Positions 1 through 64,000 of a stretch of 64,000 nt of DNA are shown here, one piece after another. The stretch lies in NCBI GenBank assembly GCA_964637915.1, contig CAZWXN010000001.1:4152-68151 (forward strand). Reading direction: 5' to 3'. The stretch comes from an uncultured Nitrososphaeria archaeon. Lineage in GTDB: Archaea; Thermoproteota; Nitrososphaeria_A; Caldarchaeales; Wolframiiraptoraceae. The notes under the pieces were generated by a model. It did no database searches and was not told where the DNA came from. It worked only from the letters and a program-made list of their open reading frames with translations. A program made the position numbers and the translations under genes. The number at the start of each line of letters is the position of its first letter. The first letter of the stretch is position 1.

Positions 1-348
1 ACGAATCTCACCGCGCAGCGCTCGCATCCAAGCCTCTTACCACAGCCACACTCCTCCGGGGGCACATAACGATCTATATCCGAGATAAATGGTATCAGTG
101 AGATCCTATGCACCAGCACATCATTTGGCATGCTGGAGCTATTCTCTATTATCAAAACCTCCTCAATCGCCATGGTTGGAACCTCATTAATCGCCATACG
201 CCTAATAGCATTCGCGACCGCTAGGGGAACCCCCGACAACAATACCCTAACGCTCTTATCATCCTCCTCCAAAAGCTTGACCGATATCATGAGCCGAGCA
301 TCCGGCCTCGAAGGCAGGCTAAAAGCATTTCGCACAAACACGTAGGAG

Positions 349-1350
349 CTATGTTACGTAAAAGCAGGCCACATAATGATCCTTTTCAGCCTCCCTTAAC
401 TCGGGCTCTTCTCTTCGACAAATCTCTCCTGCAATCGGGCACCTCGGATGAAATCGACAACCAAGAGGAGGATTAATTGGGTTGGGAACCTCACCCTTTA
501 ACTCCACCCTCTTAGGCTCCTTCAATGGTCTTGGAACTGGTATCGATGTCAGCAGCGCTTTGGTATAAGGATGGAGCGGATTTTCAAAGACTAGTTCCGA
601 CGGGCCGTGCTCAACGATCTTCCCAAGGTACATGACCGCTATTCTATCCGCAATATACCTCGCCACTGCAAGGTCATGGGTTATGAATATGTATGTTAAG
701 TTAAACTCCTGCTTAAGCATTAACATGAGGTCTAGAATCGAGGCCCGGAGCGAGACATCAATCATCGAGACCGGCTCATCCGCGACAACAAGTTCCGGCT
801 TCAAGACTATTGCACGCGCTATTGCAACCCTCTGCCTCTGACCCCCGCTAAGCGCCCGTGGATAAGCATTATAGAATTTCTCCGGAGGCGTTAAGCCAAC
901 CTGCTCCAAAGTCTTCATCACAATGTCCCTAAGCTCGCTCCCCTGCGCCAACCCATGAATCTTCAATGGATGAGCAACCTGCTCGCCTATAGGCATCCGT
1001 GGATTAAGCGAGGCATATGGGTCTTGGAATATTATCTGCATCTTTCTCCTAAGTCTTCTGAGCTCCTTGCCCCGCAGATCTGTTATATCCATGCCATTAA
1101 AGATGATCCTTCCGGAAGTTGGATCGATGAGCCTGACTATTAGACGGCCGAGGGTGGTTTTTCCACAACCACTTTCCCCAACAAGAGCTAAGGTCTCGCC
1201 ACGCCAAACAGTTAAGCTTACACCGTCAACCGCCTTGACAAACAGCTTCTCCCTAGCTAGAAGCCTCTCTAAGAAGCTCTTCTGAACTGGGAACCACTTA
1301 CGGATATTCATCAGCCTTAAGATTTCATACACCACTCTCCAACCCCCCAT
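349..1350 (-). CDS. Oligopeptide/dipeptide ABC transporter ATP-binding protein (OppF/DppF-like)
   Basis: Walker [13 protein letters not shown] signature LSGGQRQRV, Walker B, C-terminal Opp-type extension; last gene of a 5-gene opp/dpp operon on the minus strand. Confidence 0.85.
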
Positions 1351-2410
1351 TATATAAATGGCATCTAACTATTCTACCATCTAACTCCAGTGATCTCGGT
1401 GGAATGCTTTTGCACACATTCATCGCCCTAGGACATCTAGGCCAGAATCTGCAACCAGCTGGCGGGTTCATCATGTCTGGCGGGCTTCCAGGAATATAAA
1501 CCAGCTTGGTTCTAGGCTTTTCAACATCAGGTATAGACTCCAATAGAAGTTGAGTGTAAGGATGTAACGGCTCCTGAGATACCCTCTCTGAGGAGCCCAC
1601 CTCACATAGCTCACCCGCATACATGACAGCCACCCTATCACTTCTCTCGATCACCAGCGCCAGGTCATGGGTTATTAGGAGTATCGCCATTTTCATACTC
1701 CTCTTCAGATCAGATAATAAATCCATTATCCTTGACTGAACTATTACATCAAGGGCTGTTGTCGGCTCATCAGCAATCAGTAAATCCGGATTAAGCATGG
1801 TCGCCATAGCGATCATTACCCTCTGCCTCATCCCGCCGCTAAGCTGATGTGGATAATCATCAAATCTATCAAGAGCTATGCCAACGCGCTCTAAAGCTCT
1901 CAACGCAATCTCCTTAGCTTCTTCCTTATTAACGCGTGTATGCACCATTATAGTCTCAACAAGTTGATCACCAATTTTACGTAAAGGATCCAAGGAAGTT
2001 AGGGGGTCTTGAAAAATCATTCCGATGTGTTTTCCACGTATATTCCTGAGTTCTTTTTCAGGGAGTTTTAGCAGGTTCGTTTTTCGAAAAATAATTTCAC
2101 CATCAACTATTCTACCTGGTGGTGGAATGAGGCGCACTATTGATAAGCCTAAGCTGGATTTACCAGAGCCGGATTCCCCGACTAATCCGAGGAGCTCGCC
2201 CCTACTGATTGAGAGGGATACATTATCAACAGCTCTAATGACACCCTCTCTAGTGAAGTAGTATGCTTTCAGGTTTCTTATCTTAAGAATCTCTTCCACT
2301 AAGCCCTCACCTCCCTTGCTTGAAAATATCCAGCTACGCTTTCGCCGATGAAGGTAAATCCTACAGCCAATATCATTATCATTAAGCCCGGGAATGTTAT
2401 TAGCCACCAA
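1325..2410 (-). CDS. Oligopeptide/dipeptide ABC transporter ATP-binding protein (OppD/DppD-like)
   Basis: Walker A GESGSGKSS, signature LSGGMRQRV, C-terminal OppD-type Cys-containing extension; start overlaps OppF by 26 nt (translational coupling). Confidence 0.85.
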   Translation of the reverse strand: MVANNIPGLNDNDIGCRIYLHRRKRSWIFSSKGGEGLVEEILKIRNLKAYYFTREGVIRAVDNVSLSISRGELLGLVGESGSGKSSLGLSIVRLIPPPGRIVDGEIIFRKTNLLKLPEKELRNIRGKHIGMIFQDPLTSLDPLRKIGDQLVETIMVHTRVNKEEAKEIALRALERVGIALDRFDDYPHQLSGGMRQRVMIAMATMLNPDLLIADEPTTALDVIVQSRIMDLLSDLKRSMKMAILLITHDLALVIERSDRVAVMYAGELCEVGSSERVSQEPLHPYTQLLLESIPDVEKPRTKLVYIPGSPPDMMNPPAGCRFWPRCPRAMNVCKSIPPRSLELDGRIVRCHLYNGGLESGV

Positions 2411-3153
2411 TAACCTGATAGCAAATATGGGTGGCCGGCTTTTAAGTCGAATCCCCAGTCTGGTGTTGGCGCTGGAACGCTTAGTCCGAAGAAGCTTAAA
2501 GCTGCCTCGGTTAGAACAACGTCCGCCACGCTTAGGGTGAAGACTACAGTGATTATTGAAATCACATTTGGGAAAATATATCTCGCGAGAATCGTCATAT
2601 GATTGGCTCCTATAGCCCTAGCTGCCTCAACATATAGTTGCTCCTTTATACTTAACGTCTGACCTCTCACCATCCTAAAATATGTAGGAACGTAAACAAT
2701 TGCAATCGCTATTGCCGTGTTGATGATCCCGGGCCCCAACGCCGCCGCCATAGCTATCGCTAGAATCAAGCTAGGGAACGCATAGATAGCATCCATAATC
2801 ATGCTTAGGATCCTATCTAGTAAGCCGCCGACATAACCTGAGATTAAGCCGAGTGGAACTCCCATTAGCATCGAGATCGCTGTCGAAAGTAAGACTACTA
2901 TAAGGATCGTTCTAGCACCATATACTATCCTACTCCACATATCTTGTCCTATCTTGTTTGTCCCAAGAGGATGTTCCCAGCATGGCGGCTGGAAGCCCGG
3001 ACCCACAGTTCTCGTGGGGTCGTAGGGTGTTAAGAGTGGAGCAAATATTGCGAGAAATACTACGAACATTACCATGCCCACGCCAACCCATCCTAAGGTA
3101 CTCAACTTGACTTTGGGGACAAGCTTCACGAGAATTGGCCGAAACGTGTACAT
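2299..3153 (-). CDS. Peptide ABC transporter permease (OppC/DppC-like)
   Basis: Multi-TM protein with BPD_transp_1 EAA-like loop (EAARAIGAN). Confidence 0.8.
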   Translation of the reverse strand: MYTFRPILVKLVPKVKLSTLGWVGVGMVMFVVFLAIFAPLLTPYDPTRTVGPGFQPPCWEHPLGTNKIGQDMWSRIVYGARTILIVVLLSTAISMLMGVPLGLISGYVGGLLDRILSMIMDAIYAFPSLILAIAMAAALGPGIINTAIAIAIVYVPTYFRMVRGQTLSIKEQLYVEAARAIGANHMTILARYIFPNVISIITVVFTLSVADVVLTEAALSFFGLSVPAPTPDWGFDLKAGHPYLLSGYWWLITFPGLMIMILAVGFTFIGESVAGYFQAREVRA

Positions 3154-3164
3154 AGCATCACCTC

Positions 3165-4223
3165 CTAGTATCTTATCCTCGGATCTATGTACGCGTAGAG
3201 TATGTCGACTACTAGGTTGATTAGTGAGATTATTATTGCGAAGAATACCACCGTGCCTTGGACTGTCGTATAGTCTCTGTATTCTATTCTCTCGAAGAGG
3301 AATGTCCCCATACCCGGCCAGCTGAATGTGGTTTCCGTGAGAATCGCCCCCGTCATTAGGAGGGCGAGCTGAAGTCCCATCATGGTCATTATCGGGATGA
3401 ATGCGTTCCTGAGGACGTGGATCACGAGCCTATGCTCTGGTATCCCGCGAGCCCTAGCAGCGATAACAAAATCCTGCCTCATTACCTCCTCGACACTGGT
3501 CCTAGCAACTCTGCTAAAGACCCCAGAAATGACAAGCCCTAGGGTTAGAGATGGAAGGATTATATGCCTCAGGGCACTCACAAAGCTATCCCACCTCCCG
3601 GTAAGAATGCTGTCTAAGAGGTAGAGCCCTGTGATCATGGGGGGCTCAAGCCCCGGATCTATTCTTCCTCCAACCGGGAGAACTTTAAGCCAAACTGCGA
3701 ATAGTAGCTGGAACATCATGCCTATCCAAGGTATAAAGAGCGCATATGTGATCGCGCTATAGATCTTGACCGCGGAGTTTGTCTTTCCACCCTTCCAGCC
3801 CCCTAGAGTGCCCAATGCCACCCCGAGGATTATGCTGACCAAGAAGCCCGCTATCGCGAGCTCTATTGTTGCTGGAAGATGTTCCATTATTTCGACCAAG
3901 ACAGGTCTTTTACCCCAGATCAAAGATCTACCGAAATCGCCTCTAAAGAGATTTGCAAGATAATTGAGGTACTGTATTGGTAGGGGTATCGCATTTCCAG
4001 ACTCATCAATAAGACCCAAGGCTTTTCTAAGCTCCAGTACTCTCTCCGGAGGAGCCTTCATCCCAACAATCGCAATGACGGGATCACCGGGCATCACGCG
4101 CATGATGAAGAAGACTAAAGAGACCAATAGCAGTATCGTCGGTATCACCAGCAAAAGCCTAGCAATTACAAAGACCTTAAGCGACGTCACCTCAGCATCA
4201 CACCACCTTATGTCCTTATGCAA
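3165..4223 (-). CDS. Peptide ABC transporter permease (OppB/DppB-like)
   Basis: Multi-TM permease, conserved permease loop (VIAARARGIPE), adjacent to OppC. Confidence 0.8.
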   Translation of the reverse strand: MHKDIRWCDAEVTSLKVFVIARLLLVIPTILLLVSLVFFIMRVMPGDPVIAIVGMKAPPERVLELRKALGLIDESGNAIPLPIQYLNYLANLFRGDFGRSLIWGKRPVLVEIMEHLPATIELAIAGFLVSIILGVALGTLGGWKGGKTNSAVKIYSAITYALFIPWIGMMFQLLFAVWLKVLPVGGRIDPGLEPPMITGLYLLDSILTGRWDSFVSALRHIILPSLTLGLVISGVFSRVARTSVEEVMRQDFVIAARARGIPEHRLVIHVLRNAFIPIMTMMGLQLALLMTGAILTETTFSWPGMGTFLFERIEYRDYTTVQGTVVFFAIIISLINLVVDILYAYIDPRIRY

Positions 4224-4262
4224 AGAATGAATTTCGGATGAGAAAAATAAAAGTTTGGGGTG

Positions 4263-5984
4263 TTAAACAAAGGAACAGCTGGCGGCTAAACCGAATTCAA
4301 GCTCGGTGGTTCCTGGAATATATCTCATCATACCGGTCATAATGTTGTTCAAGACTTCCCACGTGAAGAAGTCGTAAGCATTTGCCGGATCCAAATCTGT
4401 TACCTTATCGGTAACGCCTATTATAATACGATCCGCGATCCGGCCGCCCTCTTCCTTGTAGATTAGCCAGTATCTAAGTAATAGCGTTGGATCTAAAACC
4501 ACTCCCTTAACACCCTTCCTATAAGCAATTTCCAGCTTACCTTGAGCAAATGGCACTATTACGGCATCCTCAGCCCAAATGTCCTGGATTCTCTCGTATA
4601 ATATGGTTCTCTCTTCGATTGAAGTCTTTATTCTGGCCTCGACCAGCAGTTTGCCCAGCTCCTCGCTCACGTAAGCATTACCCAGCCATCTACCAGCCTC
4701 ATTAACAAATGGCGAGGTATAGTCGTCTGGATCAATATAGTCCGGATACCAGCCGTATAAGGAGGCTCCTAGCATTCTATTTCTTGTGTAATCTAGATAC
4801 GTGGTCCACTCCGCGCTCTTAAGCTCGACTTCAACAATTCCGATTTCCTCCCATTGCTGCTTTATCATCGTTGCGACATCAACTTCAGTGTCTCCATAAT
4901 GTGTCGGCGTATACCATAGCTCTATCTTAAGCTTGTTAGACGAGCTGTAGCCGGCCTCTTCCAGAAGCTTTCTAGCTAGCTCGAGGTTCCGGTCACCATA
5001 CTTTTCCTTGAAGGAATCCTTATGACTCCACATGCCCATAGGCACCATGCTGTAGAGTGGCTCATAGGTTCCAAGATAGACCTTCTCACAGATCGCTTTT
5101 CTATCAAGCGCGGCTGCAAGAGCCTTTCTAACTCTTGGATCGTCAAATGGTGGTATATGCATGTTAAATACTATGTATCTTATGGCTCCTCCCGGTGCTT
5201 CAAGAACCTCTATCCCCTCCTTCTTTTTCAAGTCCTGTATATCGGTTGGTCTAAGAGTTCTCCAAGCAATATCGACCTCACCCGCCTCTAAGGCCATTCT
5301 GAGAGCCGTGGCGTCCTTGTAAAATTTCACAATTACCTGCTTAGTCTTCGGCATCCCGGCAAACCAGTGTGGATTCGCTTCTAAAACAAGCTCAACATCT
5401 CTTGTCCATTTTATAATCTTATAAGGTCCCGCACCGCCTGCTGTTTGGTCACTATCAATCTCATCTGGCTTATAAGCGGGATGAACTGGGAAGTATGTCG
5501 GAACAGCTAATAGTGCAGGGAAGAATGCAACCGGCTCCTTCAACGTGAACTTAACGGTATTGTCGTCTAAGGCTTTCCAATCGTCTAGGAAGTCTAGGAC
5601 GAACCATGCTGGATCACCTTCTATCTTCGCTACCCTGTCGATAGATCTGACCACATCATGCGCTGTTAATGGTGTTCCATCAGCAAAATAGAGACTTGGC
5701 CTAAGCCTTACAATATATTCCTTCCCAATAGCAGGTGAAGGAACAGTAATGGTTGGTGATACTGTGACTGTTTTCGTCGATGTTATCGTTGTTGCGATTG
5801 TTTCACGCCTTGTTTCGGTTACTGTGGTTGTTGGAGTGGTTGCGCTCCCCGCAAAATAGCCCGCAACGCCTCCAGCAATTCCTGCAACGATAATCCCTGC
5901 AGCAACTTTCCCAGCGGTTGTTAATGCTTCCCGCCTAGTTAATTTCCTCTTCTCATCCGCACCCATGATGTTCTCCTCAGTCAT
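4263..5984 (-). CDS. Extracellular solute-binding protein family 5 (OppA/DppA-like), membrane-anchored with Thr-rich stalk
   Basis: 573 aa; N-terminal TM segment followed by a Thr-rich linker (TTPTTTVTETRRETIATTITSTKTVTVSPTITV), then an SBP_bac_5-like body; first gene of the opp operon. Confidence 0.8.
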   Translation of the reverse strand: MTEENIMGADEKRKLTRREALTTAGKVAAGIIVAGIAGGVAGYFAGSATTPTTTVTETRRETIATTITSTKTVTVSPTITVPSPAIGKEYIVRLRPSLYFADGTPLTAHDVVRSIDRVAKIEGDPAWFVLDFLDDWKALDDNTVKFTLKEPVAFFPALLAVPTYFPVHPAYKPDEIDSDQTAGGAGPYKIIKWTRDVELVLEANPHWFAGMPKTKQVIVKFYKDATALRMALEAGEVDIAWRTLRPTDIQDLKKKEGIEVLEAPGGAIRYIVFNMHIPPFDDPRVRKALAAALDRKAICEKVYLGTYEPLYSMVPMGMWSHKDSFKEKYGDRNLELARKLLEEAGYSSSNKLKIELWYTPTHYGDTEVDVATMIKQQWEEIGIVEVELKSAEWTTYLDYTRNRMLGASLYGWYPDYIDPDDYTSPFVNEAGRWLGNAYVSEELGKLLVEARIKTSIEERTILYERIQDIWAEDAVIVPFAQGKLEIAYRKGVKGVVLDPTLLLRYWLIYKEEGGRIADRIIIGVTDKVTDLDPANAYDFFTWEVLNNIMTGMMRYIPGTTELEFGLAASCSFV

Positions 5985-6115
5985 GTTCTTGTCAAATTTG
6001 TGTTAATGCTTTTGCTGCCTGATAAACTTTATCCTATTCTCCCCACGCGCCCCTTATACACTAATCGAGATAAACTCCTCAAAGCTATATTCTCCTAGAG
6101 GGATCTGATTACCTG

Positions 6116-6655
6116 ATGCTTAGGGTTAGTGGCTCGGTTATTGAGCTTGTTAAGGGCGATATCACGGAGCTTGAGGTTGATGCTATTGTTAATGCCGCTA
6201 ACTCGAGCCTTAAGATGGGTGGCGGTGTTGCTGGAGCCATCCTGAGGAAGGGTGGATGGAGCATTCAGGAGGAATGTGATAGGATTGGATACTGCCCGGT
6301 TGGTGGCGCTGTGATCACGGGCGCTGGAAGGCTTAAGGCGAGATACGTGATCCACGCGGTTGGCCCGAGGATGGGCGAGGGCGATGAGGATAATAAGCTC
6401 CGCAGCGCGACCCTAAACTCCCTAAAGCTTGCGGAGCAGCATAATGTCAGGAGCATAGCATTCCCCGCGATCTCAACCGGTATATTTGGCTTCCCGAAAG
6501 ATAGATGTGCGAAGATAATGCTGAGGACGGCGGTGGAGTATCTCCAGAAGGGCAGCAGGATCGAGAGGATCATCTTCTGCCTCTATGATGATGAGACCTA
6601 TAGGATATTCGAGGAGGAGATTGAGAGGATAAAGAGGGAGCTCGGACAGGCTTAG
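6116..6655 (+). CDS. Macro domain protein (ADP-ribose / O-acetyl-ADP-ribose binding/processing)
   Basis: VNAANSSLKMGGGVAGAI motif typical of Macro/Appr-1-p domain; 179 aa. Confidence 0.8.
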   Translation: MLRVSGSVIELVKGDITELEVDAIVNAANSSLKMGGGVAGAILRKGGWSIQEECDRIGYCPVGGAVITGAGRLKARYVIHAVGPRMGEGDEDNKLRSATLNSLKLAEQHNVRSIAFPAISTGIFGFPKDRCAKIMLRTAVEYLQKGSRIERIIFCLYDDETYRIFEEEIERIKRELGQA

Positions 6656-6673
6656 TGGTGCTGCATCACCTCT

Positions 6674-7525
6674 TCAAGTGATGTATAATGGTCCGCCATG
6701 CTGCTCATCATACATTCTCTCAATCTCCTCGACTATTCTCCTCAAGTCCGCGTTCTCCTCCATGGCCCTGCTCATTGCCTGCTTGAGCGAGTCGGCCATC
6801 ATCTTAAGCTCGCTAAGATCTACTGTTATCCTCATCAGCTCGGTGAGCTTCATGGCTAGATGATAGGCGGCTATCGCGTTCGGATGCTGCATATAGGCTG
6901 GCGTATGAGCCCAGAGGCCCACAGCCTCGACCCCAACCTCCCTCGCCCTCAACATCAGATAACTATGGATGCTTGCTGGCCCATTATACTCCGTTAGATC
7001 CAGCCCGGATAACTTTATCTCAGCCCTCAAATGCTCCATGTTCACGACCGCAGAGATCTTCGTCCTGCGGGTATGTGGGACCTGATCTAGGACACCGCCC
7101 ACCAGATACATTCTCTTGGCGGATAACATGCTGCAGAGATCTAGTATCATGTTGGAGAACTCCCTCCAGCGGAGGCCTGGCTCCACGCCGCTAAATATCA
7201 TGAGAGATGCATTTTGCCCCTTATCCATCCAATAGTATATTACGGCTCCAGGCATCTGAAGCCTCTCGATCAGCGCACCCCTTATCTCAACAAATGGCCT
7301 GCTTGTCGTCAAGTCATGAATCTCAGAGTAATCGATCTCCATGATCTTCTCGGCATCGAGCGCCCTAGCGAAGTACTCGACAGTGAGTGAGGCGACCCTG
7401 CCGGCATCAGGCCAGCCGCTAAAGCCGAGCAACATGTAACGCTTCTCGGCAGATCTTCCATTCTTTACCTTCTTCTCGACCTCTCTGGGAATTTCTAGGA
7501 ACATTAGGACACCTGACGCGAACAT
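6674..7525 (-). CDS. PAC2-family (proteasome assembly chaperone-like) protein
   Basis: LLGFSGWPDAG ... IFSGVEPGLRW pattern resembling archaeal PAC2/PbaA-like proteins; assignment from memory of the family consensus. Confidence 0.45.
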   Translation of the reverse strand: MFASGVLMFLEIPREVEKKVKNGRSAEKRYMLLGFSGWPDAGRVASLTVEYFARALDAEKIMEIDYSEIHDLTTSRPFVEIRGALIERLQMPGAVIYYWMDKGQNASLMIFSGVEPGLRWREFSNMILDLCSMLSAKRMYLVGGVLDQVPHTRRTKISAVVNMEHLRAEIKLSGLDLTEYNGPASIHSYLMLRAREVGVEAVGLWAHTPAYMQHPNAIAAYHLAMKLTELMRITVDLSELKMMADSLKQAMSRAMEENADLRRIVEEIERMYDEQHGGPLYIT

Positions 7526-7597
7526 GGGCTTCGGGGGATTTTAGGGTATCGGCCACTGAGCACCTGCTTAAATTCTCCAAAGATAATCGGCTACAGG

Positions 7598-8116
7598 GTG
7601 CTTGATGGTATGGAGATCCGATTACAGCCTATAGGATATGTGGAGACTGACTATGGTGATGAGGAGATTTTGGAGGCCTGGCCCCATGGTGTCGAGGGTA
7701 GAATCATAATCTATCCGAGGTTCTCTAATGGGCTCATGGGCTTGGAGGGCTTCTCCCATATAATAGCCGTTGCCTGGCTTCATAAGATCCCGGAGGAGGC
7801 TAGGATGACCCTCAAGGTCAGGTTCAGGAGGCTGGTCAGGCTGGGGCTAAACATAGAGGAGGTTCCGGAGGTTGGGGTCTTCTGCTCCGACTCGCCACAT
7901 AGGCCCAACCCGATAGCATTAACGATATTAAGGCTCAAGAGGGTTGATGGAAATGTGCTCCAAGTCTCGGGGCTCGACCTTTACAATGGGACGCCGATAC
8001 TGGATCTAAGAGCCTATACCCCATCATATTCTATAGAGGGCTATGTATTGCCGGACTGGTATACTGGATTGCTGGAGAAGCTTAGAGGAATTAGAATAAG
8101 CTGGGATAAGCTTTGA
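7598..8116 (+). CDS. TsaA/TrmO (YaeB) family SAM-dependent tRNA methyltransferase-like protein
   Basis: PIGYVETDY N-terminus, GLEGFSHIIAVAWLH, GVFCSDSPHRPNPIALT, GTPILDLRAYTP motifs of the TsaA/YaeB fold. Confidence 0.7.
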   Translation: MLDGMEIRLQPIGYVETDYGDEEILEAWPHGVEGRIIIYPRFSNGLMGLEGFSHIIAVAWLHKIPEEARMTLKVRFRRLVRLGLNIEEVPEVGVFCSDSPHRPNPIALTILRLKRVDGNVLQVSGLDLYNGTPILDLRAYTPSYSIEGYVLPDWYTGLLEKLRGIRISWDKL

Positions 8117-8247
8117 GAAGGGGGCTCTACAGCCACCACGTTCACAGGAAACACACGTTGGGTATTAAGTGGTTTTCTTCATAAAGGTGTCATAATCAGG
8201 ATGTGGGGTTTAAGGTTAATAGGAGGCACGCGTGATTCCTAAATGGC

Positions 8248-9231
8248 ATGGCCGAGGTTTCCCGAGCTTCTTCACAGGGGGTTAGAATCTCGCTACTGAA
8301 GCTCAGGCTCTCAATGATAGGCGTATGGGCGCTTATAACAGGCCTAGCAACGCTCATCATTACGGCTATCTTGCTTTATCTTGGGTTCCCGATAATCGGC
8401 ATCTATGGGATACTTGGGTTCGTCGTCGCATTACATTTCTTCCAGTGGCTTATAGGCCCCTATATCGTCAACGCGATTTACCGGGTGAGGGACCTTAGGC
8501 CCGGCGAGTATCCATGGCTGCGTGAGGCGGTTGAGAGGATCTCGGCGAGAAGCGGCTTAAAGCCTCCGAAGATCATGATAGCCGAGATAGATATACCGAA
8601 TGCATTCGCCTATGGGAGCCCGTTGACGGGCAACATGGTCGCAGTTACTAGGGGCTTGCTGAGATCCCTAGAGCGGGAGGAGGTTGAGGCCGTGATAGGC
8701 CATGAGCTGGGCCATCTAAAGCACCGGGACATGGTAGTCATGATGATGATCAGCCTCATACCCGCCCTCATCTACTACATCGGATACACGTTATACGTCT
8801 CCGGCTGGCTTAGTGGAGGCCGGAGCAGGGAGGGTGGTGGAGGCGGCATCGCCATCCTGATAGGGATACTATTGATGGCCCTCAGCTTCATCTTCAACCT
8901 CTTCGTCTATTACATGAGTAGGCTTAGGGAGTATTATGCGGACTCGCACGCCGCCCTCAACGTGGAGAATGGCGCCAAGAGACTCCAGAGAGGGCTCGTC
9001 AAGATAATGGCCGTATCCGGCAGAATCCCGAGATCCATCAGGAGCAAGCATGACCAGCTCAAGATGTTCTTCATTTCAGACCCAGATGTGACCATAAAGG
9101 CTTACGGCGACATTGACACATTGATAGAGGAGATTAAGAGGGAGAAGCCGAGCCTGATCCTAGAGCTATTCAGTACCCATCCACATCCCGCGAAGAGGCT
9201 GAGGTTCCTAGACCGGTTCATAACGGCTTGA
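8248..9231 (+). CDS. htpX: M48 family zinc metalloprotease HtpX homolog
   Basis: HEXXH motif HELGHLKHRD, multiple TM segments flanking the catalytic domain. Confidence 0.8.
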   Translation: MAEVSRASSQGVRISLLKLRLSMIGVWALITGLATLIITAILLYLGFPIIGIYGILGFVVALHFFQWLIGPYIVNAIYRVRDLRPGEYPWLREAVERISARSGLKPPKIMIAEIDIPNAFAYGSPLTGNMVAVTRGLLRSLEREEVEAVIGHELGHLKHRDMVVMMMISLIPALIYYIGYTLYVSGWLSGGRSREGGGGGIAILIGILLMALSFIFNLFVYYMSRLREYYADSHAALNVENGAKRLQRGLVKIMAVSGRIPRSIRSKHDQLKMFFISDPDVTIKAYGDIDTLIEEIKREKPSLILELFSTHPHPAKRLRFLDRFITA

Positions 9232-9301
9232 ATCTTAGCGAAAAGCTTATCCCCAATCCGTATTTTTCAGGCGATCAGAGAGGGGCTGGAGGCGGACCTA
9301 T

Positions 9302-10618
9302 ATGAGCGCTATAGAGGTTCTTGAGAGGCAGCCTCTCAGGAGGTTCCACTATGCCCTTCTAGCGATCACGAGCCTTGTTTACGGCCTGACGGCGATGAAT
9401 GTCATGATTATCTCTGTCGCTCTCCCGCGCATAAGCGCTGAGTGGTCTCTCAGTCCGCCGGCTGCCGGGCTTCTCGCGAGCTTCGGCTATATCGGGATGT
9501 TCTTGGGCGCTCTCTCAAGCGGCTTCATAGCGGATAGGATTGGGAGAAAGCCCACGATGATAATAATGATCCTGATAGGGTCAGTATTCACGGGGCTCTG
9601 CGGCCTCGCCCCGGGCTATGAGATCATGGCGGCTTTTAGGCTGATAGCGGGCTTCGGGCTCGGGGGAACACTACCACTCCCAGGAGTCTACATGAGCGAG
9701 TATCCGCCGGCCAAGTATAGGGGCAGATTCGTCGGCATCGTTGAGACCGCATGGGTCTATGGAGCGATATTATCCGTCCTCTTCGGCTACATCCTGATAC
9801 CGGAATATGGCTGGAGAGCCGCATTCAATGCCGCCTACATACCATTGATCCTCATACCATTCATAGCCCTCCAAGTCCCCGAGTCGATAAGATTTCTTGA
9901 GAGGAGGGGCCGGATAGAGGAGGTCAAGAGCATATTCAGGAGATATGGGCTCGTCGAGGATGTTGAGGGGCTTGATTTAAGACCGCAGCCAACCCAGAGA
10001 ATCGGGGTCAGGAGGCTGATCTCAGGCGAGTATCTGAGGAGGACGTTGATACTCTGGATGCTCTGGGCCGCCCTCGTATACACATATCACGGGATATTCA
10101 TCTGGTTACCATCAATCTATGCTGAGAGGCTTGGCTTCTCCATCGTAAAGTCCCTCGAATGGGTCCTGATCGTCACCTTGGTGCAGGTTCCCGGCTACTA
10201 TAGCGCCGCTCTGCTCCTAGATAAGGTTGGCAGAAAGCCCATCCTAGCCTTCTATCTAGCTGTCGCCGGCGTCGCATCCCTCCTCCTCTCAACAACCCGC
10301 GACATCAACATGATCCTCATCTATAGCTCTGTGATAAGCTTCTTCAACCTCGGTGCTTGGGCCGGGCTCTATGCCTACACGCCGGAGCTCTATCCGACAG
10401 AGCTTAGGGGGACTGGATCCGGGGCTGCCGCGAGCATCGGTAGAGTCGCGGGCATACTGGCCCCATATCTCACCGGATACCTAATGTATATCAGTGGTGG
10501 AGAGCTCTTCTACGCCTTCCTAGTATTCGCGCTGGTTCATCTCGTGACCGCTGTCGTAACAGGCGCCTTCGGCGAGGAGACTAAGGGCAGGAGGCTTGAG
10601 GAGATCTCGAGGATCTAG
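9302..10618 (+). CDS. MFS transporter
   Basis: 12-TM organisation, MFS motif GFIADRIGRKP / DKVGRKP between TM2-3 and TM8-9. Confidence 0.7.
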   Translation: MSAIEVLERQPLRRFHYALLAITSLVYGLTAMNVMIISVALPRISAEWSLSPPAAGLLASFGYIGMFLGALSSGFIADRIGRKPTMIIMILIGSVFTGLCGLAPGYEIMAAFRLIAGFGLGGTLPLPGVYMSEYPPAKYRGRFVGIVETAWVYGAILSVLFGYILIPEYGWRAAFNAAYIPLILIPFIALQVPESIRFLERRGRIEEVKSIFRRYGLVEDVEGLDLRPQPTQRIGVRRLISGEYLRRTLILWMLWAALVYTYHGIFIWLPSIYAERLGFSIVKSLEWVLIVTLVQVPGYYSAALLLDKVGRKPILAFYLAVAGVASLLLSTTRDINMILIYSSVISFFNLGAWAGLYAYTPELYPTELRGTGSGAAASIGRVAGILAPYLTGYLMYISGGELFYAFLVFALVHLVTAVVTGAFGEETKGRRLEEISRI

Positions 10619-12039
10619 TATGATCTCGCGACATAGACTACTAACTTGGCCTCGCCCCCGCATACCGCGCATGGGCCGAATGGTTTCTCAACTATATCGT
10701 ATCTCTCTCCCCTAACCTCTCCGCCGACCTCATCTTTCAGCTTCTCGGCGCACTCGATGCTCCCGCACCAGTTTATCCTCGCGATCCTCCTTTCTTTCAA
10801 GATCCTCTTTATCTCCTCCATGTTGCTGGCGTCAGAGATCACGCTGAGCATCATCCGCCTGCTCCTCTCAAGCAGGTTCGATTCTATCGCCCTCATCAGC
10901 TCATCCACTTTTCCGACGACCTCATCTAGCAGCACCTTAACCCTCTCCAGCGTATCCCTTCTCGCGAGGGTTACAGAGGACTCAACAACTTCCTTCGGCC
11001 CTATCTCTACCCTGACCGGGACGCCCATGAGCTCCCAGTGATAGAACTTCTCACCTGGAGTGATGTCATCGCGATCATCAAGAACAGTTCTCCACTTGCC
11101 AGCCAGCATATCCCTTACCTTGGATGCGTAGTCGAGTATCTGCTTCTCCTGTCCCTTGAATGGTATCGGGATTATCACGACCTGTGTTGGGGCGACCACG
11201 GGCGGTAGGACTAGGCCCCTATCATCCCCATGCTGGGCTATGATCGCTGCTATAACCCTGCTAAAGCCGAAACCATAACATGTTTGATATGGCGTGCCCC
11301 TGCTTCCATCCCTCTTCTCGAACTCTATCTCATATGCCTTGGCGAAGTTTCTCCCAAGGTTATGGATTGTGGCGACCTGATTCACCTTCCCATCGGGGTT
11401 CCACGCGTCGAATGCTATCGAGTAGACTGCTCCGGCGAACTTGTCGAAATCAGGCCTCTTGAGTATAATGTAGCCTATGCAGAGCTTCTTCAGGACCGTC
11501 TCGTAGATCTGCATGGCCTCCCTAACCTGCTTCTCCGCCTCGGCCGCGGTCTCATGCACCGTGTGAGCCTCATTCCAGGGTATCTCCCTAACCCTATAGA
11601 GGGCTCTCGTGGCCTTAGTCTCCCTACGATAGACATTCACGCTCTGATGAACCTTGAGTGGGAGGTCCGCGTGGCTCCTTATCCAGAGCTTGAACATCGG
11701 ATACATTATCGTCTCGGATGTAGGCCTGATTATCAGCTTCTGTTCCCCGGAGCTCTGATCTATCACAAAGACTTCCTTCGAGAATCCCTTGATATGCTCC
11801 GCCTCTTTCCTGAATAGCTCCTCGCTTGTGACGAGGGGGAAGTACATCTTCTTGTGCCCAGTTTTTTCGAGCTCATCCTCGAGGAGCTTCTTGATCATGT
11901 CGAGCATGAAGGCTCCATTCTCCAAGTAGACCGAGAAGCCCTTCACCGGGAACCTGTTATCAACTACCCTAGCCCTGAAGATGACGTCATCAAACCATTC
12001 GGAGAAGTCTTCGAACTTCTTCGAAGCGGAGACGCTCAT
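10615..12039 (-). CDS. proS: Prolyl-tRNA synthetase (archaeal/eukaryal-type class II)
   Basis: 474 aa; class II motifs; C-terminal zinc-binding domain (CGSIECAEKL ... CAVCG) and terminal Y typical of archaeal-type ProRS. Confidence 0.9.
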   Translation of the reverse strand: MSVSASKKFEDFSEWFDDVIFRARVVDNRFPVKGFSVYLENGAFMLDMIKKLLEDELEKTGHKKMYFPLVTSEELFRKEAEHIKGFSKEVFVIDQSSGEQKLIIRPTSETIMYPMFKLWIRSHADLPLKVHQSVNVYRRETKATRALYRVREIPWNEAHTVHETAAEAEKQVREAMQIYETVLKKLCIGYIILKRPDFDKFAGAVYSIAFDAWNPDGKVNQVATIHNLGRNFAKAYEIEFEKRDGSRGTPYQTCYGFGFSRVIAAIIAQHGDDRGLVLPPVVAPTQVVIIPIPFKGQEKQILDYASKVRDMLAGKWRTVLDDRDDITPGEKFYHWELMGVPVRVEIGPKEVVESSVTLARRDTLERVKVLLDEVVGKVDELMRAIESNLLERSRRMMLSVISDASNMEEIKRILKERRIARINWCGSIECAEKLKDEVGGEVRGERYDIVEKPFGPCAVCGGEAKLVVYVARSY

Positions 12040-12106
12040 CCCGTTAAGCCGCGCCTCCTCCCGGTATATAGCCTATCCCCCATAAATCCCGGCTCATTGG
12101 GGCTTT

Positions 12107-12811
12107 CTAGCCCCTCCTTTCCCAGCTCCTGAGAGCCGCCTCCGCCATCTCGGCTAGCAGCTTTCTTGGATCCTTCGCCTTGACATATGCGCTGGCTAGG
12201 AGGACCCCCTCGGTCCCGAGTTCTATTGCCTTGGCCACGTCATCGCCCGTCGAGATACCCGCGCCACAGAGGATATGGACTGATGGATTAACCCTCTTAA
12301 TCGCCTCAACGGCCCCCGTGACGGCCTCGGGCTTCGCCTTCGAAACAGGTATCCCCGTCCCTATAAGCTCCGGGGGCTCGATCGCCAGCATATCTGGCCC
12401 CAGCGCCGCTCCAGCCCTAGTGGTTTCAACAGTGTCCGTGCATAGCAGTGAGATCAACCCAACCTCCCTCAATCTCTCGAGGACCGCGCCAATATCCGCT
12501 AGGAGGAGCCTCTTCTCAGAGTGGTTGACTATCGAACCCACTGCTCCAGCAGCCTTAACATCCTCCGCGATTATTGATCCCGTGTGGCTTCCGGGGCGAT
12601 ATGGGTCAACATGCTGGGCGAAGACCGGTATGCTAACATGCTCCGCAACAGCCCTGAGATCGGGTAGCGGCGGGGCGACGATAATCGAGATATCATACTC
12701 CCTCGAGACCTCCTCGGCAATCCTAGCAAGCTTTATGGCATTTTCGCCTATAGACTCGAGATAAACCTTGAAGTTCAGCGCAATTACTGGATACTTCATC
12801 TCAGCACTCAT
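12107..12811 (-). CDS. tpiA: Triose-phosphate isomerase (archaeal short form)
   Basis: INHSEKR catalytic His/Glu region, EPPELIGTGIPVSKA and CGAGI motifs matching archaeal TIM. Confidence 0.85.
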   Translation of the reverse strand: MSAEMKYPVIALNFKVYLESIGENAIKLARIAEEVSREYDISIIVAPPLPDLRAVAEHVSIPVFAQHVDPYRPGSHTGSIIAEDVKAAGAVGSIVNHSEKRLLLADIGAVLERLREVGLISLLCTDTVETTRAGAALGPDMLAIEPPELIGTGIPVSKAKPEAVTGAVEAIKRVNPSVHILCGAGISTGDDVAKAIELGTEGVLLASAYVKAKDPRKLLAEMAEAALRSWERRG

Positions 12812-12844
12812 ATCTTTTTTGGGGTATGACCCTGTTGATAAGAA

Positions 12845-13750
12845 TTATCTCGTGGGCCTTGGTCGAGTTTTCTCACGCCTCCTCTCAATCACCTCTCCCC
12901 ACGTGAGCTTTATCTCCCCTATCACCTCATCCACCTTGAGGGCGCCCTTCTCGGTAATATAGCCGGTTATCAGCCTCGGCTGCAGGATCTCAAAATACGG
13001 GTTTAGGCATCGGAGCTTAGCTTCCCCAACATATACCTCCTCCTCTGGATGTCTCTCAAGACCGAATCCGTATATCGCCGCCTTCCAGAGGTCTGTCACG
13101 ATATTCACCGGCACTCCAGCATCCATCGCCGAGAGGGCGATCATCTTTGACCCTATCTTGTTCGCAATCGAGCCATCATCAAGTATCGCATCGCATCCCA
13201 GCACTACTGCATCAACAAGCCCCTGGTCTATAACATATGATGCCGCCGCATCAACTATCAGTGTTACATCATGTCCCCTAGCCGCCAGCCTCTCAGCAAG
13301 CCTCCTCCCTTCATACCCTGGCCGCGACTCAGTAATATACACGCTAATATCCCTGCAGTTTTCGAGGGCGCTGGCGACAGTCGAGCTATAGCTATGGGTT
13401 AGAATGCTCCTATATCTCCTGATCATCTCGGAGGCGTTTCGCACAACGCTTCTCAGAGAGCTCTGATACTCGTTTATACACCTCCTCACGGCGTTCTCTA
13501 TCGCTTCTCCCACGGATTTTCCAGCCGAGACCTCCTTCTCGATCATCGAGCCAATCATGTGCGCCATATTTGCTATCGAGGGCATGCTCGGCCTAGCCTC
13601 TGAAAGAGCCTTTACAAGCCTCCTCACATCCTTTATACTTACAGGCTTCTCGAGGAGCTTCAGAAAAGATGCCGCGGCCCTGATCGTGAGCTGCGACGCG
13701 CCGCTCACCGAGTCCTCTCTTATCTCCCTCACCAGATCTGCGATGCTCAT
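12845..13750 (-). CDS. eIF-2B alpha/beta/delta family protein (ribose-1,5-bisphosphate / MTR-1-P isomerase-like)
   Basis: 301 aa; Rossmann-like C-terminal half with GCDAILDDGSIANKIGS motif typical of the IF-2B family. Confidence 0.7.
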   Translation of the reverse strand: MSIADLVREIREDSVSGASQLTIRAAASFLKLLEKPVSIKDVRRLVKALSEARPSMPSIANMAHMIGSMIEKEVSAGKSVGEAIENAVRRCINEYQSSLRSVVRNASEMIRRYRSILTHSYSSTVASALENCRDISVYITESRPGYEGRRLAERLAARGHDVTLIVDAAASYVIDQGLVDAVVLGCDAILDDGSIANKIGSKMIALSAMDAGVPVNIVTDLWKAAIYGFGLERHPEEEVYVGEAKLRCLNPYFEILQPRLITGYITEKGALKVDEVIGEIKLTWGEVIERRREKTRPRPTR

Positions 13751-13781
13751 CTTCCGCGAGGGCTACTAGATCACGTTATTA

Positions 13782-15224
13782 TTAAGGTGTTTGCGCCGAT
13801 TGCCCGCCCAGCCGCCGCTCTTCAACCCCAGAGCCCAAGTGGATTATCTTGACCAAGTGGACGAGCTCCTCCCTCATCCCATATGTGAGGACCGCAGTTG
13901 GCTCTCTCACCCTTATCTCGCCCATCATGATTTTCTTCTCCAGCTCGTTTAAACCCTCCTCATAGCTCGTTGACGACACCTCAACCGTCTCCACGCCTCT
14001 CAGGAGCATCAGCCTTCTCAGGGTTCTCTTGCTGGGTGAGACCGCTATCACGCTCACGGATGGCCTAAAGCCCGCTATCCTCTGAGCTGTTCTACCGGAG
14101 ATCGTGTAGACGAGTATCGCGGCATTAAGGGACTCCGCCAGCGAGGCGACACCATACGCGAACCTCGTTCTAATATCCTCCTTAGGATCTATGCTCCTCC
14201 TAGGGGGAGTTATCCCGGGCTCATATCTCTCGATTATTTTATGGAGCCACTTGACCGCCTCGACCGGATATTTGCCGACCGCCGTCTCATTCGTCAGCAT
14301 CAGGACATCCACGCCCTCGGATACCGCCTCGACCACGTCCACGACCTCGCTCCTCGTTGGGACCGGGTTCTCTATCATCGAGCCGAGGAGCTGTGTCGCG
14401 ACTATTACGGGCTTGCCCTTCTCAATGGACTTTCTGACGATCATGCTCTGAAGCCTTGGAACCTCCTCGAGCGGGAAATGCATGCCTAGATCCCCTCTCG
14501 CGACGAGGATCGCGTCGGCCGCATCCACTATCTCCTCTAGGTTCTTCACAGCGGCTGGAATCTCTATCTTCGCTATTATCGATGTCTGCTCCGCCCCGAG
14601 TGATAATAGCATGCCTCTCAGCATCGCCACATCATGCTCTCCCCTGACATAGCTTAGCCCGATATAGTCGAACTCCTCGGCAGCTGCGAACTTCACGATC
14701 TCAACCTCCCTACTGCTTATTGTCGGCAGGTCTAGATCCCTCCCTCTTACAACCATGCTCTTCCTACTGCTTACCCTTGCATCGGTCAAGGCCCTTAGGA
14801 CGACCTCGGAGGCTGATGCTGACTCGACCTCGAATGCCGCGAGACCATCATCCATTAATATCACATGCCCACGTCTCAGCACCTTAAGAACAGCCTCATT
14901 GGGAAGCGGGATAACCTTCTCATCTCCCCCACGAGCCCTATCTAGGGGGACAAGTTTCACAAATTCTCCAGCCCTCACCTCTATCGGCTCATCAAGGATC
15001 CCCGCGCGGACCGAAGGGCCTGGCAGATCACCTACAAGAGCTAGATGCGTCCCAAACTCAGCCTCAACTTCCCTAACGATCCTAACAGCCTCCCTCCACT
15101 CCTCGATGGACCCATGGCTGAAGTTTATCCTGAAAATCCTCGCCCCGGCTAGCGCCATCTCCCTAACGATCTCATGGCTCCTACTAGCCACGCCAACGGT
15201 CACAGCAATCTTTGTCCTAATCAT
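13782..15224 (-). CDS. pyk: Pyruvate kinase
   Basis: IAVTVGVAS ... FRINFSHG N-terminus, MVARGDLG active-site motif, 480 aa. Confidence 0.85.
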   Translation of the reverse strand: MIRTKIAVTVGVASRSHEIVREMALAGARIFRINFSHGSIEEWREAVRIVREVEAEFGTHLALVGDLPGPSVRAGILDEPIEVRAGEFVKLVPLDRARGGDEKVIPLPNEAVLKVLRRGHVILMDDGLAAFEVESASASEVVLRALTDARVSSRKSMVVRGRDLDLPTISSREVEIVKFAAAEEFDYIGLSYVRGEHDVAMLRGMLLSLGAEQTSIIAKIEIPAAVKNLEEIVDAADAILVARGDLGMHFPLEEVPRLQSMIVRKSIEKGKPVIVATQLLGSMIENPVPTRSEVVDVVEAVSEGVDVLMLTNETAVGKYPVEAVKWLHKIIERYEPGITPPRRSIDPKEDIRTRFAYGVASLAESLNAAILVYTISGRTAQRIAGFRPSVSVIAVSPSKRTLRRLMLLRGVETVEVSSTSYEEGLNELEKKIMMGEIRVREPTAVLTYGMREELVHLVKIIHLGSGVEERRLGGQSAQTP

Positions 15225-15272
15225 CCCATATCACTAGACAGGGGCTATGAGATAAGTTGTCCCCCAAGGGGC

Positions 15273-16376
15273 TTATAGGTATCCCTCGGCCTCGGCGAGC
15301 TCAGCATTTAGCACCGCGTTTCCAGCAGCCCCCCTGATCGTATTATGGCCCAAGACGAGGAACTTTATCCCATTTCTTAGAACCGGGTCTCTCCTAATCC
15401 TGCCGACGACCACCGACATACCATTGCCAGCATACCTGTCCAGCCTCGGCTGAGGCCTATCCGGCTCACTCCTCACGATTATCGGCCTCTCCGGCGCGGT
15501 CGGCAGCCTTAGCTCCTGCGGCCTCCCCCTAAACCTCCTCATAGTCTCTGCAACCTCCTCAGGCTCAGCCGGCTTATCCAGCTCGACGAAAACCGCCTCG
15601 AGATGCCCCTCGAGAACATTAACTCTATGGCAGCTCGCGGAGATCTTGAAATCCGCGGGAATGATTCTTGAGCCCTCCAGCTTGCCTAGGATCTTCAATG
15701 CCTCCCGCTCAACCTTCTCCTCCTCATTTCTTATGTATGGTATGATGTTGTCCGTTATCGCCATAGAGGGCACCCCGGTCCAGCCTGCGCCCGAGAGAGC
15801 CTGCATCGTTGAGACTATCACGCTCCTTATGCCATACTCATCCATGAGCGGCTTCAAGGCTATTATCATGGCATTCGACGTGCAGTTTGGACTCGTGACT
15901 ATGAAAGATCTCCAGCCCCTCTTCCCCTGCTCCCTGACAAGGCTCAGGTGATCGGGATTAACCTCGCCTATCAGGATCGGTACATCCGGCTCCATCCTAT
16001 AGGCGCTTGCATCGCTTATCACGGGGATCCCCTCCCTCGCGAACTCGGCCTCAACCTCTCTAGCCACCTCCGATGGAAGCGCTGAGAATACTAGATCCAC
16101 ATTCCCCTCATGCTTAACATCCTCGAGCCGCGCCTCAACAACACGCATCCCCGCCGCCCGCTCCGGAACCTCGCCCTCAATACACCAGTGAACAACCTCA
16201 GCATACCTCTTCCCCGCGGATCTCGATGAAGCGGCTAAAACCTCAAGATCAAACCTCGGATGATCGGAAAGCAGCTTGACAAATCTCTGACCAACCATCC
16301 CCGTAGCACCGAGCACAGCAACCCTCAGCTTATCCATACGCACTCCACCCCAACCCCCATGCACCAAAACAGCCAT
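15273..16376 (-). CDS. asd: Aspartate-semialdehyde dehydrogenase
   Basis: VAVLGATGMVGQ NAD(P) site, catalytic SNCTSN region, C-terminal GAAG; first gene of a threonine/aspartate-family cluster. Confidence 0.85.
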   Translation of the reverse strand: MAVLVHGGWGGVRMDKLRVAVLGATGMVGQRFVKLLSDHPRFDLEVLAASSRSAGKRYAEVVHWCIEGEVPERAAGMRVVEARLEDVKHEGNVDLVFSALPSEVAREVEAEFAREGIPVISDASAYRMEPDVPILIGEVNPDHLSLVREQGKRGWRSFIVTSPNCTSNAMIIALKPLMDEYGIRSVIVSTMQALSGAGWTGVPSMAITDNIIPYIRNEEEKVEREALKILGKLEGSRIIPADFKISASCHRVNVLEGHLEAVFVELDKPAEPEEVAETMRRFRGRPQELRLPTAPERPIIVRSEPDRPQPRLDRYAGNGMSVVVGRIRRDPVLRNGIKFLVLGHNTIRGAAGNAVLNAELAEAEGYL

Positions 16377-16385
16377 GAATTAAAA

Positions 16386-18097
16386 CTTTTGACCACTTGT
16401 AAAGTCTCTCTGAAAAATGCTCAAAGATGTTCAATCATCCTATGCCTATCCTCAATCTCCATCATCCCGGCTAACGCGCAGGAAGAGAGGTTCGAGTGGG
16501 GTAGCCAGATGCCCATGACAGGCCCTCAGAAGACTCTGGCTCTCATGGTTGAGTTCTCTGACGTGATGTTTAGCATTTCTCGAAGGGCTGAGCAGGTCAT
16601 GAGAATGCTCGGCGACTTCATTGAGAGAAGCTCATATGGGAAGGCTTGGCTCGATTATTACATCTACCCGAAGGTGATAACTCTGCCCAAGCCCATGAGC
16701 TACTATGGGGCGCCAGAGCCCGAGAGCCAGAGAGGAGATGGCAGGGGGTCGTACGAGTACCTGCTAGCAATTATCGAGTTCGTCAAGAGAAAGTCGGGGC
16801 TTAACATAACGGAGTTTAAGCATATAGTCATAATTCATGCGGGGAGCGATGAGGCAATCAGCAACTCCCCCAACGACCTATGAAGCCTTTGCGCCTGTGG
16901 TATCAACAAGCTCCTTTACTTCTTAATAGAAAGGTATGGATTCGACGAGGTTGAGGGCTACCTGCTTGAGAATGTCTATGACCATATAGTTAACCTATTC
17001 ATGCATAGGAGGAAGGATGGGACAGGTCATCTGCTCAATGGCATACTAACAGTCGCGGAAGATGACATACCCTCTGTAATGATATATGAATTCACTCATA
17101 GCCTGTGGATCAGCGACCTATACGTATATGCCGAGGATGGCTATAGTACTGGATCCGAGGTCGGTGTCTGGTCGAACATGGATTACGGCCCCCTTCCTAG
17201 AGCCGCCAGTACACATAGATGGCTGGTCAAAGTACCTGCTCGGCTGGATTGAGACCACGGAAGTGAGGGGATGACGGGTACACGATCCATACACTGGATA
17301 AGGCGGAGGAGCCTCATGCGCTGATAATCCCGATAAACGACGAGGAGTACTACTTCATGCACGCTATGAGGCCCATGGGCCAAGATGCGGCGCTACCCGG
17401 CCCTAGAATCCTCGTCTTCAGAATCAACAAGTACCTGAGCAGGAATGTGGAGGGACACCCATTCATGTGTAAGATGTCAGATGCCCATCCCGATACGCCG
17501 CCGGAATGCTCATCAATGGACAAAGAGAGGATCAGGCTATGTGAAGGTCTTGACGCGCCCTATATAGATCCTGAAGGCTATAGAGGAACTTGGGGAAGAT
17601 TCGAGATAAATCTCATCAAAGGTGAGCTTGAGACCGAGGAGGGCTATTACATCAAAGTCCTAAATTTTGATAAGAAGAGGGGCGTCGCCAAGATACTCGT
17701 GAGCATTGGCGGAGCGGCTCCCGAGAAGACCACTATCGAAATGAAGACCACTGAGAAAGAGACGGCTGCTACTGATGCTACCCAGATATTGACAAAGATA
17801 ACCACTCAGACCATAACTATCACAAGCAAGGAAACGGTTACACGCGCTCAGATGAAGACCACAACGGTCGTGGAGACCGTCGTGAAGGAGGAGCTGGGCA
17901 TCTTAAGCTACGGGCTAATTGCCATAAGCATAGTGCTGGCTCTAGCGCTTGTAATAGTCACGAGCAGGAAAAGAGCCCACCGCCACCTCCGCCCCAGTCC
18001 ACCCCTCATAGTAGGAGACAATCATGAGGTCGAGCCGGGAGACATGTACACGGCTAACAGCCCTCCTTCTATCCTTCATTATCACCCTCTCGATTAG
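16386..18097 (+). pseudogene. Disrupted M6 (immune inhibitor A-like) surface metalloprotease gene with C-terminal TM anchor
   Basis: M6-like segments (LALMVEFSD, IVIIHAGSDE, MIYEFTHSLWISDLY, KYLLGWI, EEYYF) lie in three different reading frames. They are separated by an in-frame TGA at 16881-16883 and at least two frameshifts (about 17150-17270 and about 17265-17357). The HExxH motif is degenerate (YEFTH). A Thr-rich stalk plus TM anchor follows at the C-terminus. Confidence 0.5.
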
Positions 18098-18250
18098 CGA
18101 GAATGTTATGGCTCAGGACGACCCTCTACATCTCAAGTTCTCCGCCGACGAAACTTGATCATGAAGAGAAGAAAAGAATTCGAGAGATGCGTCCTCCCAA
18201 ATACTTATAAGAAAGTCTCTGGGCCAATCAGATGAGGTGCAGTCATAGTT

Positions 18251-18676
18251 TTGGGTATGATTCCTCGTGGTAAGCTTATTGGAATGCAGGTATACAACCC
18301 GAATGGAACATTTGTTGGAACTGTCCAGGATATTGCTCTGCCGCTTGGAGAGGGTGAGATGGGCATAGTCGTGACGACGAGAACGCAGACAATGGAGACA
18401 ATACCATGGAGCAAGATCTCTGCCGTGGGAGACATCATAATCCTCAAGGAGAACATCGAGATTAAGGCTCCGCCTGTGGAGATGGCCACGCAGCAGGCAT
18501 TCCCATCACCCCAAGCACCATCAGCGGAGAGCAAGGCTGGAGGAGCCTTGAAATCCATCACCGGAGTCTTTAAGAGGGGTGGGGAGAGGCCCGCCTGCCC
18601 AACATGCGGCAAGCCATTAGCGTACATCGAGCAGTATAAGAGATGGTACTGCTATAACTGCGGCAAATATGTCTAG
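18251..18676 (+). CDS. PRC-barrel domain protein with C-terminal zinc ribbon
   Basis: N-terminal PRC-barrel-like pattern (LIGMQVYNPNGTFVGTVQDIAL), Pro/Ala-rich linker, C-terminal CPTCG...CYNCG. Confidence 0.6.
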   Translation: MGMIPRGKLIGMQVYNPNGTFVGTVQDIALPLGEGEMGIVVTTRTQTMETIPWSKISAVGDIIILKENIEIKAPPVEMATQQAFPSPQAPSAESKAGGALKSITGVFKRGGERPACPTCGKPLAYIEQYKRWYCYNCGKYV

Positions 18677-18687
18677 CATGCACATAA

Positions 18688-18699
18688 TTCTTTTTTCTT
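18688..18699. terminator. Oligo-T tract between convergent genes (archaeal terminator-like)
   Basis: ttcttttttctt immediately after the PRC-barrel gene stop and downstream of the convergent aspartate kinase. Confidence 0.3.
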
Positions 18700-18738
18700 G
18701 AGACGCTTAGCTGAGCTGGTAATATCTTGTATTTTTGA

Positions 18739-20133
18739 TTAGTGTATTGTGTTTAGGCCGAATGCTCTGTGTACCGCTCTTAGCGCCTTGACACCATCCT
18801 CTTCTTTGACTGCGAAGGAGATGTTAAGCTCTGATGATCCCTGTGCTATCATCTTTATATTTATGCCCTCTGAGGCGACCGCGTTGAAAATTTTCGCAGC
18901 TACCCCGGGCTTTCCCCTCATCCCGGATCCTATGACCGCTATCACGCATATCCCCTCCTCATAGTCTATCCTTATCTCGTCCTCGGTGAACTCGCTCTTT
19001 ATCGCCTTTAACGCCTTTTTCAGGTCCTCTCTCGGTAGGGCTATCGAGATGTTTGCCTGCGATGATGCCTGTGAGACCATTATCACTTGGGCGCCTATCC
19101 TCGCGAGGAGGTCTAGGAGCTTGACATTAGTGTCCATGGCCTCTGATGAGCCGATCCCACTTGCGAGGATTATCGCCGCATCCCTTATCATCGTTAAAGC
19201 CTTGACGGTATCGGACTCAGCCACCCCACTTATCAGCGTTCCCTCAGCGGATGGATTATAGAAGTTCTTCACCCTTATCGGGATATTCTCCTTGGAGGCT
19301 GGCTCGAGCGCTCCCGGGTGGATGACCTTCGCGCCGAAGTACGCTAGCTCAAGAACCTCATCATAGGACATTCGCGGTATCGGTTTCGCCTCCGGTACGA
19401 GCTTGGGATCCGCGGTCATCACGCCATCAACATCCTTCCAGAGGATTATCTCGTTAACCTTAAGCGCCGCACCTATTATTGTCGCGGTATAGTCGGATCC
19501 GCCCCTCCCCAAGGTCGTAATTACGCCATCAGGGGTCGAGGCTATGAACCCTGTCACCACCGGGACTATCCCCTTCTCCAAGAGGGGGCCAAGCCTCCTC
19601 CTAACCTCCTGATATGTTATCCCCAGCGGCTTAGCGGATCCAAACTCGTCATTCGTGATTATGCCCGCATCCCATCCAGTGAGATACTCCGCCTTGACGC
19701 ACTGATCGACAAGCGAGCCCCAGAAGATCCTTGTCGAGAGCCTCTCGCCGAATGATAGGGCATAGTCCTTGATCCTCGGCGTAACCTCCTTTAGATATGC
19801 AGTTATTGAGAGGAGTTTCCCGAGCTCCTCGATCTCCTGCTCAAGCTTCTCCCAGACATTTCTTCTTAGATCCTCTTTTCCTATCGCCTCTATGCAGGCA
19901 TTCTCATGCCTCGCCCTAAGGCTCTCGATGAAGCTGCGCACCTCGTCCTCGCGCCCCTTCTCAGCGCTCCCAAGCGCTCCGAGTATCCCATCCGTTACAC
20001 CACTGAGCGCGGATACAACTGCGACGACGCGGCACCCGCGCTCGACATAATCCCTGACTATCTCGGCGGACCTCCTCACAGTAGACCCATCCTTGACACA
20101 GCTTCCGCCGAACTTCATCACGTAGCTGGCCAT
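18739..20133 (-). CDS. Aspartate kinase
   Basis: 464 aa; KFGGS N-terminus, amino-acid kinase fold, two C-terminal ACT domains. Confidence 0.85.
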   Translation of the reverse strand: MASYVMKFGGSCVKDGSTVRRSAEIVRDYVERGCRVVAVVSALSGVTDGILGALGSAEKGREDEVRSFIESLRARHENACIEAIGKEDLRRNVWEKLEQEIEELGKLLSITAYLKEVTPRIKDYALSFGERLSTRIFWGSLVDQCVKAEYLTGWDAGIITNDEFGSAKPLGITYQEVRRRLGPLLEKGIVPVVTGFIASTPDGVITTLGRGGSDYTATIIGAALKVNEIILWKDVDGVMTADPKLVPEAKPIPRMSYDEVLELAYFGAKVIHPGALEPASKENIPIRVKNFYNPSAEGTLISGVAESDTVKALTMIRDAAIILASGIGSSEAMDTNVKLLDLLARIGAQVIMVSQASSQANISIALPREDLKKALKAIKSEFTEDEIRIDYEEGICVIAVIGSGMRGKPGVAAKIFNAVASEGINIKMIAQGSSELNISFAVKEEDGVKALRAVHRAFGLNTIH

Positions 20134-20277
20134 GGTCTCCCGCCCTCCGAGGATGTCTCGCCACTGAATTCTCTCACCAAAGGAAATTTTCCGGCTTATA
20201 GCCTTAAGCCGAGCCTGTCTCTGCAGCGCTAGCCTAATTAACGAGTTGGAGAGTAGGGGGCGCGGGAGGGTGCTTGG

Positions 20278-20745
20278 ATGAGGGTTAAGCTTACTCTAGC
20301 TCTTAGTGATAGGCCCGGCATCCTCTTGAAGGCCTTGGAGCAGATCGCCTTGAATGGCGGTAATATTATCTCGATAATTCATCGGAGGGATAGCATTACA
20401 TCGGGCTATGTGCCCGTAAGCATTAACGTGGAGTTTCCTGATTCGGCGAGCCTTGAGAGGGCTAAAAGGGGGATAGAGGCCTCGGGGATACCGGTGATCG
20501 AGGCTGAGACTCTTGAGAAAGCCATCTGCACGATACTACTGATAGGCGCCGTGAAGATCGAGGATCTACTTAGAAAGGTTCATGAGCTCGGGTCTAGGGT
20601 TGCTGAGGTCTCCATGACCGGCGGCTTAACATCCCCCTGCATCAAGGCTGTTATCGAGGCTCCATCCGAGAAACTTGGCACACTTCTCGCATCCTTGGAG
20701 AGCTTTGCCGAGGAGCAGGGAGCGCTCCTGATAACCGAGTGGTGA
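20278..20745 (+). CDS. ACT-domain protein (standalone, upstream of homoserine dehydrogenase)
   Basis: 155 aa with two short ACT-like beta-alpha-beta-beta-alpha-beta units; stop overlaps the start of the downstream homoserine dehydrogenase. Confidence 0.55.
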   Translation: MRVKLTLALSDRPGILLKALEQIALNGGNIISIIHRRDSITSGYVPVSINVEFPDSASLERAKRGIEASGIPVIEAETLEKAICTILLIGAVKIEDLLRKVHELGSRVAEVSMTGGLTSPCIKAVIEAPSEKLGTLLASLESFAEEQGALLITEW

Positions 20746-21737
20746 AGAGAATCATGTTAAGATGCATCATAGTTGGATACGGTTTCCTCGGGAAGAGGCT
20801 CGCCAAGCTAATAGCTTCTGGAGCTGTTAGGGGTGTTAAGCTCGTTGGGATAGCATCCTCCAAGGGATACATCTACAAGGAGGATGGATTTCTGCCGAGC
20901 GATCTCCCGGATGACCTGCGATCCTCCAGCATGCTGAGACCCGCGCCTGCATCAGAACTCATTGATAAGAGAATTGCTGATCTTCTGGTAGAGCTTACTC
21001 CGACAAATATTAGGGATGGCGAACCGGGGCTGAGCCATATCAAGCTCGCACTTGAACAGGGCATGGATGTCGTAACGGCGAATAAGGGGCCTATAGCCCT
21101 AGCATATGAGGAGCTGATGGGGCTCGCCGAGGAGAGGGGCGCGATGCTCCTGCATGAGGCCACTGTCGGCGGCGGGATACCGCTCATCTCCCTCAAGAAC
21201 CGCTGCCTAGCAGCCGACGAGCTCCTATCAATCAAGGGGATACTGAACGGGACTACCAACTATATCCTCAGCAGGATGCACTTCGAGGAAATGACCCTCG
21301 ATCTCGCGCTAAGGGAGGCTCAGATGCTCGGAATAGCCGAGAGAGACCCCACGCTCGACTTGGAGGGCGTGGACACAGCATTGAAGCTCGTCATACTCGC
21401 GAACAGCCTGATGAACATGGGGAAGAGGCTGAGCGACGTGAAGATCAAAGGGATAACCGGGATAACGAGCGAGGCCATCGCGGCGGCGAAGGAGTCCGGA
21501 ATGACGATAAAGCTCATCGGGATCGCTGATGAGGATGGCCTCAGGGTAGCGCCCAAACTCGTAAGGCTGAATGACCCGATATGTGTTCATGGAACCCTGA
21601 ATGCCGTCAGCTTCAATTTCAGGATCCTCGGGAGGCTCACGATAATCGGGGAAGGCGCTGGCGAGTCAACAGTCTCAGCCCTCATAAACGATATCCACGA
21701 GGTTATGAAGACTAGGATGCGGTCAAATAGGATTTAA
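20739..21737 (+). CDS. Homoserine dehydrogenase
   Basis: Rossmann N-terminus, catalytic-domain motifs (GGGIPLI, GILNGTTNYIL), 332 aa. Confidence 0.85.
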   Translation: MVKRIMLRCIIVGYGFLGKRLAKLIASGAVRGVKLVGIASSKGYIYKEDGFLPSDLPDDLRSSSMLRPAPASELIDKRIADLLVELTPTNIRDGEPGLSHIKLALEQGMDVVTANKGPIALAYEELMGLAEERGAMLLHEATVGGGIPLISLKNRCLAADELLSIKGILNGTTNYILSRMHFEEMTLDLALREAQMLGIAERDPTLDLEGVDTALKLVILANSLMNMGKRLSDVKIKGITGITSEAIAAAKESGMTIKLIGIADEDGLRVAPKLVRLNDPICVHGTLNAVSFNFRILGRLTIIGEGAGESTVSALINDIHEVMKTRMRSNRI

Positions 21738-21773
21738 GCGGGCTCATAATCGGCTCCGCCCCAGGGAGCAGGC

Positions 21774-22679
21774 ATGCCCAAGATAGCTGTTGTCGGCCAT
21801 CTAACGATAGACGAGATAGAGGTTGAGGGTGGAAGTTATGTGAGTATGGGTGGGGTCGCCTGCTACGCCTCCCTCGCCGCGAGGGCGCTCGGCGCCGACG
21901 TGAAGATATTTACAAGGATTGGAGAGGATTTCCCGAGAGAATATCTCGAGATGCTCGAGGGTGCTGGAGTGGATTTGTCAGGAGTGGTTGTCGGAGAGGA
22001 TGAGAGGAGCACCAAGTTCAAGCTAACTTACATGGGGGATCAGCGTTGCCTAAGACTTCTCTCGAGGGCTGGAGGCATAGAGCTCGAGAAGCTCGCTGGC
22101 GAGCTCCAGCCGCTTGACGCTGTTTACCTCGGCCCAGTCGCATGGGAGGTGGACATAGAATCTATCAGCAAGCTGCTAGGCCGGGTTAGGAGGCTGGCTC
22201 TAGACCCACAAGGCCTGATGAGGATTATTGACGAAGCGGGCTTTATCAAGCTCAAGAGGCTTGATCTCGAGATTCCCGGGCTCTGGATCCTGAGGCTATC
22301 GGGCGAGGAGGCCGAGGTGCTCACGGGATCCACCGATCCCATCGAGATGATTGACCGCCTTAAGCGGGTTGGCGCGGAGATCACGATATTGACGCTGGGC
22401 GGGCTTGGAGGCATCATCGCGCATGGGGCCGATGTTATCAGGGTCCCATGTTATGAGACTCGCGTCTTCGACTCGACTGGTGCTGGAGACGTGTTTGGTG
22501 GAGCCTTTATAGCATCATATCTCGGTTGCTGGGATCTCCGGTGGGCGGCGGCCATAGCATCCGCGATGGCATCCATAGCCGTGGAGGGGCCGAGCTTCAA
22601 GCCCCTCATCTCGCCAGGGGTGAGGGATGAGGCTGAGCGCAGAGCCGAGAAGATCTATAGGCGGATAGAGCCCCTCTAA
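21774..22679 (+). CDS. PfkB-family carbohydrate/nucleoside kinase
   Basis: N-terminal GG motif region, C-terminal DSTGAGDVFGGAF anion-hole motif. Confidence 0.75.
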   Translation: MPKIAVVGHLTIDEIEVEGGSYVSMGGVACYASLAARALGADVKIFTRIGEDFPREYLEMLEGAGVDLSGVVVGEDERSTKFKLTYMGDQRCLRLLSRAGGIELEKLAGELQPLDAVYLGPVAWEVDIESISKLLGRVRRLALDPQGLMRIIDEAGFIKLKRLDLEIPGLWILRLSGEEAEVLTGSTDPIEMIDRLKRVGAEITILTLGGLGGIIAHGADVIRVPCYETRVFDSTGAGDVFGGAFIASYLGCWDLRWAAAIASAMASIAVEGPSFKPLISPGVRDEAERRAEKIYRRIEPL

Positions 22680-22840
22680 TCCACCTTTATCCCATGCTTC
22701 TCCAAGGCCTTCTTTATCTTCTCGATCTCCGATCTAAGCCGAATCAGCTCACCCACAATCATCTCAAGATCTGATGGTAGAGTATAGCCCAGCCTCCTGG
22801 CATCCCTCAACCTATTAAGTGGATCCTCTGGCAAAACCAT
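22676..22840 (-). CDS. Possible 54-aa small protein (MVLPEDPLNRLRDARRLGYTLPSDLEMIVGELIRLRSEIEKIKKALEKHGIKVD)
   Basis: Own translation of the minus strand; not in the ORF track (under 60 aa). Stop overlaps the PfkB stop codon region. No recognisable family. Confidence 0.2.
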   Translation of the reverse strand: MVLPEDPLNRLRDARRLGYTLPSDLEMIVGELIRLRSEIEKIKKALEKHGIKVD

Positions 22841-23042
22841 TACCGCATCCCAGGAGAAGTATGCATAGCTTCCTTAAAACAGTAGCTGGCCTCCTATGAT
22901 AGGATATTAAGCTGCATTAATTCTTATGGAAGGCGCTTGGATCGTCTGATGCCGCAATTGCCCTCCCCCACCATGGACAATAGCTTCTGACGGTCTCTAG
23001 CCAATAATCGAGCTCGCTTTCAACAAAGCTGGGGGCGCCATC

Positions 23043-23387
23043 TCAGAGCTCGATGCTGACCCCAACTATCCTCACTGTCTCGGGCTTCAGGTGCCAGCTC
23101 CAAGGCTTGTTGAAGCCGCTATCCTCGCGGGCCAGCACCCCCATCAGGAACAGGCTATTCTTCCCCTCCATGTTCTCGAGGGCAAGCCTAATGGTCTCTG
23201 GATCGGTGACATAGATTACGAAGCGCTCACCATTCACATCCACTAGGAAGTATTTTCCATGAGGCTTCATGTATGGAGTTATGAAAAGTGTGGCCGCTAT
23301 GACCACGAGCAAGATGATGGTTAGCCGCCTACGAGGCTGTATAGCATTTCTTGGTCCCAGCCGCATATATGACTTCCCATTCATCAC
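23043..23387 (-). CDS. Hypothetical membrane-anchored protein
   Basis: 114 aa, single N-terminal TM helix, no recognisable domain. Confidence 0.35.
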   Translation of the reverse strand: MMNGKSYMRLGPRNAIQPRRRLTIILLVVIAATLFITPYMKPHGKYFLVDVNGERFVIYVTDPETIRLALENMEGKNSLFLMGVLAREDSGFNKPWSWHLKPETVRIVGVSIEL

Positions 23388-23487
23388 GAGTCAAGCAGCC
23401 GGAGCCTAGGCCACGTTTACGAGCTAGTGATCTCGGGGCAAGATTATTAAACACCACGATCTAAGGCGTGGTTTCGAGAAGAAAGAC

Positions 23488-24273
23488 ATGTCAATAGTGC
23501 AGGCTTTTCAGAGCATATCTGGCGGAGATCCCGTGATCTTGGGCGCTTTAGCAGGCCTATTCACCTCGATTATGAATCTGTTGGGGGCTGTACCAATACT
23601 ATTCTTGAAGGGGTCTTTTAGGAGGATTTCTGATCTTGGGCTTGGTTTTGCCTCCGGGGTCATGCTCGCGGCCAGCTTCACGAGCCTCATCCTGCCGGGG
23701 ATCGAGCTTGGGGGGATAATGCCTGTGCTATTGGGAATGATTCTTGGGGCCGCCGCGATCTCCCTGATGGATAAGCTGATACCCCACATGCATGCAATCA
23801 TGGGTATAGAAAAGGGCTCCTCTAGGCTTAAGGCTGTATGGCTCTTCATCCTCGCGATAACGATACATAATATGCCAGAGGGGCTGGCCGTCGGCGTTAG
23901 CATGGGGTCGGGCGACCTCACGGCTGGCCTAGCCCTCGCGATAGCCATAGGGATCCAGAATATGCCGGAAGGGTTGTCCGTAGGCTTATCGCTCATCTCT
24001 ACGGAGAAGTATAGCAGGTCTAGGGCCTACATCATCTCCACGGCATCAGGGTTCGTCGAGCTCCCCCTAGCGGTAATCGGCGCTGTGGCCGTCACGGTGA
24101 TCCATCAGATAGTCCCATATGCTATGGGGTTTGCGGCCGGAGCTATGCTATTTGTGGTGAACGATGAGATAATACCAGAGCTTCATAGGCTAGGGAAGGA
24201 GAGAAGCATAACCTATAGCCTGATAGCCGGGCTGATCGTGATGCTGTATCTCGACGTGCTGCTCTCGGCCTAA
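23488..24273 (+). CDS. ZIP family metal (zinc) transporter
   Basis: Repeated HNMPEGLAVG / QNMPEGLSVG metal-binding motifs, 8 TM segments. Confidence 0.8.
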   Translation: MSIVQAFQSISGGDPVILGALAGLFTSIMNLLGAVPILFLKGSFRRISDLGLGFASGVMLAASFTSLILPGIELGGIMPVLLGMILGAAAISLMDKLIPHMHAIMGIEKGSSRLKAVWLFILAITIHNMPEGLAVGVSMGSGDLTAGLALAIAIGIQNMPEGLSVGLSLISTEKYSRSRAYIISTASGFVELPLAVIGAVAVTVIHQIVPYAMGFAAGAMLFVVNDEIIPELHRLGKERSITYSLIAGLIVMLYLDVLLSA

Positions 24274-24308
24274 AATGAATTACCCGACCGGATTATCTCT
24301 CGCGCCCC

Positions 24309-24884
24309 TTATAGGCCGAGCTCCCCACTTATCCCATTCAATGCCCTGAGCGATATCTCGAGGAAATCATCTAGTGTTAAGCCTATTTGCTCGCAGAACA
24401 TTATCCGCTTCCTGCTGACATTCCTCGCAAAGTCCTTCTGCTTGAACTTCCTCTTCAATGTCTCAACGCTCACCTCAGCCAGCTTCTTATTTGGCATGAC
24501 GAGGGCGGCGGCGATTATGAGCCCCGAGACAGCGTCAGCCGCGATCAGCGCCTTCTCCAGATCACTCTCCGGCCTCACCCCAGTATTCTCAAAGTTATGG
24601 GACTTTATGGCCCTAATAATCTCCGGCGGCACGGAGCCTCCCAGAACCTTCTCAGCCTCCAATCCATGCCTGCTCGGCTCATCCTTCGTCAGCTCATAGT
24701 CTATGTCATGGAGCAGCCCCGCGAGCTCCCAGAGCCCCTCATCCCGCCCAAGATGCCGCGCAAGCTCCCTCATTATCGCGGAGACAGCTATCATATGCAA
24801 AACTATCTTATCATTCGCGACATTCTCCCTGACAATTCTCAGCGCCTCCTCCCTATCCATCCAGCGCACCTCCTCATCCTCCAA
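24309..24884 (-). CDS. HD-domain phosphohydrolase
   Basis: H...HD pattern (LLHDID), 191 aa; start 6 nt downstream of the aminotransferase stop. Confidence 0.65.
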   Translation of the reverse strand: MEDEEVRWMDREEALRIVRENVANDKIVLHMIAVSAIMRELARHLGRDEGLWELAGLLHDIDYELTKDEPSRHGLEAEKVLGGSVPPEIIRAIKSHNFENTGVRPESDLEKALIAADAVSGLIIAAALVMPNKKLAEVSVETLKRKFKQKDFARNVSRKRIMFCEQIGLTLDDFLEISLRALNGISGELGL

Positions 24885-24889
24885 TTGCC

Positions 24890-26203
24890 CTAGCAGTATT
24901 CCTCCGCCGCCTCGCGGATTCTCTTACAAGCCTCTCTAAGGGGCTTCTCATCCAGAACAGCAGAGATCCTGATATGGTTGTTGTACTTCTGCCCGAAGCA
25001 TGCTCCGGGCGCTATCGCGACGCTCTTCTCCTCGAGGAGCTTCCACGCGAATCTCCATGAATCGAAGCCCTCCACGTTTATCCTCGGGAAGATATACATC
25101 GCGCCCTCCGGCGGCTTGACCTCTATGAGCCTAGACTTCGAGAGCTCCTCGTAGAGTATCCTCAGCCTCATCCCGATGAGCTCCACGTTCCTCCTCGCCG
25201 ACTCCTCATCGTTTAGCGCTGCTAAGGCCGCCCTCTGGACAAACTCGGGTATACATGTTATGGCGGTGTTCTGGGCTCTCGCGACACGCGTCGCGGTCTC
25301 AGGGTCGGACACCACGTATCCAACCCTAAAGCCCGTCATGCCCCAAGTCTTCGAGAAGGAGTTGACCATTATCGCGCGCTCCGCCCCAAGCTTCAGAATA
25401 CTCTCAAACCCATCACAGTAGCAGAAGTCCATGTAGACCTCGTCGCTCAGGATCCAGGCACCATAATCCTCAGCGATCTCTATTATCGCCCTCATGCTCC
25501 TCTCGTCGAGAACTCTTCCAGTTGGGTTATTCGGATAATTCAGGATTATCAGCTTGGTCAACCTGCTAACCTCCTCCTGGATCATGTTGACGGGATCCCA
25601 GTTATCCTCGAACCTCGTCCTAATTATCTTCGGCCTCCTGCCAAGCCATCTAACCTGATGGGCGTAGAGGGGCCAGGCCGGCTCTATCACAATAACCTCA
25701 TCACCGAGCTCCGTCACGGCCTCTATTGATCCATAGACGGCGAATGTCCCGCCTGCCGTAACCGTGATATTATCGGGCTTCAGGTCGAGGCTGAATCTCT
25801 CGGAGAGCTTTGATGCTATCGCCGCTCTAAGCTCCTTGATGCCATTCGCCGGGCCATACTTGCTATAACCCTCCCTGATCGCCCTGCAGGCTGCCTCAAC
25901 AGCGCTTGGCGGTGCGGTGAAATCAGGCTCGCCGAGTTCCAGCCTATAGACCTCCCTCCCCATCCTCTGAAGCTCTAGGGCTCTTGAAGCAAACTCCCTC
26001 AGCTTTAGCCCGCTCTCCGGCGCTCCGCCCCCACCATATCTCTCCCTCTCCTCCAAGACTAGGGAGAAGATCTTTCTCGCGAGATCCCCGCTCAGCCCAT
26101 GCTTGCTAAACTCCGAGATCATTGCATCAAGCATCTCAGCGCTAAGATCCGATTTAGCAAGTGATGCGCATATTCTGGATAGCTCCGCTAGCTCCCTCAT
26201 CAC
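24890..26203 (-). CDS. Class I/II PLP-dependent aminotransferase with ~55-aa N-terminal extension
   Basis: GEPDF, NPTG, SFSKTWGMTGFRVGY (Lys-PLP) motifs; the N-terminal 55 residues are not part of the usual fold. Confidence 0.8.
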   Translation of the reverse strand: MMRELAELSRICASLAKSDLSAEMLDAMISEFSKHGLSGDLARKIFSLVLEERERYGGGGAPESGLKLREFASRALELQRMGREVYRLELGEPDFTAPPSAVEAACRAIREGYSKYGPANGIKELRAAIASKLSERFSLDLKPDNITVTAGGTFAVYGSIEAVTELGDEVIVIEPAWPLYAHQVRWLGRRPKIIRTRFEDNWDPVNMIQEEVSRLTKLIILNYPNNPTGRVLDERSMRAIIEIAEDYGAWILSDEVYMDFCYCDGFESILKLGAERAIMVNSFSKTWGMTGFRVGYVVSDPETATRVARAQNTAITCIPEFVQRAALAALNDEESARRNVELIGMRLRILYEELSKSRLIEVKPPEGAMYIFPRINVEGFDSWRFAWKLLEEKSVAIAPGACFGQKYNNHIRISAVLDEKPLREACKRIREAAEEYC

Positions 26204-26253
26204 AGCACCACCCTCTCTTCGCCGCCTTCTCCGGGAATTAAGCCTTTTAACCT

Positions 26254-27108
26254 TTGGCGTGGCTATTTACCATTATGAGTGCTGAGGAGCCTAGAGCCGG
26301 GGAAGCCTTCTACCACATCAGAGTTAAGCCCGGGGAGGTCTCAAGATATGTTCTTCTTCCGGGAGATCCGGAGCGCGTCCCATTAATCGCGGAGTTCTGG
26401 GATGAGGCTTGGGAGGTCTCGTATCATAGAGAGTTTAGGCTCTGGAATGGCAGGGTTGGCGGCAGGCCGATCTCGGCATGCTCCACGGGCATAGGCTCGG
26501 CCTCAGCCTCGATAGCTGTAGAGGAGCTCGCTAGGGCGGGTGTGGACACGTTTATCAGGATTGGAAGCACGGGCGCGATCCAGCCGCATATAAGGCTCGG
26601 AGACCTCGTGATATCATCCACGGCCATCAGGCTCGAGGGCGCGAGCATGGATTATGCACCGCCGGAGTATCCGGCCGCCGCGAGCTACGAGGTCCTCCTA
26701 GCATTAATTGAGGCGGCTGAATCCCTTAACATCACCTATCATGTTGGCGTCACCGCTACCACAGATAGCTTCTACCTCGGCCAAGGGAGAAAGGGGTTCC
26801 GCGGCTACTCATGGAGCAGGTCCGAGAACCTCCTCGAGGACTTAAGAAGGATGAACGTCCTCAACTTCGACATGGAGACATCCGCAATATACACCATAGC
26901 ATCCATTTACGGGCTTAGGGCTGGATCCGTCTGCGCGGTCTTCGCAAACAGGGTTAGGGACGAGTTCGGGATAGCCGGCGAAAGGGATGCAGCGAGAGTC
27001 GCGGTCGAAGCTGTCAAGATACTCCAAGAATGGGATGAGCTCAAAGCGAGGCGGGGTAAGCCCCTCTTCTACCCCTCGCTTCTAAGGGGGTCTAATCCAA
27101 AAATATGA
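26254..27108 (+). CDS. PNP/UDP-family nucleoside phosphorylase (purine/uridine/MTA phosphorylase-like)
   Basis: STGIGSASASIAVEEL, IRIGSTGAI, and MET/EMET motifs of the PNP_UDP_1 family. Confidence 0.8.
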   Translation: MAWLFTIMSAEEPRAGEAFYHIRVKPGEVSRYVLLPGDPERVPLIAEFWDEAWEVSYHREFRLWNGRVGGRPISACSTGIGSASASIAVEELARAGVDTFIRIGSTGAIQPHIRLGDLVISSTAIRLEGASMDYAPPEYPAAASYEVLLALIEAAESLNITYHVGVTATTDSFYLGQGRKGFRGYSWSRSENLLEDLRRMNVLNFDMETSAIYTIASIYGLRAGSVCAVFANRVRDEFGIAGERDAARVAVEAVKILQEWDELKARRGKPLFYPSLLRGSNPKI

Positions 27109-27136
27109 GCTCGAGAGGCTCTCGTAGAGAGTTCCT

Positions 27137-27730
27137 TTGAGCGGCCTTCTCGACCCCCTGCTTGAGTGGGCTAGGCTTCATCTCGTCCCACTGGGGATTC
27201 CGGGACTGGCTTTAACAGCCTTCACGGAGTCCAGCTTCTTCCCAATACCGCCCGACGTTATCCTTATCCCGCTTGCCCTCCTAGATCCCGGAAACGCTGT
27301 GCTCTACGGCCTCGTGGCCACGGTCAGCTCGACGGCTGGAGCCCTTCTTGGCTATTGGATCGGCCTTAAGGGCGGGAGGCCCATACTCCTTAAGCTGGCT
27401 GGCGAGAAGTCCATGAAGAAGGCCGAGGAGTTCTTCAACAGGTATGGCGCCTGGGCTGTTGGGATAGCTGCCTTCACGCCGATACCCTACAAGGTCTTCA
27501 CGATAGCCTCTGGAGTATTCATGCTTAGGAACTTGAAGGCCTTCATCCTCGCATCAATTCTGGGGAGGGGTGGGAGGTTCATGGCTGAGGCGGTGCTCAT
27601 AATGCTCTTCGGCGAGGGGATATTGTCGTTTCTCAGCGCGCACTTCGAGCTCATAACAATCCTAGTTGGCGCGGCCGTGATATCATTTCTAGCGGTCTAT
27701 AGCCTCCTCAGGAAGAGGTCACGCCCCTGA
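27137..27730 (+). CDS. DedA/YqaA-like small membrane protein
   Basis: 197 aa, 4-5 TM helices; the first loop motif resembles the SNARE-associated/DedA family; tentative. Confidence 0.45.
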   Translation: MSGLLDPLLEWARLHLVPLGIPGLALTAFTESSFFPIPPDVILIPLALLDPGNAVLYGLVATVSSTAGALLGYWIGLKGGRPILLKLAGEKSMKKAEEFFNRYGAWAVGIAAFTPIPYKVFTIASGVFMLRNLKAFILASILGRGGRFMAEAVLIMLFGEGILSFLSAHFELITILVGAAVISFLAVYSLLRKRSRP

Positions 27731-29068
27731 AGCCCTTCTCCTCCTAAGTGTTATCCTCGCTGTTATGAGCCTCTCCCCCATGAAGAGCCATGAGCTTAGA
27801 AGTAGGAGTAGTGCCGCGAATCCCAGCATCACCATTAGTGATGTGATTGCGGATGTGATGTCGCCCGCGAACCCGCTCTGTATCGCGAGGAATAGGTGTG
27901 TGAATGGATCTAGGAGGAGGCCTATCCTGACTCCGATCGGGAGGCTCTCGAGGGGCACGAAGACTAGGATGAAGAATGGGGGCATTAGGAGTGGGAATGT
28001 TATGGCTCCGACGAGCTGCTGGGCGCTCCTGACATCGCTCCCGAGGACGCCGACGAGAAGCCCTATACATGTCATCATCACCATCGCGATGAATATCGCT
28101 GAGACGAGTATCGGGATGAAGATGGGGGATGGCCAGAGGTCGATGAGTGTTATGCTCACCTGCTGACCGGCGGTAACCTCCTCGACCGGGATCCGCGCCA
28201 TCATGCTCCCCGCGATCATCAGCCCATAGATCCCGAAGCCGACTAGGAATGAGATAGTGCTCAGGAGGACTATAACAAATGTCCCCAAGAGCTTGCTGAG
28301 GAGTATCGTTATCCTCCTAGCCGGGATCGTTAGGAGTAGCTCAAGGGTCTTGGACTCCTTCTCGAGGGCGATGCTTGTCGCCGAGACCGTGGATGCATAA
28401 CTTGCGACCATCACCGCGACTAGCGGGAGGCCGAAGAGCGTTGTCAGGAAGGTGGCGGCGACGGCGGAGGCCGGAGCCCTCAATATCCTGTCAAGATAAA
28501 GCACCATGGAATTCTCTAGGATCGGCTTCTCGAAGAACCTTGGATCAATACCTCCCCCATGAACCCTCTCAGCCAGAGACTTGAATATATCGAGTAGGAT
28601 TGTTGACATCCGCTGGCTCATGCTAATCTCGGAGATCGAGGCGGATCTTATGATGTAGATCGTCATGATCGTGCTCTGGATGCCGGATGTGAAATTTCTC
28701 GTGAAGCCGCTCGGCATCACGATCACGGCGTTGAGCTCCTTTCCGGCTGCCGCCCTAGCGCACTCATCCTCGGATGAACACTCCACCTTGATGATCCTAA
28801 TCCCCTTTTCCCTGAGCAGCTCTGGGAGATGAGTAGATGTTAGCCATGTCTCGTCCAGGTCGGCTATCCCGATTACAAGGCCCACTTCAGCCCTCTCCAT
28901 CGCCGCGCTCATCCCAAGGCCCGTCAACGCGCCCATTATCGGGAAGACTATCAGCGGGATTATTATCGCGCCCACTAGTATGCTCCTCTCCATCAGGAGC
29001 TCCTTAACCTCCTTCCTGAGTAATGGCCCGAGCATCTTAAGCCGCCTCCACCAGCTTCGCGAAGACAT
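27719..29068 (-). CDS. ABC-2 type exporter permease
   Basis: 449 aa; N-terminal TM, large extracytoplasmic loop, then a 5-TM ABC-2 core; overlaps the upstream ATPase gene by 32 nt. Confidence 0.65.
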   Translation of the reverse strand: MSSRSWWRRLKMLGPLLRKEVKELLMERSILVGAIIIPLIVFPIMGALTGLGMSAAMERAEVGLVIGIADLDETWLTSTHLPELLREKGIRIIKVECSSEDECARAAAGKELNAVIVMPSGFTRNFTSGIQSTIMTIYIIRSASISEISMSQRMSTILLDIFKSLAERVHGGGIDPRFFEKPILENSMVLYLDRILRAPASAVAATFLTTLFGLPLVAVMVASYASTVSATSIALEKESKTLELLLTIPARRITILLSKLLGTFVIVLLSTISFLVGFGIYGLMIAGSMMARIPVEEVTAGQQVSITLIDLWPSPIFIPILVSAIFIAMVMMTCIGLLVGVLGSDVRSAQQLVGAITFPLLMPPFFILVFVPLESLPIGVRIGLLLDPFTHLFLAIQSGFAGDITSAITSLMVMLGFAALLLLLSSWLFMGERLITARITLRRRRASGA

Positions 29069-29753
29069 CTTCGAGATTCTGTGCCCGGTGCTCAGCCTTC
29101 AGCTCATCGGGCCTGCCCTCCGCGATTATCCTCCCACCGCTAATGAATGCGACCCGGTCGCAGAGATACTCTATCTCGAGCATGTTGTGGCTGGAGACTA
29201 TGACGGTTGCGCCGCTCTCCTCCACAAACCTCCTTATCCTCCTCCTGATGTGCACGGCGTGGATGACGTCTAGGCCGGAGGTCGGCTCATCAAGTATCGC
29301 AACCCTCGGCCTCAGCATCAATATCGCTGCGAGGATTATCCTCCGCCTCATACCCTTGCTATAGGATCCCATGGGCTTCCCCACCGCATCGCCGAGCCCC
29401 GCGATCTCCACACCCTCCTTGATGCATTCCCGATTCCTGCCATGAACCCCGGCCATGAAGCTGAGAAACTCTAAGCCTGTCAGGTGCCTGTAAACCCCAG
29501 CATCCTCCGGCAGGTATGCGATGCTTCTCCTAACCCTATCCGGCTCATCCCTGACGCTATGACCCATTATGATGGCGTCACCAGCATCCGGCCTGAGGAT
29601 CGCCGCGAGAATTCTGAGAGTCGTCGTCTTACCAGCTCCATTAGGCCCTATCAAGCCGAAGATCTCCGACTCATCAACCTCGAATGAGACGCCCTTTAGA
29701 ACCTCGAGAGACCCGAACCTCTTAACGAGACCGCTGGCCACGACAGCCTTCAA
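29037..29753 (-). CDS. ABC transporter ATP-binding protein (ABC-2 exporter partner)
   Basis: Walker A GPNGAGKTT, signature YSKGMRRR, Walker B ILDEPTSGLD. Confidence 0.85.
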   Translation of the reverse strand: MKAVVASGLVKRFGSLEVLKGVSFEVDESEIFGLIGPNGAGKTTTLRILAAILRPDAGDAIIMGHSVRDEPDRVRRSIAYLPEDAGVYRHLTGLEFLSFMAGVHGRNRECIKEGVEIAGLGDAVGKPMGSYSKGMRRRIILAAILMLRPRVAILDEPTSGLDVIHAVHIRRRIRRFVEESGATVIVSSHNMLEIEYLCDRVAFISGGRIIAEGRPDELKAEHRAQNLEDVFAKLVEAA

Positions 29754-29885
29754 GCATAATCTTCCCCCTTCTGATTGCTGTGTATCATCTTTTAAGGATT
29801 GAACTTAAGTATAATCTTCCTCAGAGGGATGCCTAGAACCATAGTTCTCACGTAGTCCAATATTTCGCTCATCGTCCGACTAACC

Positions 29886-30071
29886 TCATACTTCTCTTAT
29901 TACTTCTCTATTGCTTCTCCAAGTAACCAAGTAATTTAACTTGTAAGGATCATAATTTCTTATTTTATTAAGCTCGTCGCCCGGCAACTTCCTAACCATC
30001 ATCAGAAGTTTCTTCTCGGAAGGACCAATCGCGCTAATGCTCTCCAAGCGAGCCTCCTGCGTGCCTCTCAA
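29886..30071 (-). CDS. Possible small protein (61 aa) within a 677-bp AT-rich intergenic island
   Basis: ORF only; no detectable family; region of reduced GC. Confidence 0.2.
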   Translation of the reverse strand: MRGTQEARLESISAIGPSEKKLLMMVRKLPGDELNKIRNYDPYKLNYLVTWRSNREVIREV

Positions 30072-30430
30072 AACTCTTACTCTAAACCCAAATAAGACTA
30101 GGGGGATGATATAATTACAGGCTAAGACGATAAGATACCGTATAGTAGCCTTCGCGGCAAACCTTTACATGAGAACAAAAACATGCGAATCTCCCAACTG
30201 AGATTTCCAAAATTATTAATCTGCCAATAAGGAAATCACATTACGCAGGTTACACCTGATAACCTTAAAAGCACTCAGATAACATATCTCATGATTAATG
30301 AAGCCGCTGGCCAGCGGGTAGTAAAAGCCATAAAGTCCGGTAGAGTTGGCGGAAGCTACCACCATGGAGGATTTATGAATCCATTGATAGTTTTAATGCT
30401 TGCCTCGCCGGCCTTTATGGCTACGAGGAC

Positions 30431-39815: not shown

Positions 39816-40679
39816 ATGATTTTTATGGTGGATGGCCGTTTTGATCCCGAAATGGCTCGAGGTGTGGTCGTGATTGGTTTAGGCGAGGTTGGTAAGCCCA
39901 TCTACGAGATCTTGAGGGAGAGTTTTGCAGGGGTATATGGTTATGATCTCGATCCATCTGCCCGGGTTGATGAGCTGGAGAACATCCCCACCGGCGTTGA
40001 TGTGATCCATATAGCCTATCCATTTAGGGGGCTTAATGACTTCGTGGACTCCGTGGCTGGTTATGCGCGCAGGCTCGGGGCTGAGGCCGTTATCGTACAT
40101 TCGACAGTGGTGCCGGGCACTACCCGGATCATCCAGTCGAGGATCGAGGCCCATGTAGCCTATTCGCCGGTAAGGGGCAAACACCCATATCTCAAGGATC
40201 ATCTGATGTTTTGGCCCAAGTGGGTTTCAGCGGTTAACAGAGAGGCCTTGGAGCATGCTAGGATCCATCTCGAGCAGGCAGGCTTCAGGGTGAGGGTTGC
40301 CCCCGATCCCGAGTCTCTTGAGCTGGCGAAGCTCTGGGAGACGGTCTATAGGGCCGCGATGATAGCATGCTGGCAGGAGGCCCATAGGATTGCGAGGATG
40401 TTCAGGGCGGATATCGGCGTCATCGCCGAATTCATCTCCGAAGTTCATGAGGTGCTTCGCGATAGGCCGGTCTACTACCCGGACTTCATAGGGGGGCACT
40501 GCCTAATACCCAACACCCGGATACTCCATGAGATAACGGGCTCAGATCTCCTAGAATTCATCCTCCAATCAAATGAGAAGCGCGCCGAGGAGATGCGTGA
40601 TGAGAGCATCGTGAAGGAGGTGGAGAAAGTTAAGAGAATCTGGCTAAACCATGTCCCCAAGGAGTATTACCACATATAG
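39816..40679 (+). CDS. NAD(P)-binding Rossmann-fold oxidoreductase-like protein
   Basis: VVIGLGEVGKPIYEIL dinucleotide-binding motif; the rest unassigned. Confidence 0.4.
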   Translation: MIFMVDGRFDPEMARGVVVIGLGEVGKPIYEILRESFAGVYGYDLDPSARVDELENIPTGVDVIHIAYPFRGLNDFVDSVAGYARRLGAEAVIVHSTVVPGTTRIIQSRIEAHVAYSPVRGKHPYLKDHLMFWPKWVSAVNREALEHARIHLEQAGFRVRVAPDPESLELAKLWETVYRAAMIACWQEAHRIARMFRADIGVIAEFISEVHEVLRDRPVYYPDFIGGHCLIPNTRILHEITGSDLLEFILQSNEKRAEEMRDESIVKEVEKVKRIWLNHVPKEYYHI

Positions 40680-40722
40680 CTGAAATGATGTTGAATATGC
40701 TCAGGGTGGTGCGCCAGCATGC

Positions 40723-41700
40723 TCATGCCTTTTTCATGTCCTTTATGTTTGCTAAGCAGTGTGGTGCGAATGTCTCAACATGTATTCCCTTTTCGACCAT
40801 GGCTGCTGCAGGCGTGATTCCTCCAGCCATGGAGATCCCGAACCTATCTAGCGACACGGGGATCCCTAGAACAGGCTCATTTGGCCTCCCGATCTTTAGG
40901 ATCCCGCTCCATCCCCTCCTCACCAGCTTGTCGATTATCTCGAGGGTTTTTTCCTCAGCCTCGGCAGGTATCTCCCTCATATTGGCTGGAACCATCCCTG
41001 AGCCAGTCTTTAGAACATTCAGTATAGATGTAGCCCGCTTATAAATAAATATCTCGAGGGGATGTATTGTTGTGTGCTCGTAGTCTAGGACGTCCACGAA
41101 GCGTATGGGCTTTCTCCTCAGGAATTGGACGAGGCCCCCGTATTTCAGGAATATGGGTATGCCATTTTTAATCAAGACGCCATCTATGGTTAGGTTGCAG
41201 ACTGTGAGTAGTGCAATCTTGCCCTCGGGCGCACTGACGCCCCTATACTCCTCATTCTCCTCGATTATCATGTAGTAGGGCGCGGGTAGGAGTCCACTTT
41301 CATAGAGTGAGCGAATTAGATCTATGGCCTCCTCGGCATGACTCTTATCTATGACCGTTATATTCGCCACAACGTCTCCGGAATTGTTATCGGGGGAGTA
41401 GGTCGTCTTATAGGCTAGTGACATGTATTTCGTCAGTATTGAGCCCATCCTCTCATAGGCTAGAGCTCTGGTTAGCTCTTCCAAACCCCTCTCCGTGATT
41501 CTTCTACCAATCCTCTCATGGCCCTCGACAAAACCCCTCTCCTCAAGGATCTTGAGATGATATCTAACGGTTCTTTCGCTGAGCAGGAAGCCCCGCTTAG
41601 CAAGCTCCCTCTGTATTATTGATGAGCCGATTGGCTCGACATGCTCGCTCAGGATTCTCAGAATCTCTATCTGCTTCCTATCAAGTTCTCCAGCCGACAA
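40723..41700 (-). CDS. NrpR-like nitrogen regulatory repressor (wHTH + DUF128 domain)
   Basis: N-terminal wHTH (QIEILRILSEH...SERTVRYHLKILEERGFV) similar to NrpR, single C-terminal regulatory domain; divergent from gdhA. Confidence 0.55.
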   Translation of the reverse strand: MSAGELDRKQIEILRILSEHVEPIGSSIIQRELAKRGFLLSERTVRYHLKILEERGFVEGHERIGRRITERGLEELTRALAYERMGSILTKYMSLAYKTTYSPDNNSGDVVANITVIDKSHAEEAIDLIRSLYESGLLPAPYYMIIEENEEYRGVSAPEGKIALLTVCNLTIDGVLIKNGIPIFLKYGGLVQFLRRKPIRFVDVLDYEHTTIHPLEIFIYKRATSILNVLKTGSGMVPANMREIPAEAEEKTLEIIDKLVRRGWSGILKIGRPNEPVLGIPVSLDRFGISMAGGITPAAAMVEKGIHVETFAPHCLANIKDMKKA

Positions 41701-41837
41701 GGGGCCGCTCCACCCTCTCCGAGAGATTGATAGCTGGAAGCAACGCGAGATAAGGGTTTCATGGCCTTATCACCGTTTTACAGAGCATATAGTAGCCGTG
41801 TTAGGGTCGGGTTATACGGTAATGTATTGCCTAAATT

Positions 41838-41861
41838 CTTATAAGTGACGAATTTCGAAAT
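41838..41861 (+). promoter_or_regulatory. TATA-like box plus 10-bp perfect palindrome ATTTCGAAAT upstream of gdhA
   Basis: cttataagtg (TATA-like) followed by acgaATTTCGAAATgtg about 27 bp before the gdhA ATG; the position fits an operator overlapping the transcription start. Confidence 0.3.
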
Positions 41862-41878
41862 GTGAGCCGGATTTAGAG

Positions 41879-43147
41879 GTGGAGTTTATGAGCGGATTAG
41901 ACCCATTCGAGATGGCTGTCAAGCAGCTTGAGAGGGCTGCCCGCTACATGGAGATAAGCGAGGAGGCGCTCGAGTTCCTTAAGAGGCCAATGAGGATCTT
42001 GGAGGTCTCCATCCCCGTCGAGATGGATGATGGATCTGTGAAGGTCTTCACCGGCTTTAGGGTTCAGCATAACTGGGCTCTAGGGCCTACCAAGGGCGGT
42101 ATAAGGTGGCATCCCGAGGAGACCCTCAGCACAGTCAAGGCCCTCGCGATGTGGATGACATGGAAATGCGCAACGCTCGGGCTGCCATATGGCGGGGGCA
42201 AGGGAGGAGTGGTGGTAGACCCGAAGAGGCTCAGCGACCGGGAGAAGGAGAGGCTGGCGAGAGGTTACATAAGGGCAATCTACGACGTGATAAGCCCTTA
42301 CACCGACATCCCAGCGCCAGATGTTTACACTAACCCGCAGATCATGGCATGGATGATGGACGAGTATGAGGTGATCTCTAGGAGAAGAGATCCATCATTC
42401 GGGATAATTACCGGGAAGCCTACTATCGTCGGCGGGTCCTTGGGGAGAGAGACCGCGACAGCTCAGGGCGCCATATTCACGGTGAGGGAAGCCGCGAAAG
42501 TCCTGAAGATGAGCCTTGAGGACAAGAGGGTCGCCGTTCAGGGTTATGGAAATGCGGGATACTATATGGCAAAGCTCGCTAGGGAACAGCTAAAGATGAA
42601 GGTTATAGCCGTCTCCGACTCTAAAGGTGGGATCTATAACCCGGATGGCCTCGACCCTGATAAAGTTCTCAAGTGGAAGCAGGAGCATGGCTCGGTCGTG
42701 GACTTCCCAGGCGCCACGAACATAACAAATGACGAGCTTCTGACACTCGATGTCGAGGTCCTAGCACCATCTGCGATAGAGGGAGTGATTCATAAGGGCA
42801 ACGCGGACAAGATCAGGGCCAAGATACTGGCCGAGGTCGCGAACGGCCCGGTAACGCCGGAGGCCGATGAGATACTCTTCGAGAAGGGCGTTCTCCAGAT
42901 ACCGGACTTCCTCTGCAACGCCGGTGGAGTGACCGTGAGCTACTTCGAGTGGGTCCAGAACATAACAGGCTACTACTGGAGCGAGGAGGAGGTGAGGGAG
43001 AGGCTGGACAAGAAAATGACCGAGGCATTCTGGGGAGTATACAACATCCACAAGGAGAAGAGGATACACATGAGGGACGCAGCATACGTGAGGGCCGTCA
43101 CAAGAGTGTATGAAGCGATGAAGGCACGTGGATGGGTGAAAAAATAG
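41879..43147 (+). CDS. gdhA: Glutamate dehydrogenase
   Basis: Catalytic Lys-containing GGGKGG motif, NAD(P) site GYGNAGYY, 422 aa. Confidence 0.9.
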
Positions 43148-43200
43148 AAATCCCCAACCCTATCTCCCAAAATCATCCATCTTTAATTAGGAGAGTTTCT

Positions 43201-43551
43201 TCAGACGAGCATCATTCGCATAGGCCTAAGTTCCCGCTTAAATGGATCTAGAATAAGCCCGAGAATCTCTAGCGTTACTACACCTAGAACAGGCTGATCA
43301 CCCTCCTCCCCCAATACTACTGGAGTATGCCCCTCGCCCTGCGGCAAAATAATATAACACTCCGAGACCCTCCTCCTTATCCTCGTCCCATCCGCAAGTA
43401 TAAATTCATGCTCTCGAATGGGTTTAAGCCCTATCTTCCTCCAGACATTACTGGGAAGAACAGTATATGTGGCTCCGCTATCAATGAGGAAAGAGAGTTT
43501 TTCCTCTCCCGCTGGTCCTCTAACGATCCCCTCAACGTGTACTAGGCCCAA
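43201..43551 (-). CDS. Retropepsin-like (clan AA) aspartic protease
   Basis: 116 aa; catalytic FLIDSGATYTVLP motif and C-terminal VLGEE...LEILGLILD hydrophobic dimerisation pattern typical of single-domain DTG/DSG proteases. Confidence 0.6.
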   Translation of the reverse strand: MGLVHVEGIVRGPAGEEKLSFLIDSGATYTVLPSNVWRKIGLKPIREHEFILADGTRIRRRVSECYIILPQGEGHTPVVLGEEGDQPVLGVVTLEILGLILDPFKRELRPMRMMLV

Positions 43552-43593
43552 AGTTTCTCGAAGACTCTTTTTGGAGTTAGGGGTATTAAAGCG

Positions 43594-43953
43594 TTACTTG
43601 AGTGGGACGTACATGCTTGATCTTGTCGCTCCCACTCCGGCTTTTCCATGCTTTACCTGCTTGCATGTTATCGCGAATTCTCCTAGCCTATGCCCTATCA
43701 TCTCGGGCTTTATCTCAACCGGGACGAATTCCTTCCCGTTGTAAACGTGTATTGTTAGGCCGACCATCTCAGGCAGGATCACCATATCCCTCGCATGCGT
43801 CTTGATGGGCTTCTTCGGCTTCTCACCCCTCTTCAGCATCTCATTCGCCTCTCTCACCTTCTCGAGAAGCCTTAGCTGGACGTGGTTTAGGCCACGCATA
43901 AGGCTCCTCCTCATCCTGCTCGGCAGTAGCTTTATGAACTGATCCATGCTCAT
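43594..43953 (-). CDS. Ribosomal protein uS19 (S19p/S15e)
   Basis: [13 protein letters not shown]...[23 protein letters not shown] signature. Confidence 0.85.
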
Positions 43954-44191
43954 CTGCCTAAGCTCATCCAGCGTGTATCCCCTGTAGGTGAATTCTCGCC
44001 TCGATATAAGGCCTCACCCCCCTCTTTATCAGCCAACATGTTAATAAAGATAATGGGGGTCTGCTGAGACACCCATGTCCATCAACCTATCTCTCAGAAC
44101 GTCTTTCTACATGCTTCGCGTATCACTTGAGCAATCCGGCCATTCACTATGACTGCGTAGCCCCCAGTCCTCCCCTCAAGCTTCCTACGGC

Positions 44192-45124
44192 CTAACCTGA
44201 AGCTTCTTTCACCCTAGTTCTTCTCGAGATTTGTGGGAGCATTTTCTCAATTGCCTTCACCACCAGCATCGCTAGTATGGTCGAGAAGAGTGTTTGGCCG
44301 AAGATATCCCTTGCATAGGATATTATGGCGACTGGGAGTCCCTTTATAAAGACGTTTACGATGAAGTATGTTGTCGCCATGTAGATGCCGCTCGCGAGGA
44401 GTATCGCCGCTTGCAGGGGCATGCTTCTACCCTTCCCGAGGCCTGCCATCATCCCCTCTCCCCCATGAGCTATTATCGTGATGAACCATCTCGGGTATCC
44501 TATCATCAGGTCCGCTATCAGTGGGCCTATCGCGCCGACGAGGCCTCCAACCCTAGACCCATAAAGGAGAGCTGCCACGAATATTGCTGTATCACCTATG
44601 TTCGTGTATCCGCCTGTGGGCGATGGGAAGAATGATCCGGTGAATGCCGTCAGCACGGCTGCCATCGCGGATAATGATGTCGCGGCCGCGAGCTCAACGC
44701 TGGTAAACCTCAGAATCGGCTCTGCGCGGCCGAACCTTAAGATGATAGCCGCCTCGACTGCCAGCATGATGATCGCCGGGACTAGGAGCACATCGCTGAG
44801 CATGGAGGACGGATAATCGAAGGCGCGCGGGAGGATCAGCAATACGATTGTCGAGACGAGTGCCAGGATGGTGATGTATCCACACCATTTAACACGCCTT
44901 TTGAGGAAGATGATGCCGGAAGGGATCACGGCTAGGATCGAGGTCGCTGAGAAGGCTAGGTAGAGCGGCACCCTGATCCTCTCCACATCAGGCAGGGAGA
45001 TCACGGACAATATGTCGGAGACGCCGAGATGCTTCAGGATTATGGAAAGCTGGATCCCTATGCTCGCCGCGATGAGAGGTGTGGACAAGGCCACTAGGAT
45101 TATTATCGTCCATGAGATCCTCAT
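44192..45124 (-). CDS. Polytopic membrane protein (likely transporter component)
   Basis: About 9 TM helices; the ORF-track start at 45370 overlaps the upstream MFS gene, so the internal Met (MRISWTII) at 45124 is preferred. Confidence 0.45.
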   Translation of the reverse strand: MRISWTIIILVALSTPLIAASIGIQLSIILKHLGVSDILSVISLPDVERIRVPLYLAFSATSILAVIPSGIIFLKRRVKWCGYITILALVSTIVLLILPRAFDYPSSMLSDVLLVPAIIMLAVEAAIILRFGRAEPILRFTSVELAAATSLSAMAAVLTAFTGSFFPSPTGGYTNIGDTAIFVAALLYGSRVGGLVGAIGPLIADLMIGYPRWFITIIAHGGEGMMAGLGKGRSMPLQAAILLASGIYMATTYFIVNVFIKGLPVAIISYARDIFGQTLFSTILAMLVVKAIEKMLPQISRRTRVKEASG

Positions 45125-45222
45125 ACCCTGGTACCTCAAGGATGCTCTGCCGATATTTATCTGAGAAGCATATAAGGCTCGTAGCCAAGAATATTTGAGC
45201 GCGCCTGTGGTGGTATGGGTAT

Positions 45223-46383
45223 TCACGTGCTTAGGATTTTTACAAGCCTGCTTGCAAGAATTACTGCTATGGCCGGGTAAATGCATAAGCTCGCGAATGC
45301 CGTGGAGAGTGGTATCGCGTTGAGTAGCAGGGCTATGATGATGGGGCCGAAGAGGTTTCCAACATCCCACGATGTCAGGTATATCGAGTTACCTAGTATC
45401 CTGAGGTTCGGCCTTACGACATGGGCTGTTATCGCCGCGGTTAATGGAAATGTGAGACCATGCGCCATCGCGACGAGGTAGAGCCCGATTATGAAGAACG
45501 ACGTACTGGGTGCCAGGCCGGCGATCAGCGCACCTATGGCGCAAGAAGCCATAGAAACCTCGAGAAACCTGACAATATTGATCCGGCCCACGTATCTCGA
45601 TAATATTGTCCGGGTTATGTATGTGATTAGGTAGTAGCCGGTGAATATTGCTAGGATGAGGTGATCCGGGATCCCAAGCTCTATGCTTGCCTTCAACGGC
45701 CCATATGCGAAAACCCCTCCAATAGTTATCGAGTAGAGGAGGTATAAGAGTGTTGGAAGGAGGAGCGGCTCCCTGAGAACATCCTTGATCATGGATGAGG
45801 TTATCTTTGAGTAGTATGATTCCTCCCAGAGCGGCGGCCTAGTCTTTGCAAATGCCGCGCCGAGGAGGACTGCGATCAAGCTGATTAACGAGGCGGAGGC
45901 CATAAGCAGCCTCAGGTCCATTAGATAGCTAAGGGCCACGCCGATTGCCGGCCCGGTCCAAAGGCCGAGAGCAACATAGGCCGTGTAATTCGCGACCGAC
46001 TTCCGAGCCTCCTCCGGCGCCATTATCAGGCTTGCGAGCGAGAGAGTTAAGGTGTAGTTCAGGGCGAATGTGACTCCCTGGAGCACTCTGAAGATCCCCA
46101 GCATCCATGGTGTCGTGCTGATCGCGTAGCCGAGCAGGGCCACGGTGTTCAGCGTTATCCCGAGGACGAGTATCCTCAGCGCATTCCTCCTGACCGCGAG
46201 CATCGACGCGGGTATCCTGCTGAGCGCAGAGGCCACCGCCGTCAAGGATACCAGTATTCCCACCTCACTCTCTGACGCCCCCAGAACCGAGTATATGTAG
46301 ACGGGCAAGATCGGGCCGATAATCTCGTATGAGAGGGTAAGTGTGAACGTTGTGTAATTGAGGAGCCTTTGATACCGTCTCAT
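45223..46383 (-). CDS. MFS transporter
   Basis: 12 TM segments, MFS-like loops. Confidence 0.65.
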   Translation of the reverse strand: MRRYQRLLNYTTFTLTLSYEIIGPILPVYIYSVLGASESEVGILVSLTAVASALSRIPASMLAVRRNALRILVLGITLNTVALLGYAISTTPWMLGIFRVLQGVTFALNYTLTLSLASLIMAPEEARKSVANYTAYVALGLWTGPAIGVALSYLMDLRLLMASASLISLIAVLLGAAFAKTRPPLWEESYYSKITSSMIKDVLREPLLLPTLLYLLYSITIGGVFAYGPLKASIELGIPDHLILAIFTGYYLITYITRTILSRYVGRINIVRFLEVSMASCAIGALIAGLAPSTSFFIIGLYLVAMAHGLTFPLTAAITAHVVRPNLRILGNSIYLTSWDVGNLFGPIIIALLLNAIPLSTAFASLCIYPAIAVILASRLVKILST

Positions 46384-46448
46384 AATAGGTCGGGAATGAT
46401 ATCCTCAATATCCCCGATAATAAATCTTGAAGAATGGAGAATTGGGCG

Positions 46449-47174
46449 CTACTTCTTCTTCCTGCCGGTTCTCCTTGCTGCGATGTAGCCAACCTTCCTC
46501 CCAGGCGGCGCATTCCTCGACACAGTCTCTGGCCTTCCAAGCTTCTTCCGAGTCCCACCGAATGGATGGTATGCGGCGGCCATCGCAACACCACGGACCC
46601 TCGGATATGTTGCAACTCTATGTTTCGCCACCATCCAGTGATGCTTCTTACCAGCCTTTAGGAAGGGCTTATCCCGTATCCCCCCGCCCGCGACAACACC
46701 TATCATCGCGAGACATTTAGAGCTTAGCTCTATAACCTTCTTCGACGGCAGCGAGACTATCGTCCTATCACCAAGCTGTGATGTAACGGTCGCGTATGTC
46801 CCGGGCGCTCGGACGAGCTTGCCGCCATCACCCGGCTTATGCTCTATCATCGAGACCTCTGTTCCCTCGGGGATTTTGGCTAGCGGGAGGATGTTGCCCG
46901 GAGCTATCGTCGCCTGTTCGCCCATCTCGATAACCTGGCCCACATACATCCCCTCAACAGCCACGACCGGGAAAGTCTCACCATTCTCCAAGGCGATTAG
47001 GGCTACTGGAGCGCCCCTACCGGGATCATGATCCAGCTCGACCACCCTGCCTAGCAGGAGCCTAGACTGCGAGATTAGCTGAGAGGGGTAGCCGACGGCA
47101 TACTTCCGCCTAAGCGATGCCCTGAAAGTCGGCGAGCCCCTACCCAGCCTCTGAGCCCTAATCCGCTTACCCAT
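46449..47174 (-). CDS. Ribosomal protein uL2
   Basis: MGKRIRAQRLGRG N-terminus, GxxxxHPxGGG-type C-terminus (HPFGGTRKK). Confidence 0.9.
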   Translation of the reverse strand: MGKRIRAQRLGRGSPTFRASLRRKYAVGYPSQLISQSRLLLGRVVELDHDPGRGAPVALIALENGETFPVVAVEGMYVGQVIEMGEQATIAPGNILPLAKIPEGTEVSMIEHKPGDGGKLVRAPGTYATVTSQLGDRTIVSLPSKKVIELSSKCLAMIGVVAGGGIRDKPFLKAGKKHHWMVAKHRVATYPRVRGVAMAAAYHPFGGTRKKLGRPETVSRNAPPGRKVGYIAARRTGRKKK

Positions 47175-47318
47175 CCCACACCCACCGGGATCTTATCCAG
47201 TCCACCAGCCCAGACCTCAATCTATTAAGTATTTTCGCATAAGGTAAGTTTTCCGCTATTAAACCTCCTTCGGCAAGTTTTCAGCATTAAGATCAAAGTT
47301 CTAGTTTACTCAGCATTT

Positions 47319-47894
47319 TCATCTCGAGTATATTCCTGTTAAGGTGGCTTCTGCAAGGATATGGTCTTTCATGAGCTTTAAGAGTTCGTCTTTTGAGGCC
47401 GCTGGACCTAGTTCGAGCATCGTGTCCAGCGCATATATCCTGAAGACGTATCTATGTGGTTTTCCCGGCGGTGGGCATGGGCCTCCATAGCCCGGTCTTC
47501 CGAAATCGTTTAAGCCCTGCACTATTCCTCCGGGAAGCTCTTCAGCAGGCTCCATTCCCTCATCGAGCCGATTCACATCCGCGGGTATATTATAGATTAT
47601 CCAGTGTGTGAATATTCCTCCGGGGGCATCCGGGTCCTCGACTATTATGGCGAGGCTCTTGGTTTCGGGTGGCTGACCTCTCCAGCGAAGGGGTGGAGAG
47701 ATGTCAAGGCCGTCACACGTATATTTTTCCGGAATTATTCCATTATCCTTGAAGGCAGGGCTCTCTAAGATAAAGCCTGTGATCAAAGTGGTGGCGGATC
47801 TCTCCGGGGCACTCGGGTAGATGATATAGGCGGCAATTACTCCGGCTAGCGCGATGATGAGCACGATCATTAACGCTATCCAGCGCCTCGCCAT
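47319..47894 (-). CDS. PEBP family protein (YbhB/YbcL-type), membrane-anchored
   Basis: DPDAPGGIFTHWIIYNIP and GYGGPCPPPGKPHRYVFRIYALD signatures; N-terminal TM helix. Confidence 0.8.
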   Translation of the reverse strand: MARRWIALMIVLIIALAGVIAAYIIYPSAPERSATTLITGFILESPAFKDNGIIPEKYTCDGLDISPPLRWRGQPPETKSLAIIVEDPDAPGGIFTHWIIYNIPADVNRLDEGMEPAEELPGGIVQGLNDFGRPGYGGPCPPPGKPHRYVFRIYALDTMLELGPAASKDELLKLMKDHILAEATLTGIYSR

Positions 47895-47941
47895 CCATAG
47901 ATCATTATGCTCGAGGCTGTTATAATTTTTGCCCGCCGGGT

Positions 47942-48202
47942 TTAGAGGATTCCAAGCTCGACTGCGAGGTCCGCTGCCTTGTATTCTGGCTTTAGCTTGA
48001 CGTATGCCTTCTTCTCGCCTCTTGGCGTTATCATCGTATTCACCTTCTCCACCTTCACACCATAGAGCTCCTCAACCGCCCTCTTTACATCGGCCTTGGT
48101 CGCTCTCAAGTCGACTATGAAGGTGAGCTTATTCTCCTTCTCGATTAGCGAGACCGCGTCCTGCGTGATCACAATCCTCTTGATTACTTCGGAGGCCCTC
48201 AT
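47942..48202 (-). CDS. Ribosomal protein uL23
   Basis: 86 aa, [31 protein letters not shown] pattern. Confidence 0.85.
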
Positions 48203-49035
48203 GCTAAACCACCCAGTATCTTTTCATCCAGCTTTTCTAGGGCGGATCTTGTCCAGATCGTAAGCCTGCCTGGCTTGGCGCCGGGCGCGAGGTGGAGGAC
48301 GCTTAGATCCTTCAGCTTCACGACCTTGACACCGGGGATGTTCTCTGCGGCCTCCTCGATCCCGCGATCCTCGAGTATAACTATCAGCGGCCCAACCCTC
48401 CGCTTATATCTCCGGCCCCTCCGCTTGCCCTTGCCAGCCCTAACCTTCTTCTCACTACATCTCTCGAGCTCCTCGCCAAGCCCTATCTTCTCCAAGAATT
48501 CTCGAACCTCCCTAGTCTTGGCGATAGACTGGAGCGCGTCATCAACGACTATTGGGAGTGGAAGGTCTTCCGGGATCCTATGCCCTCTATCCTTAACCGC
48601 CTCCCTATCTGCCGTGAATGCTATCGCCACGGCGAGCGCCGCCCTCTTCTCCTTCTCATTGAGATCCTTGTGGATCTTCTTTTCCGGCACCGGTGGGTGT
48701 CCCGGTCTACCGCCTACGGCCGAGTTAATCATCCCGCCAGCCATCGCCTTGCCAGTGCCATGAGCTCTTATCCGGGATACTCTGGCTACGCCATAGCCCG
48801 CTCCAAGCGACTCAACAGAGTACTTGTGTCCCGAGCCCTTGAACGTGCCCTTAGGCTGTAGGACATGGGTCTGGAGATGTATGAAGGCCCTCCAGACTAG
48901 GTCCTCCCTAAGCGGGGCCAAGAAGGTCTTGGGAAGCGTGATCTCGCCTACCTTGTTACCAGCTAGATCTAGGACGGGCACTCTCCTCTCGCCCGCCCTA
49001 GAAGCATTCATCAGCAGCTCAACCAGTAGGCTCAT
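48199..49035 (-). CDS. Ribosomal protein uL4 (L4/L1e)
   Basis: 278 aa; L4 fold pattern, 4-nt overlap with uL23. Confidence 0.85.
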
Positions 49036-49879
49036 TCTAGGCTTCTAGCTCATAAGAGCCCATATTTAAGGCATGACTCTCACATATCAATATATCATCA
49101 AAAAATCACATGCATTAGAAGCTGTCCAACTCTGGTAAGGGAAATCCTAAATTGGGGACTAGGGAAAAAGGGTCTCACTATCATCCTTTTTCTTTCTTCC
49201 TTCATCTCTTCTCCCATTGGGGGTCTCTGGAATCATATGTCTCCATCTTGCCCTTAGCCATGTATATTCTTCTCCTCTCCTTTAGAGTAGAGTCTATCCC
49301 GCCAGCCTTTCTGAGAGAAATTCTCCTACACGCTTCTATCCTCTCCACCCCCAATACCCTTATCCATACCGTAATTGATCTCGTATCGCTCCTCATCCTA
49401 GCTCATGCCGCCGAAGACCTTATCCTCCTCGATAAACTTCTTCTTGAACCTCTTCCATTAACCTTGATTCTGAATGCTGAAGCTAGCATCCCTATGATGA
49501 ACTAGAAGTCCCTATTTTTGGAATGATCCTCAACGAATGAAGGATGGCCCATGTCGGGGATGTGGTTGTCTGGGGTTCTAGCTAGGTGTCTGTCCTCGAG
49601 AATCTTGACGGGATAGATGATTTCGCCAAGACATTTGGAAGATGTGTTGGGAAATCAGCGATAAGGGCGTTATACAGTGAGCCCAAGGATCTGATGAGGT
49701 GATTGATAAATTCTTCCTGCAACACGTTATCTTGACGCTTGGGTAGAGGCGTGCCCTCCGACTATTATACTAAACTAAGAAGAATGCAAACGCAATGATA
49801 AGCTATGCTCTAGCGATCATTAAGTGGTTTGAAGATTCCTGGAGCTCGCTCCAGGAAGGGAGCAACGTATAGCTAGGGT

Positions 49880-50860
49880 TTAGTCTGGTATCCCCGCATA
49901 TATTAGCTGTGGCGGCTCGATTGGTGGCGGAGGCCTTGCCGGTATCCGGAGGACTATCGGCCTCTTCGGTGTCCCCGGGACAGTTCCTTCGAGAAGTATA
50001 CATGTTGTTCTTATGATTCCAAAGTGCGGGAACCCGCCCTTCGGAGTAAGCTTTGAGCCATCCTCCTCGATCGCGAGTATCCTCTTGTTGTATTCTGTTC
50101 TTCTGTGGTAGCCGAGCTGGCCCGGCCTCGGCACCGTGTATGGGACGTATTCGGGTGTTCTGCCGCCGATTGCTCCGACGACGCGCCTGCCCTTCCTCTT
50201 CTTCCTCGGCAGTATCTTGACGCCCCATCGCTTCACCACGCCCTCAAAGCCCTTGCCCTTCGTCACAGCGATGACGTCGATGAAGCCCCCAGGCTTGAAG
50301 ACCTCGCTTATCCTGATCTCCTGCCCAAGTTTTGAAACAGCATAGTCGATCGCCTTCTCTATGGCCCCGCCGACCTTTATCTCGATTATATCCGGCTTCT
50401 TCTTCGAGAGGCCGGCCTGCTTCGGAAAAGTCATACTAATTATCCTAACCTCTGTAATATCGTCTCGCAGAGCCTCCAGCCTCTTCAAATTCTCCTCATT
50501 CGGCCTCCAGTTCGGGATCTTCCTCCTAATCAGGTCCATGGGAACCTTGCTGCTCCAGACCTTCAAGAGCTCTTTGAGAGATTTGTTCTCCTCGGTGTAT
50601 GCAACTATGCCGGCCGCGAGCATCGGCGGAGTGACTATCACAGTGGCGACCTCCGCGACCTCCTGGCCTTGGGTCGGGGAGTTCGGCGTAGTATCTATGT
50701 AGTATGCTGTGAGGTGACCCGCCTTATAGCCCAAGAAGCCCAAGGGCTTCGGCTCGCCCTCATATGGAGGCCAATACCTTACCCTAGGGACGAGGCGACT
50801 GGCCCTGCCTCTAGGCAGGAATGCGAGCGAGCCTGATCTCGGCTTCGAGTCCTTGACCAT
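49880..50860 (-). CDS. Ribosomal protein uL3
   Basis: 326 aa; N-terminal KPRSGSLAFLPR and internal L3 motifs. Confidence 0.85.
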   Translation of the reverse strand: MVKDSKPRSGSLAFLPRGRASRLVPRVRYWPPYEGEPKPLGFLGYKAGHLTAYYIDTTPNSPTQGQEVAEVATVIVTPPMLAAGIVAYTEENKSLKELLKVWSSKVPMDLIRRKIPNWRPNEENLKRLEALRDDITEVRIISMTFPKQAGLSKKKPDIIEIKVGGAIEKAIDYAVSKLGQEIRISEVFKPGGFIDVIAVTKGKGFEGVVKRWGVKILPRKKRKGRRVVGAIGGRTPEYVPYTVPRPGQLGYHRRTEYNKRILAIEEDGSKLTPKGGFPHFGIIRTTCILLEGTVPGTPKRPIVLRIPARPPPPIEPPQLIYAGIPD

Positions 50861-50962
50861 CCGCTATCTCCCGCATAGCCCTAGGGCTCGACGATATAAG
50901 CCTAATCCTTGGAAGTTTGTGGGAATCCCCTTAAATACGAGGCTGGCAAGTCTTAGTCCGCT

Positions 50963-51448
50963 ATGGCTGCTCGGGAGCTTCCCGTGACCCGTGAGATAAT
51001 TGAGCTCATTAGGAGGCCGAGTGTGGTTGGCCTGGCAACTCACCGGCATCTGCCGCATGAGAGGGCGATATACCTGAGGCATGGTAGATGTGGCTTCGCG
51101 ATCGATGTGCTGGTGGAGGAGAATGGTGTTAGGAAGCTCTACTCCGTCCTCGTGGAGGCGGAGGCGAACATCGGCGATAGGAAGGAGTTTAAGTCATTCA
51201 TGGAGCTCGGCGGCATAATCCGCTACCAGCTCTCCGAGAGGATCGGCGACAGGTTCAAGATAACAAGGAAGGAGCTCAGCTACAGGGATGGAGAGGAGCT
51301 CTTCCACCAAGTCGATCTCGTTAGAGCCGTATTCTATGAGAAGTATCGGGAGCTTAAGGCCAAGGCCGGGGTTGGGCCGGCAAAGATAGAGGAGGAGATC
51401 TTCCACCAGGTTGGAATCAAGCCCGAGGAAATGCTTCTGGGAGTATAG
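50963..51448 (+). CDS. Hypothetical protein (161 aa), translationally coupled to the AsnB-like gene
   Basis: No recognised domain; stop 4 nt before the next start. Confidence 0.4.
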   Translation: MAARELPVTREIIELIRRPSVVGLATHRHLPHERAIYLRHGRCGFAIDVLVEENGVRKLYSVLVEAEANIGDRKEFKSFMELGGIIRYQLSERIGDRFKITRKELSYRDGEELFHQVDLVRAVFYEKYRELKAKAGVGPAKIEEEIFHQVGIKPEEMLLGV

Positions 51449-51451
51449 CCG

Positions 51452-52714
51452 ATGATAGGACTCGCGGTTGCGGAGAGAGCCGAGGATGCTAGGAAGATTG
51501 CTGAGAGGCTTGTGAAGTCTCAGGAGTATAGGCTCGTCAAGCCATTCAAGCTTATCGAGATTGAGACAGAGATAGGCTACGTCTCCGTCGCTGCTAGGGA
51601 GGATGAGCTCGTCGAGAGGGGCGGTGCACTGGCGGCATGCATGCATTATCCGCGTGCTGGCATAAAGCTCCTCGAGAATCTCCTAGAATCCGAGGATCTC
51701 GTGAAGGCTTTGATGAATCTTGACCTCTTCTTCTCCGGCGCCATAGTTGATTACGATGGGATTGTCTTGTTCAGGGATCATGTCGGCCACATGCCCCTAG
51801 CATATGCTAGACATGGTAGGTCGTTCATGGCGGCCTTGAGCAGGTCGGCGATCGGGTCGGCCGCGAGATCTCTTGAGCCGGGCCACATGCTAATCCTAGA
51901 CCACTCGGGTTCAAGGCTTGTAAGGTGGTATCATCCCGGAAGATGGATGATGGGCGATCCTGGAAGGGAGCTTGCCAAGAGGCTGATGCATGTCGCCGAG
52001 AAGTATCTCCCGGACACTGTCTTCCTCGGGTTCTCCGGCGGGCTTGATAGCTCGATCCTCGCGCATCTAGCGGCTCGAGCTGGCAGGAATGTTAGGGGGA
52101 TCGCCGTGGCCATGAGGGGGAGCCTTGATCATGCTTGGGCCCAAGAGATGGCGGAGATCCTAGAGATCGGGCTAGAGATCCTAGAGCCATGCGATGAGGA
52201 GCTCATGGAGGCTGTGAAGATCTTGTCGAGCCAGCTCCCGGGAGCGGGGCTAATGAATCTCTCGATAGCATCTCTCATGTTTCTCGCCGCGAGGAGGGCT
52301 GGAGACGTTCTTGTGGTCGGGCAGGGCGCTGACGAGCTTTTCGGGGGCTACTGGAGATATGAGAGTATTCTGCGTGAGCATGGCATCGAGAAGGCCGCCG
52401 AGATTATGAGCAAGGATATTGAGAGGATCGGTGAGAGGAATTTGGAGAGGGATGAGCTCGCTGCAGCCCTCGCAGGCTCGCAGCTTCTCGCACCATACGT
52501 TGCTAGGCCCATCTACGAGGCCGCTCTCTCAATAAGCCCAGAACTCAAGCTAAGGATACTGGATGGAATGATTGTCAGGAAGTGGATATTGAGAAGGGCT
52601 GCTGAGGTCCTCGGGGTCCCGGGGAAAGTTCTCGATAAACCTAAGAAGGCCGCGCAATATAGCTCTGGAATTCAGAGGAGGCTGAGGAAGCTCCTAGCGG
52701 AGAAAAAATTGTAG
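51452..52714 (+). CDS. Asparagine synthetase (AsnB)-like protein lacking the N-terminal catalytic Cys
   Basis: C-terminal PP-loop FLGFSGGLDSS; N-terminal Ntn-amidotransferase-like remnant (IVLFRDHVGHMPLAY) but it begins MIG... rather than MCG... Confidence 0.7.
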   Translation: MIGLAVAERAEDARKIAERLVKSQEYRLVKPFKLIEIETEIGYVSVAAREDELVERGGALAACMHYPRAGIKLLENLLESEDLVKALMNLDLFFSGAIVDYDGIVLFRDHVGHMPLAYARHGRSFMAALSRSAIGSAARSLEPGHMLILDHSGSRLVRWYHPGRWMMGDPGRELAKRLMHVAEKYLPDTVFLGFSGGLDSSILAHLAARAGRNVRGIAVAMRGSLDHAWAQEMAEILEIGLEILEPCDEELMEAVKILSSQLPGAGLMNLSIASLMFLAARRAGDVLVVGQGADELFGGYWRYESILREHGIEKAAEIMSKDIERIGERNLERDELAAALAGSQLLAPYVARPIYEAALSISPELKLRILDGMIVRKWILRRAAEVLGVPGKVLDKPKKAAQYSSGIQRRLRKLLAEKKL

Positions 52715-52873
52715 TTGAGGAGGTTTTATGGTGGAGACCCCTTCTCCTTCTTCTTTTTCGAGGATCCTCCACGGCAGCAGGGAGTCATGGCGATGTCCTT
52801 GCGGCGCCTAGTGTTAAGCGTTTTCCGGGCTGGGGCGCATGGATAATACGCGGGTTATCTCCTAGGTCTCTCG

Positions 52874-53419
52874 ATGAGTGTGGATAATGGCTTGGCGGTA
52901 ATCTATGAAGCTGTTCTGAGGCTTAAGGGGCTTAAGAGAACTGGCTGGCTCGAGAGGGGGGTGAGGGATGCGGAGAGCGTAGCCGCTCATAGCTATGCCG
53001 TCGCCCTTCTCTCGATGATCTTGGCGGATATCAGGGGGCTTGATGTTGAGGAAGCTATGAGGATGGCGTTGATCCACGATCTGCCAGAGGCCTTTATCGG
53101 GGATCTTACGCCCGGCGAGAAGGAGAGGATTAGAGATTTCCGGGAGAGGGAGATGGGGGCTATCATGGAGATGGCCAAAGCCCTTCCAAGCAAGGCCTCG
53201 AAGAAGCTTATCGAGACGTGGAGACGGTATTCTGAGGGGTCGAGTGATGTGGCGAGGCTCGTCAGGGACGTGGATAAGCTTGAGATGGGGCTTCAAGCCC
53301 TAAGCTACATCAAGTCTGGATACTCTGGAGCATGGGAGATTTACGAGTCCGCGCTGAGGGAGATTGGGGATCCGGAGCTCCGGGAGTTTTTAAGAAGGCT
53401 TGGCGAGGGCTTAGCTTAA
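52874..53419 (+). CDS. HD-domain 5'-deoxynucleotidase (YfbR)-like hydrolase
   Basis: HSYAVALLS ... LIHDLPEAFIGDLTP motifs of the YfbR-type HD domain. Confidence 0.7.
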   Translation: MSVDNGLAVIYEAVLRLKGLKRTGWLERGVRDAESVAAHSYAVALLSMILADIRGLDVEEAMRMALIHDLPEAFIGDLTPGEKERIRDFREREMGAIMEMAKALPSKASKKLIETWRRYSEGSSDVARLVRDVDKLEMGLQALSYIKSGYSGAWEIYESALREIGDPELREFLRRLGEGLA

Positions 53420-53448
53420 TACATGGCATGCCACATGATTAGTGTTGG

Positions 53449-54624
53449 ATGGCGGCTATCCGAGAGCTCTCCATGATGGCTAAGTATCCATTTCTCCCCG
53501 AGGCCCGGGGGGAGCTTGCGAAATACGGGATAACTCTTGAGAGCTTTAGCGACCCGGCCTACCAGAAGGTCGTTGAGAGGGCGAAGGGGAGGATAATTGA
53601 CGCGATAGAATATGGTGATGACGTCAGCCCCTCGAGCATCTCCGATGATGATTTTGTGGAGCTCGCGTCATTCCCGCTCTCAATCGCCATGATAGCCGCG
53701 ATCGGTGATAAGAGGCTTGCGAGGAGGTTCGCGCTCGCGACATCCTCCCTCACGATCAAGCTCCTTGAATCCGAGGATCCCGAGTGGAGGGATTATACAG
53801 TTCTCAGGATCGCGCGAGATGTCTTCGGCATGGATGTTAGGAGGGAGGACAGGGTTGTCGGCGGCATCACATATGACTACTCCCTAGGACTCAAGGATTA
53901 TCTAAGAGGAGCATTGGCGTTCAATAGGCCCGAATGGAAGCTCGTGAACCGCGTCGTTGAGCGCGGAAGGGTCTTGGTAACAGCCCATGAGCTCATTAGG
54001 CTTCTAAAGGATCGTGTGATGGAGCATATCCTATCTCTCGTGGAGAGGGCTGGCAAGATCGGCGCTCTCCCCGGCCCGGTCGAGGAGGCGATTAGGGAGA
54101 TTAGGGGGAGGATGCCGGCCGCGATACAGCTCGAGCTCACTACCGTTAAGAGCGGGCCCGAGACATGGCCGCCATGCATGAGGGCGATAGCGGACAAGCT
54201 CATGGCCGGCGAGAATATCAGCCACTTCGCGAACTTCGCCTTCGCCGCATTCCTCTCGAACATAGGATTCGAGCCACATGAGATAATCAGGTTCTACGCG
54301 AATAGGCCGGACTTCAACGAGAGGATCGCGAGGTATCAGGTCGAGCACATCGCCGGCCTCAGGGGCAGCAGGACAAAATACATGACACCAAGCTGCAATA
54401 CTATGAAGACTAACGGCTTATGCGTGAAGGATGGCGCATTATGCGGCGATATCAGGAACCCGCTAATTTATTATAGGAGGGCGATTAAGAGGATTAGGAA
54501 GATTGATAAGGATAAGGCTGAGGTGGGAGGAGAACGCGGAAAGGCTGGCGGCGAAGCTATCAGAGATTCTGGCCCCGACGGGGATACTCCCAGTGATCAA
54601 CAGATCTCAGGTAATCCTGGATGA
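53449..54624 (+). CDS. priL: DNA primase large subunit PriL
   Basis: 391 aa; C-terminal Fe-S cluster cysteines (PPCMRAI ... CNTMKTNGLCVKDGALCGD) and archaeal PriL helical N-domain. Confidence 0.75.
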   Translation: MAAIRELSMMAKYPFLPEARGELAKYGITLESFSDPAYQKVVERAKGRIIDAIEYGDDVSPSSISDDDFVELASFPLSIAMIAAIGDKRLARRFALATSSLTIKLLESEDPEWRDYTVLRIARDVFGMDVRREDRVVGGITYDYSLGLKDYLRGALAFNRPEWKLVNRVVERGRVLVTAHELIRLLKDRVMEHILSLVERAGKIGALPGPVEEAIREIRGRMPAAIQLELTTVKSGPETWPPCMRAIADKLMAGENISHFANFAFAAFLSNIGFEPHEIIRFYANRPDFNERIARYQVEHIAGLRGSRTKYMTPSCNTMKTNGLCVKDGALCGDIRNPLIYYRRAIKRIRKIDKDKAEVGGERGKAGGEAIRDSGPDGDTPSDQQISGNPG

Positions 54625-54658
54625 TGATCTCGCTGATAGATCGCTGAGAATCGAGGAG

Positions 54659-54871
54659 ATGGTCGAGCTCACGGCGAAGACACTATCAGAGCTCGAGATA
54701 AGATTCCGCGGAATCACTGCCTCAGATAGAGAGATCATGATTGAGGATGAGAAGCCGGAGAGGAGGGGAAGCCGCGGGCCGGGCTTCTTCATCTGCCCCC
54801 ACTGCGGCTTCATAACACCATACGAGGAGGAGTACTGGAATCACTTGAAGATTCACTATATCGGCTTCTAG
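54659..54871 (+). CDS. Possible small C2H2-type zinc-finger protein (70 aa)
   Basis: C-terminal FICPHCGF...HLKIH; I prefer the internal Met at 54659 because the 54503 start overlaps PriL. Confidence 0.3.
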   Translation: MVELTAKTLSELEIRFRGITASDREIMIEDEKPERRGSRGPGFFICPHCGFITPYEEEYWNHLKIHYIGF

Positions 54872-55368
54872 GGCCGCTTATACCCCGCGATGAGCCTCTT
54901 CCAGTAATCCCAGTCCACAAGCCCATAAACCCCCTTAACCACGTTCTCGTCAATCGCGTCGGCAGCCGCCTCACCGAGCTTATCAATGGCGATGTTCGCA
55001 ATTATCCTGAATGGGAGGCCGGCAGTCTTCGCTGCATGAATAGCCACCGATGTGCAGGATTTGACAAGATCCCAGCTCACTGCGCCAGCCTCCCTCCTAA
55101 CCATCTCCACCAGGCCCCCGAGATCGGCGAAATAATTCCTCAAGTCCTTCTCCATATCGGGCACGCTTACAAGAGTATTCCTAGCCAGGCTTAGAATCCT
55201 ATGAGCCGAGGCCTCTACACGCGCTATCCTCCAAGTTATCGAGATGATCCTCGAGGGAGAGATTTCATCCTCAAGCTTCTTAATTCGCTCCTCGAGCTCC
55301 CGGAGCTTTCCCGAGATCTCCTCTCTAAGCCTCCTGACCTCCTCGAGAAGTCCCTCCTCGGATGCCAA
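54868..55368 (-). CDS. Hypothetical protein with N-terminal coiled coil, downstream of the suf genes
   Basis: 166 aa; a heptad-like Glu/Arg/Leu-rich N-terminus (EEVRRLREEISGKLRELEERIKKLEDE). Confidence 0.4.
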   Translation of the reverse strand: MASEEGLLEEVRRLREEISGKLRELEERIKKLEDEISPSRIISITWRIARVEASAHRILSLARNTLVSVPDMEKDLRNYFADLGGLVEMVRREAGAVSWDLVKSCTSVAIHAAKTAGLPFRIIANIAIDKLGEAAADAIDENVVKGVYGLVDWDYWKRLIAGYKRP

Positions 55369-55372
55369 GCTC

Positions 55373-56578
55373 CTAGAATCCTTTGACTGCGAGATCTATA
55401 ATCTTTTTGATTGATTCCTCGAGGAAGCTTGGGAGGTTGAGGGGGGATATGTCTAGGAAGCCCCTGACTATCAGGGACTCAGCATCCTCCCTCGAGAAGC
55501 CCCTCGACATGAGGTAAATCAGTTGATCCTCGGAGATCCTGCCTATCGCCGCCTCATGGGTCAGCGACGCGTTCATTCTTCTCGAGATCAGCTCCGGTAT
55601 AGTGTATATCTCCGCCTCGTCAGAGAGCATTAAGCCTCTGCAGCTTATGTGGCCGCGGCCATCATCCGCCTCACATTCTATCCTTCCACGCATGGTGAGC
55701 TTGGCCCTATCCAAGGCGACTGCGCTCGTGATCAGCTCAGCCCTCGCACCCCTCCCTGTTATCAAGCAATCGCCACCCATATCCATCCTCGAGGAACCGT
55801 CGAGATAGATGATATTACTCAGGGATATCGCCGCGCCCCCTCCCTCAAGCCTCGCAGACGGCTTTGATTGGAAGCTACCAACAGAGCCGAGGAGGACATA
55901 GTTGTAGGATACCGTCGCGCCCTCCTCGAGCACTATGCCAGTCCTTGGCCTTACGTGGAAGCTCGGCCCCCATCTATGAATCATCGTATAATTCAGCTTC
56001 GCGCCCTGCTTGACGAATATCTCTGTTACCCCAATATGGAGCCCCCTCTGATCATGCCTCCTCATCGTGCAGCCCGTGATTATACATGCCTCGGAGCCCG
56101 GCTCAGCAACTATGAGGTTGTGAACACTCTGGATTATCCCGGGCGAGTAGGAGAAGAAGCATGCCTGAATCGGCATGTGAAGCCTCCTACCCTCAAGTAT
56201 CCTGAGGAAGAACCCGCTCGGCGGCCTCAAGGCATTATACGCGGTATACTTGTCAGCATATGGGCTTACAAGGCTCCAGAAGTGCTCCCGAGCCCATGGA
56301 TATCTCTCAAAGGCCTCCTGTATTGGCATGAGCTCTATATCTCCTTGGAACTGCTTCTGGATAGCCCTATACGCGATCTCATGATCGATCTGGAGGAATG
56401 TTGTGAGAGATGATGCTCTCCCCAGATCCACCCCAACCTCGAGGCTCCTCCTCCTAACATCCTCATCAACCTCGATCCTCCCCCTAGGCTCCTGCTCGAA
56501 CTCCTCGAGATCCAGGTCCTCGCCATATTCAGCCGGCTTGCTAAGAGCCTCTCTCAGCCGCCTCTCATCAACCTGCAT
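55373..56578 (-). CDS. Fe-S cluster assembly protein SufB/SufD family
   Basis: 401 aa; C-terminal beta-helix region typical of SufBD; 25-nt overlap with sufC. Confidence 0.8.
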   Translation of the reverse strand: MQVDERRLREALSKPAEYGEDLDLEEFEQEPRGRIEVDEDVRRRSLEVGVDLGRASSLTTFLQIDHEIAYRAIQKQFQGDIELMPIQEAFERYPWAREHFWSLVSPYADKYTAYNALRPPSGFFLRILEGRRLHMPIQACFFSYSPGIIQSVHNLIVAEPGSEACIITGCTMRRHDQRGLHIGVTEIFVKQGAKLNYTMIHRWGPSFHVRPRTGIVLEEGATVSYNYVLLGSVGSFQSKPSARLEGGGAAISLSNIIYLDGSSRMDMGGDCLITGRGARAELITSAVALDRAKLTMRGRIECEADDGRGHISCRGLMLSDEAEIYTIPELISRRMNASLTHEAAIGRISEDQLIYLMSRGFSREDAESLIVRGFLDISPLNLPSFLEESIKKIIDLAVKGF

Positions 56579-57279
56579 CTATCACACCACCTATATCCAT
56601 CCATCATTATTCTGTTAAGTATCTGATCTGGATCCCCCTCGCATGCTATCACGCCGTCTATGAGGACATGCGCCTTCACGGGCTTCAGATGCCTGAGAAT
56701 ATAGCCATGATGCGTTATTATCAGGGCGGATCTACCCCTTAAGCTCTCCGAGAGGAATCTCCCAATCAACTCGAGATTCTCCACATCAACGCCCGAGTCC
56801 GGCTCATCAAGTATTATTAGCCTCGGGTTTGATGCTAGCGCCTGCGCAAGCTCGCATCTCTTAATCTCCCCGCCCGAGAAGCCTACGTTCACATATCGGT
56901 TCAAGTGCTCCTGTGATATGTTAAGCCTATCAACTATCTCGAGGAATCTCTCGCCGATGCCATTCTCGGATGCTATTCTCGCGAGGAGGTCCTTCAGCTT
57001 TATCCCATGGAGCTTTGGCGGGTTCTGAAACGCTATGCTTATCCCCATTCTAGCCCTCTCATCTATCGGTTTCTCCGTTATGTCTTGGCCGTCGAATATT
57101 ATCCTCCCGCCGACTATCCTGTAATCCGGGTGCCCGATTATGGCCATTGCGAGCGTCGACTTCCCGGAGCCATTCGGCCCGAAGATCGCGTGAATCTCGC
57201 CATCACCGACCTCGAGGCTCACGCCCTTAAGTATCAGCCTATTCCTCACAGCGACGTGAAGATTCTCTATCCTGAGCAA
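56554..57279 (-). CDS. sufC: Fe-S cluster assembly ATPase SufC
   Basis: Walker A GPNGSGKST, signature FSGGEIKR, Walker B ILDEPDSGVD. Confidence 0.85.
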   Translation of the reverse strand: MLRIENLHVAVRNRLILKGVSLEVGDGEIHAIFGPNGSGKSTLAMAIIGHPDYRIVGGRIIFDGQDITEKPIDERARMGISIAFQNPPKLHGIKLKDLLARIASENGIGERFLEIVDRLNISQEHLNRYVNVGFSGGEIKRCELAQALASNPRLIILDEPDSGVDVENLELIGRFLSESLRGRSALIITHHGYILRHLKPVKAHVLIDGVIACEGDPDQILNRIMMDGYRWCDRCRLMRGG

Positions 57280-57302
57280 AGCACATCACCCCTGAACTAC
57301 TT

Positions 57303-57668
57303 TTACGTGATCTTGAAGAGGAGCCAGCCCCTCCCGATGTTTATCATCGCATATCTTCCTTTTAACCTTGAGCCCATACAGTGGAAGATTATCTTCTTGC
57401 CCTCCTCGTATTCCACGAGCTTAAACTCACCCTTATCCCATATCTTGACCACGCCGGCGCCATAACCCTCCTTGATCACACCCTCGAAGTCAGCATACCA
57501 TAGCTCATGATCCGGCTGTGGTATCCCAAGCCTCCTGACACCACGCGTCATCGGGAGCTCCTTCCTGAATGCCCATGACTTGAGAACTCCCCCGATCTCC
57601 AGCCTAAGATCATAATGTAAGCCGGCCCTGTGAGCATGATGCTCATGTACAACGAATCTGGGACACAA
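57303..57668 (-). CDS. Standalone LigD-type 3'-phosphoesterase (PE) domain protein
   Basis: FVVHEHHAHRAGLHYDLRLE, VLKSWAF, YADFEGVIKEGYGAGVVKIWDKG match the LigD PE domain signature; 121 aa. Confidence 0.7.
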   Translation of the reverse strand: MCPRFVVHEHHAHRAGLHYDLRLEIGGVLKSWAFRKELPMTRGVRRLGIPQPDHELWYADFEGVIKEGYGAGVVKIWDKGEFKLVEYEEGKKIIFHCMGSRLKGRYAMINIGRGWLLFKIT

Positions 57669-57694
57669 GGGCTACCAAAATAATGAGATAGTGA

Positions 57695-59065
57695 ATGATA
57701 AAGCTGTTAAGGGTGTCGGGGGATAGCTTAATACTCGGCGAGCGAGCCTCAGATCCTTGGATGAGCCTTAGGGATTTTCTCGGGGTCTTGGATGATGAGG
57801 GGCTTCTCGTCCATGTTAGGAGGCCCGTCTCAACGAGATATGAGGCTGCCGCGATAATGAAGAGGCTCGATCCGAGGCCTGTATTATTTCATGAGGTGCG
57901 TGAGGCCCCGGGCTTCAAGCTTCTCGGAAACCTCTGCGCCGATAGGAGGATCCTAGCAAGGGCTCTAGGAATCTCGGAGCGAGATCTGCTAAGGAGAATT
58001 GTCGAGGCGATGGAGAATCCCGGAAAGGGTGAGATCGTAGAGGATCCGCCATGCCAGGAGGTCGTGATAGATAATCCGGATCTTAGGAGGCTTCCCTTCC
58101 TCATTTTCGGGGAGAGGGATGGCGGCCCATACATGACTGCCGGGATAGTGATCGCCCGGGATCCAGAGCTGGGGCATAATGCGAGCTATCATAGGCTCAT
58201 GCTCTTGGATGAGAGGAGGGTTGCGGCGAGGATCCTGCCAAGACACCTCGACGAGTTCATCAGGAGGGGTGTTAGGAGGATCGCTATAGCCGTGGGTAAT
58301 CATCCAGCATTCATGCTGGCGGCAGCTGTTACTTGGAGGCTGGGCGTCAGCGAGCTCGATATAGCCGCCGCGCTCGCCCCGATAAGATATGCCAGGGCCA
58401 TGACGAGCGATATCCTCGTCCCGGCCGACTGCGAGCTCGTCCTGGAGGGGACGATAACGGATGAGAGGGCTGATGAGGGGCCGTTCATCGACATAACAGG
58501 GACATATGATATCATGAGGAAGGAGAGGGTTATCGAGATCGAGTGTATCACCATGCGGAGGGGCCCGATATTCCAGCAGATACTCCCGGCTGGCAGCGAG
58601 CATAGGAACTTGATGGGGATGCCGAGGGAGGCGGCGATATACGCTGAGGCATCAAAGGTCTGCGATGTCGTTGATGTGAGGCTTACGCCGGGCGGCTGCA
58701 ACTGGCTCCACTGCGCGATAAGCATTAGGAAGAGGAGCGATGATGATCCAAGAAGGGTTATTGAGGCCGCGCTGAGAGCCCATCAAAGCCTCAAGCACGT
58801 TATAGTTGTTGATGATGATATAGATCTCTCGAATCCATATGACTTGGAGTGGGCGATAGCGACGAGGGTTCAGCTGGATAGGGATCTTGTGCTTAGGCCG
58901 AATGAGCTTGGATCATCCCTCGACCCGTCAGCCGATCAGGTTACTAGGAGGACTTGTAAGGCTGGCTTGGATGCGACGATCCCGCTCACAGCTGATAGAA
59001 GCAAGTTCATTAGGGCCAAGATACCGGGAGAAGATGAGGTTAGGATAGAGGATTACGTGAAGTGA
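57695..59065 (+). CDS. UbiD-family decarboxylase (candidate trans-anhydromevalonate-5-phosphate decarboxylase)
   Basis: 456 aa UbiD fold; immediately upstream of AcnX-type large and small subunit genes. Confidence 0.8.
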   Translation: MIKLLRVSGDSLILGERASDPWMSLRDFLGVLDDEGLLVHVRRPVSTRYEAAAIMKRLDPRPVLFHEVREAPGFKLLGNLCADRRILARALGISERDLLRRIVEAMENPGKGEIVEDPPCQEVVIDNPDLRRLPFLIFGERDGGPYMTAGIVIARDPELGHNASYHRLMLLDERRVAARILPRHLDEFIRRGVRRIAIAVGNHPAFMLAAAVTWRLGVSELDIAAALAPIRYARAMTSDILVPADCELVLEGTITDERADEGPFIDITGTYDIMRKERVIEIECITMRRGPIFQQILPAGSEHRNLMGMPREAAIYAEASKVCDVVDVRLTPGGCNWLHCAISIRKRSDDDPRRVIEAALRAHQSLKHVIVVDDDIDLSNPYDLEWAIATRVQLDRDLVLRPNELGSSLDPSADQVTRRTCKAGLDATIPLTADRSKFIRAKIPGEDEVRIEDYVK

Positions 59066-59071
59066 GCCTGG

Positions 59072-64000: not shown

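What the first reader, a model, noticed from the sequence alone, without database searches (positions are those of the whole stretch)
16386..18097. Decayed gene for a surface-anchored M6 (InhA-like) metalloprotease inside the aspartate-family cluster
Four consecutive + strand ORFs (16260-16883, 17001-17252, 17086-17274, 17357-18097) together carry the ordered hallmarks of an M6 peptidase (LALMVEFSD, IVIIHAGSDE, the HExxH region, KYLLGWI, EEYYF). A signal peptide and a Thr-rich stalk with a C-terminal TM anchor flank them. The reading frame is interrupted by an in-frame TGA (16881-16883) and at least two frameshifts, and the zinc motif reads YEFTH instead of HEFxH. This is a pseudogene, or an assembly-error cluster, sitting between asd and aspartate kinase. 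It records loss of an extracellular protease in this lineage.
Basis: seen in the sequence. Interest (0 to 1): 0.55.

Follow-up and report, generated by a model that had tools for sequence, protein, structure and literature searches.

The report
Decayed surface metalloprotease gene relic
This is a dead remnant of a membrane-anchored, M6-like (InhA-like) extracellular metalloprotease gene in a hot-spring archaeon of the genus Wolframiiraptor; it is an ordinary pseudogene, caught midway through the loss of a small surface-protein gene cassette.

Summary
Window 16438-18014 (+) is the relic of a ~546-aa M6-like metalloprotease that is intact in relatives (best hit 78% identity, E=4e-276). Compared with the intact orthologue it carries:
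- TGG->TGA at a near-invariant Trp (16881-16883)
- His->Tyr at the first zinc ligand (HEFTH->YEFTH, 17085-17087)
- four frameshifting indels, not two (17189-17193, ~17267-17270, ~17976, ~17992)
- a 5' deletion that removed the upstream DUF350 gene, the promoter region, the start codon and about 22 codons
- a 3' deletion that removed two downstream cassette genes

It is not an assembly error. Four independently assembled contigs from four datasets share every lesion and differ from the window only by 1-2 SNPs. The 11-14 kb of flanking sequence compared shows no other broken gene. TGA is a normal stop codon here (18 of 55 long ORFs).

The same site between asd and the PRC-barrel gene is:
- intact in some W. 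allenii contigs
- empty in the W. allenii and W. gerlachensis MAGs
- broken by an independent TAA in the closest relative

The pseudogene reading is supported. It is a routine case of gene loss, with modest interest because the cassette has been lost more than once in this genus.

The parts
15273..16337 (-). asd (aspartate-semialdehyde dehydrogenase), intact left flank. The 354-aa form is the one called in sister contigs. The 367-aa ORF that runs to 16376 is just the longest ORF.
   Evidence: Pfam Semialdhyde_dh; 88.5% nt identity to L001
16338..16437 (.). Remainder of the asd-upstream intergenic region, ending at the 5' deletion junction (~16433-16437). Relative to L001, about 680 bp are missing: the rest of the intergenic/promoter region, the whole DUF350 gene, and the first ~67 nt of the M6 ORF including its ATG.
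   Evidence: blastn breakpoints at window 16389|16438 = L001 7344|8068. Junction alignments. No DUF350 hit by tblastn in the window.
16438..18014 (+). Relic of the M6-like metalloprotease gene: truncated signal peptide, catalytic domain, beta-rich C-terminal domain, Thr-rich stalk, TM anchor and poly-Pro tail. It is readable only by switching frames 0 -> 1 -> 2 -> 1 -> 0.
   Evidence: DNA alignment to L001 8068-9641; tblastn in three frames; protein alignment A1; TIGR03296 E=1.9e-15
16881..16883 (+). Nonsense mutation TGG->TGA at the near-invariant Trp of the DIWSH/DLWSF motif
   Evidence: Identical in L007-L010.
17085..17087 (+). TAT (Tyr) replaces CAC/CAT (His), the first zinc ligand of HEFTHSxWIxD. 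All 16 aligned homologues have His.
17189..17193 (+). Frameshift 1: a 1-nt insertion in a C run (C5 here; L011 has CCCC and L001 has CCCG)
   Evidence: shared by L007-L010
17266..17270 (+). Frameshift 2: a 2-nt deletion at or next to a G4 run. It creates the frame-1 stop at 17272-17274.
   Evidence: shared by L007-L010
17975..17996 (+). Frameshifts 3 and 4: two net 1-nt losses in C runs (~17976-17978 and ~17992-17995). They destroy the conserved RRRxPPPPPP cytoplasmic tail in the current reading frame.
   Evidence: Frame 1 reads SPPPPPPQ and frame 0 reads PVHPS**.
18009..18014 (+). TAGTAG: the penultimate Trp codon mutated to TAG, followed by the ancestral TAG stop (L001 has TGGTAG)
18024..18118 (+). 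Stub (about 32 codons, the signal-peptide region) of the next cassette gene, which encodes 461 aa in L001. The ORF runs on to 18158 into junction sequence.
   Evidence: blastn colinearity with L001 9651-9751; ORF 18024-18158
18119..18164 (+). 3' deletion junction plus the last codons and stop of the 395-aa cassette gene (GAAACTTGATCATGA here, GAAACTCGATCGTGA in L001). About 2.46 kb are missing relative to L001.
18251..18676 (+). PRC-barrel / zinc-ribbon protein gene, intact. It is the last gene of the conserved neighbourhood and is retained in every Wolframiiraptor locus examined that reaches this position.
   Evidence: (90.8% aa identity to L001)
18739..20133 (-). Aspartate kinase, intact right flank

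Best explanation
Window 16438-18014 is a unitary pseudogene. It is the non-functional relic of a type-I membrane-anchored extracellular zinc metalloprotease of a divergent M6 (immune inhibitor A-like) family that is conserved in Caldarchaeales.

In the ancestor the gene sat in a cassette, DUF350 - M6 - 461-aa secreted/anchored protein - 395-aa polytopic membrane protein - PRC-barrel protein. In the genus Wolframiiraptor this cassette lies between asd and aspartate kinase.

In the window's lineage the cassette was disabled and is being eroded:
- A 5' deletion removed DUF350, the promoter region and the protease start codon.
- A 3' deletion removed the two downstream genes.
- The remaining protease body accumulated one nonsense mutation, four frameshifting indels (three in or beside C or G runs, one beside a short C run), a zinc-ligand His->Tyr change and further substitutions at otherwise invariant positions.

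No full-length or catalytically competent protease can be made from it.

What is shown: the lesions, their reproducibility, the synteny and the family assignment. What is inferred: that the direction of change is loss rather than gain, that the relic is not expressed, and that the intact protein is an active extracellular protease.
For: Family and homology
- The stitched translation hits 98 homologues. Intact ~540-aa proteins occur in Caldarchaeales; P0001 is 78% identical at E=3.8e-276.
- TIGR03296 (M6 domain) covers the whole profile, E=1.9e-15 for the relic and 1e-22 to 3e-27 for intact members.
- The AF2 model of P0001 has its best PDB hits in B. anthracis InhA2, 4YU5/4YU6, E~2e-12, probability 1.0.

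Lesions mapped by DNA alignment to intact orthologues L001 and L011
- TGG->TGA
- CAY->TAT at the first His of HEFTH
- +1, -2, -1 and -1 indels, summing to -3, so the ancestral stop is back in the starting frame
- 5' and 3' deletions

The lesions are real, not errors
- L007 and L008 (two JGI metagenomes) and L009 and L010 (two Logan SRA assemblies) show 0 gaps against the window over 16200-18300 and differ from it at 1-2 SNP sites each. All lesions are identical.
- Flanking genes have the same lengths as their orthologues.
- TGA ends 18 of 55 long ORFs in the window.

Relaxed constraint
- The window differs at 10 of 95 columns that are invariant in 16 homologues. Comparably close relatives differ at 0-3.
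- Window-branch nonsynonymous:synonymous codon changes are 23:25, against 12:36 on the L011 branch (Fisher p=0.033).

Synteny and direction of change
- L001-L006 carry the intact cassette between asd and PRC.
- W. gerlachensis (L034) and a W. allenii MAG (L038) have asd directly next to PRC.
- The DUF350...M6-g461-g395-PRC neighbourhood recurs in other Caldarchaeales genera and partly in Bathyarchaeia, so presence of the cassette is ancestral.
Against: - Expression was not tested, so a truncated product from one of the fragments cannot be formally excluded.
- Overall nucleotide divergence of the relic from L001 (83.3% over the catalytic part) is no greater than that of the largely intact L011 copy (83.8%). 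Decay shows only in the N:S ratio and the disabling lesions, which points to a fairly recent inactivation.
- The N:S contrast is only p~0.03.
- The four confirming contigs are 99.9% identical strains. They may come from related samples, so they show that the lesions are reproducible, not that they are old.
- Only 64 kb of the genome is visible, so an intact paralogue elsewhere cannot be excluded.
Confidence: 0.93

Rival explanations
1. Sequencing or assembly error: the gene is intact in the organism, and the stop and frameshifts are artefacts, for example homopolymer miscalls.
For: Three of the four indels lie in or beside C or G homopolymer runs of four or five bases, and the fourth (~17976) beside a run of three. 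That is the typical context for homopolymer errors.
Against: - Four independently assembled contigs from four datasets (two JGI, two Logan) carry all lesions with zero gap differences. They differ from the window by SNPs, so they are not copies of one assembly.
- Two lesions are substitutions (TGG->TGA and CAY->TAT).
- The 5' and 3' deletions, of several hundred bases and 2.46 kb, are not miscalls.
- No indels break any flanking gene across the 11-14 kb compared.
Confidence: 0.02
2. Programmed recoding: a functional protease is made by TGA read-through (or selenocysteine/Trp insertion) plus programmed ribosomal frameshifts.
For: The pieces are colinear. The first two shifts both move the reading frame the same way (frame 0 to 1 to 2).
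Against: - It would need one read-through and four frameshifts of different sign (+1, -2, -1, -1).
- The start codon and signal-peptide n-region are deleted.
- The first zinc ligand is Tyr.
- Intact orthologues need no recoding.
- TGA is a common stop in the window, ending 18 of 55 long ORFs.
- Seven further invariant residues are substituted or deleted.
Confidence: 0.01
3. Exapted fragment: one surviving ORF is still expressed for a non-catalytic role. The main candidate is 17357-18097 (246 aa: C-terminal beta-domain, Thr-rich stalk and TM helix).
For: - The 246-aa ORF is called as a gene in NCBI, JGI and Logan records.
- All 5 SNP sites seen among the sister contigs fall upstream of it, between 16397 and 17277.
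- Catalytically dead M6-like proteins are a recognised class (NCBIfam NF052323).
Against: - The SNP skew is not significant (about p=0.06 with 5 sites), and another population has a substitution inside the ORF (P0137).
- The fragment lacks a signal peptide, so its normally extracellular domain would not be exported.
- Its conserved poly-Pro tail is frameshifted.
- The closest named relative, W. gerlachensis, deleted the whole segment.
Confidence: 0.04

Closest known systems
Immune inhibitor A (InhA1/InhA2, MEROPS family M6) of Bacillus thuringiensis and B. anthracis; solved as 4YU5/4YU6
   Same: - The intact orthologues share the M6 domain profile (TIGR03296 over its full length).
- They carry the HEXXHXXxXXD zinc site, read here as HEFTHSxWIxD (the M6 consensus HEXXHXXGXXD is from my own knowledge).
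- InhA2 is the best structural match, E~2e-12 and TMq 0.44-0.49.
- Both are secreted or extracellular proteins.
   Different: - Sequence identity is only about 12%.
- Scores fall below the curated TIGR03296 cutoff (57-96 bits against 110.8).
- The PDB sequence-profile search found nothing.
- The archaeal proteins are shorter (~540 aa) and are tethered by a Thr-rich stalk, a C-terminal TM helix and a poly-Pro tail.
- Trp replaces the consensus Gly in the motif.
- The window copy is a pseudogene with Tyr at the first His.
Caldarchaeales 'M6 family metalloprotease-like protein' (for example CSUB_C0075 of Ca. Caldarchaeum subterraneum = P0018, and P0001 from W. allenii-type contigs)
   Same: - These are the direct orthologue family, at 52-78% identity with the same domain order.
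- P0001 sits at the identical syntenic position between asd and the PRC gene.
   Different: Those genes are intact single ORFs with HEFTH and a full signal peptide. The window copy has a nonsense mutation, four frameshifts, His->Tyr and terminal deletions.
T9SS-dependent M6-like inactivated metalloprotease (NCBIfam NF052323)
   Same: An M6-like domain that has lost catalytic residues. There is weak local similarity, E=2.4e-5.
   Different: That family consists of intact, about 1000-aa bacterial proteins kept for a non-catalytic role. Here the reading frame itself is destroyed. The score is 22.5 bits against a cutoff of 600, so it is not a member.
Prokaryotic unitary pseudogenes and gene loss by deletion bias
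   Same: - Disabling point lesions and flanking deletions.
- A raised N:S ratio.
- An intact copy in some relatives and a clean deletion in others.
This is the textbook path from inactivation to erosion to removal (general knowledge).
   Different: Nothing essential. What stands out is that four states are sampled at one locus within one genus: intact, single nonsense, multi-lesion relic and empty site.

Membership tests
Peptidase family M6 (InhA-like), judged on the ancestral/intact gene | Significant match to the M6 catalytic-domain profile across its full length | tested here: inconclusive
   TIGR03296 results: relic E=1.9e-15 (57.5 bits), P0001 8.5e-22 (78.4), P0012 3.1e-27 (96.2). Each covers about positions 2-285 of 286, but all fall below the curated cutoff of 110.8 bits. 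Pfam PF05547 passes its cutoff only in some members (P0012 27.7 against 22; P0001 14.3) and only around the zinc motif.
Peptidase family M6 (InhA-like), judged on the ancestral/intact gene | Zinc-binding motif HEXXH with a downstream Asp as third ligand (HEXXHXXGXXD) | tested here: met
   All 16 aligned homologues read HE[FL]THSxxxxD, with E, the second H and D invariant; the consensus Gly is replaced by Trp in 15 of 16. The M6 consensus itself is from my own knowledge of MEROPS.
Peptidase family M6 (InhA-like), judged on the ancestral/intact gene | InhA-like three-dimensional fold | tested here: met
   AF2 model of P0001: mean pLDDT 68.6, with the catalytic core mostly 80-95. The top four Foldseek PDB hits are all InhA2, 4YU5/4YU6, at E=1.8e-12 to 3.8e-11 and probability 1.0. 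The next protease hits are metzincins (fragilysin, ADAM) at E>0.02.
Peptidase family M6 (InhA-like), judged on the ancestral/intact gene | Demonstrated metalloprotease activity | not testable with these tools
   I found no biochemical data for any archaeal member. The main text of the Wolframiiraptor paper does not contain the words protease or peptidase.
Functional M6 protease, judged on the window copy itself | One uninterrupted ORF with a start codon, a signal peptide and an intact HEXXH | tested here: not met
   TGA at 16881-16883, four frameshifts, YEFTH in place of HEFTH, and the start codon and n-region deleted.
Pseudogene (unitary, decaying) | Disabling lesions relative to intact orthologues at the syntenic position | tested here: met
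   DNA alignments to L001 and L011; synteny with L001-L006.
Pseudogene (unitary, decaying) | Lesions are real and reproducible in independent data | tested here: met
   L007-L010, from four datasets, show identical lesions, 0 gaps and 1-2 SNPs each. Raw reads were not inspected.
Pseudogene (unitary, decaying) | Relaxed purifying selection | tested here: met
   N:S is 23:25 on the window branch against 12:36 for L011 (p=0.033). The window changes 10 of 95 invariant columns, against 0-3 in close relatives. The effect is modest, and overall divergence is not elevated.
Pseudogene (unitary, decaying) | No functional transcript or protein | not testable with these tools
   No expression data are available. 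Loss of the native promoter is inferred from the 5' deletion.

The most novel reading that the evidence does not exclude
The surface-protein cassette DUF350 - M6 protease - g461 - g395 may be a dispensable, surface-exposed module that selection removes repeatedly in Wolframiiraptor, rather than one that simply drifts away. Possible drivers are that it serves as a virus receptor or target, or that this sugar-fermenting lineage does not need it.

Four different states of the same locus occur within one genus:
- an intact cassette and an empty site, both in W. allenii genomes whose flanks are 99% identical
- an independent TAA nonsense mutation in L011
- the multi-lesion relic in the window
- an empty site in W. 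gerlachensis

The clean empty sites might arise by recombination between the short promoter-like repeats ACATCCTCCT(G/A)AA that flank the cassette.
Probability: 0.15. Interest if true: 0.45.

Novelty: new member of a known kind. Interest (0 to 1): 0.2.

Why it matters
- For annotation: the four ORFs here should not be called as genes. At least two of them (the 246-aa and 83-aa fragments) are already in public protein collections as separate hypothetical proteins. They should be merged into one pseudogene.
- For physiology: this Wolframiiraptor population lacks the membrane-anchored M6-like protease at this locus, a protease most Caldarchaeales keep. That bears on predictions that these archaea degrade extracellular peptides.
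- For evolution: the locus gives a small, clean series of gene-loss stages within one genus (intact, single nonsense, eroded relic, empty site). It also points to a conserved but uncharacterised archaeal surface module, DUF350 / PrsW-like / M6 / two unknown proteins / PRC-barrel.

None of this is surprising in kind.

Tried and rejected
- Pfam on the stitched relic gave no M6 hit, only a sub-threshold DUF5305 match. NCBIfam was needed.
- The exact-sequence look-up of the 367-aa asd ORF failed, probably because the annotated start differs (354 aa). I switched to other window proteins.
- The genome-contig scan with the family alignment returned 22 loci in Caldarchaeales and Bathyarchaeia, but none titled Wolframiiraptor and none more than 66% identical to P0001. 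That fits absence of the gene from those representative genomes, but the search is pattern-based and the genomes are MAGs, so I treat it only as weak support.
- The PDB sequence-profile search found nothing. Only the fold search linked the family to InhA2.
- I first read the lower nucleotide identity of the relic (80.5%, against 86-88.5% in the flanks) as accelerated decay. I rejected this because the mostly intact L011 copy is just as diverged from L001 (83.8% against 83.3%). The gene is simply fast-evolving.
- Window 16393-16437 has no significant similarity to the deleted L001 segment in a shuffle test (score 17, shuffled mean 17.2). By eye it partly aligns with the asd-upstream intergenic region of relatives.
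- The 13-nt direct repeat flanking the cassette is one of 17 similar-sized repeat families in 5 kb. It is a lead, not evidence.
- All SNPs among sister contigs fall upstream of the 246-aa ORF, but the skew is not significant with 5 sites.
- The main text of the Wolframiiraptor paper has no mention of proteases, pseudogenes, the species epithets or the sample accessions.
- Rfam and tRNA scans found nothing in or near the locus. The only hit is tRNA-Ala at 34662.

Full report
**1. What is in the sequence**

ORF listing and three-frame translation of window 16380-18110 confirm the four + strand ORFs and the ordered motifs LALMVEFSD, IVIIHAGSDE, YEFTH, KYLLGWI and EEYYF. The reading runs as follows:
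- frame 0 to a TGA at 16881-16883, then on in frame 0 to about 17195
- frame 1 to a TGA at 17272-17274
- frame 2 to the TAG at 18095-18097

A stitched 568-aa translation matches the NCBIfam M6 domain model TIGR03296 over positions 15-280 of 286 (E=1.9e-15, 57.5 bits, below the curated 110.8). Pfam found nothing relevant. A search of the 5.8-billion-protein collection gave 98 hits. The top ones are intact ~540-aa proteins from Caldarchaeales (Ca. Caldarchaeum and relatives), many labelled 'M6 family metalloprotease-like'. The best, P0001, is 78% identical at E=3.8e-276.

**2. The lesions**

In the protein alignment (A1), all 16 homologues read HE[FL]THS where the window reads YEFTHS, and the TGA sits on a near-invariant Trp (DIWSH, or DLWSF in the closest relatives). 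The homologues also end in RRRxPPPPPPP plus a few residues. The window reads that tail out of frame.

DNA alignment to the intact orthologous locus L001 and to the closest relative L011 pins down each change:

| Lesion | Window position |
|---|---|
| TGG->TGA | 16881-16883 |
| CAC/CAT->TAT (His->Tyr, first zinc ligand) | 17085-17087 |
| +1 nt in a C run | 17189-17193 |
| -2 nt at a G run | ~17267-17270 |
| net -1 nt in a C run of the poly-Pro region | ~17976-17978 |
| net -1 nt in a C run of the poly-Pro region | ~17992-17995 |
| TGG->TAG at the penultimate codon, then the ancestral TAG stop | 18009-18011, 18012-18014 |

The indels sum to -3, which puts the ancestral stop back in the starting frame. 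This is an internal consistency check on the reconstruction.

tblastn of the L001 protein onto the window covers residues 23-275, 273-300 and 301-539 in three frames. It finds no second copy in the 64 kb.

**3. The ends of the gene and its neighbours**

In L001 the order is asd (-), DUF350 (+), M6 (+), a 461-aa gene (+), a 395-aa gene (+), a PRC-barrel gene (+), a VTT-domain gene (+), aspartate kinase (-), an ACT protein and homoserine dehydrogenase. blastn colinearity shows that the window lacks three segments:
- L001 ~7345/7386-8067: the promoter region, DUF350 and the first ~22 codons of M6 including the ATG
- L001 9751-12210: nearly all of the 461-aa and 395-aa genes
- the VTT gene

What remains is a 32-codon stub of the 461-aa gene (18024-18118) and the last codons and stop of the 395-aa gene (18150-18164). 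The relic has no native start codon and, by inference, no native promoter.

**4. Real mutation or artefact?**

Exact-sequence look-ups show that the 246-aa and 83-aa fragments exist verbatim in other public records. Four independent contigs carry the locus: JGI 3300022546, JGI 3300025068, Logan SRR5468562 and Logan SRR5468564. All four align to window 16200-18300 with zero gaps and 1-2 mismatches each, and every lesion is identical. Because they differ from the window and from each other at SNP sites, they are separate assemblies of closely related strains, not copies of one assembly.

Across 11-14 kb of flanks no other gene is broken relative to the window. Gene lengths equal those of the orthologues, apart from minor differences in the called start codon (for example pyruvate kinase, 480 aa here and 489 aa in L001). 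TGA terminates 18 of the 55 long ORFs in the window, so it is an ordinary stop. The assembly-error and recoding alternatives are therefore rejected.

**5. Signs of relaxed constraint**

The window differs at 10 of the 95 columns that are invariant in the 16 homologues: G112E, D139N, W165*, H233Y, D275H, R326M, G339R, T470I, one deleted Thr, and one Pro of the tail. Leave-one-out values for comparably close relatives are 0-3.

With L001 as outgroup, window-specific codon changes are 23 nonsynonymous to 25 synonymous, against 12:36 on the L011 branch (Fisher p=0.033). Total divergence is not elevated: window-L001 is 83.3% and L011-L001 is 83.8%. Inactivation therefore occupies only the later part of the branch, very roughly a quarter by my own estimate from these ratios.

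**6. Organism and the state of the locus in relatives**

Cluster names for flanking proteins point to Ca. Wolframiiraptor (Caldarchaeales, formerly Aigarchaeota).

| Comparison | Flank nt identity |
|---|---|
| window vs W. gerlachensis GCA_021323375.2 (L034) | 93.5-95% |
| window vs W. allenii GCA_023539495.1 (L038) | ~87% |
| window vs L001 | ~87% |
| L001 vs L038 | 99% (same species) |

At the asd-PRC site:
- L001-L006 carry the intact cassette.
- L038 and L034 have an empty site, with asd directly beside PRC and 150-190 bp between them.
- L011 keeps DUF350, but its M6 gene has an independent in-frame TAA at codon 382.
- The window has the eroded relic.

The neighbourhood DUF350 ... M6 - g461 - g395 - PRC recurs in several other Caldarchaeales genera, and DUF350 plus M6 also occur together in Bathyarchaeia. 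In some of those genera a gene I judge PrsW-like by eye and a Thr-rich anchored protein are inserted as well. Presence of the cassette next to PRC is therefore ancestral, and the empty or broken states are losses. This is parsimony, not a formal reconstruction.

**7. What the intact protein is**

The domain order is signal peptide, catalytic domain with HEFTHSxWIxD, a beta-rich domain, a disordered Thr-rich stalk, one TM helix and a poly-Pro cytoplasmic tail.
- TIGR03296 matches the full length at E=1e-22 to 3e-27, below the curated cutoff.
- PF05547 matches only the zinc-site region and passes in some members.
- A PDB profile search by sequence found nothing.
- The AF2 model has B. anthracis InhA2 (4YU5/4YU6) as its four best Foldseek hits (E~2e-12, probability 1.0, TMq 0.44-0.49), followed at E>0.02 by metzincins.

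I therefore call it a divergent M6-like (InhA-like) membrane-anchored metalloprotease. Activity is inferred, not shown.

**8. Verdict**

The refinements are more lesions than reported, a truncated 5' end, co-deleted neighbours, and the corrected extent 16438-18014. The mechanism is ordinary gene inactivation followed by deletional erosion.

Novelty is low: this is a new instance of a known kind. The mildly interesting aspects are the series of loss stages within one genus, the presence/absence polymorphism of the cassette between W. allenii genomes whose flanks are 99% identical, and the existence of a conserved, uncharacterised archaeal surface module around this protease. Interest 0.2.

Noticed in passing
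L011 1764-1766 (ENA ERZ27245612 k141_6440): The closest relative of the relic still has DUF350 upstream, but its M6 gene carries its own in-frame TAA (TCA->TAA at codon 382). The frame stays open and homologous after it. This is a second, independent inactivation of the same gene. The truncated 381-aa product is recorded from two contigs.
   Followed up: partly
L001 7295-12300 vs L038 2990-3140 (W. allenii); L034 7791-7981 (W. gerlachensis): L001 and L038 are 99% identical in the flanks, yet L001 carries the whole 4.9-kb DUF350-M6-g461-g395 cassette and L038 lacks it. The short intergenic sequence at the empty site is much more diverged than the flanks. That hints at an old presence/absence polymorphism or at allele exchange by recombination.
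   Followed up: partly
L001 7411-7423 and 12251-12263: A 13-nt direct repeat, ACATCCTCCT(G/A)AA, lies just upstream of DUF350 and again just upstream of the PRC gene, so it brackets the cassette. It could be a shared promoter/5'UTR element and a substrate for clean excision. It is not statistically exceptional: 17 repeat families of similar size occur in the same 5 kb.
   Followed up: partly
L012 4512-11905 and loci L013-L033: A conserved neighbourhood occurs across Caldarchaeales: DUF350, a 299-aa polytopic protein that I judge PrsW-like by eye, a 345-aa Thr-rich anchored protein, the M6-like protease, g461, g395 and a PRC-barrel/zinc-ribbon protein. DUF350 next to M6 also occurs in Bathyarchaeia. 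g461 and g395 have no Pfam or NCBIfam match. This is an uncharacterised surface module.
   Followed up: partly
window 18677-18738 (compare L001 13027-13650, L002 6131-6685): W. allenii has a VTT-domain (DedA-like) membrane protein gene between the PRC gene and aspartate kinase. It is absent from the window and from W. gerlachensis, and in L002 that position is called as two ORFs (118 and 57 aa), which may be a split copy. A 197-aa ORF at window 27137-27730 may be a paralogue, judging from the VTT-domain gene at the colinear position in L034.
   Followed up: no
L008 ~9633-9822 (corresponds to window ~20989-21084): One sister contig (JGI 3300025068) appears to have a ~96-bp tandem duplication inside homoserine dehydrogenase. 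The gene is called there as two ORFs (117 and 224 aa). The window copy is intact.
   Followed up: no
window 2411-3164, 22680-23487, 29754-30430, 43148-44191, 45371-46448, 49036-49879: These stretches of 0.7-1.1 kb have no ORF of at least 120 aa, in an otherwise densely coding window. At least one (22680-23487) holds small genes in W. gerlachensis (54 aa and a BP74_N protein). The others were not examined and could hold small genes or further relics. Rfam found no RNA family there.
   Followed up: no
window 16260-16883, 17001-17252 and 17357-18097: The 246-aa and 83-aa pseudogene fragments are deposited as separate hypothetical proteins in public protein collections (NCBI/JGI/Logan, and JGI/GEM). 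These are annotation artefacts that inflate the count of orphan protein families.
   Followed up: yes

Follow-up and report, generated by a model that had tools for sequence, protein, structure and literature searches.

Could glutamate dehydrogenase (GDH) in a hot-spring archaeon outside the Euryarchaeota be controlled by a regulator of the NrpR family, and through which DNA site? The question is raised by a divergent gene pair in a 64-kb stretch of archaeal DNA (64,000 nucleotides, hereafter the window), for which the initial annotation had suggested 2-oxoglutarate-responsive control of gdhA by an NrpR-like factor acting at a perfect palindrome in the gdhA promoter. In a 2012 paper, NrpR was described as apparently restricted to Euryarchaeota and nitrogen regulation in Crenarchaeota was left as a blank (PMC3584215), and our literature search found no link of NrpR to Bathyarchaeia, Aigarchaeota or Caldarchaeales, with one methanogen review that names NrpR and Bathyarchae being left aside.

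The regulator protein and its host lineage

The regulator gene (40723..41700, minus strand) is an ORF with a TTG start that encodes a 325-aa protein, and the same 325-aa product was predicted by independent gene callers on the sister contigs L084–L088. Pfam analysis identified a winged-helix DNA-binding domain, HTH_12 (PF08461), at residues 11–76 (41473..41670, minus strand; E = 1.3e-22, 79.9 bits versus a cutoff of 21.4), and one copy of the NrpR regulatory domain NRD1_2 (PF01995) at residues 86–324 (40729..41445, minus strand; E = 3.8e-80), which spans model positions 2–238 of 238 and is presumed to sense the effector. As PF01995 is the former DUF128, the DUF128 homology for which a formal search had been called is present, and the reading of the protein as an NrpR-type winged helix plus a single regulatory domain was confirmed. 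A winged helix followed by one NRD domain within about 330 aa is the architecture of NrpRI from Methanosarcina mazei, and among the matches listed all of 120 homologues were 320–348 aa long and carried the same two domains. Judged by these domain matches, the 325-aa protein is a true member of the NrpR family with the one-NRD, NrpRI-like architecture.

Conservation within the protein was found in both domains. The stretch S41–L49 (SERTVRYHL) lies at the position of the winged-helix recognition helix, its residues S41, R43, R46, Y47, H48 and L49 were unchanged across 26 homologues, and the pattern S[ED]R[TA][IV]RYHL also pulled out relatives with 38–42% identity. In the NRD domain C168, which aligns with a Cys of MJ0159, was invariant across 26 homologues; cysteines of the NRD have a role in the 2-oxoglutarate response. 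The NRD of Methanocaldococcus jannaschii MJ0159 (PDB 3NEK) aligned to residues 81–323 of the regulator (E = 2.3e-33), with the Cys of its CAVTLDG placed on that of the regulator's CNLTIDG (a CxxTxDG motif); however, the 238-residue 3NEK chain covers the NRD part only and has no counterpart of the winged helix, so MJ0159 serves as a structural reference only.

The regulator shares 95–96% identity with a protein from the Candidatus Wolframiiraptor gerlachensis MAG, and the 95% protein identity places the host close to that organism. By the sequence comparison the host is non-euryarchaeal, namely Ca. Wolframiiraptor of the Caldarchaeales (TACK), which bears out the proposal of an NrpR-like factor outside the usual NrpR lineages. 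In this it differs from the Methanosarcina mazei NrpRI, which resides in a methanogen and is a global nitrogen repressor acting with NrpRII, whereas no gene for an NrpRII-type (NRD-only) partner, the component that contacts TBP/TFB, was found within the 64-kb window, nor any second PF01995 gene, the regulator product matching only itself by tblastn.

Association of NrpR-like genes with glutamate and glutamine metabolism

The regulator gene is divergent from gdhA (41888..43147, plus strand), an arrangement that the initial annotation had described and that was confirmed by the ORFs and by a family-level match. The 419-aa gdhA product, with the Pfam domains ELFV_dehydrog_N and ELFV_dehydrog, matched the NCBIfam equivalog NF040817 (GdhA_Arch, archaeal glutamate dehydrogenase) with 811.3 bits (cutoff 750) over positions 1–419 of 419, and gdhA was called at 419 aa on the sister contigs as well. 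Based on this full-length match, ATG 41888 rather than GTG 41879 is the real start, which is also backed by the Shine-Dalgarno-like GAGGTGGAG (41876..41884, plus strand) located upstream of this ATG and invariant among strains. Besides gdhA, no other nitrogen-assimilation gene was found in the window, and a search for glnA homologues returned no match attributable to Wolframiiraptor.

In a set of about 100 related loci, genes for NrpR-like proteins adjoin GDH genes, glnA, GOGAT-type genes and glutamine amidotransferase genes. GDH is divergent from nrpR in the window, L001 and L084–L088; nrpR precedes gdh in L003, L004, L007, L094 and L096; and gdh precedes nrpR in L031, L032, L048 and L049. 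L090 has the order nrpR-glnA-GXGXG-GDH, L092 and L093 have nrpR-glnA with a divergent gltB, and in L097 and L098 nrpR is followed by a gene for a Glu_synthase-domain protein. Genes of the Glu_synthase/GXGXG type adjoin nrpR in 20 of 83 loci, and GATase_2 genes, guaA, purF and purL are further neighbours. The proposed association of the NrpR-like factor with gdhA thus recurs as synteny with GDH, glnA and GOGAT-type genes, and a link of the regulator to gdhA and nitrogen assimilation is well supported by this conserved but rearranged gene order. Like the window regulator, the M. mazei NrpRI is linked to nitrogen-assimilation genes, while in the window the likely target, gdhA, is the adjoining gene itself. 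At many NrpR-like loci the neighbours are not nitrogen genes; examples are the genes for B12-radical SAM proteins and TFB.

Two candidate sites at the gdhA promoter

The intergenic region between nrpR and gdhA comprises 187 bp, 34 columns of which vary among strains. Lying some 45 nt ahead of the ATG, taaatt plus CTTATAAG (41832..41845, plus strand) is presumed from this position to be the BRE/TATA element of gdhA. The TATA-like cttataag, present at 41838–41845 as the initial annotation had recorded, was unchanged in all seven strain sequences, and the taaatt part varied at one position (41832, T in the window and G in the other strains).

The palindrome put forward earlier as the operator, ATTTCGAAAT, does exist as a perfect 10-bp palindrome at 41852..41861, within AT-rich DNA that separates the TATA box from the expected start of transcription. 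That the NrpR-like protein represses gdhA through it is nevertheless very improbable. Archaeal repressors classically bind at such a place, and when only the TATA-to-ATG interval of 42 bp is considered, a 10-bp palindrome would arise by chance with a probability of 0.015; when the whole 187-bp intergenic region is shuffled, one or more perfect 10-bp palindromes appear with a probability of 0.17, and the window as a whole has no excess of them (79 observed versus 73 ± 9 expected). Counting one-mismatch versions too, the window has a single occurrence of ATTTCGAAAT, where chance predicts 1.64. Among near-identical strains the site reads GTTTCGAAAG in L084–L088 and ACTTCGAGAG in L001, the latter being a broken palindrome in a locus with 95% protein identity and the same gene order; 4 of its 10 columns are variable against 18% (34/187) of the intergenic background, and only TTCGA is invariant. 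The 8-bp core TTTCGAAA is retained in the L084–L088 lineage and has three copies in the window versus 0.61 expected, but its remaining copies are placed within a coding region and ahead of a zinc-ribbon protein gene, not at nitrogen genes. Strings of TTTC-N(0–1)-GAAA and TTC-N-GAA also recur in some Bathyarchaeia intergenic regions, yet the excess of TTC-N-GAA (16 loci versus 5.3 expected) was lost after correction for about 8,000 7-mers.

Nor does ATTTCGAAAT resemble any known NrpR operator, and none of the other GDH, glnA and GOGAT promoters inspected contained it. Related intergenic DNA totalling 38.8 kb held one copy of ATTTCGAAAT and two of TTTCGAAA, so the suggested check for palindrome enrichment at nitrogen-gene promoters gave none, and the same DNA showed no enrichment of GGAA-N5/6/7-TTCC, ACC-N7-GGT or TTCGAA either. 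At chance level, variable among strains and not recurring at related promoters, ATTTCGAAAT was given up as the operator; it is probably incidental, a piece of the AT-rich DNA that opens at initiation.

On the opposite side of the TATA-like box from ATTTCGAAAT, ending 6 nt upstream of it, lies the 14-bp dyad GGTAATGTATTGCC (GGTA-N6-TGCC, 41818..41831), which abuts the BRE. This candidate agrees at 7 of the 8 defined bases with GGTA-N6-TACC, the operator proposed for M. mazei NrpRI (PMC3177094), and it shares geometry with the palindromic 14-bp operator GGAAN6TTCC of the Methanococcus maripaludis NrpR (MMP0607), a repressor of nif and glnA that is released by 2-oxoglutarate (PMC2723118, PMC4902934). 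The M. maripaludis half-site is GGAA versus GG[CT]A in the present motif, while GGAA or TTCC half-sites were seen in L096, L098 and L007 O1. The exact methanogen operator GGAAN6TTCC was absent from the window, and with one mismatch it occurred 20 times against 29.8 expected, none near gdhA or nrpR. Strain variation in GGTAATGTATTGCC is confined to one spacer base, the half-sites being invariant.

The generalized motif GG[CT]A-N6-T[AG]CC was present in 8 of 22 promoter regions of Glu/Gln genes but in 1 of 110 others (p = 1.4e-6). As it was first noticed by eye in four of the loci that were later counted, these four were left out, which yielded 4/18 versus 1/110 (p = 1.3e-3), and in an enumeration of about 16,900 dyads it ranked first with a Bonferroni-corrected p of ~0.02; the held-out loci and the enumeration mitigate the selection in part. 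Intergenic matches numbered 9 against 0.69 expected, with a density five times that of coding DNA, and the later-added loci L097, L098 and L096 contributed further independent cases. The motif was found in none of the 39 upstream regions that serve nrpR only, in line with reports that NrpR itself is not nitrogen-regulated (PMC9765008). In L003/L004, the nearest other Wolframiiraptor species with the order nrpR-gdh, only the half-site GGCAAatgatAGGC was found, and two glnA promoters from Caldarchaeum/Aigarchaeota, picked without regard to nrpR, lacked the motif, a result not informative on the regulon. Exact dyads at 16500 and 49742, outside the ORFs of the window, were set aside, since one is inside what is probably a disrupted ORF and the other is 3′ of rpl3, neither being at a promoter. 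Taken on sequence grounds, GGTAATGTATTGCC is the better operator candidate than ATTTCGAAAT at this promoter; of the earlier claim of an operator at the gdhA promoter, an NrpR-type candidate site at this place stands and its sequence does not.

Adjacency and dyad might be coincidental here, in that the regulator targets other genes, or that a different nitrogen-responsive factor binds GGYA-N6-TRCC, with gdhA constitutive or otherwise controlled. Several observations fit such a coincidence: the nrpR-gdhA intergenic region has one site only; GG[CT]A-N6-T[AG]CC occurs 8 times in the window versus 2.9 expected, mostly within genes; L002, the next-closest homologue (76% identity), has no nitrogen gene alongside; and the non-nitrogen neighbours (B12-radical SAM, TFB) are shared by many NrpR-like loci. 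We consider it unlikely, since GDH genes lie beside nrpR in three independent arrangements, the motif is the top discriminator of the Glu/Gln-gene promoters beside nrpR genes and equals the operator type of the characterised NrpR proteins, and the dyad half-sites are constant among strains.

Other elements in these regions were examined as well. The inverted repeat GATAAGG-N9-CCTTATC (41749..41771), near the nrpR promoter or 5′ leader, has arms constant in all strains and a spacer with an indel and a substitution; 2 of its 23 columns vary (P = 0.17), the strains being too little diverged for significance. As an autoregulatory operator it was rejected because it is a single copy in the window and missing from other loci. 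When all intergenic regions were searched de novo for dyads and k-mers, only TTTC-N1-GAAA, GAAAA-N7-TTTTC, ATGAC-N4-GTCAT and TTCNGAA emerged; these belong to lineage-specific conserved elements of Bathyarchaeia or fail the multiple-testing correction. In Bathyarchaeia, nrpR and guaA flank a conserved element of some 80 nt; with no Rfam match and no covariation, it was dismissed as a riboswitch.

Probable sign of gdhA control and extent of the putative regulon

With a probability of about 0.55, the NrpRI-type protein controls the divergent gdhA by binding GGTAATGTATTGCC as a dimer beside the BRE/TATA. By analogy with methanogen NrpR, the regulator would sit on GGTAATGTATTGCC at low 2-oxoglutarate and block the access of TFB/TBP, and a rise of 2-oxoglutarate would release it. 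The dyad is presumably bound by the regulator itself and not by another factor; 2-oxoglutarate as the effector is suggested by family membership, and repression as the sign of control by the same methanogen analogy. Repression is not certain, as a site directly upstream of the BRE is activating in several archaeal regulators.

The layout of the site bears on this point. The dyad is followed after 0–7 nt by TATA at gdhA in the window, the L007 group, L090 and L096, and likewise at glnA in L092 and at GOGAT-like genes in L097 and L098. That the same protein at the same GGTA-N6-TGCC site instead activates gdhA by recruiting TFB/TBP, switching GDH on with plentiful nitrogen and off when 2-oxoglutarate accumulates, is rather unlikely. 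The dyad lies upstream, never downstream, of TATA in all seven Caldarchaeales promoters; sites upstream of BRE/TATA are commonly activating, as for TrmBL1, SurR and Ptr2; and a low-affinity GDH favoured in nitrogen excess would be physiologically sensible. Yet glnA of L092 has the identical layout, and activation of glutamine synthetase (GS) in nitrogen excess would be odd; a dyad 0–7 nt from TATA would extend into the BRE, where it should keep TFB out; and repression is the mode of action of every NrpR protein characterised (PMC2723118, PMC9765008, PMC11957540). Repression at GGTAATGTATTGCC is therefore kept as the preferred sign of control.

What is gained is the extension of a known regulator family and the relocation of its operator, not a new mechanism: an NrpRI-type protein that uncultured TACK archaea encode near glutamate, glutamine and GOGAT genes, next to a candidate operator like those of methanogens. 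In the window this site stands directly upstream of BRE/TATA, a further difference from the M. mazei system, and in the Bathyarchaeia loci the dyad was found downstream of the TATA box instead. The M. maripaludis NrpR has two NRD domains, and its nif operators are downstream of the TATA box.

More tentatively, a 2-oxoglutarate-sensing NrpR-type regulon may be widespread in TACK (Caldarchaeales and Bathyarchaeia), where the literature has NrpR absent, with the GGYA-N6-TRCC operator controlling genes of GDH, GS and GOGAT type and possibly guaA, purF and purL, and with a placement switched from upstream of the BRE in Caldarchaeales to downstream of TATA in Bathyarchaeia. If so, the switch in operator placement could mean a different regulatory logic, including activation of gdhA, and guaA, purF and purL would bring glutamine-dependent nucleotide synthesis into the regulon as possible members. 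In MAGs of these lineages, which are abundant in sediments and hot springs, the motif could serve for the prediction of nitrogen regulons as well. For gdhA itself, the predicted control is open to testing in Ca. W. gerlachensis, which is available in enrichment culture and assimilates 15N-ammonium (PMC9246946).

The regulator and its nitrogen-gene neighbours

The regulator gene nrpR, a 325-aa ORF with a TTG start at 40723-41700(-), is transcribed divergently from gdhA at 41888-43147(+). Pfam domain search assigned residues 11-76 to an HTH_12 winged helix (E 1e-22) and residues 86-324 to one complete NrpR regulatory domain (NRD, PF01995, formerly DUF128; model positions 2-238 of 238, E 4e-80), establishing membership of the family; none of the NCBIfam models matched the regulator, and its single solved relative by sequence was the NRD protein MJ0159 (PDB 3NEK, E 2e-33). 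The gdhA product is an archaeal glutamate dehydrogenase (GDH) matching NCBIfam GdhA_Arch across 1-419 of 419 positions (811 bits), so its start was placed at ATG 41888, which is preceded by an SD-like GAGGTGGAG; the gene callers of the sister contigs also gave a 419-aa GdhA, and GTG 41879, taken from a mechanical ORF list, was ruled out by the full-length match. Thus the initial annotation, which had described a winged-helix protein with a single DUF128-type regulatory domain divergent from gdhA, was borne out by formal search, and its TATA-like box cttataag (41838-41845) and 10-bp palindrome ATTTCGAAAT (41852-41861) were both sited as claimed. Between the window and the sister strain L001, identity was 99% for the GDH protein, 95% for the regulator and ∼91% for the intergenic DNA (41701-41887), indicating that GDH is much more strongly constrained than its neighbour. 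Directly 3′ of gdhA, a 116-aa retropepsin-like aspartyl protease (PF13650/PF13975, 43201-43551(-)) was found and is kept in the sister contigs.

Protein search yielded 650 homologues, of which the best 120 were all 320-348 aa long with both domains and came from Bathyarchaeia, Aigarchaeota and Thaumarchaeota MAGs, so the initial annotation was correct in placing the lineage outside the textbook range of NrpR. A Ca. Wolframiiraptor gerlachensis MAG protein was 95% identical to the regulator, followed at 68-76% by proteins of a Wolframiiraptor sp. MAG and an ‘uncultured Nitrososphaeria archaeon’ MAG. Database annotations already call these proteins NrpR-like. In the literature, NrpR figures as a euryarchaeal regulator. 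A 2012 paper stated that it ‘appears to be restricted to the euryarchaeota’ and described nitrogen regulation in Crenarchaeota as unknown (PMC3584215); our literature search found no link of NrpR to Bathyarchaeia, Aigarchaeota or Caldarchaeales, one methanogen review naming NrpR and Bathyarchae aside, and neither GDH nor its control is treated in the Wolframiiraptor paper. The novelty lies in comparative support for an NrpR regulon of TACK archaea (GDH, GS, GOGAT) plus its candidate operator, both directly testable.

Related nrpR loci (numbered L001 onwards) were collected by genome and metagenome scans (83 loci) and by exact-protein look-ups (16 more). GDH adjoins the nrpR-like gene in three distinct arrangements, i.e. 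divergent (window and sister strains L001, L084-L088), nrpR then gdh (L003, L004, L007, L094, L096) and gdh then nrpR (L031, L032, L048, L049), and a linkage conserved through such rearrangement points to a functional connection. When all neighbours of the 83 loci were clustered and scanned against Pfam, Glu_synthase/GXGXG-type genes were identified at 20, guaA at 13, B12-radical SAM genes at 11, GDH at 8, purL/S/Q at 6, and gltD-like genes and purF at 4 each. In Caldarchaeales relatives, the nrpR-like gene lies within compact nitrogen-assimilation islands, such as nrpR-glnA-GXGXG-GDH (L090), nrpR-glnA with divergent GATase_2 and Glu_synthase (L092, L093), and nrpR followed by the gene of a 529-aa Glu_synthase-domain protein (L097, L098). 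These neighbourhoods strongly suggest that the regulator is tied to nitrogen metabolism. The locus of the next-closest homologue (L002) is without a nitrogen-gene neighbour, no other nitrogen-assimilation gene was found in the 64-kb window, and a glnA homologue search gave no match identifiable as Wolframiiraptor. A tRNA-like sequence was observed 5′ of the nrpR-like gene on two Caldarchaeales/Nitrososphaeria MAG contigs (L097 ∼3775-3860, L098 ∼3750-3835).

A candidate operator at nitrogen-assimilation promoters

Comparison of the neighbour promoters revealed a common 14-bp dyad set directly against the TATA region. At the window gdhA this is GGTAATGTATTGCC (GGTA-N6-TGCC, 41818-41831), followed by taaatt CTTATAAG; at L092 glnA, GGTAACCGATTGCC followed by aaat TTTATAAA; at gdh of L007, L094 and L089, GGCATAGCCTTTCC running directly into GGCAAAAAGCTACC, then atcaaa CCTTTAAT; and at L090 gdh, GGCACCTAATTTCC running directly into GGCAATAAAATACC, then atcaaag CTTTAAT. 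The same layout was found in three loci fetched after the motif had been defined and hence independent of its definition, namely the GOGAT-like genes of L097 (GGCATCCTATTACC, then atatatttatat) and L098 (GGCAACCTTTTTCC, then ataaa CTTTATAAA), and L096 gdh (GGAAAAAATTTGCC, then gtggg AATATTCATATTT). Further Bathyarchaeia matches lie at GOGAT-like genes (L010, L047, L059) and in the guaA divergent region of L010, those of L047 and L059 being just past a TATA-like sequence, by 5 and 2 nt. In the window intergenic region, the dyad is the only credible-looking site with ≤2 mismatches; another Wolframiiraptor species (L003/L004) has just a half-site 5′ of gdh. The motif was absent from two Caldarchaeum/Aigarchaeota glnA promoters, which had been picked irrespective of nrpR. 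On Caldarchaeum sp. MAG contigs (L100-L102, 3955-4571), two small AsnC_trans_reg (RAM-domain) genes lie 3′ of a glnA that has no NrpR-type dyad at its promoter, a hint that nitrogen control in the Caldarchaeum branch may be of another, Lrp/RAM type.

In the promoter-bearing intergenic DNA of 63 non-redundant loci (24.2 kb in total), GG[CT]A-N6-T[AG]CC matched 9 times versus 0.69 ± 0.85 expected from 200 shuffles (shuffle maximum 4), with a density of 0.37 per kb versus 0.07 per kb in coding DNA. The matches were enriched in Glu/Gln-metabolism promoter regions (8/22 versus 1/110 others, Fisher p = 1.4e-6), also upon removal of the four loci that had suggested the motif (4/18 versus 1/110, p = 1.3e-3). 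Enumeration of ∼16,900 dyads (4-nt half-sites, one two-fold degenerate position, spacers 0-10) ranked this motif first (Bonferroni-corrected p ∼0.02), the second and third ranks being its overlapping variants GG[AC]A-N6 and G[CT]AA-N4. None of the 39 nrpR-only upstream regions among the 110 contained it, in line with reports that nitrogen does not regulate the expression of NrpR (PMC9765008).

The motif type is identical to that of known NrpR operators: the window site agrees at 7 of the 8 defined positions with the operator GGTA-N6-TACC proposed for Methanosarcina mazei NrpRI (PMC3177094), and GGAA or TTCC half-sites of the Methanococcus maripaludis NrpR consensus GGAAN6TTCC (PMC2723118) are present in several sites of related loci. 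A conserved operator type also fits the winged-helix stretch SERT[IV]RYHL at the recognition-helix position, which is largely invariant in the 26 closest homologues; the pattern S[ED]R[TA][IV]RYHL also picked up relatives of 38-42% identity.

The gdhA promoter: palindrome and proposed repression

The initial annotation had proposed the palindrome ATTTCGAAAT as the gdhA operator. Perfect 10-bp palindromes numbered 79 in the window versus 73 ± 9 in shuffles, with a probability of 0.17 that the 187-bp intergenic region holds one or more and of 0.015 for the 42-bp TATA-to-ATG interval, and ATTTCGAAAT with ≤1 mismatch occurred once versus 1.64 expected; TTTCGAAA has two further copies in the window, one inside a coding region and one 5′ of a zinc-ribbon protein gene. 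Among seven sister sequences from three strain lineages, all of which have this divergent pair (window, L001, L084-L088), the palindrome reads ATTTCGAAAT in the window, GTTTCGAAAG in L084-L088 and ACTTCGAGAG in L001, with 4/10 variable columns versus 34/187 across the intergenic region, and the TATA-like box, SD-like sequence and dyad half-sites are all invariant. With its count at chance level, its variable columns and its absence from related promoters, including those of nitrogen genes, the palindrome did not hold up as a special gdhA operator. With the TATA box centred ∼26 nt upstream of the transcription start, as is general for archaeal promoters, the palindrome would fall at about −16 to −6, in the AT-rich DNA melted at initiation, and this suffices to explain its composition.

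In methanogens, nitrogen limitation raises 2-oxoglutarate, which makes NrpR leave its operator (PMC11957540). The best-supported reading here is that the regulator itself would bind 41818-41831 as an NrpRI-type dimer, which at low 2-oxoglutarate would impede the assembly of TFB/TBP on the gdhA promoter, as the dyad abuts the BRE, and that rising 2-oxoglutarate, as its probable ligand, would release it. The position of the dyad upstream of the BRE makes activation of gdhA by the regulator a real rival, but L092 glnA has the same dyad layout and every characterised NrpR protein is a repressor, so that repression of gdhA appears the more plausible.

Further elements in the window and at Bathyarchaeia loci

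Immediately 5′ of the nrpR TTG, a small palindrome CTCTC-C-GAGAG (41716-41726), invariant across all strain sequences, overlaps an SD-like GGAGAGGGTGGAG (minus strand). An inverted repeat GATAAGG-N9-CCTTATC (41749-41771), situated between the start of nrpR and the likely TATA box of this gene, occurs once in the window, with the same arms in all strains, a spacer indel in L001 and a spacer substitution in L087; it may serve as a binding site for a further factor or form a hairpin in the nrpR leader. Elsewhere, ∼840 bp (49036-49879) that separate the ribosomal protein L3 gene (49880-50860) from the next ORF (48199-49035), both on the minus strand, are without a convincing ORF or any tRNA or Rfam match and carry one GGTAGAGGCGTGCC dyad at 49742. 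The 16377-17000 interval between called genes is taken up by two same-strand ORFs of 207 and 83 aa (16260-17252) that resemble a single gene after disruption or frameshift; a GGTAGCCAGATGCC dyad lies inside at 16500.

In Bathyarchaeia, a sequence-conserved element of ∼80 nt was observed directly 3′ of nrpR and 5′ of guaA (L012 4040-4125, L017 3430-3515, L018 2240-2325 with a second copy ∼100 nt beyond, and L025, L026, L033, L036, L038, L040, L061; a variant in L043-45), and in L048 (minus strand, 3831-4091) it adjoins a tRNA-like 3′ end. Its sequence, ...GTGTGAAC...GAAAAAA-N5-GTTTTCAACAAT-N7-TATTAGGCTCCTAATAT, comprises two DNA palindromes, GAAAA-N7-TTTTC and TATTAGG-N2-CCTAATA; since neither an Rfam match nor covariation was found, a protein-binding or mobile DNA element seems likelier than a riboswitch. 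Six Bathyarchaeia loci (L017 535-548, L021 2714-2727, L037 1382-1395, L039 1398-1411, L040 1145-1158, L018 388-401) carry a perfect 14-bp palindrome ATGACGTATGTCAT (ATGACATACGTCAT in L018), preceded by ‘aatatttaaat’ in five and by ‘actaacaat’ in L018. In three of these loci (L017, L037, L039) the palindrome is flanked by a TFB gene and the B12-radical-SAM gene preceding nrpR; it is in the textbook position for a putative repressor operator.

Follow-up and report, generated by a model that had tools for sequence, protein, structure and literature searches.

The genes for ribosomal proteins uL3 and uL4 are normally adjacent, and a preliminary description of this locus pointed to a gap of about 844 bp between them. 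This raises the question of what such a segment represents inside a highly conserved ribosomal-protein cluster; a degraded gene, a structured RNA and a long leader of the uL4-uL23-uL2 genes had all been proposed. In the window, by which we mean the entire 64,000-nucleotide stretch of DNA analyzed here, the gap is exactly 844 bp long, and the ribosomal-protein genes are all located on the minus strand. The gap is also AT-richer than its surroundings, as had been described, with a GC content of 0.40-0.475 compared to 0.55-0.60 in the genes on either side. Neighboring ORFs of the window are a median of about 48 bp apart. Both ORFs reported earlier for the gap, here called ORF64 and ORF117, were recovered and are the only ones of at least 60 aa; smaller ORFs of 38-47 aa are also present. 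The flanking uL3 shares 96% identity with uL3 of Candidatus Wolframiiraptor gerlachensis, and the N-terminus of uL4 is conserved from residue 1 in all relatives.

The same 843-844-bp spacer was found with 0-4 differences in four independent assemblies (JGI 3300022546, JGI 3300025068, ENA ERZ27245638 and Logan SRR5468562), in which the surrounding 7-11 kb are 99.8-99.9% identical to the window. The window evidently comes from a metagenome-derived genome, and a chimeric join made during assembly or binning would be one conceivable origin of such a gap. Recurrence of the spacer in different samples and pipelines makes this explanation extremely improbable, and since four independent assemblies share it we regard the gap as genuine. 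In our view the gap quite likely represents an intergenic region of composite make-up, mostly without function, which arose by stepwise decay of a ribosomal-protein operon in the Wolframiiraptor lineage. Positions of its parts are listed in Table 1.

Table 1. Features of the uL3-uL4 gap and of the genes around it, in window coordinates
Feature	Position	Strand	Description
uL3	49880-50860	-	326 aa; upstream neighbor of the gap; an identical protein in L030 has PF00297
uL3-uL4 gap	49036-49879		844 bp
HEPN pseudogene remnant	49705-49879	+	last ~55 codons in three frames, with an in-frame stop; convergent with uL3
Palindrome	49836-49857		perfect, arms of 10 bp, loop of 2 nt; within the HEPN remnant, 22 nt past the uL3 stop
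Remnant piece 3	49768-49857		Y*TKKNANAMISYALAIIKWFEDSWSSLQE
Remnant piece 2	49748-49774		GVPSDYYTK
Remnant piece 1	49722-49757		TRYLDAWVEACP
Orphan segment	49073-49704		632 bp; stands where the closest relatives have 338-339 bp
Upstream continuation of the ORF64 frame	49397-49630	-	gene-like codon usage; TGA at 49403-49405, TAG at 49502-49504
ORF117	49152-49505	+	117 aa, pyrimidine-rich; apparent antisense shadow of the minus-strand coding-like frame
ORF64	49202-49396	-	orphan, 64 aa; same direction as the ribosomal genes; relic or lineage-specific small gene
Oligo-T runs	49100-49169 (T5 49165-49169, T6 49100-49105)	-	putative terminator zone for uL3 read-through
uL4 promoter, predicted	49058-49071	-	CCTTAAATATGGGC; invariant block of the spacer alignment
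TATA box	49062-49069	-	TTAAATAT; -34 to -27 from the uL4 ATG
uL4	48199-49035	-	278 aa; PF00573 in an identical protein; heads the uL4-uL23-PEBP-uL2 unit
uL23	47942-48202	-	
uL2	46449-47174	-	
uS19	43594-43953		

In the genome collection the uL4 protein matched W. gerlachensis (96%), W. sinensis (92%) and other Wolframiiraptoraceae, and it also matched 16 metagenome contigs, the top one of which (L014) is 98% identical. The taxonomy of the family (Wolframiiraptor, Terraquivivens, Geocrenenecus, Benthortus) is as in PMC9246946. We located uL3, uL4, uL23, PEBP and uL2 in all related loci (denoted by L numbers) for a comparison of the spacers, which had been suggested as a check, and this comparison revealed a graded series. 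The two genes are indeed adjacent in the outgroups: Geocrenenecus, Benthortus and genomes like them (L007-L010, L023-L025) have spacers of -4 to +5 bp. Spacers of 81-169 bp are found in intermediate relatives (L004, L006, L011, L012, L018, L021, L026, L028) and spacers of 547-621 bp in other Wolframiiraptor (L001-L003, L005, L014-L017, L019), followed by 844 bp at the window locus. L020, an intermediate relative and more distant family member, has a spacer of 1017 bp. This spacer contains a different antisense gene (L020:304-1068, minus strand), which encodes 254 aa with a hydrophobic N-terminus and has no Pfam match, indicating that the uL3-uL4 junction takes insertions repeatedly.

Apart from the 3' part of an inserted gene described below, the spacer alignment contains a single invariant block, CCTTAAATATGGGC, which we predict to be the uL4 promoter. 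All loci whose spacer measures 81 bp or more have an element TTAAATA(T/A) about 34 to 27 nt before the uL4 ATG, and this element is absent where uL3 and uL4 abut. Archaeal promoters have their TATA box centered about 26 nt upstream of the transcription start. As an A/T-rich octamer kept among relatives at a fixed distance upstream of a gene, TTAAATAT has the properties of a TATA box, and its position resembles that of archaeal promoters which give rise to leaderless or short-leader mRNAs. TATA-like boxes are likewise seen at -28 to -44 of other first genes in the window, for example CCTTAAATAC at -34 of the plus-strand ORF starting at 50963. Unlike in typical archaeal TATA promoters, no clear purine-rich BRE was recognized upstream of TTAAATAT; the likeness to them is one of sequence, position and conservation. 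With the TATA box 27-34 nt upstream of the ATG, the uL4 leader could be at most a few nucleotides long. We infer that uL4 has its own promoter and a nearly leaderless mRNA starting at the ATG or a few nucleotides before it. Since the TATA box is present in all split loci, the operon would already have been split before any large insertion.

One antisense ORF of about 135-185 aa occupies the spacer in L002, L003, L005, L015, L016, L017 and L019. These ORFs match the HEPN family PF05168 with 100-111 bits (cut-off 22) and E values of 1e-28 to 3e-32, and the match spans the whole domain including the RYP motif region. Pairwise dN/dS values of 0.07-0.29 among the HEPN genes of the relatives point to purifying selection on an intact, functional gene. 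The gene is oriented convergently to uL3, their stop regions overlapping, and divergently from uL4, and the spacer alignment shows its own conserved TATA box (GGATATAA as read on the uL4 strand). The gene is frameshifted in W. gerlachensis (L001) and in the independently assembled contig L014. The nominally intact copy L015:1762-2232 (-) reads WIGLLAKPLSRRRLISRGDYNW where other species read WIRAACQALESAKADLSRGDYNW; this looks like a compensating pair of frameshifts, i.e. early decay in the gerlachensis-type lineage too.

HEPN proteins of PF05168 usually partner minimal nucleotidyltransferases (MNT) in toxin-antitoxin-like pairs of thermophiles. The HEPN gene described here differs from such pairs in that it is the sole gene between uL3 and uL4 in every Wolframiiraptor locus, with these two genes as its neighbors and no MNT adjacent; no nucleotidyltransferase match was found in the window gap. 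The aligned motif region reads TRYPDAW, and no R-x4-6-H ribonuclease motif is seen in it. Further HEPN-domain genes were observed just downstream of uL23 or nearby in L020:2743-3069 (-), L024:5496-5819 (+), L025:3125-3487 (+) and L005 near 9070 (+), the L020 copy matching PF05168 with an E value of 1e-32. An association of HEPN genes with the ribosomal-protein cluster seems to recur in Wolframiiraptoraceae.

While the spacer gene of the relatives matches the whole HEPN domain, the window keeps its last third in a truncated and frameshifted form. A tblastn comparison with the intact HEPN protein of L002 detected 63% identity over 30 aa together with a pair of short pieces in other reading frames (joint E value 4e-9), so that the three pieces are located in three different reading frames. 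A profile built from the HEPN proteins of the relatives matched the window at positions 94-140 of 146 only, again with an E value of 4e-9. The window copy has no intact frame: the first 93 profile positions are absent, and the breakpoint is at 49704/49705. DNA of the remnant is 80% identical to L001, L014 and L015, compared to 94.5-95.8% for the uL4 block, and it carries a 5-bp insertion and several 1-bp deletions. A PKDL match farther upstream, obtained when the HEPN profile was compared with reading-frame fragments, was rejected as a chance match, the same bases being those of a contiguous ELDKLF-like match. Judging from these alignments, the 175 bp beside uL3 are a HEPN pseudogene relic of a gene which sister species keep intact at exactly the same place. 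The proposal of a degraded gene can thus be accepted for this part, the frameshifted 3' third of HEPN; for the other 632 bp it is plausible but unproven, given gene-like codon statistics and no homologue.

These 632 bp, termed the orphan segment, are delimited by sharp homology breakpoints at 49072/49073 and 49704/49705 against L015, L001, L014 and L017. They take the place of the HEPN promoter and the 5' two-thirds of the HEPN gene, and their GC content is 44.6% compared to 56-57% for uL3 and uL4. A tblastx search for a decayed ORF, another check suggested earlier, and blastn yielded no match of the orphan segment to the 29 related loci or to the rest of the window. A lone tblastx match in L006 (E=0.001) was rejected since it is antisense to a real ORF there. 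Eight reading-frame fragments of the segment had no match in Pfam, PHROGs or PADLOC, and a protein search with concatenated six-frame fragments of at least 18 aa, from which ORF117 and ORF64 were excluded, also gave none. No match was obtained by blastn against phages and plasmids or in viral contigs with two exact 20-23-mers of the segment. A repeat search detected only short, chance-level repeats, among them a 15-nt direct repeat at 49036 and 49569, off the breakpoints.

The orphan segment nevertheless has coding-like statistics to set beside this lack of homologues. Purines make up 68% of the minus strand in its core (49180-49500), which has a period-3 signal of z=4.9, equalled by 2 of 1000 shuffles and comparable to that of a 320-bp piece of uL4. 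For codons in the ORF64 frame, the in-frame sense model beats the five other frames by at least 0.26 nats/codon, compared to 0.215±0.09 for real genes, and the best-ORF statistic of ORF64 was equalled by 13 of 1500 dinucleotide shuffles (0.9%). ORF64 combines an open frame with the codon usage of the genome, as expected for a protein-coding gene. In the frame plot the same minus-strand frame is best from about 49630 down to 49200, across both in-frame stops.

The codon composition of ORF117 fits best to a model for the antisense of a gene, its length was equalled by 2.9% of composition-matched shuffles, and it has no homologue in the protein search and no Pfam match. Pyrimidine richness noted earlier for this ORF is real, but the operon is on the minus strand and the ORF is thus antisense to the ribosomal genes, which corrects the preliminary description in this respect. 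We read the minus-strand frame as the eroded remains of a gene of an unknown family, with ORF64 as its open tail. The 632 bp are probably a decayed foreign gene, as suggested by composition and by codon statistics with p values of about 0.01-0.002 from tests that are not independent.

Another possibility is that ORF64 is a live, lineage-specific gene for a small basic protein, which the spacer acquired or gave rise to and which is expressed together with uL3 or right after it. Gene finders called ORF64 in all four assemblies, its codon usage is as frame-specific as that of real genes and exceeds 99.1% of composition-matched shuffles, and the period-3 signal of the core points the same way. It has the orientation of the operon, the T5 and T6 runs come after it, and a weak TTTATC element is located about 40 nt upstream. 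All available copies of ORF64 are identical. However, a search of 5.8 billion proteins and a full HMMER search of 1.84 billion representatives returned only ORF64 itself, the ORF is absent from genomes with 96-98% identical uL4, and Pfam, PHROG and PADLOC gave no match. The gene-like frame moreover runs upstream through two in-frame stops, like a truncated relic, and AlphaFold predicted a single helix of low confidence (pLDDT 64, pTM 0.24). A live gene is rather unlikely on balance. It is doubtful that the 632 bp carry ORF64 as a small basic protein, newly acquired or arisen de novo, which would be made from the 3' portion of the uL3 transcript within the ribosomal-protein cluster of a single Wolframiiraptor population; if this were true, the ribosome or RNA might be its target. 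Transposition of a non-autonomous mobile element (a MITE or an IS fragment) into the HEPN gene would also be consistent with sharp boundaries, replaced resident sequence, a GC content below that of the genome and the other insertions taken by the same junction in relatives. Such an origin is improbable given that the terminal inverted repeats of the segment are not significant (the best alignment was equalled by 8% of shuffles, p=0.08), that no direct repeat flanks its ends, and that its fragments gave no transposase or integrase signal. No second copy was found within the 64-kb window or the 29 loci either, and the removal of 338 bp is unlike simple transposition.

A large, AT-richer gap without long conserved ORFs directly upstream of uL4 could be expected to encode a structured non-coding RNA or to act as a long cis-regulatory leader, by which uL4 or a different protein would control uL4-uL23-uL2 as in an S10 leader, all the more so as the gap contains a perfect palindrome. 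The S10 leader of E. coli is bound by L4, and Rfam holds leader families of ribosomal proteins, including an archaeal L4 leader candidate. A covariance-model scan, which had been recommended for the gap, yielded only tRNA-Ala at 34662 in the whole window at the gathering threshold, and the same tRNA alone was detected by a tRNA/tmRNA scan of the window. Even at E<=10 the best matches in the gap were noise, with 14-21 bits against thresholds of 43-67 and E values of 1.8-8.6. A snoR21 candidate at 49487-49562 has a C box without a D box and scores far below the Rfam threshold, and was rejected. A regex scan found no C/D-box arrangement (RUGAUGA and CUGA 35-80 nt apart) on either strand of the gap, and sliding folding z-scores on both strands ranged from -2.8 to +1, none below -3, as in flanking coding DNA.

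Conservation argues in the same direction, since the segment 49073-49704 is absent from all 29 related loci, including those where uL4 is 96-98% identical, whereas the TATA box at -34 to -27 is common to the closest relatives. At 800 nt from uL4, the palindrome is part of the HEPN relic; relatives have it only in part, their corresponding bases coding for the HEPN motif WSSL, and we attribute no function to it. A scan for bacterial-type promoters and terminators was uninformative, the host being archaeal. The likeness to autoregulatory leaders of ribosomal proteins is one of position, as non-coding DNA directly upstream of uL4; the gap differs from them in that it matches no covariance model, shows no conserved structure, is not shared by close relatives and has a promoter too near the ATG. 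This last point, together with the divergence of the farther upstream sequence between close relatives, speaks against the long leader proposed earlier, and we regard a structured RNA or a leader as very improbable.

Stepwise operon decay, the reading we prefer, probably proceeded as follows. Comparison of the loci shows that uL3 and uL4 were split into separate transcription units in the ancestor of Wolframiiraptor and its nearest relatives, leaving a short spacer with a dedicated TATA box 27-34 nt from the ATG, from which an mRNA of uL4-uL23-PEBP-uL2 would start at or near the start codon. A solo HEPN gene (PF05168) with its own TATA box was then inserted antisense into this spacer in the genus Wolframiiraptor, and purifying selection maintains it in several species. 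The HEPN gene is dying in the W. gerlachensis group, as indicated by the frameshifts in two gerlachensis-type contigs. In the window population, 632 bp of unrelated DNA have replaced 338 bp with the HEPN promoter and the 5' two-thirds of the gene, and the residual 3' third has accumulated frameshifts and a stop. The 632 bp are probably foreign or otherwise unsampled DNA which was once protein-coding on the minus strand and is now decaying, ORF64 representing its still-open tail.

The final step of this account would be termination of uL3 transcripts at T5 and T6, just upstream of the uL4 TATA box. In a pattern scan these were the first minus-strand runs of at least four T downstream of uL3, and T5 runs occur at the same position in L001, L014, L015, L017, L006, L020 and L029. 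Transcription from uL3 probably continues across relic and orphan segment as far as the T runs, where it would stop and then begin anew at uL4. The insert may have been tolerated because it leaves both uL3 and the promoter of uL4 undisturbed.

Operon death by insertion has been described for E. coli and its relatives (Price, Arkin & Alm 2006, 'The Life-Cycle of Operons', PMC1480536). As in that process, uL3 and uL4 are still neighbors but are split by unrelated, partly orphan DNA, and the downstream gene has its own promoter. The present case differs in that it concerns an archaeal ribosomal-protein cluster, that a series of 0, ~100, ~560 and 844 bp is found within one family, and that the inserted HEPN gene has since died. 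The gap is thus a new instance of a known genome-decay process, ordinary operon decay and not a hidden RNA. An odd hole in a highly conserved cluster turns out to consist of a promoter, a dead accessory gene and orphan filler, as ordinary genome turnover would leave behind, which cautions against taking such gaps for hidden RNAs. The locus offers a natural example of archaeal operon dismantling, from fused genes to a short spacer with a promoter, then an antisense HEPN gene, and then frameshift, truncation and replacement. The uL3-uL4 junction also represents a recurrent landing site for accessory genes in Wolframiiraptoraceae, and the orphan segment with its gene-like statistics may be a small candidate for orphan-gene studies.

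Other junctions of the cluster hold additional genes. A PEBP-family gene (47319-47894, minus strand, PF01161, E 3e-43) is located between uL23 and uL2. Among the relatives, it is absent from L001 (W. gerlachensis), in pieces in L002 and L014, and intact in L003, L005, L016 and L017; in L006, L008, L011 and L012 its place is taken by 1-2.8 kb of other DNA. Between uL2 and uS19, the region 44192-46383 (minus strand) encodes an MFS transporter (386 aa) and an ECF-riboflavin-type S component (310 aa). With these inserted genes, three junctions of the classical uL3-uL4-uL23-uL2-uS19 cluster are broken up in the window genome. On the other side of the gap, an ORF of 161 aa (50963-51448, plus strand) is divergent from uL3; it is the ORF with the CCTTAAATAC box mentioned above, has no Pfam match, is conserved in the four assemblies and is followed by a gene of the asparagine-synthase family.

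Minor sequence variation was observed near the uL4 promoter. One assembly has T5 instead of T6 at 49100-49105. In the region 49055-49058, the three bases at -22 to -20 from the uL4 ATG were seen as three alleles (CTCTTAT, CACATAT and CTCCTAT) among five sequences which are otherwise 99.8-99.9% identical, making the stretch between the TATA box and the start a small polymorphism hot spot.

Follow-up and report, generated by a model that had tools for sequence, protein, structure and literature searches.

Archaeal genomes contain small genes that resemble the 3′-phosphoesterase (PE) domain found in the NHEJ ligase LigD of bacteria, and the gene described here raises the question of what such a domain may do when it is encoded by itself, beside suf genes and away from any recognisable end-joining partner. 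The gene was studied within the whole stretch of DNA available for analysis, which is 64 kb in length and is referred to below as the window. It very probably encodes a minimised stand-alone archaeal 3′-phosphoesterase of the class represented by CkoPE of Ca. Korarchaeum cryptofilum, which has no ligase or polymerase fused to it and most probably acts independently of Ku.

Gene call and family assignment

The PE gene is an open reading frame of the minus strand that codes for 121 aa, with a TTG start codon and a TAA stop codon (57305-57303). The TTG is the earliest start available after the upstream in-frame stop, and the homologues of the protein start at an equivalent position. The following in-frame start is M40, use of which would delete the active site. 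The same 121-aa product has been called by public gene callers on four independent metagenome contigs; ENA contigs ERZ27245635:k141_136080 and ERZ27245638:k141_143294 carry the identical protein.

57303..57668, minus strand: coding sequence of the stand-alone minimal LigD-type 3′-phosphoesterase (open reading frame list, PF13298, match to 3p4h, AlphaFold2 model)

The protein matches the Pfam family LigD_N (PF13298) with 101 bits (cutoff 31.1, E=5e-29) over profile positions 1-106 of 107, a match which by its score is far beyond chance. LigD_N is the single Pfam domain of the protein and the frame is bounded by stop codons, with no ligase or primase-polymerase domain fused to it of the kind found in multidomain LigD. 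With the NCBIfam model TIGR02777 (LigD_PE_dom) the score is 104 bits, under the curated cutoff of 144, because this model (matched at positions 29-152 of 156) includes an N-terminal peptide which is absent from the window PE. The best solved relative is CkoPE (3p4h, E=1e-35), followed by 3p43, 5dmp and 3n9b. The window PE and CkoPE are 57% identical across 119 aligned columns, which is near end to end (residues 2-119). An AlphaFold2 model, generated with a 16-sequence alignment, has a mean pLDDT of 96.7 and, apart from a single short helix (residues 56-60), is all-beta. When this predicted structure was compared with solved structures using Foldseek, it matched 3p4h with TM 0.93/0.96 and an rmsd of 1.0 Å, and the matches with E<1e-3 were PE structures only.

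Judged by profile, alignment and predicted fold, the window gene is a real, full-length LigD-type 3′-phosphoesterase and an ordinary member of a known family. This bears out the preliminary description of the locus, which had recognised a LigD-type PE from two motifs, VHEHHAHRAGLHYDLRLE and WYADFEGVIKEGYGAG, both of which are present, and had described it as encoded alone, as is the case for this 121-aa single-domain frame bounded by stops.

Predicted active site

In CkoPE, crystallography and alanine mutagenesis have assigned His9, His15 and Asp17 to metal binding and Arg19 and His51 to the phosphate, which Tyr55 contacts via water (PMC3082917). The alignment pairs H10, H18 and D20 of the window PE with the first three of these residues and R22, H54 and Y58 with the latter three, so that the predicted six-residue active site is complete. 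The relevant codons, together with an insertion that lies among them, are as follows.

57603..57641, minus strand: codons 10-22 (HHAHRAGLHYDLR), with the predicted metal ligands H10, H18 and D20 and the predicted phosphate-binding R22 (CkoPE alignment)
57621..57626, minus strand: codons 15-16, a two-residue Ala-Gly insertion in the β1-β2 loop between the predicted His metal ligands (gap against CkoPE, MbaPE and PaePE)
57495..57515, minus strand: codons 52-58 (PDHELWY), with Pro52, the predicted phosphate-binding H54, and Y58, predicted to contact the phosphate via water (alignments)

Conservation of these residues was assessed in 122 sequences, made up of the 120 best matches (of 854 protein matches), the query and CkoPE. 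H10, H18, D20, R22 and H54 are invariant in 122/122, and position 58 is Tyr in 90 sequences, Trp in 30, and Met and Phe in one each. The preliminary description had staked its assignment on a His/Asp/Arg/Tyr constellation, and this is intact in the window PE, where the five invariant residues are joined by Tyr at position 58.

The Ala-Gly insertion sits in a modelled loop between strands 4-12 and 16-25. It is present in 68 of the 122 aligned sequences, and 67 of these 68 are minimal PEs. Pro52 occupies the position of PaePE Glu82 and CkoPE Glu49, at which Glu (63 sequences) and Pro (41 sequences) are found among the 122; Pro replaces the glutamate in 38 of the 68 sequences with the insertion, compared to 3 of the 54 without it. 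The CkoPE group has no insertion and keeps the glutamate. From this pattern of insertion and Pro, the window PE can therefore be placed in a large Ala-Gly subclade. As seen in the alignment, its differences from the CkoPE group are minor variation inside a known kind, and the insertion, lying between the metal-binding histidines, could alter metal or substrate preference.

The window PE also lacks the N-terminal peptide, including the equivalents of Pae Arg14, Asp15 and Glu21, and thus does not have the feature set of the phosphomonoesterase type. The N-peptide and Glu82 are required for 3′-phosphatase activity and are dispensable for diesterase activity and ribonucleoside removal (PMC8656161, PMC4797286); in PaePE, deletion of the N-peptide selectively reduces the monoesterase. 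Bartlett et al. noted that several N-terminally truncated PEs are also without this glutamate (PMC4797286). Because the N-peptide is missing and Pro stands at the Glu82 position, a weak 3′-phosphomonoesterase is predicted, and the window PE is probably a 3′-ribonucleoside-resecting diesterase with weak 3′-phosphatase.

Comparison with characterised phosphoesterases

Mn2+-dependent 3′-ribonucleoside resection and/or 3′-phosphate removal has been shown for CkoPE, MbaPE, MpaPE and bacterial PEs (PMC3082917, PMC3258152, PMC4797286). The closest likeness is to CkoPE (117 aa; PDB 3P4H, 3TA5, 3TA7), which, as with the window PE, has neither an N- nor a C-peptide and is encoded by itself, away from repair genes. 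The two share the same six active-site residues, 57% identity from end to end and, for the predicted fold, a deviation of 1.0 Å (TM 0.93-0.96). They differ in that CkoPE is without the Ala-Gly insertion and has Glu49, whereas the window PE has the insertion and Pro52, and in their source, CkoPE being from Korarchaeota and the window PE from a Nitrososphaerota lineage. According to Das et al. (2012), CkoPE works with Mn, Co, Cu and Cd and fails with Mg, Ni and Zn (PMC3258152). It has a 4-fold preference for single-strand substrates and its monoesterase is feeble, with approximately 90% R1p product (PMC3258152).

MbaPE of Methanosarcina barkeri (151 aa, PDB 3P43; E=1e-29 to the window PE) has the same fold and catalytic residues and is likewise stand-alone. 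However, it retains the N-terminal peptide that is lacking here, and it has both diesterase and monoesterase activities (PMC3258152). MpaPE of Methanocella paludicola (198 aa, PDB 5DMP), described by Bartlett et al., also shares the fold and the six catalytic residues, but it possesses an N-extension and an active-site loop, is operonic with an NHEJ polymerase and ligase, and has a Ku partner (PMC4797286), none of which was seen for the window PE. In the bacterial LigD PE, residues His42/His48/Asp50/Arg52/His84/Tyr88 correspond to H10/H18/D20/R22/H54/Y58 of the window PE (E=2e-19, TM 0.86-0.90). The bacterial PE differs in being a domain of a three-domain polypeptide acting with Ku, in having N- and C-peptides and Glu82, and in preferring primer-template substrates (PMC3258152).

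Smith et al. (2011) found stand-alone PEs across many proteomes and characterised a 117-aa archaeal PE (PMC3082917). Among these they set apart 'minimised' archaeal PEs, namely those of A. profundus (121 aa), Ca. K. cryptofilum (117 aa) and M. boonei (128 aa), a subgroup of single-domain proteins of ~117-128 aa with the barrel and active site and without N- and C-peptide (PMC3082917). The window PE has the features of this subgroup, being a single-domain protein of 121 aa with no N-peptide and with no NHEJ genes in its 64 kb window.

Occurrence of stand-alone phosphoesterases

The best 120 of the 854 protein matches to the window PE are all 91-156 aa in length with LigD_N as their sole Pfam domain. 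Their named sources are almost all archaeal, including Nitrososphaerota, Korarchaeum, Infirmifilum, Bathyarchaeia and Woesearchaeota. The nearest named relatives are from a "Thaumarchaeota archaeon" MAG (75%) and an uncultured Nitrososphaeria archaeon (73%), and the PE of Ca. Terraquivivens, a genus of the Nitrososphaerota family Ca. Wolframiiraptoraceae, is 63-64% identical. The window most likely derives from a thermophilic member of the Nitrososphaerota of the "Aigarchaeota" type.

Species-representative genomes yielded at least 597 confirmed PE loci, and the best 80 of these were combined with five non-redundant metagenome/MAG loci into a sample of 85. In this sample 71 PE genes are stand-alone (ORFs of 210 aa or less) and 14 are long. 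Ku, Lig or PolDom was found near none of the 71 stand-alone genes, whose flanking sequence totals 14 kb at the median and, at 35 loci, reaches 5 kb or more in each direction. By contrast, 13 of the 14 long ORFs are LigD-like fusions or adjoin Ku and Pol. An example of the latter is found in Bathyarchaeia, with the cluster Pol-Ku-[Lig-PE, 466 aa]-DUF72. The split between stand-alone and long or fused loci is clean in the 85-locus sample. This also agrees with the survey of Smith et al., in which the PE-bearing archaea were without Ku and their PE genes were not clustered with repair genes (PMC3082917).

The preliminary description had regarded freestanding PE proteins as rare. This is not borne out, given that the best 120 of 854 matches are single-domain, that 71 of 85 loci are stand-alone and that the class has been in print since 2011. 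Its suggestion of a 3′-end healing activity used outside a LigD context agrees with the published conclusion for the class, but it is not new, and the 3′-phosphatase part of such healing is probably weak here.

Genomic context

The window is, according to a Pfam scan, an ordinary archaeal chromosomal segment. It carries genes for an Opp-type ABC transporter, ProRS, TIM, pyruvate kinase, aspartate-pathway enzymes, ABCE1, NrpR, glutamate dehydrogenase, ribosomal proteins L3, L4, L2 and S19, PriL, SufC, a SufB/D-like protein, a UbiD-family decarboxylase, both AcnX subunits and a Cys/Met PLP enzyme. An Rfam scan of the window returned a tRNA-Ala gene as its sole match, with no RNA element at or near the PE gene. 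The features surrounding the PE gene, and the tRNA gene, are listed below.

54868-55368, minus strand: ORF of 166 aa, no family match, 4-nt gap from the sufB/D-like gene
55373-56578, minus strand: sufB/D-like gene, overlapping sufC by 25 nt
56554-57279, minus strand: sufC, downstream of PE (TIGR01978, 218 bits, above cutoff)
57286..57292, minus strand: SD-like GGGGTGA, 6 nt before the TTG start of sufC, in the 23-nt spacer that separates the PE stop from sufC (sequence)
57695..57702, minus strand: tentative TATA-like TTTATCAT, 27-34 nt before the PE start, overlapping the first UbiD codons (sequence)
57695-59065, divergent from PE: UbiD-family decarboxylase (Pfam scan)
59072-60259, divergent from PE: AcnX large subunit (Pfam scan)
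60256-60663, divergent from PE: AcnX small subunit (Pfam scan)
34662-34734 (Rfam) or 34662-34735 (ARAGORN): tRNA-Ala

The neighbours agree with the preliminary description, which had placed the gene next to the suf genes and the mevalonate cluster. SufC and the sufB/D-like gene lie downstream, and UbiD and the AcnX subunits are divergent. Its statement that the window holds no Ku, ligase or PolDom gene also stands, as the Pfam scan of approximately 60 ORFs of at least 110 aa over the 64 kb identified no Ku, ATP-dependent DNA ligase or LigD PolDom, and tblastn of the window with Ku, Lig and Pol queries from other loci gave a best E-value of 0.37. The gene is thus set among sufC, sufB/D, UbiD and AcnX, and not in an operon of the archaeo-prokaryotic NHEJ type.

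The PE gene, sufC, the sufB/D-like gene and the 166-aa ORF probably share one transcription unit. Inspection of the sequence revealed no SD-like motif ahead of the PE start. The SD-like GGGGTGA in the spacer suggests that sufC would be an internal gene of a transcript starting upstream of PE. Plausibly, a PE-sufC-sufB-orf166 transcript begins with the PE gene, which would then be near-leaderless.

The order PE-sufC-sufB is kept, with gaps of 1-51 bp, in the 88% relative (L005-L008) and the 75% relative (L009). Both of these have a CLC channel gene between UbiD and PE, which is absent from the window. In the 73% relative (L015) sufC lies 2.7 kb from PE, and in the 68% relative (L011) the suf genes are replaced by genes for 2-oxoacid:ferredoxin oxidoreductase (POR), with UbiD/AcnX and PriL-HD-AsnS still flanking. 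The context of PE is unrelated in the 67% (L013) and 63% (L016) relatives. Clustering of the flanking ORFs of the 85 loci placed SufBD near PE in four, all of them closely related, and it revealed no broadly conserved neighbour family, the largest cluster being generic ABC ATPases (13 of 85). As the adjacency is limited to one clade, it is therefore lineage-local synteny, and a functional link between PE and suf was rejected on the basis of the six relatives' contexts and the flank clustering. On this comparison of gene orders, the adjacency is a local arrangement in one thermophilic Nitrososphaerota lineage. The reading is in agreement with the published lack of clustering of archaeal PE genes with repair genes (PMC3082917). 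A link to PriL or to the HD nucleotidase was also considered and rejected, both genes being within 3-9 kb of PE in the same clade only, with PriL on the opposite strand; it survives solely in the speculative suggestion on primase given below.

Sequence evolution of the PE gene

The PE gene is under purifying selection. Its dN/dS is 0.07-0.11 against L009 and L015, and in the comparison with the more closely related L005 codons differ synonymously in 48 cases and non-synonymously in 14. The dN/dS run gave a dS of 26 for PE against L005; the flanking DNA is ~93% identical to that of L005, with dS of ~0.17 for sufC and UbiD. Codon-by-codon and sliding-window comparisons showed that a real divergent tract is present.

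~57372..57790: tract anomalously divergent from L005, with sliding identity of 65-80% or unalignable inside and 88-98% outside

This tract takes in PE codons 1 to ~99 (being sharpest over 1-76), a divergent intergenic region and approximately the first 30 codons of UbiD. Nucleotide identity to L005 is 73% over PE codons 5-76 and 89-90% over codons 77-121, and codons 5-76 are as divergent from L005 as they are from L009 and L015 (PE protein identity 73-75%). The whole catalytic part of PE lies inside the tract, across which the amino-acid sequence is conserved. The tract coincides with the presence (L005) or absence (window) of the CLC gene. It probably arose by recombination or allele replacement, with one of its ends falling inside PE.

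Proposed function and alternative explanations

By homology, the chemistry and metal use of the window PE would be those of the characterised enzymes. In the predicted eight-stranded β-barrel, His10, His18 and Asp20 on the outer face would bind a soft divalent metal (Mn2+ or Co2+), and Arg22, His54 and, via water, Tyr58 would hold the scissile phosphate. By analogy, the metal together with R22 and H54 would stabilise the transition state of hydrolysis of the 3′-terminal phosphodiester, and a DNA strand that ends with at least two ribonucleotides would lose the terminal ribonucleoside and be left with a 3′-phosphate. Single-stranded 3′ ends would probably be preferred. A second, monoesterase step could yield a 3′-OH, and this is expected to be weak in the window PE. 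The leading guess as to cellular role is that the enzyme trims 3′ ends which are blocked or carry ribonucleotide tails, as part of Ku-independent repair.

Two other repair settings come into consideration. In both M. paludicola and bacteria PE is a genuine part of the NHEJ machinery (PMC4797286), and Pol-Ku-[Lig-PE] clusters do occur in some archaea, for example the Bathyarchaeia loci L030, L055, L070 and L076, so that the window PE could be the nuclease of a Ku-dependent archaeo-prokaryotic NHEJ system of the M. paludicola type with its partners encoded elsewhere, the search for Ku, Lig and Pol having covered 64 kb of the source genome. This is nevertheless very unlikely, since PEs of the NHEJ type are fused or operonic with such partners (13 of 14 long ORFs, against 0 of 71 stand-alone genes), Ku is absent from the PE-bearing archaea in the survey of Smith et al. 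(PMC3082917), a 2025 paper reports Ku/LigD in very few archaea (PMC12019639), and the window PE is minimal and without an N-peptide, unlike the 198-aa MpaPE. The enzyme might instead mainly clean blocked 3′ ends (3′-phosphate or similar) left by bifunctional glycosylase/AP-lyases or strand breaks, in BER/SSB repair. Removal of 3′-phosphate is within the abilities of PE enzymes, and in L019, L020, L022, L078 and L086 a stand-alone PE is immediately preceded, in the same orientation, by an HhH-GPD glycosylase gene, the two being 3-5 bp apart or overlapping (in L046 the gap is 419 bp). However, these glycosylase-paired PEs are 147-161 aa, long enough for an N-peptide, whereas the window PE has neither the N-peptide nor, with Pro in its place, the Glu82 equivalent, two features that are tied to phosphatase activity; the monoesterase of CkoPE is already feeble (PMC3258152), and neither the window nor the close relatives have a glycosylase gene next to PE. 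A primary role in BER/SSB repair is thus regarded as unlikely.

Coupling of PE to Fe-S cluster assembly, or action on a phosphoester other than nucleic acid, is suggested by its place as first gene of a PE-sufC-sufB unit: PE and sufC are on the same strand, separated by the 23-nt spacer with its SD-like GGGGTGA, and the 88% and 75% relatives likewise have the genes side by side, 1-51 bp apart. Such a role appears highly improbable, as the adjacency belongs to a single clade (2.7 kb of separation in L015, POR genes in L011, unrelated contexts in L013 and L016, SufBD at 4 of 85 loci) and nucleic-acid end processing has been demonstrated for CkoPE (PMC3082917, PMC3258152). The TTG start, the lack of an SD sequence and the TIGR02777 score of 104 against 144 might further raise the suspicion of a chance frame, a pseudogene or a relic that has lost catalysis. 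This has next to no likelihood and is refuted by the family match (Pfam E=5e-29), the intact predicted catalytic residues and the purifying selection, with synonymous changes far in excess of non-synonymous ones; furthermore, the identical protein is found on four independent metagenome contigs, and the TIGR02777 shortfall is explained by the missing N-peptide.

The reading of the window PE as a minimised stand-alone enzyme of the CkoPE class is retained. Candidate roles for the class are the trimming of ribonucleotide-tailed 3′ ends in Ku-independent end joining, such as PriSL-promoted MMEJ (PMC12019639), and the clean-up of blocked 3′ ends in excision repair, and neither is backed by anything specific to this window. 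Co-transcription with sufCB, as suggested by the SD-like sequence and the 23-nt spacer, would allow for another physiological connection. A search of the literature after 2013 on the in vivo role of stand-alone archaeal PEs found nothing relevant.

A more specific suggestion concerns the Ala-Gly/Pro52 subclade, which belongs to thermophilic TACK archaea. Primase (PriSL)-promoted, Ku-independent microhomology end joining has been described in Saccharolobus (PMC12019639), and the subclade may conceivably represent a phosphatase-less 3′-ribonucleoside diesterase that trims ribonucleotide tails added by PriSL in Ku-independent MMEJ. This is speculative and seems decidedly doubtful; if true, it would be the first physiological role for the stand-alone PE class. 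In this lineage priL stays within 3-9 kb of PE.

Significance

The window PE adds one orthologue from an uncultured lineage to a family whose structure, chemistry and stand-alone archaeal occurrence have been in the literature since 2010-2012. Taken by itself it is of little consequence, and the locus does not make the role of stand-alone PEs in cells lacking Ku and LigD more testable. A modestly useful by-product of the analysis is the split in NHEJ neighbours, which are found at 0 of 71 stand-alone loci and at 13 of 14 with long or fused PEs. For the PE class more generally there are two leads, these being the HhH-GPD glycosylase-PE gene pairs found in other lineages, and the Ala-Gly subclade, whose members are often without the glutamate linked to phosphatase activity.

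Divergence around the phosphoesterase gene

Comparison with the corresponding locus of the closest related lineage (L005, compared region 8059-10300) revealed, on the basis of DNA identity, a divergent tract at window positions 57372-57790. Outside this tract the flanks are approximately 93% identical to L005, while identity falls to 65-80%, or alignment fails, across the 5′ two-thirds of the stand-alone 3′-phosphoesterase (PE) gene, the intergenic region and UbiD up to about codon 30. The loci of this lineage (L005 to L008) carry a CLC chloride-channel gene at the position of the tract, which is absent there in the window. Judged from the sequences, the tract looks like the result of recombination or allele replacement, with one end within PE near codons 77-99.

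Genes adjoining PE

On either side of PE, and after priL, lie the following:

54503-54871, plus strand: small ORF overlapping the 3′ end of priL
54868-55368, minus strand: 166-aa ORF with a coiled-coil-like N-terminus, 4 nt past the sufB/D-like gene
55373-57279, minus strand: sufC and SufB/D-like genes
57695-60663, plus strand: UbiD-family decarboxylase, AcnX large and AcnX small subunits

The suf genes are two only. The sufC product passes TIGR01978, and the top NCBIfam model for the SufB/D-like protein is SmsB ("SUF-like minimal system") with 215 bits, under the cutoff of 650; the pair resembles a minimal SUF-type system of two genes. The 166-aa ORF downstream has no family match and, when the flanking ORFs of the 85 PE loci were clustered, was present only in the window's own lineage contig (L001), L005 and a more distant relative (L009).

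The UbiD and AcnX genes had been termed a mevalonate cluster in the preliminary description, and their membership of these families was confirmed. They presumably serve the archaeal-type mevalonate pathway, as phosphomevalonate dehydratase and anhydromevalonate-phosphate decarboxylase. The nearest named NCBIfam AcnX model is cis-3-hydroxy-L-proline dehydratase, with a score under its cutoff.

The small ORF after priL (84-120 aa as called in relatives), which matches no Pfam or NCBIfam family, carries a C2H2-like motif (CPHCGF...YWNHLKIH) at its C-terminus. In L005, L009 and a further relative (L011), priL is likewise followed by an ORF of about this size.

Gene order elsewhere in the window

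In the ribosomal-protein cluster (L3, L4, L23, L2, S19; 43594-50860), non-ribosomal genes are interposed:

44192-45370: ORF with an ECF-S-like domain, between L2 and S19
45223-46383: MFS transporter, between L2 and S19
47319-47894: PEBP-family protein, between L23 and L2

In the relative L006, L23 is followed by L2 without the PEBP gene. Four ORFs of 140-246 aa (16260-18627 and 20278-20745), located among genes for aspartate-semialdehyde dehydrogenase, aspartokinase and homoserine dehydrogenase, have no Pfam match.

Neighbours of PE in other lineages

Bathyarchaeia and some other archaeal MAGs possess a compact NHEJ-type cluster, PolDom-Ku-Lig-PE-DUF72 (L030, 7319-11117; also L055, L070 and L076), in which Lig-PE is a two-domain fusion of 466 aa. 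Several Bathyarchaeia loci with stand-alone PE also have a gene nearby for a small Ssb-like OB-fold protein, with 2-oxoacid:ferredoxin oxidoreductase genes upstream.

Ssb-like OB-fold genes, all on the strand opposite to PE and downstream of it
L040, 10750-11040: ~0.1-0.4 kb
L050, 10760-11065: ~0.1-0.4 kb
L057, 10449-10739: ~0.1-0.4 kb
L079, 7432-7737: ~3.3 kb

Six loci have an HhH-GPD (EndoIII-like) glycosylase gene immediately 5′ of a stand-alone PE of 147-161 aa; their sources are Methanoperedens, an uncultured archaeon, Omnitrophota and Dehalococcoidia.

Glycosylase-PE pairs, both genes on the same strand
L019, 3963-5045: gap 3-5 bp
L020, 9280-10360: gap 3-5 bp
L022, 2465-3566: gap 3-5 bp
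L078, 9280-10363: gap 3-5 bp
L086, 9336-10417: genes overlap
L046, 1475-3041: gap 419 bp

These pairs point to a possible link with base-excision repair for part of the stand-alone PE class.
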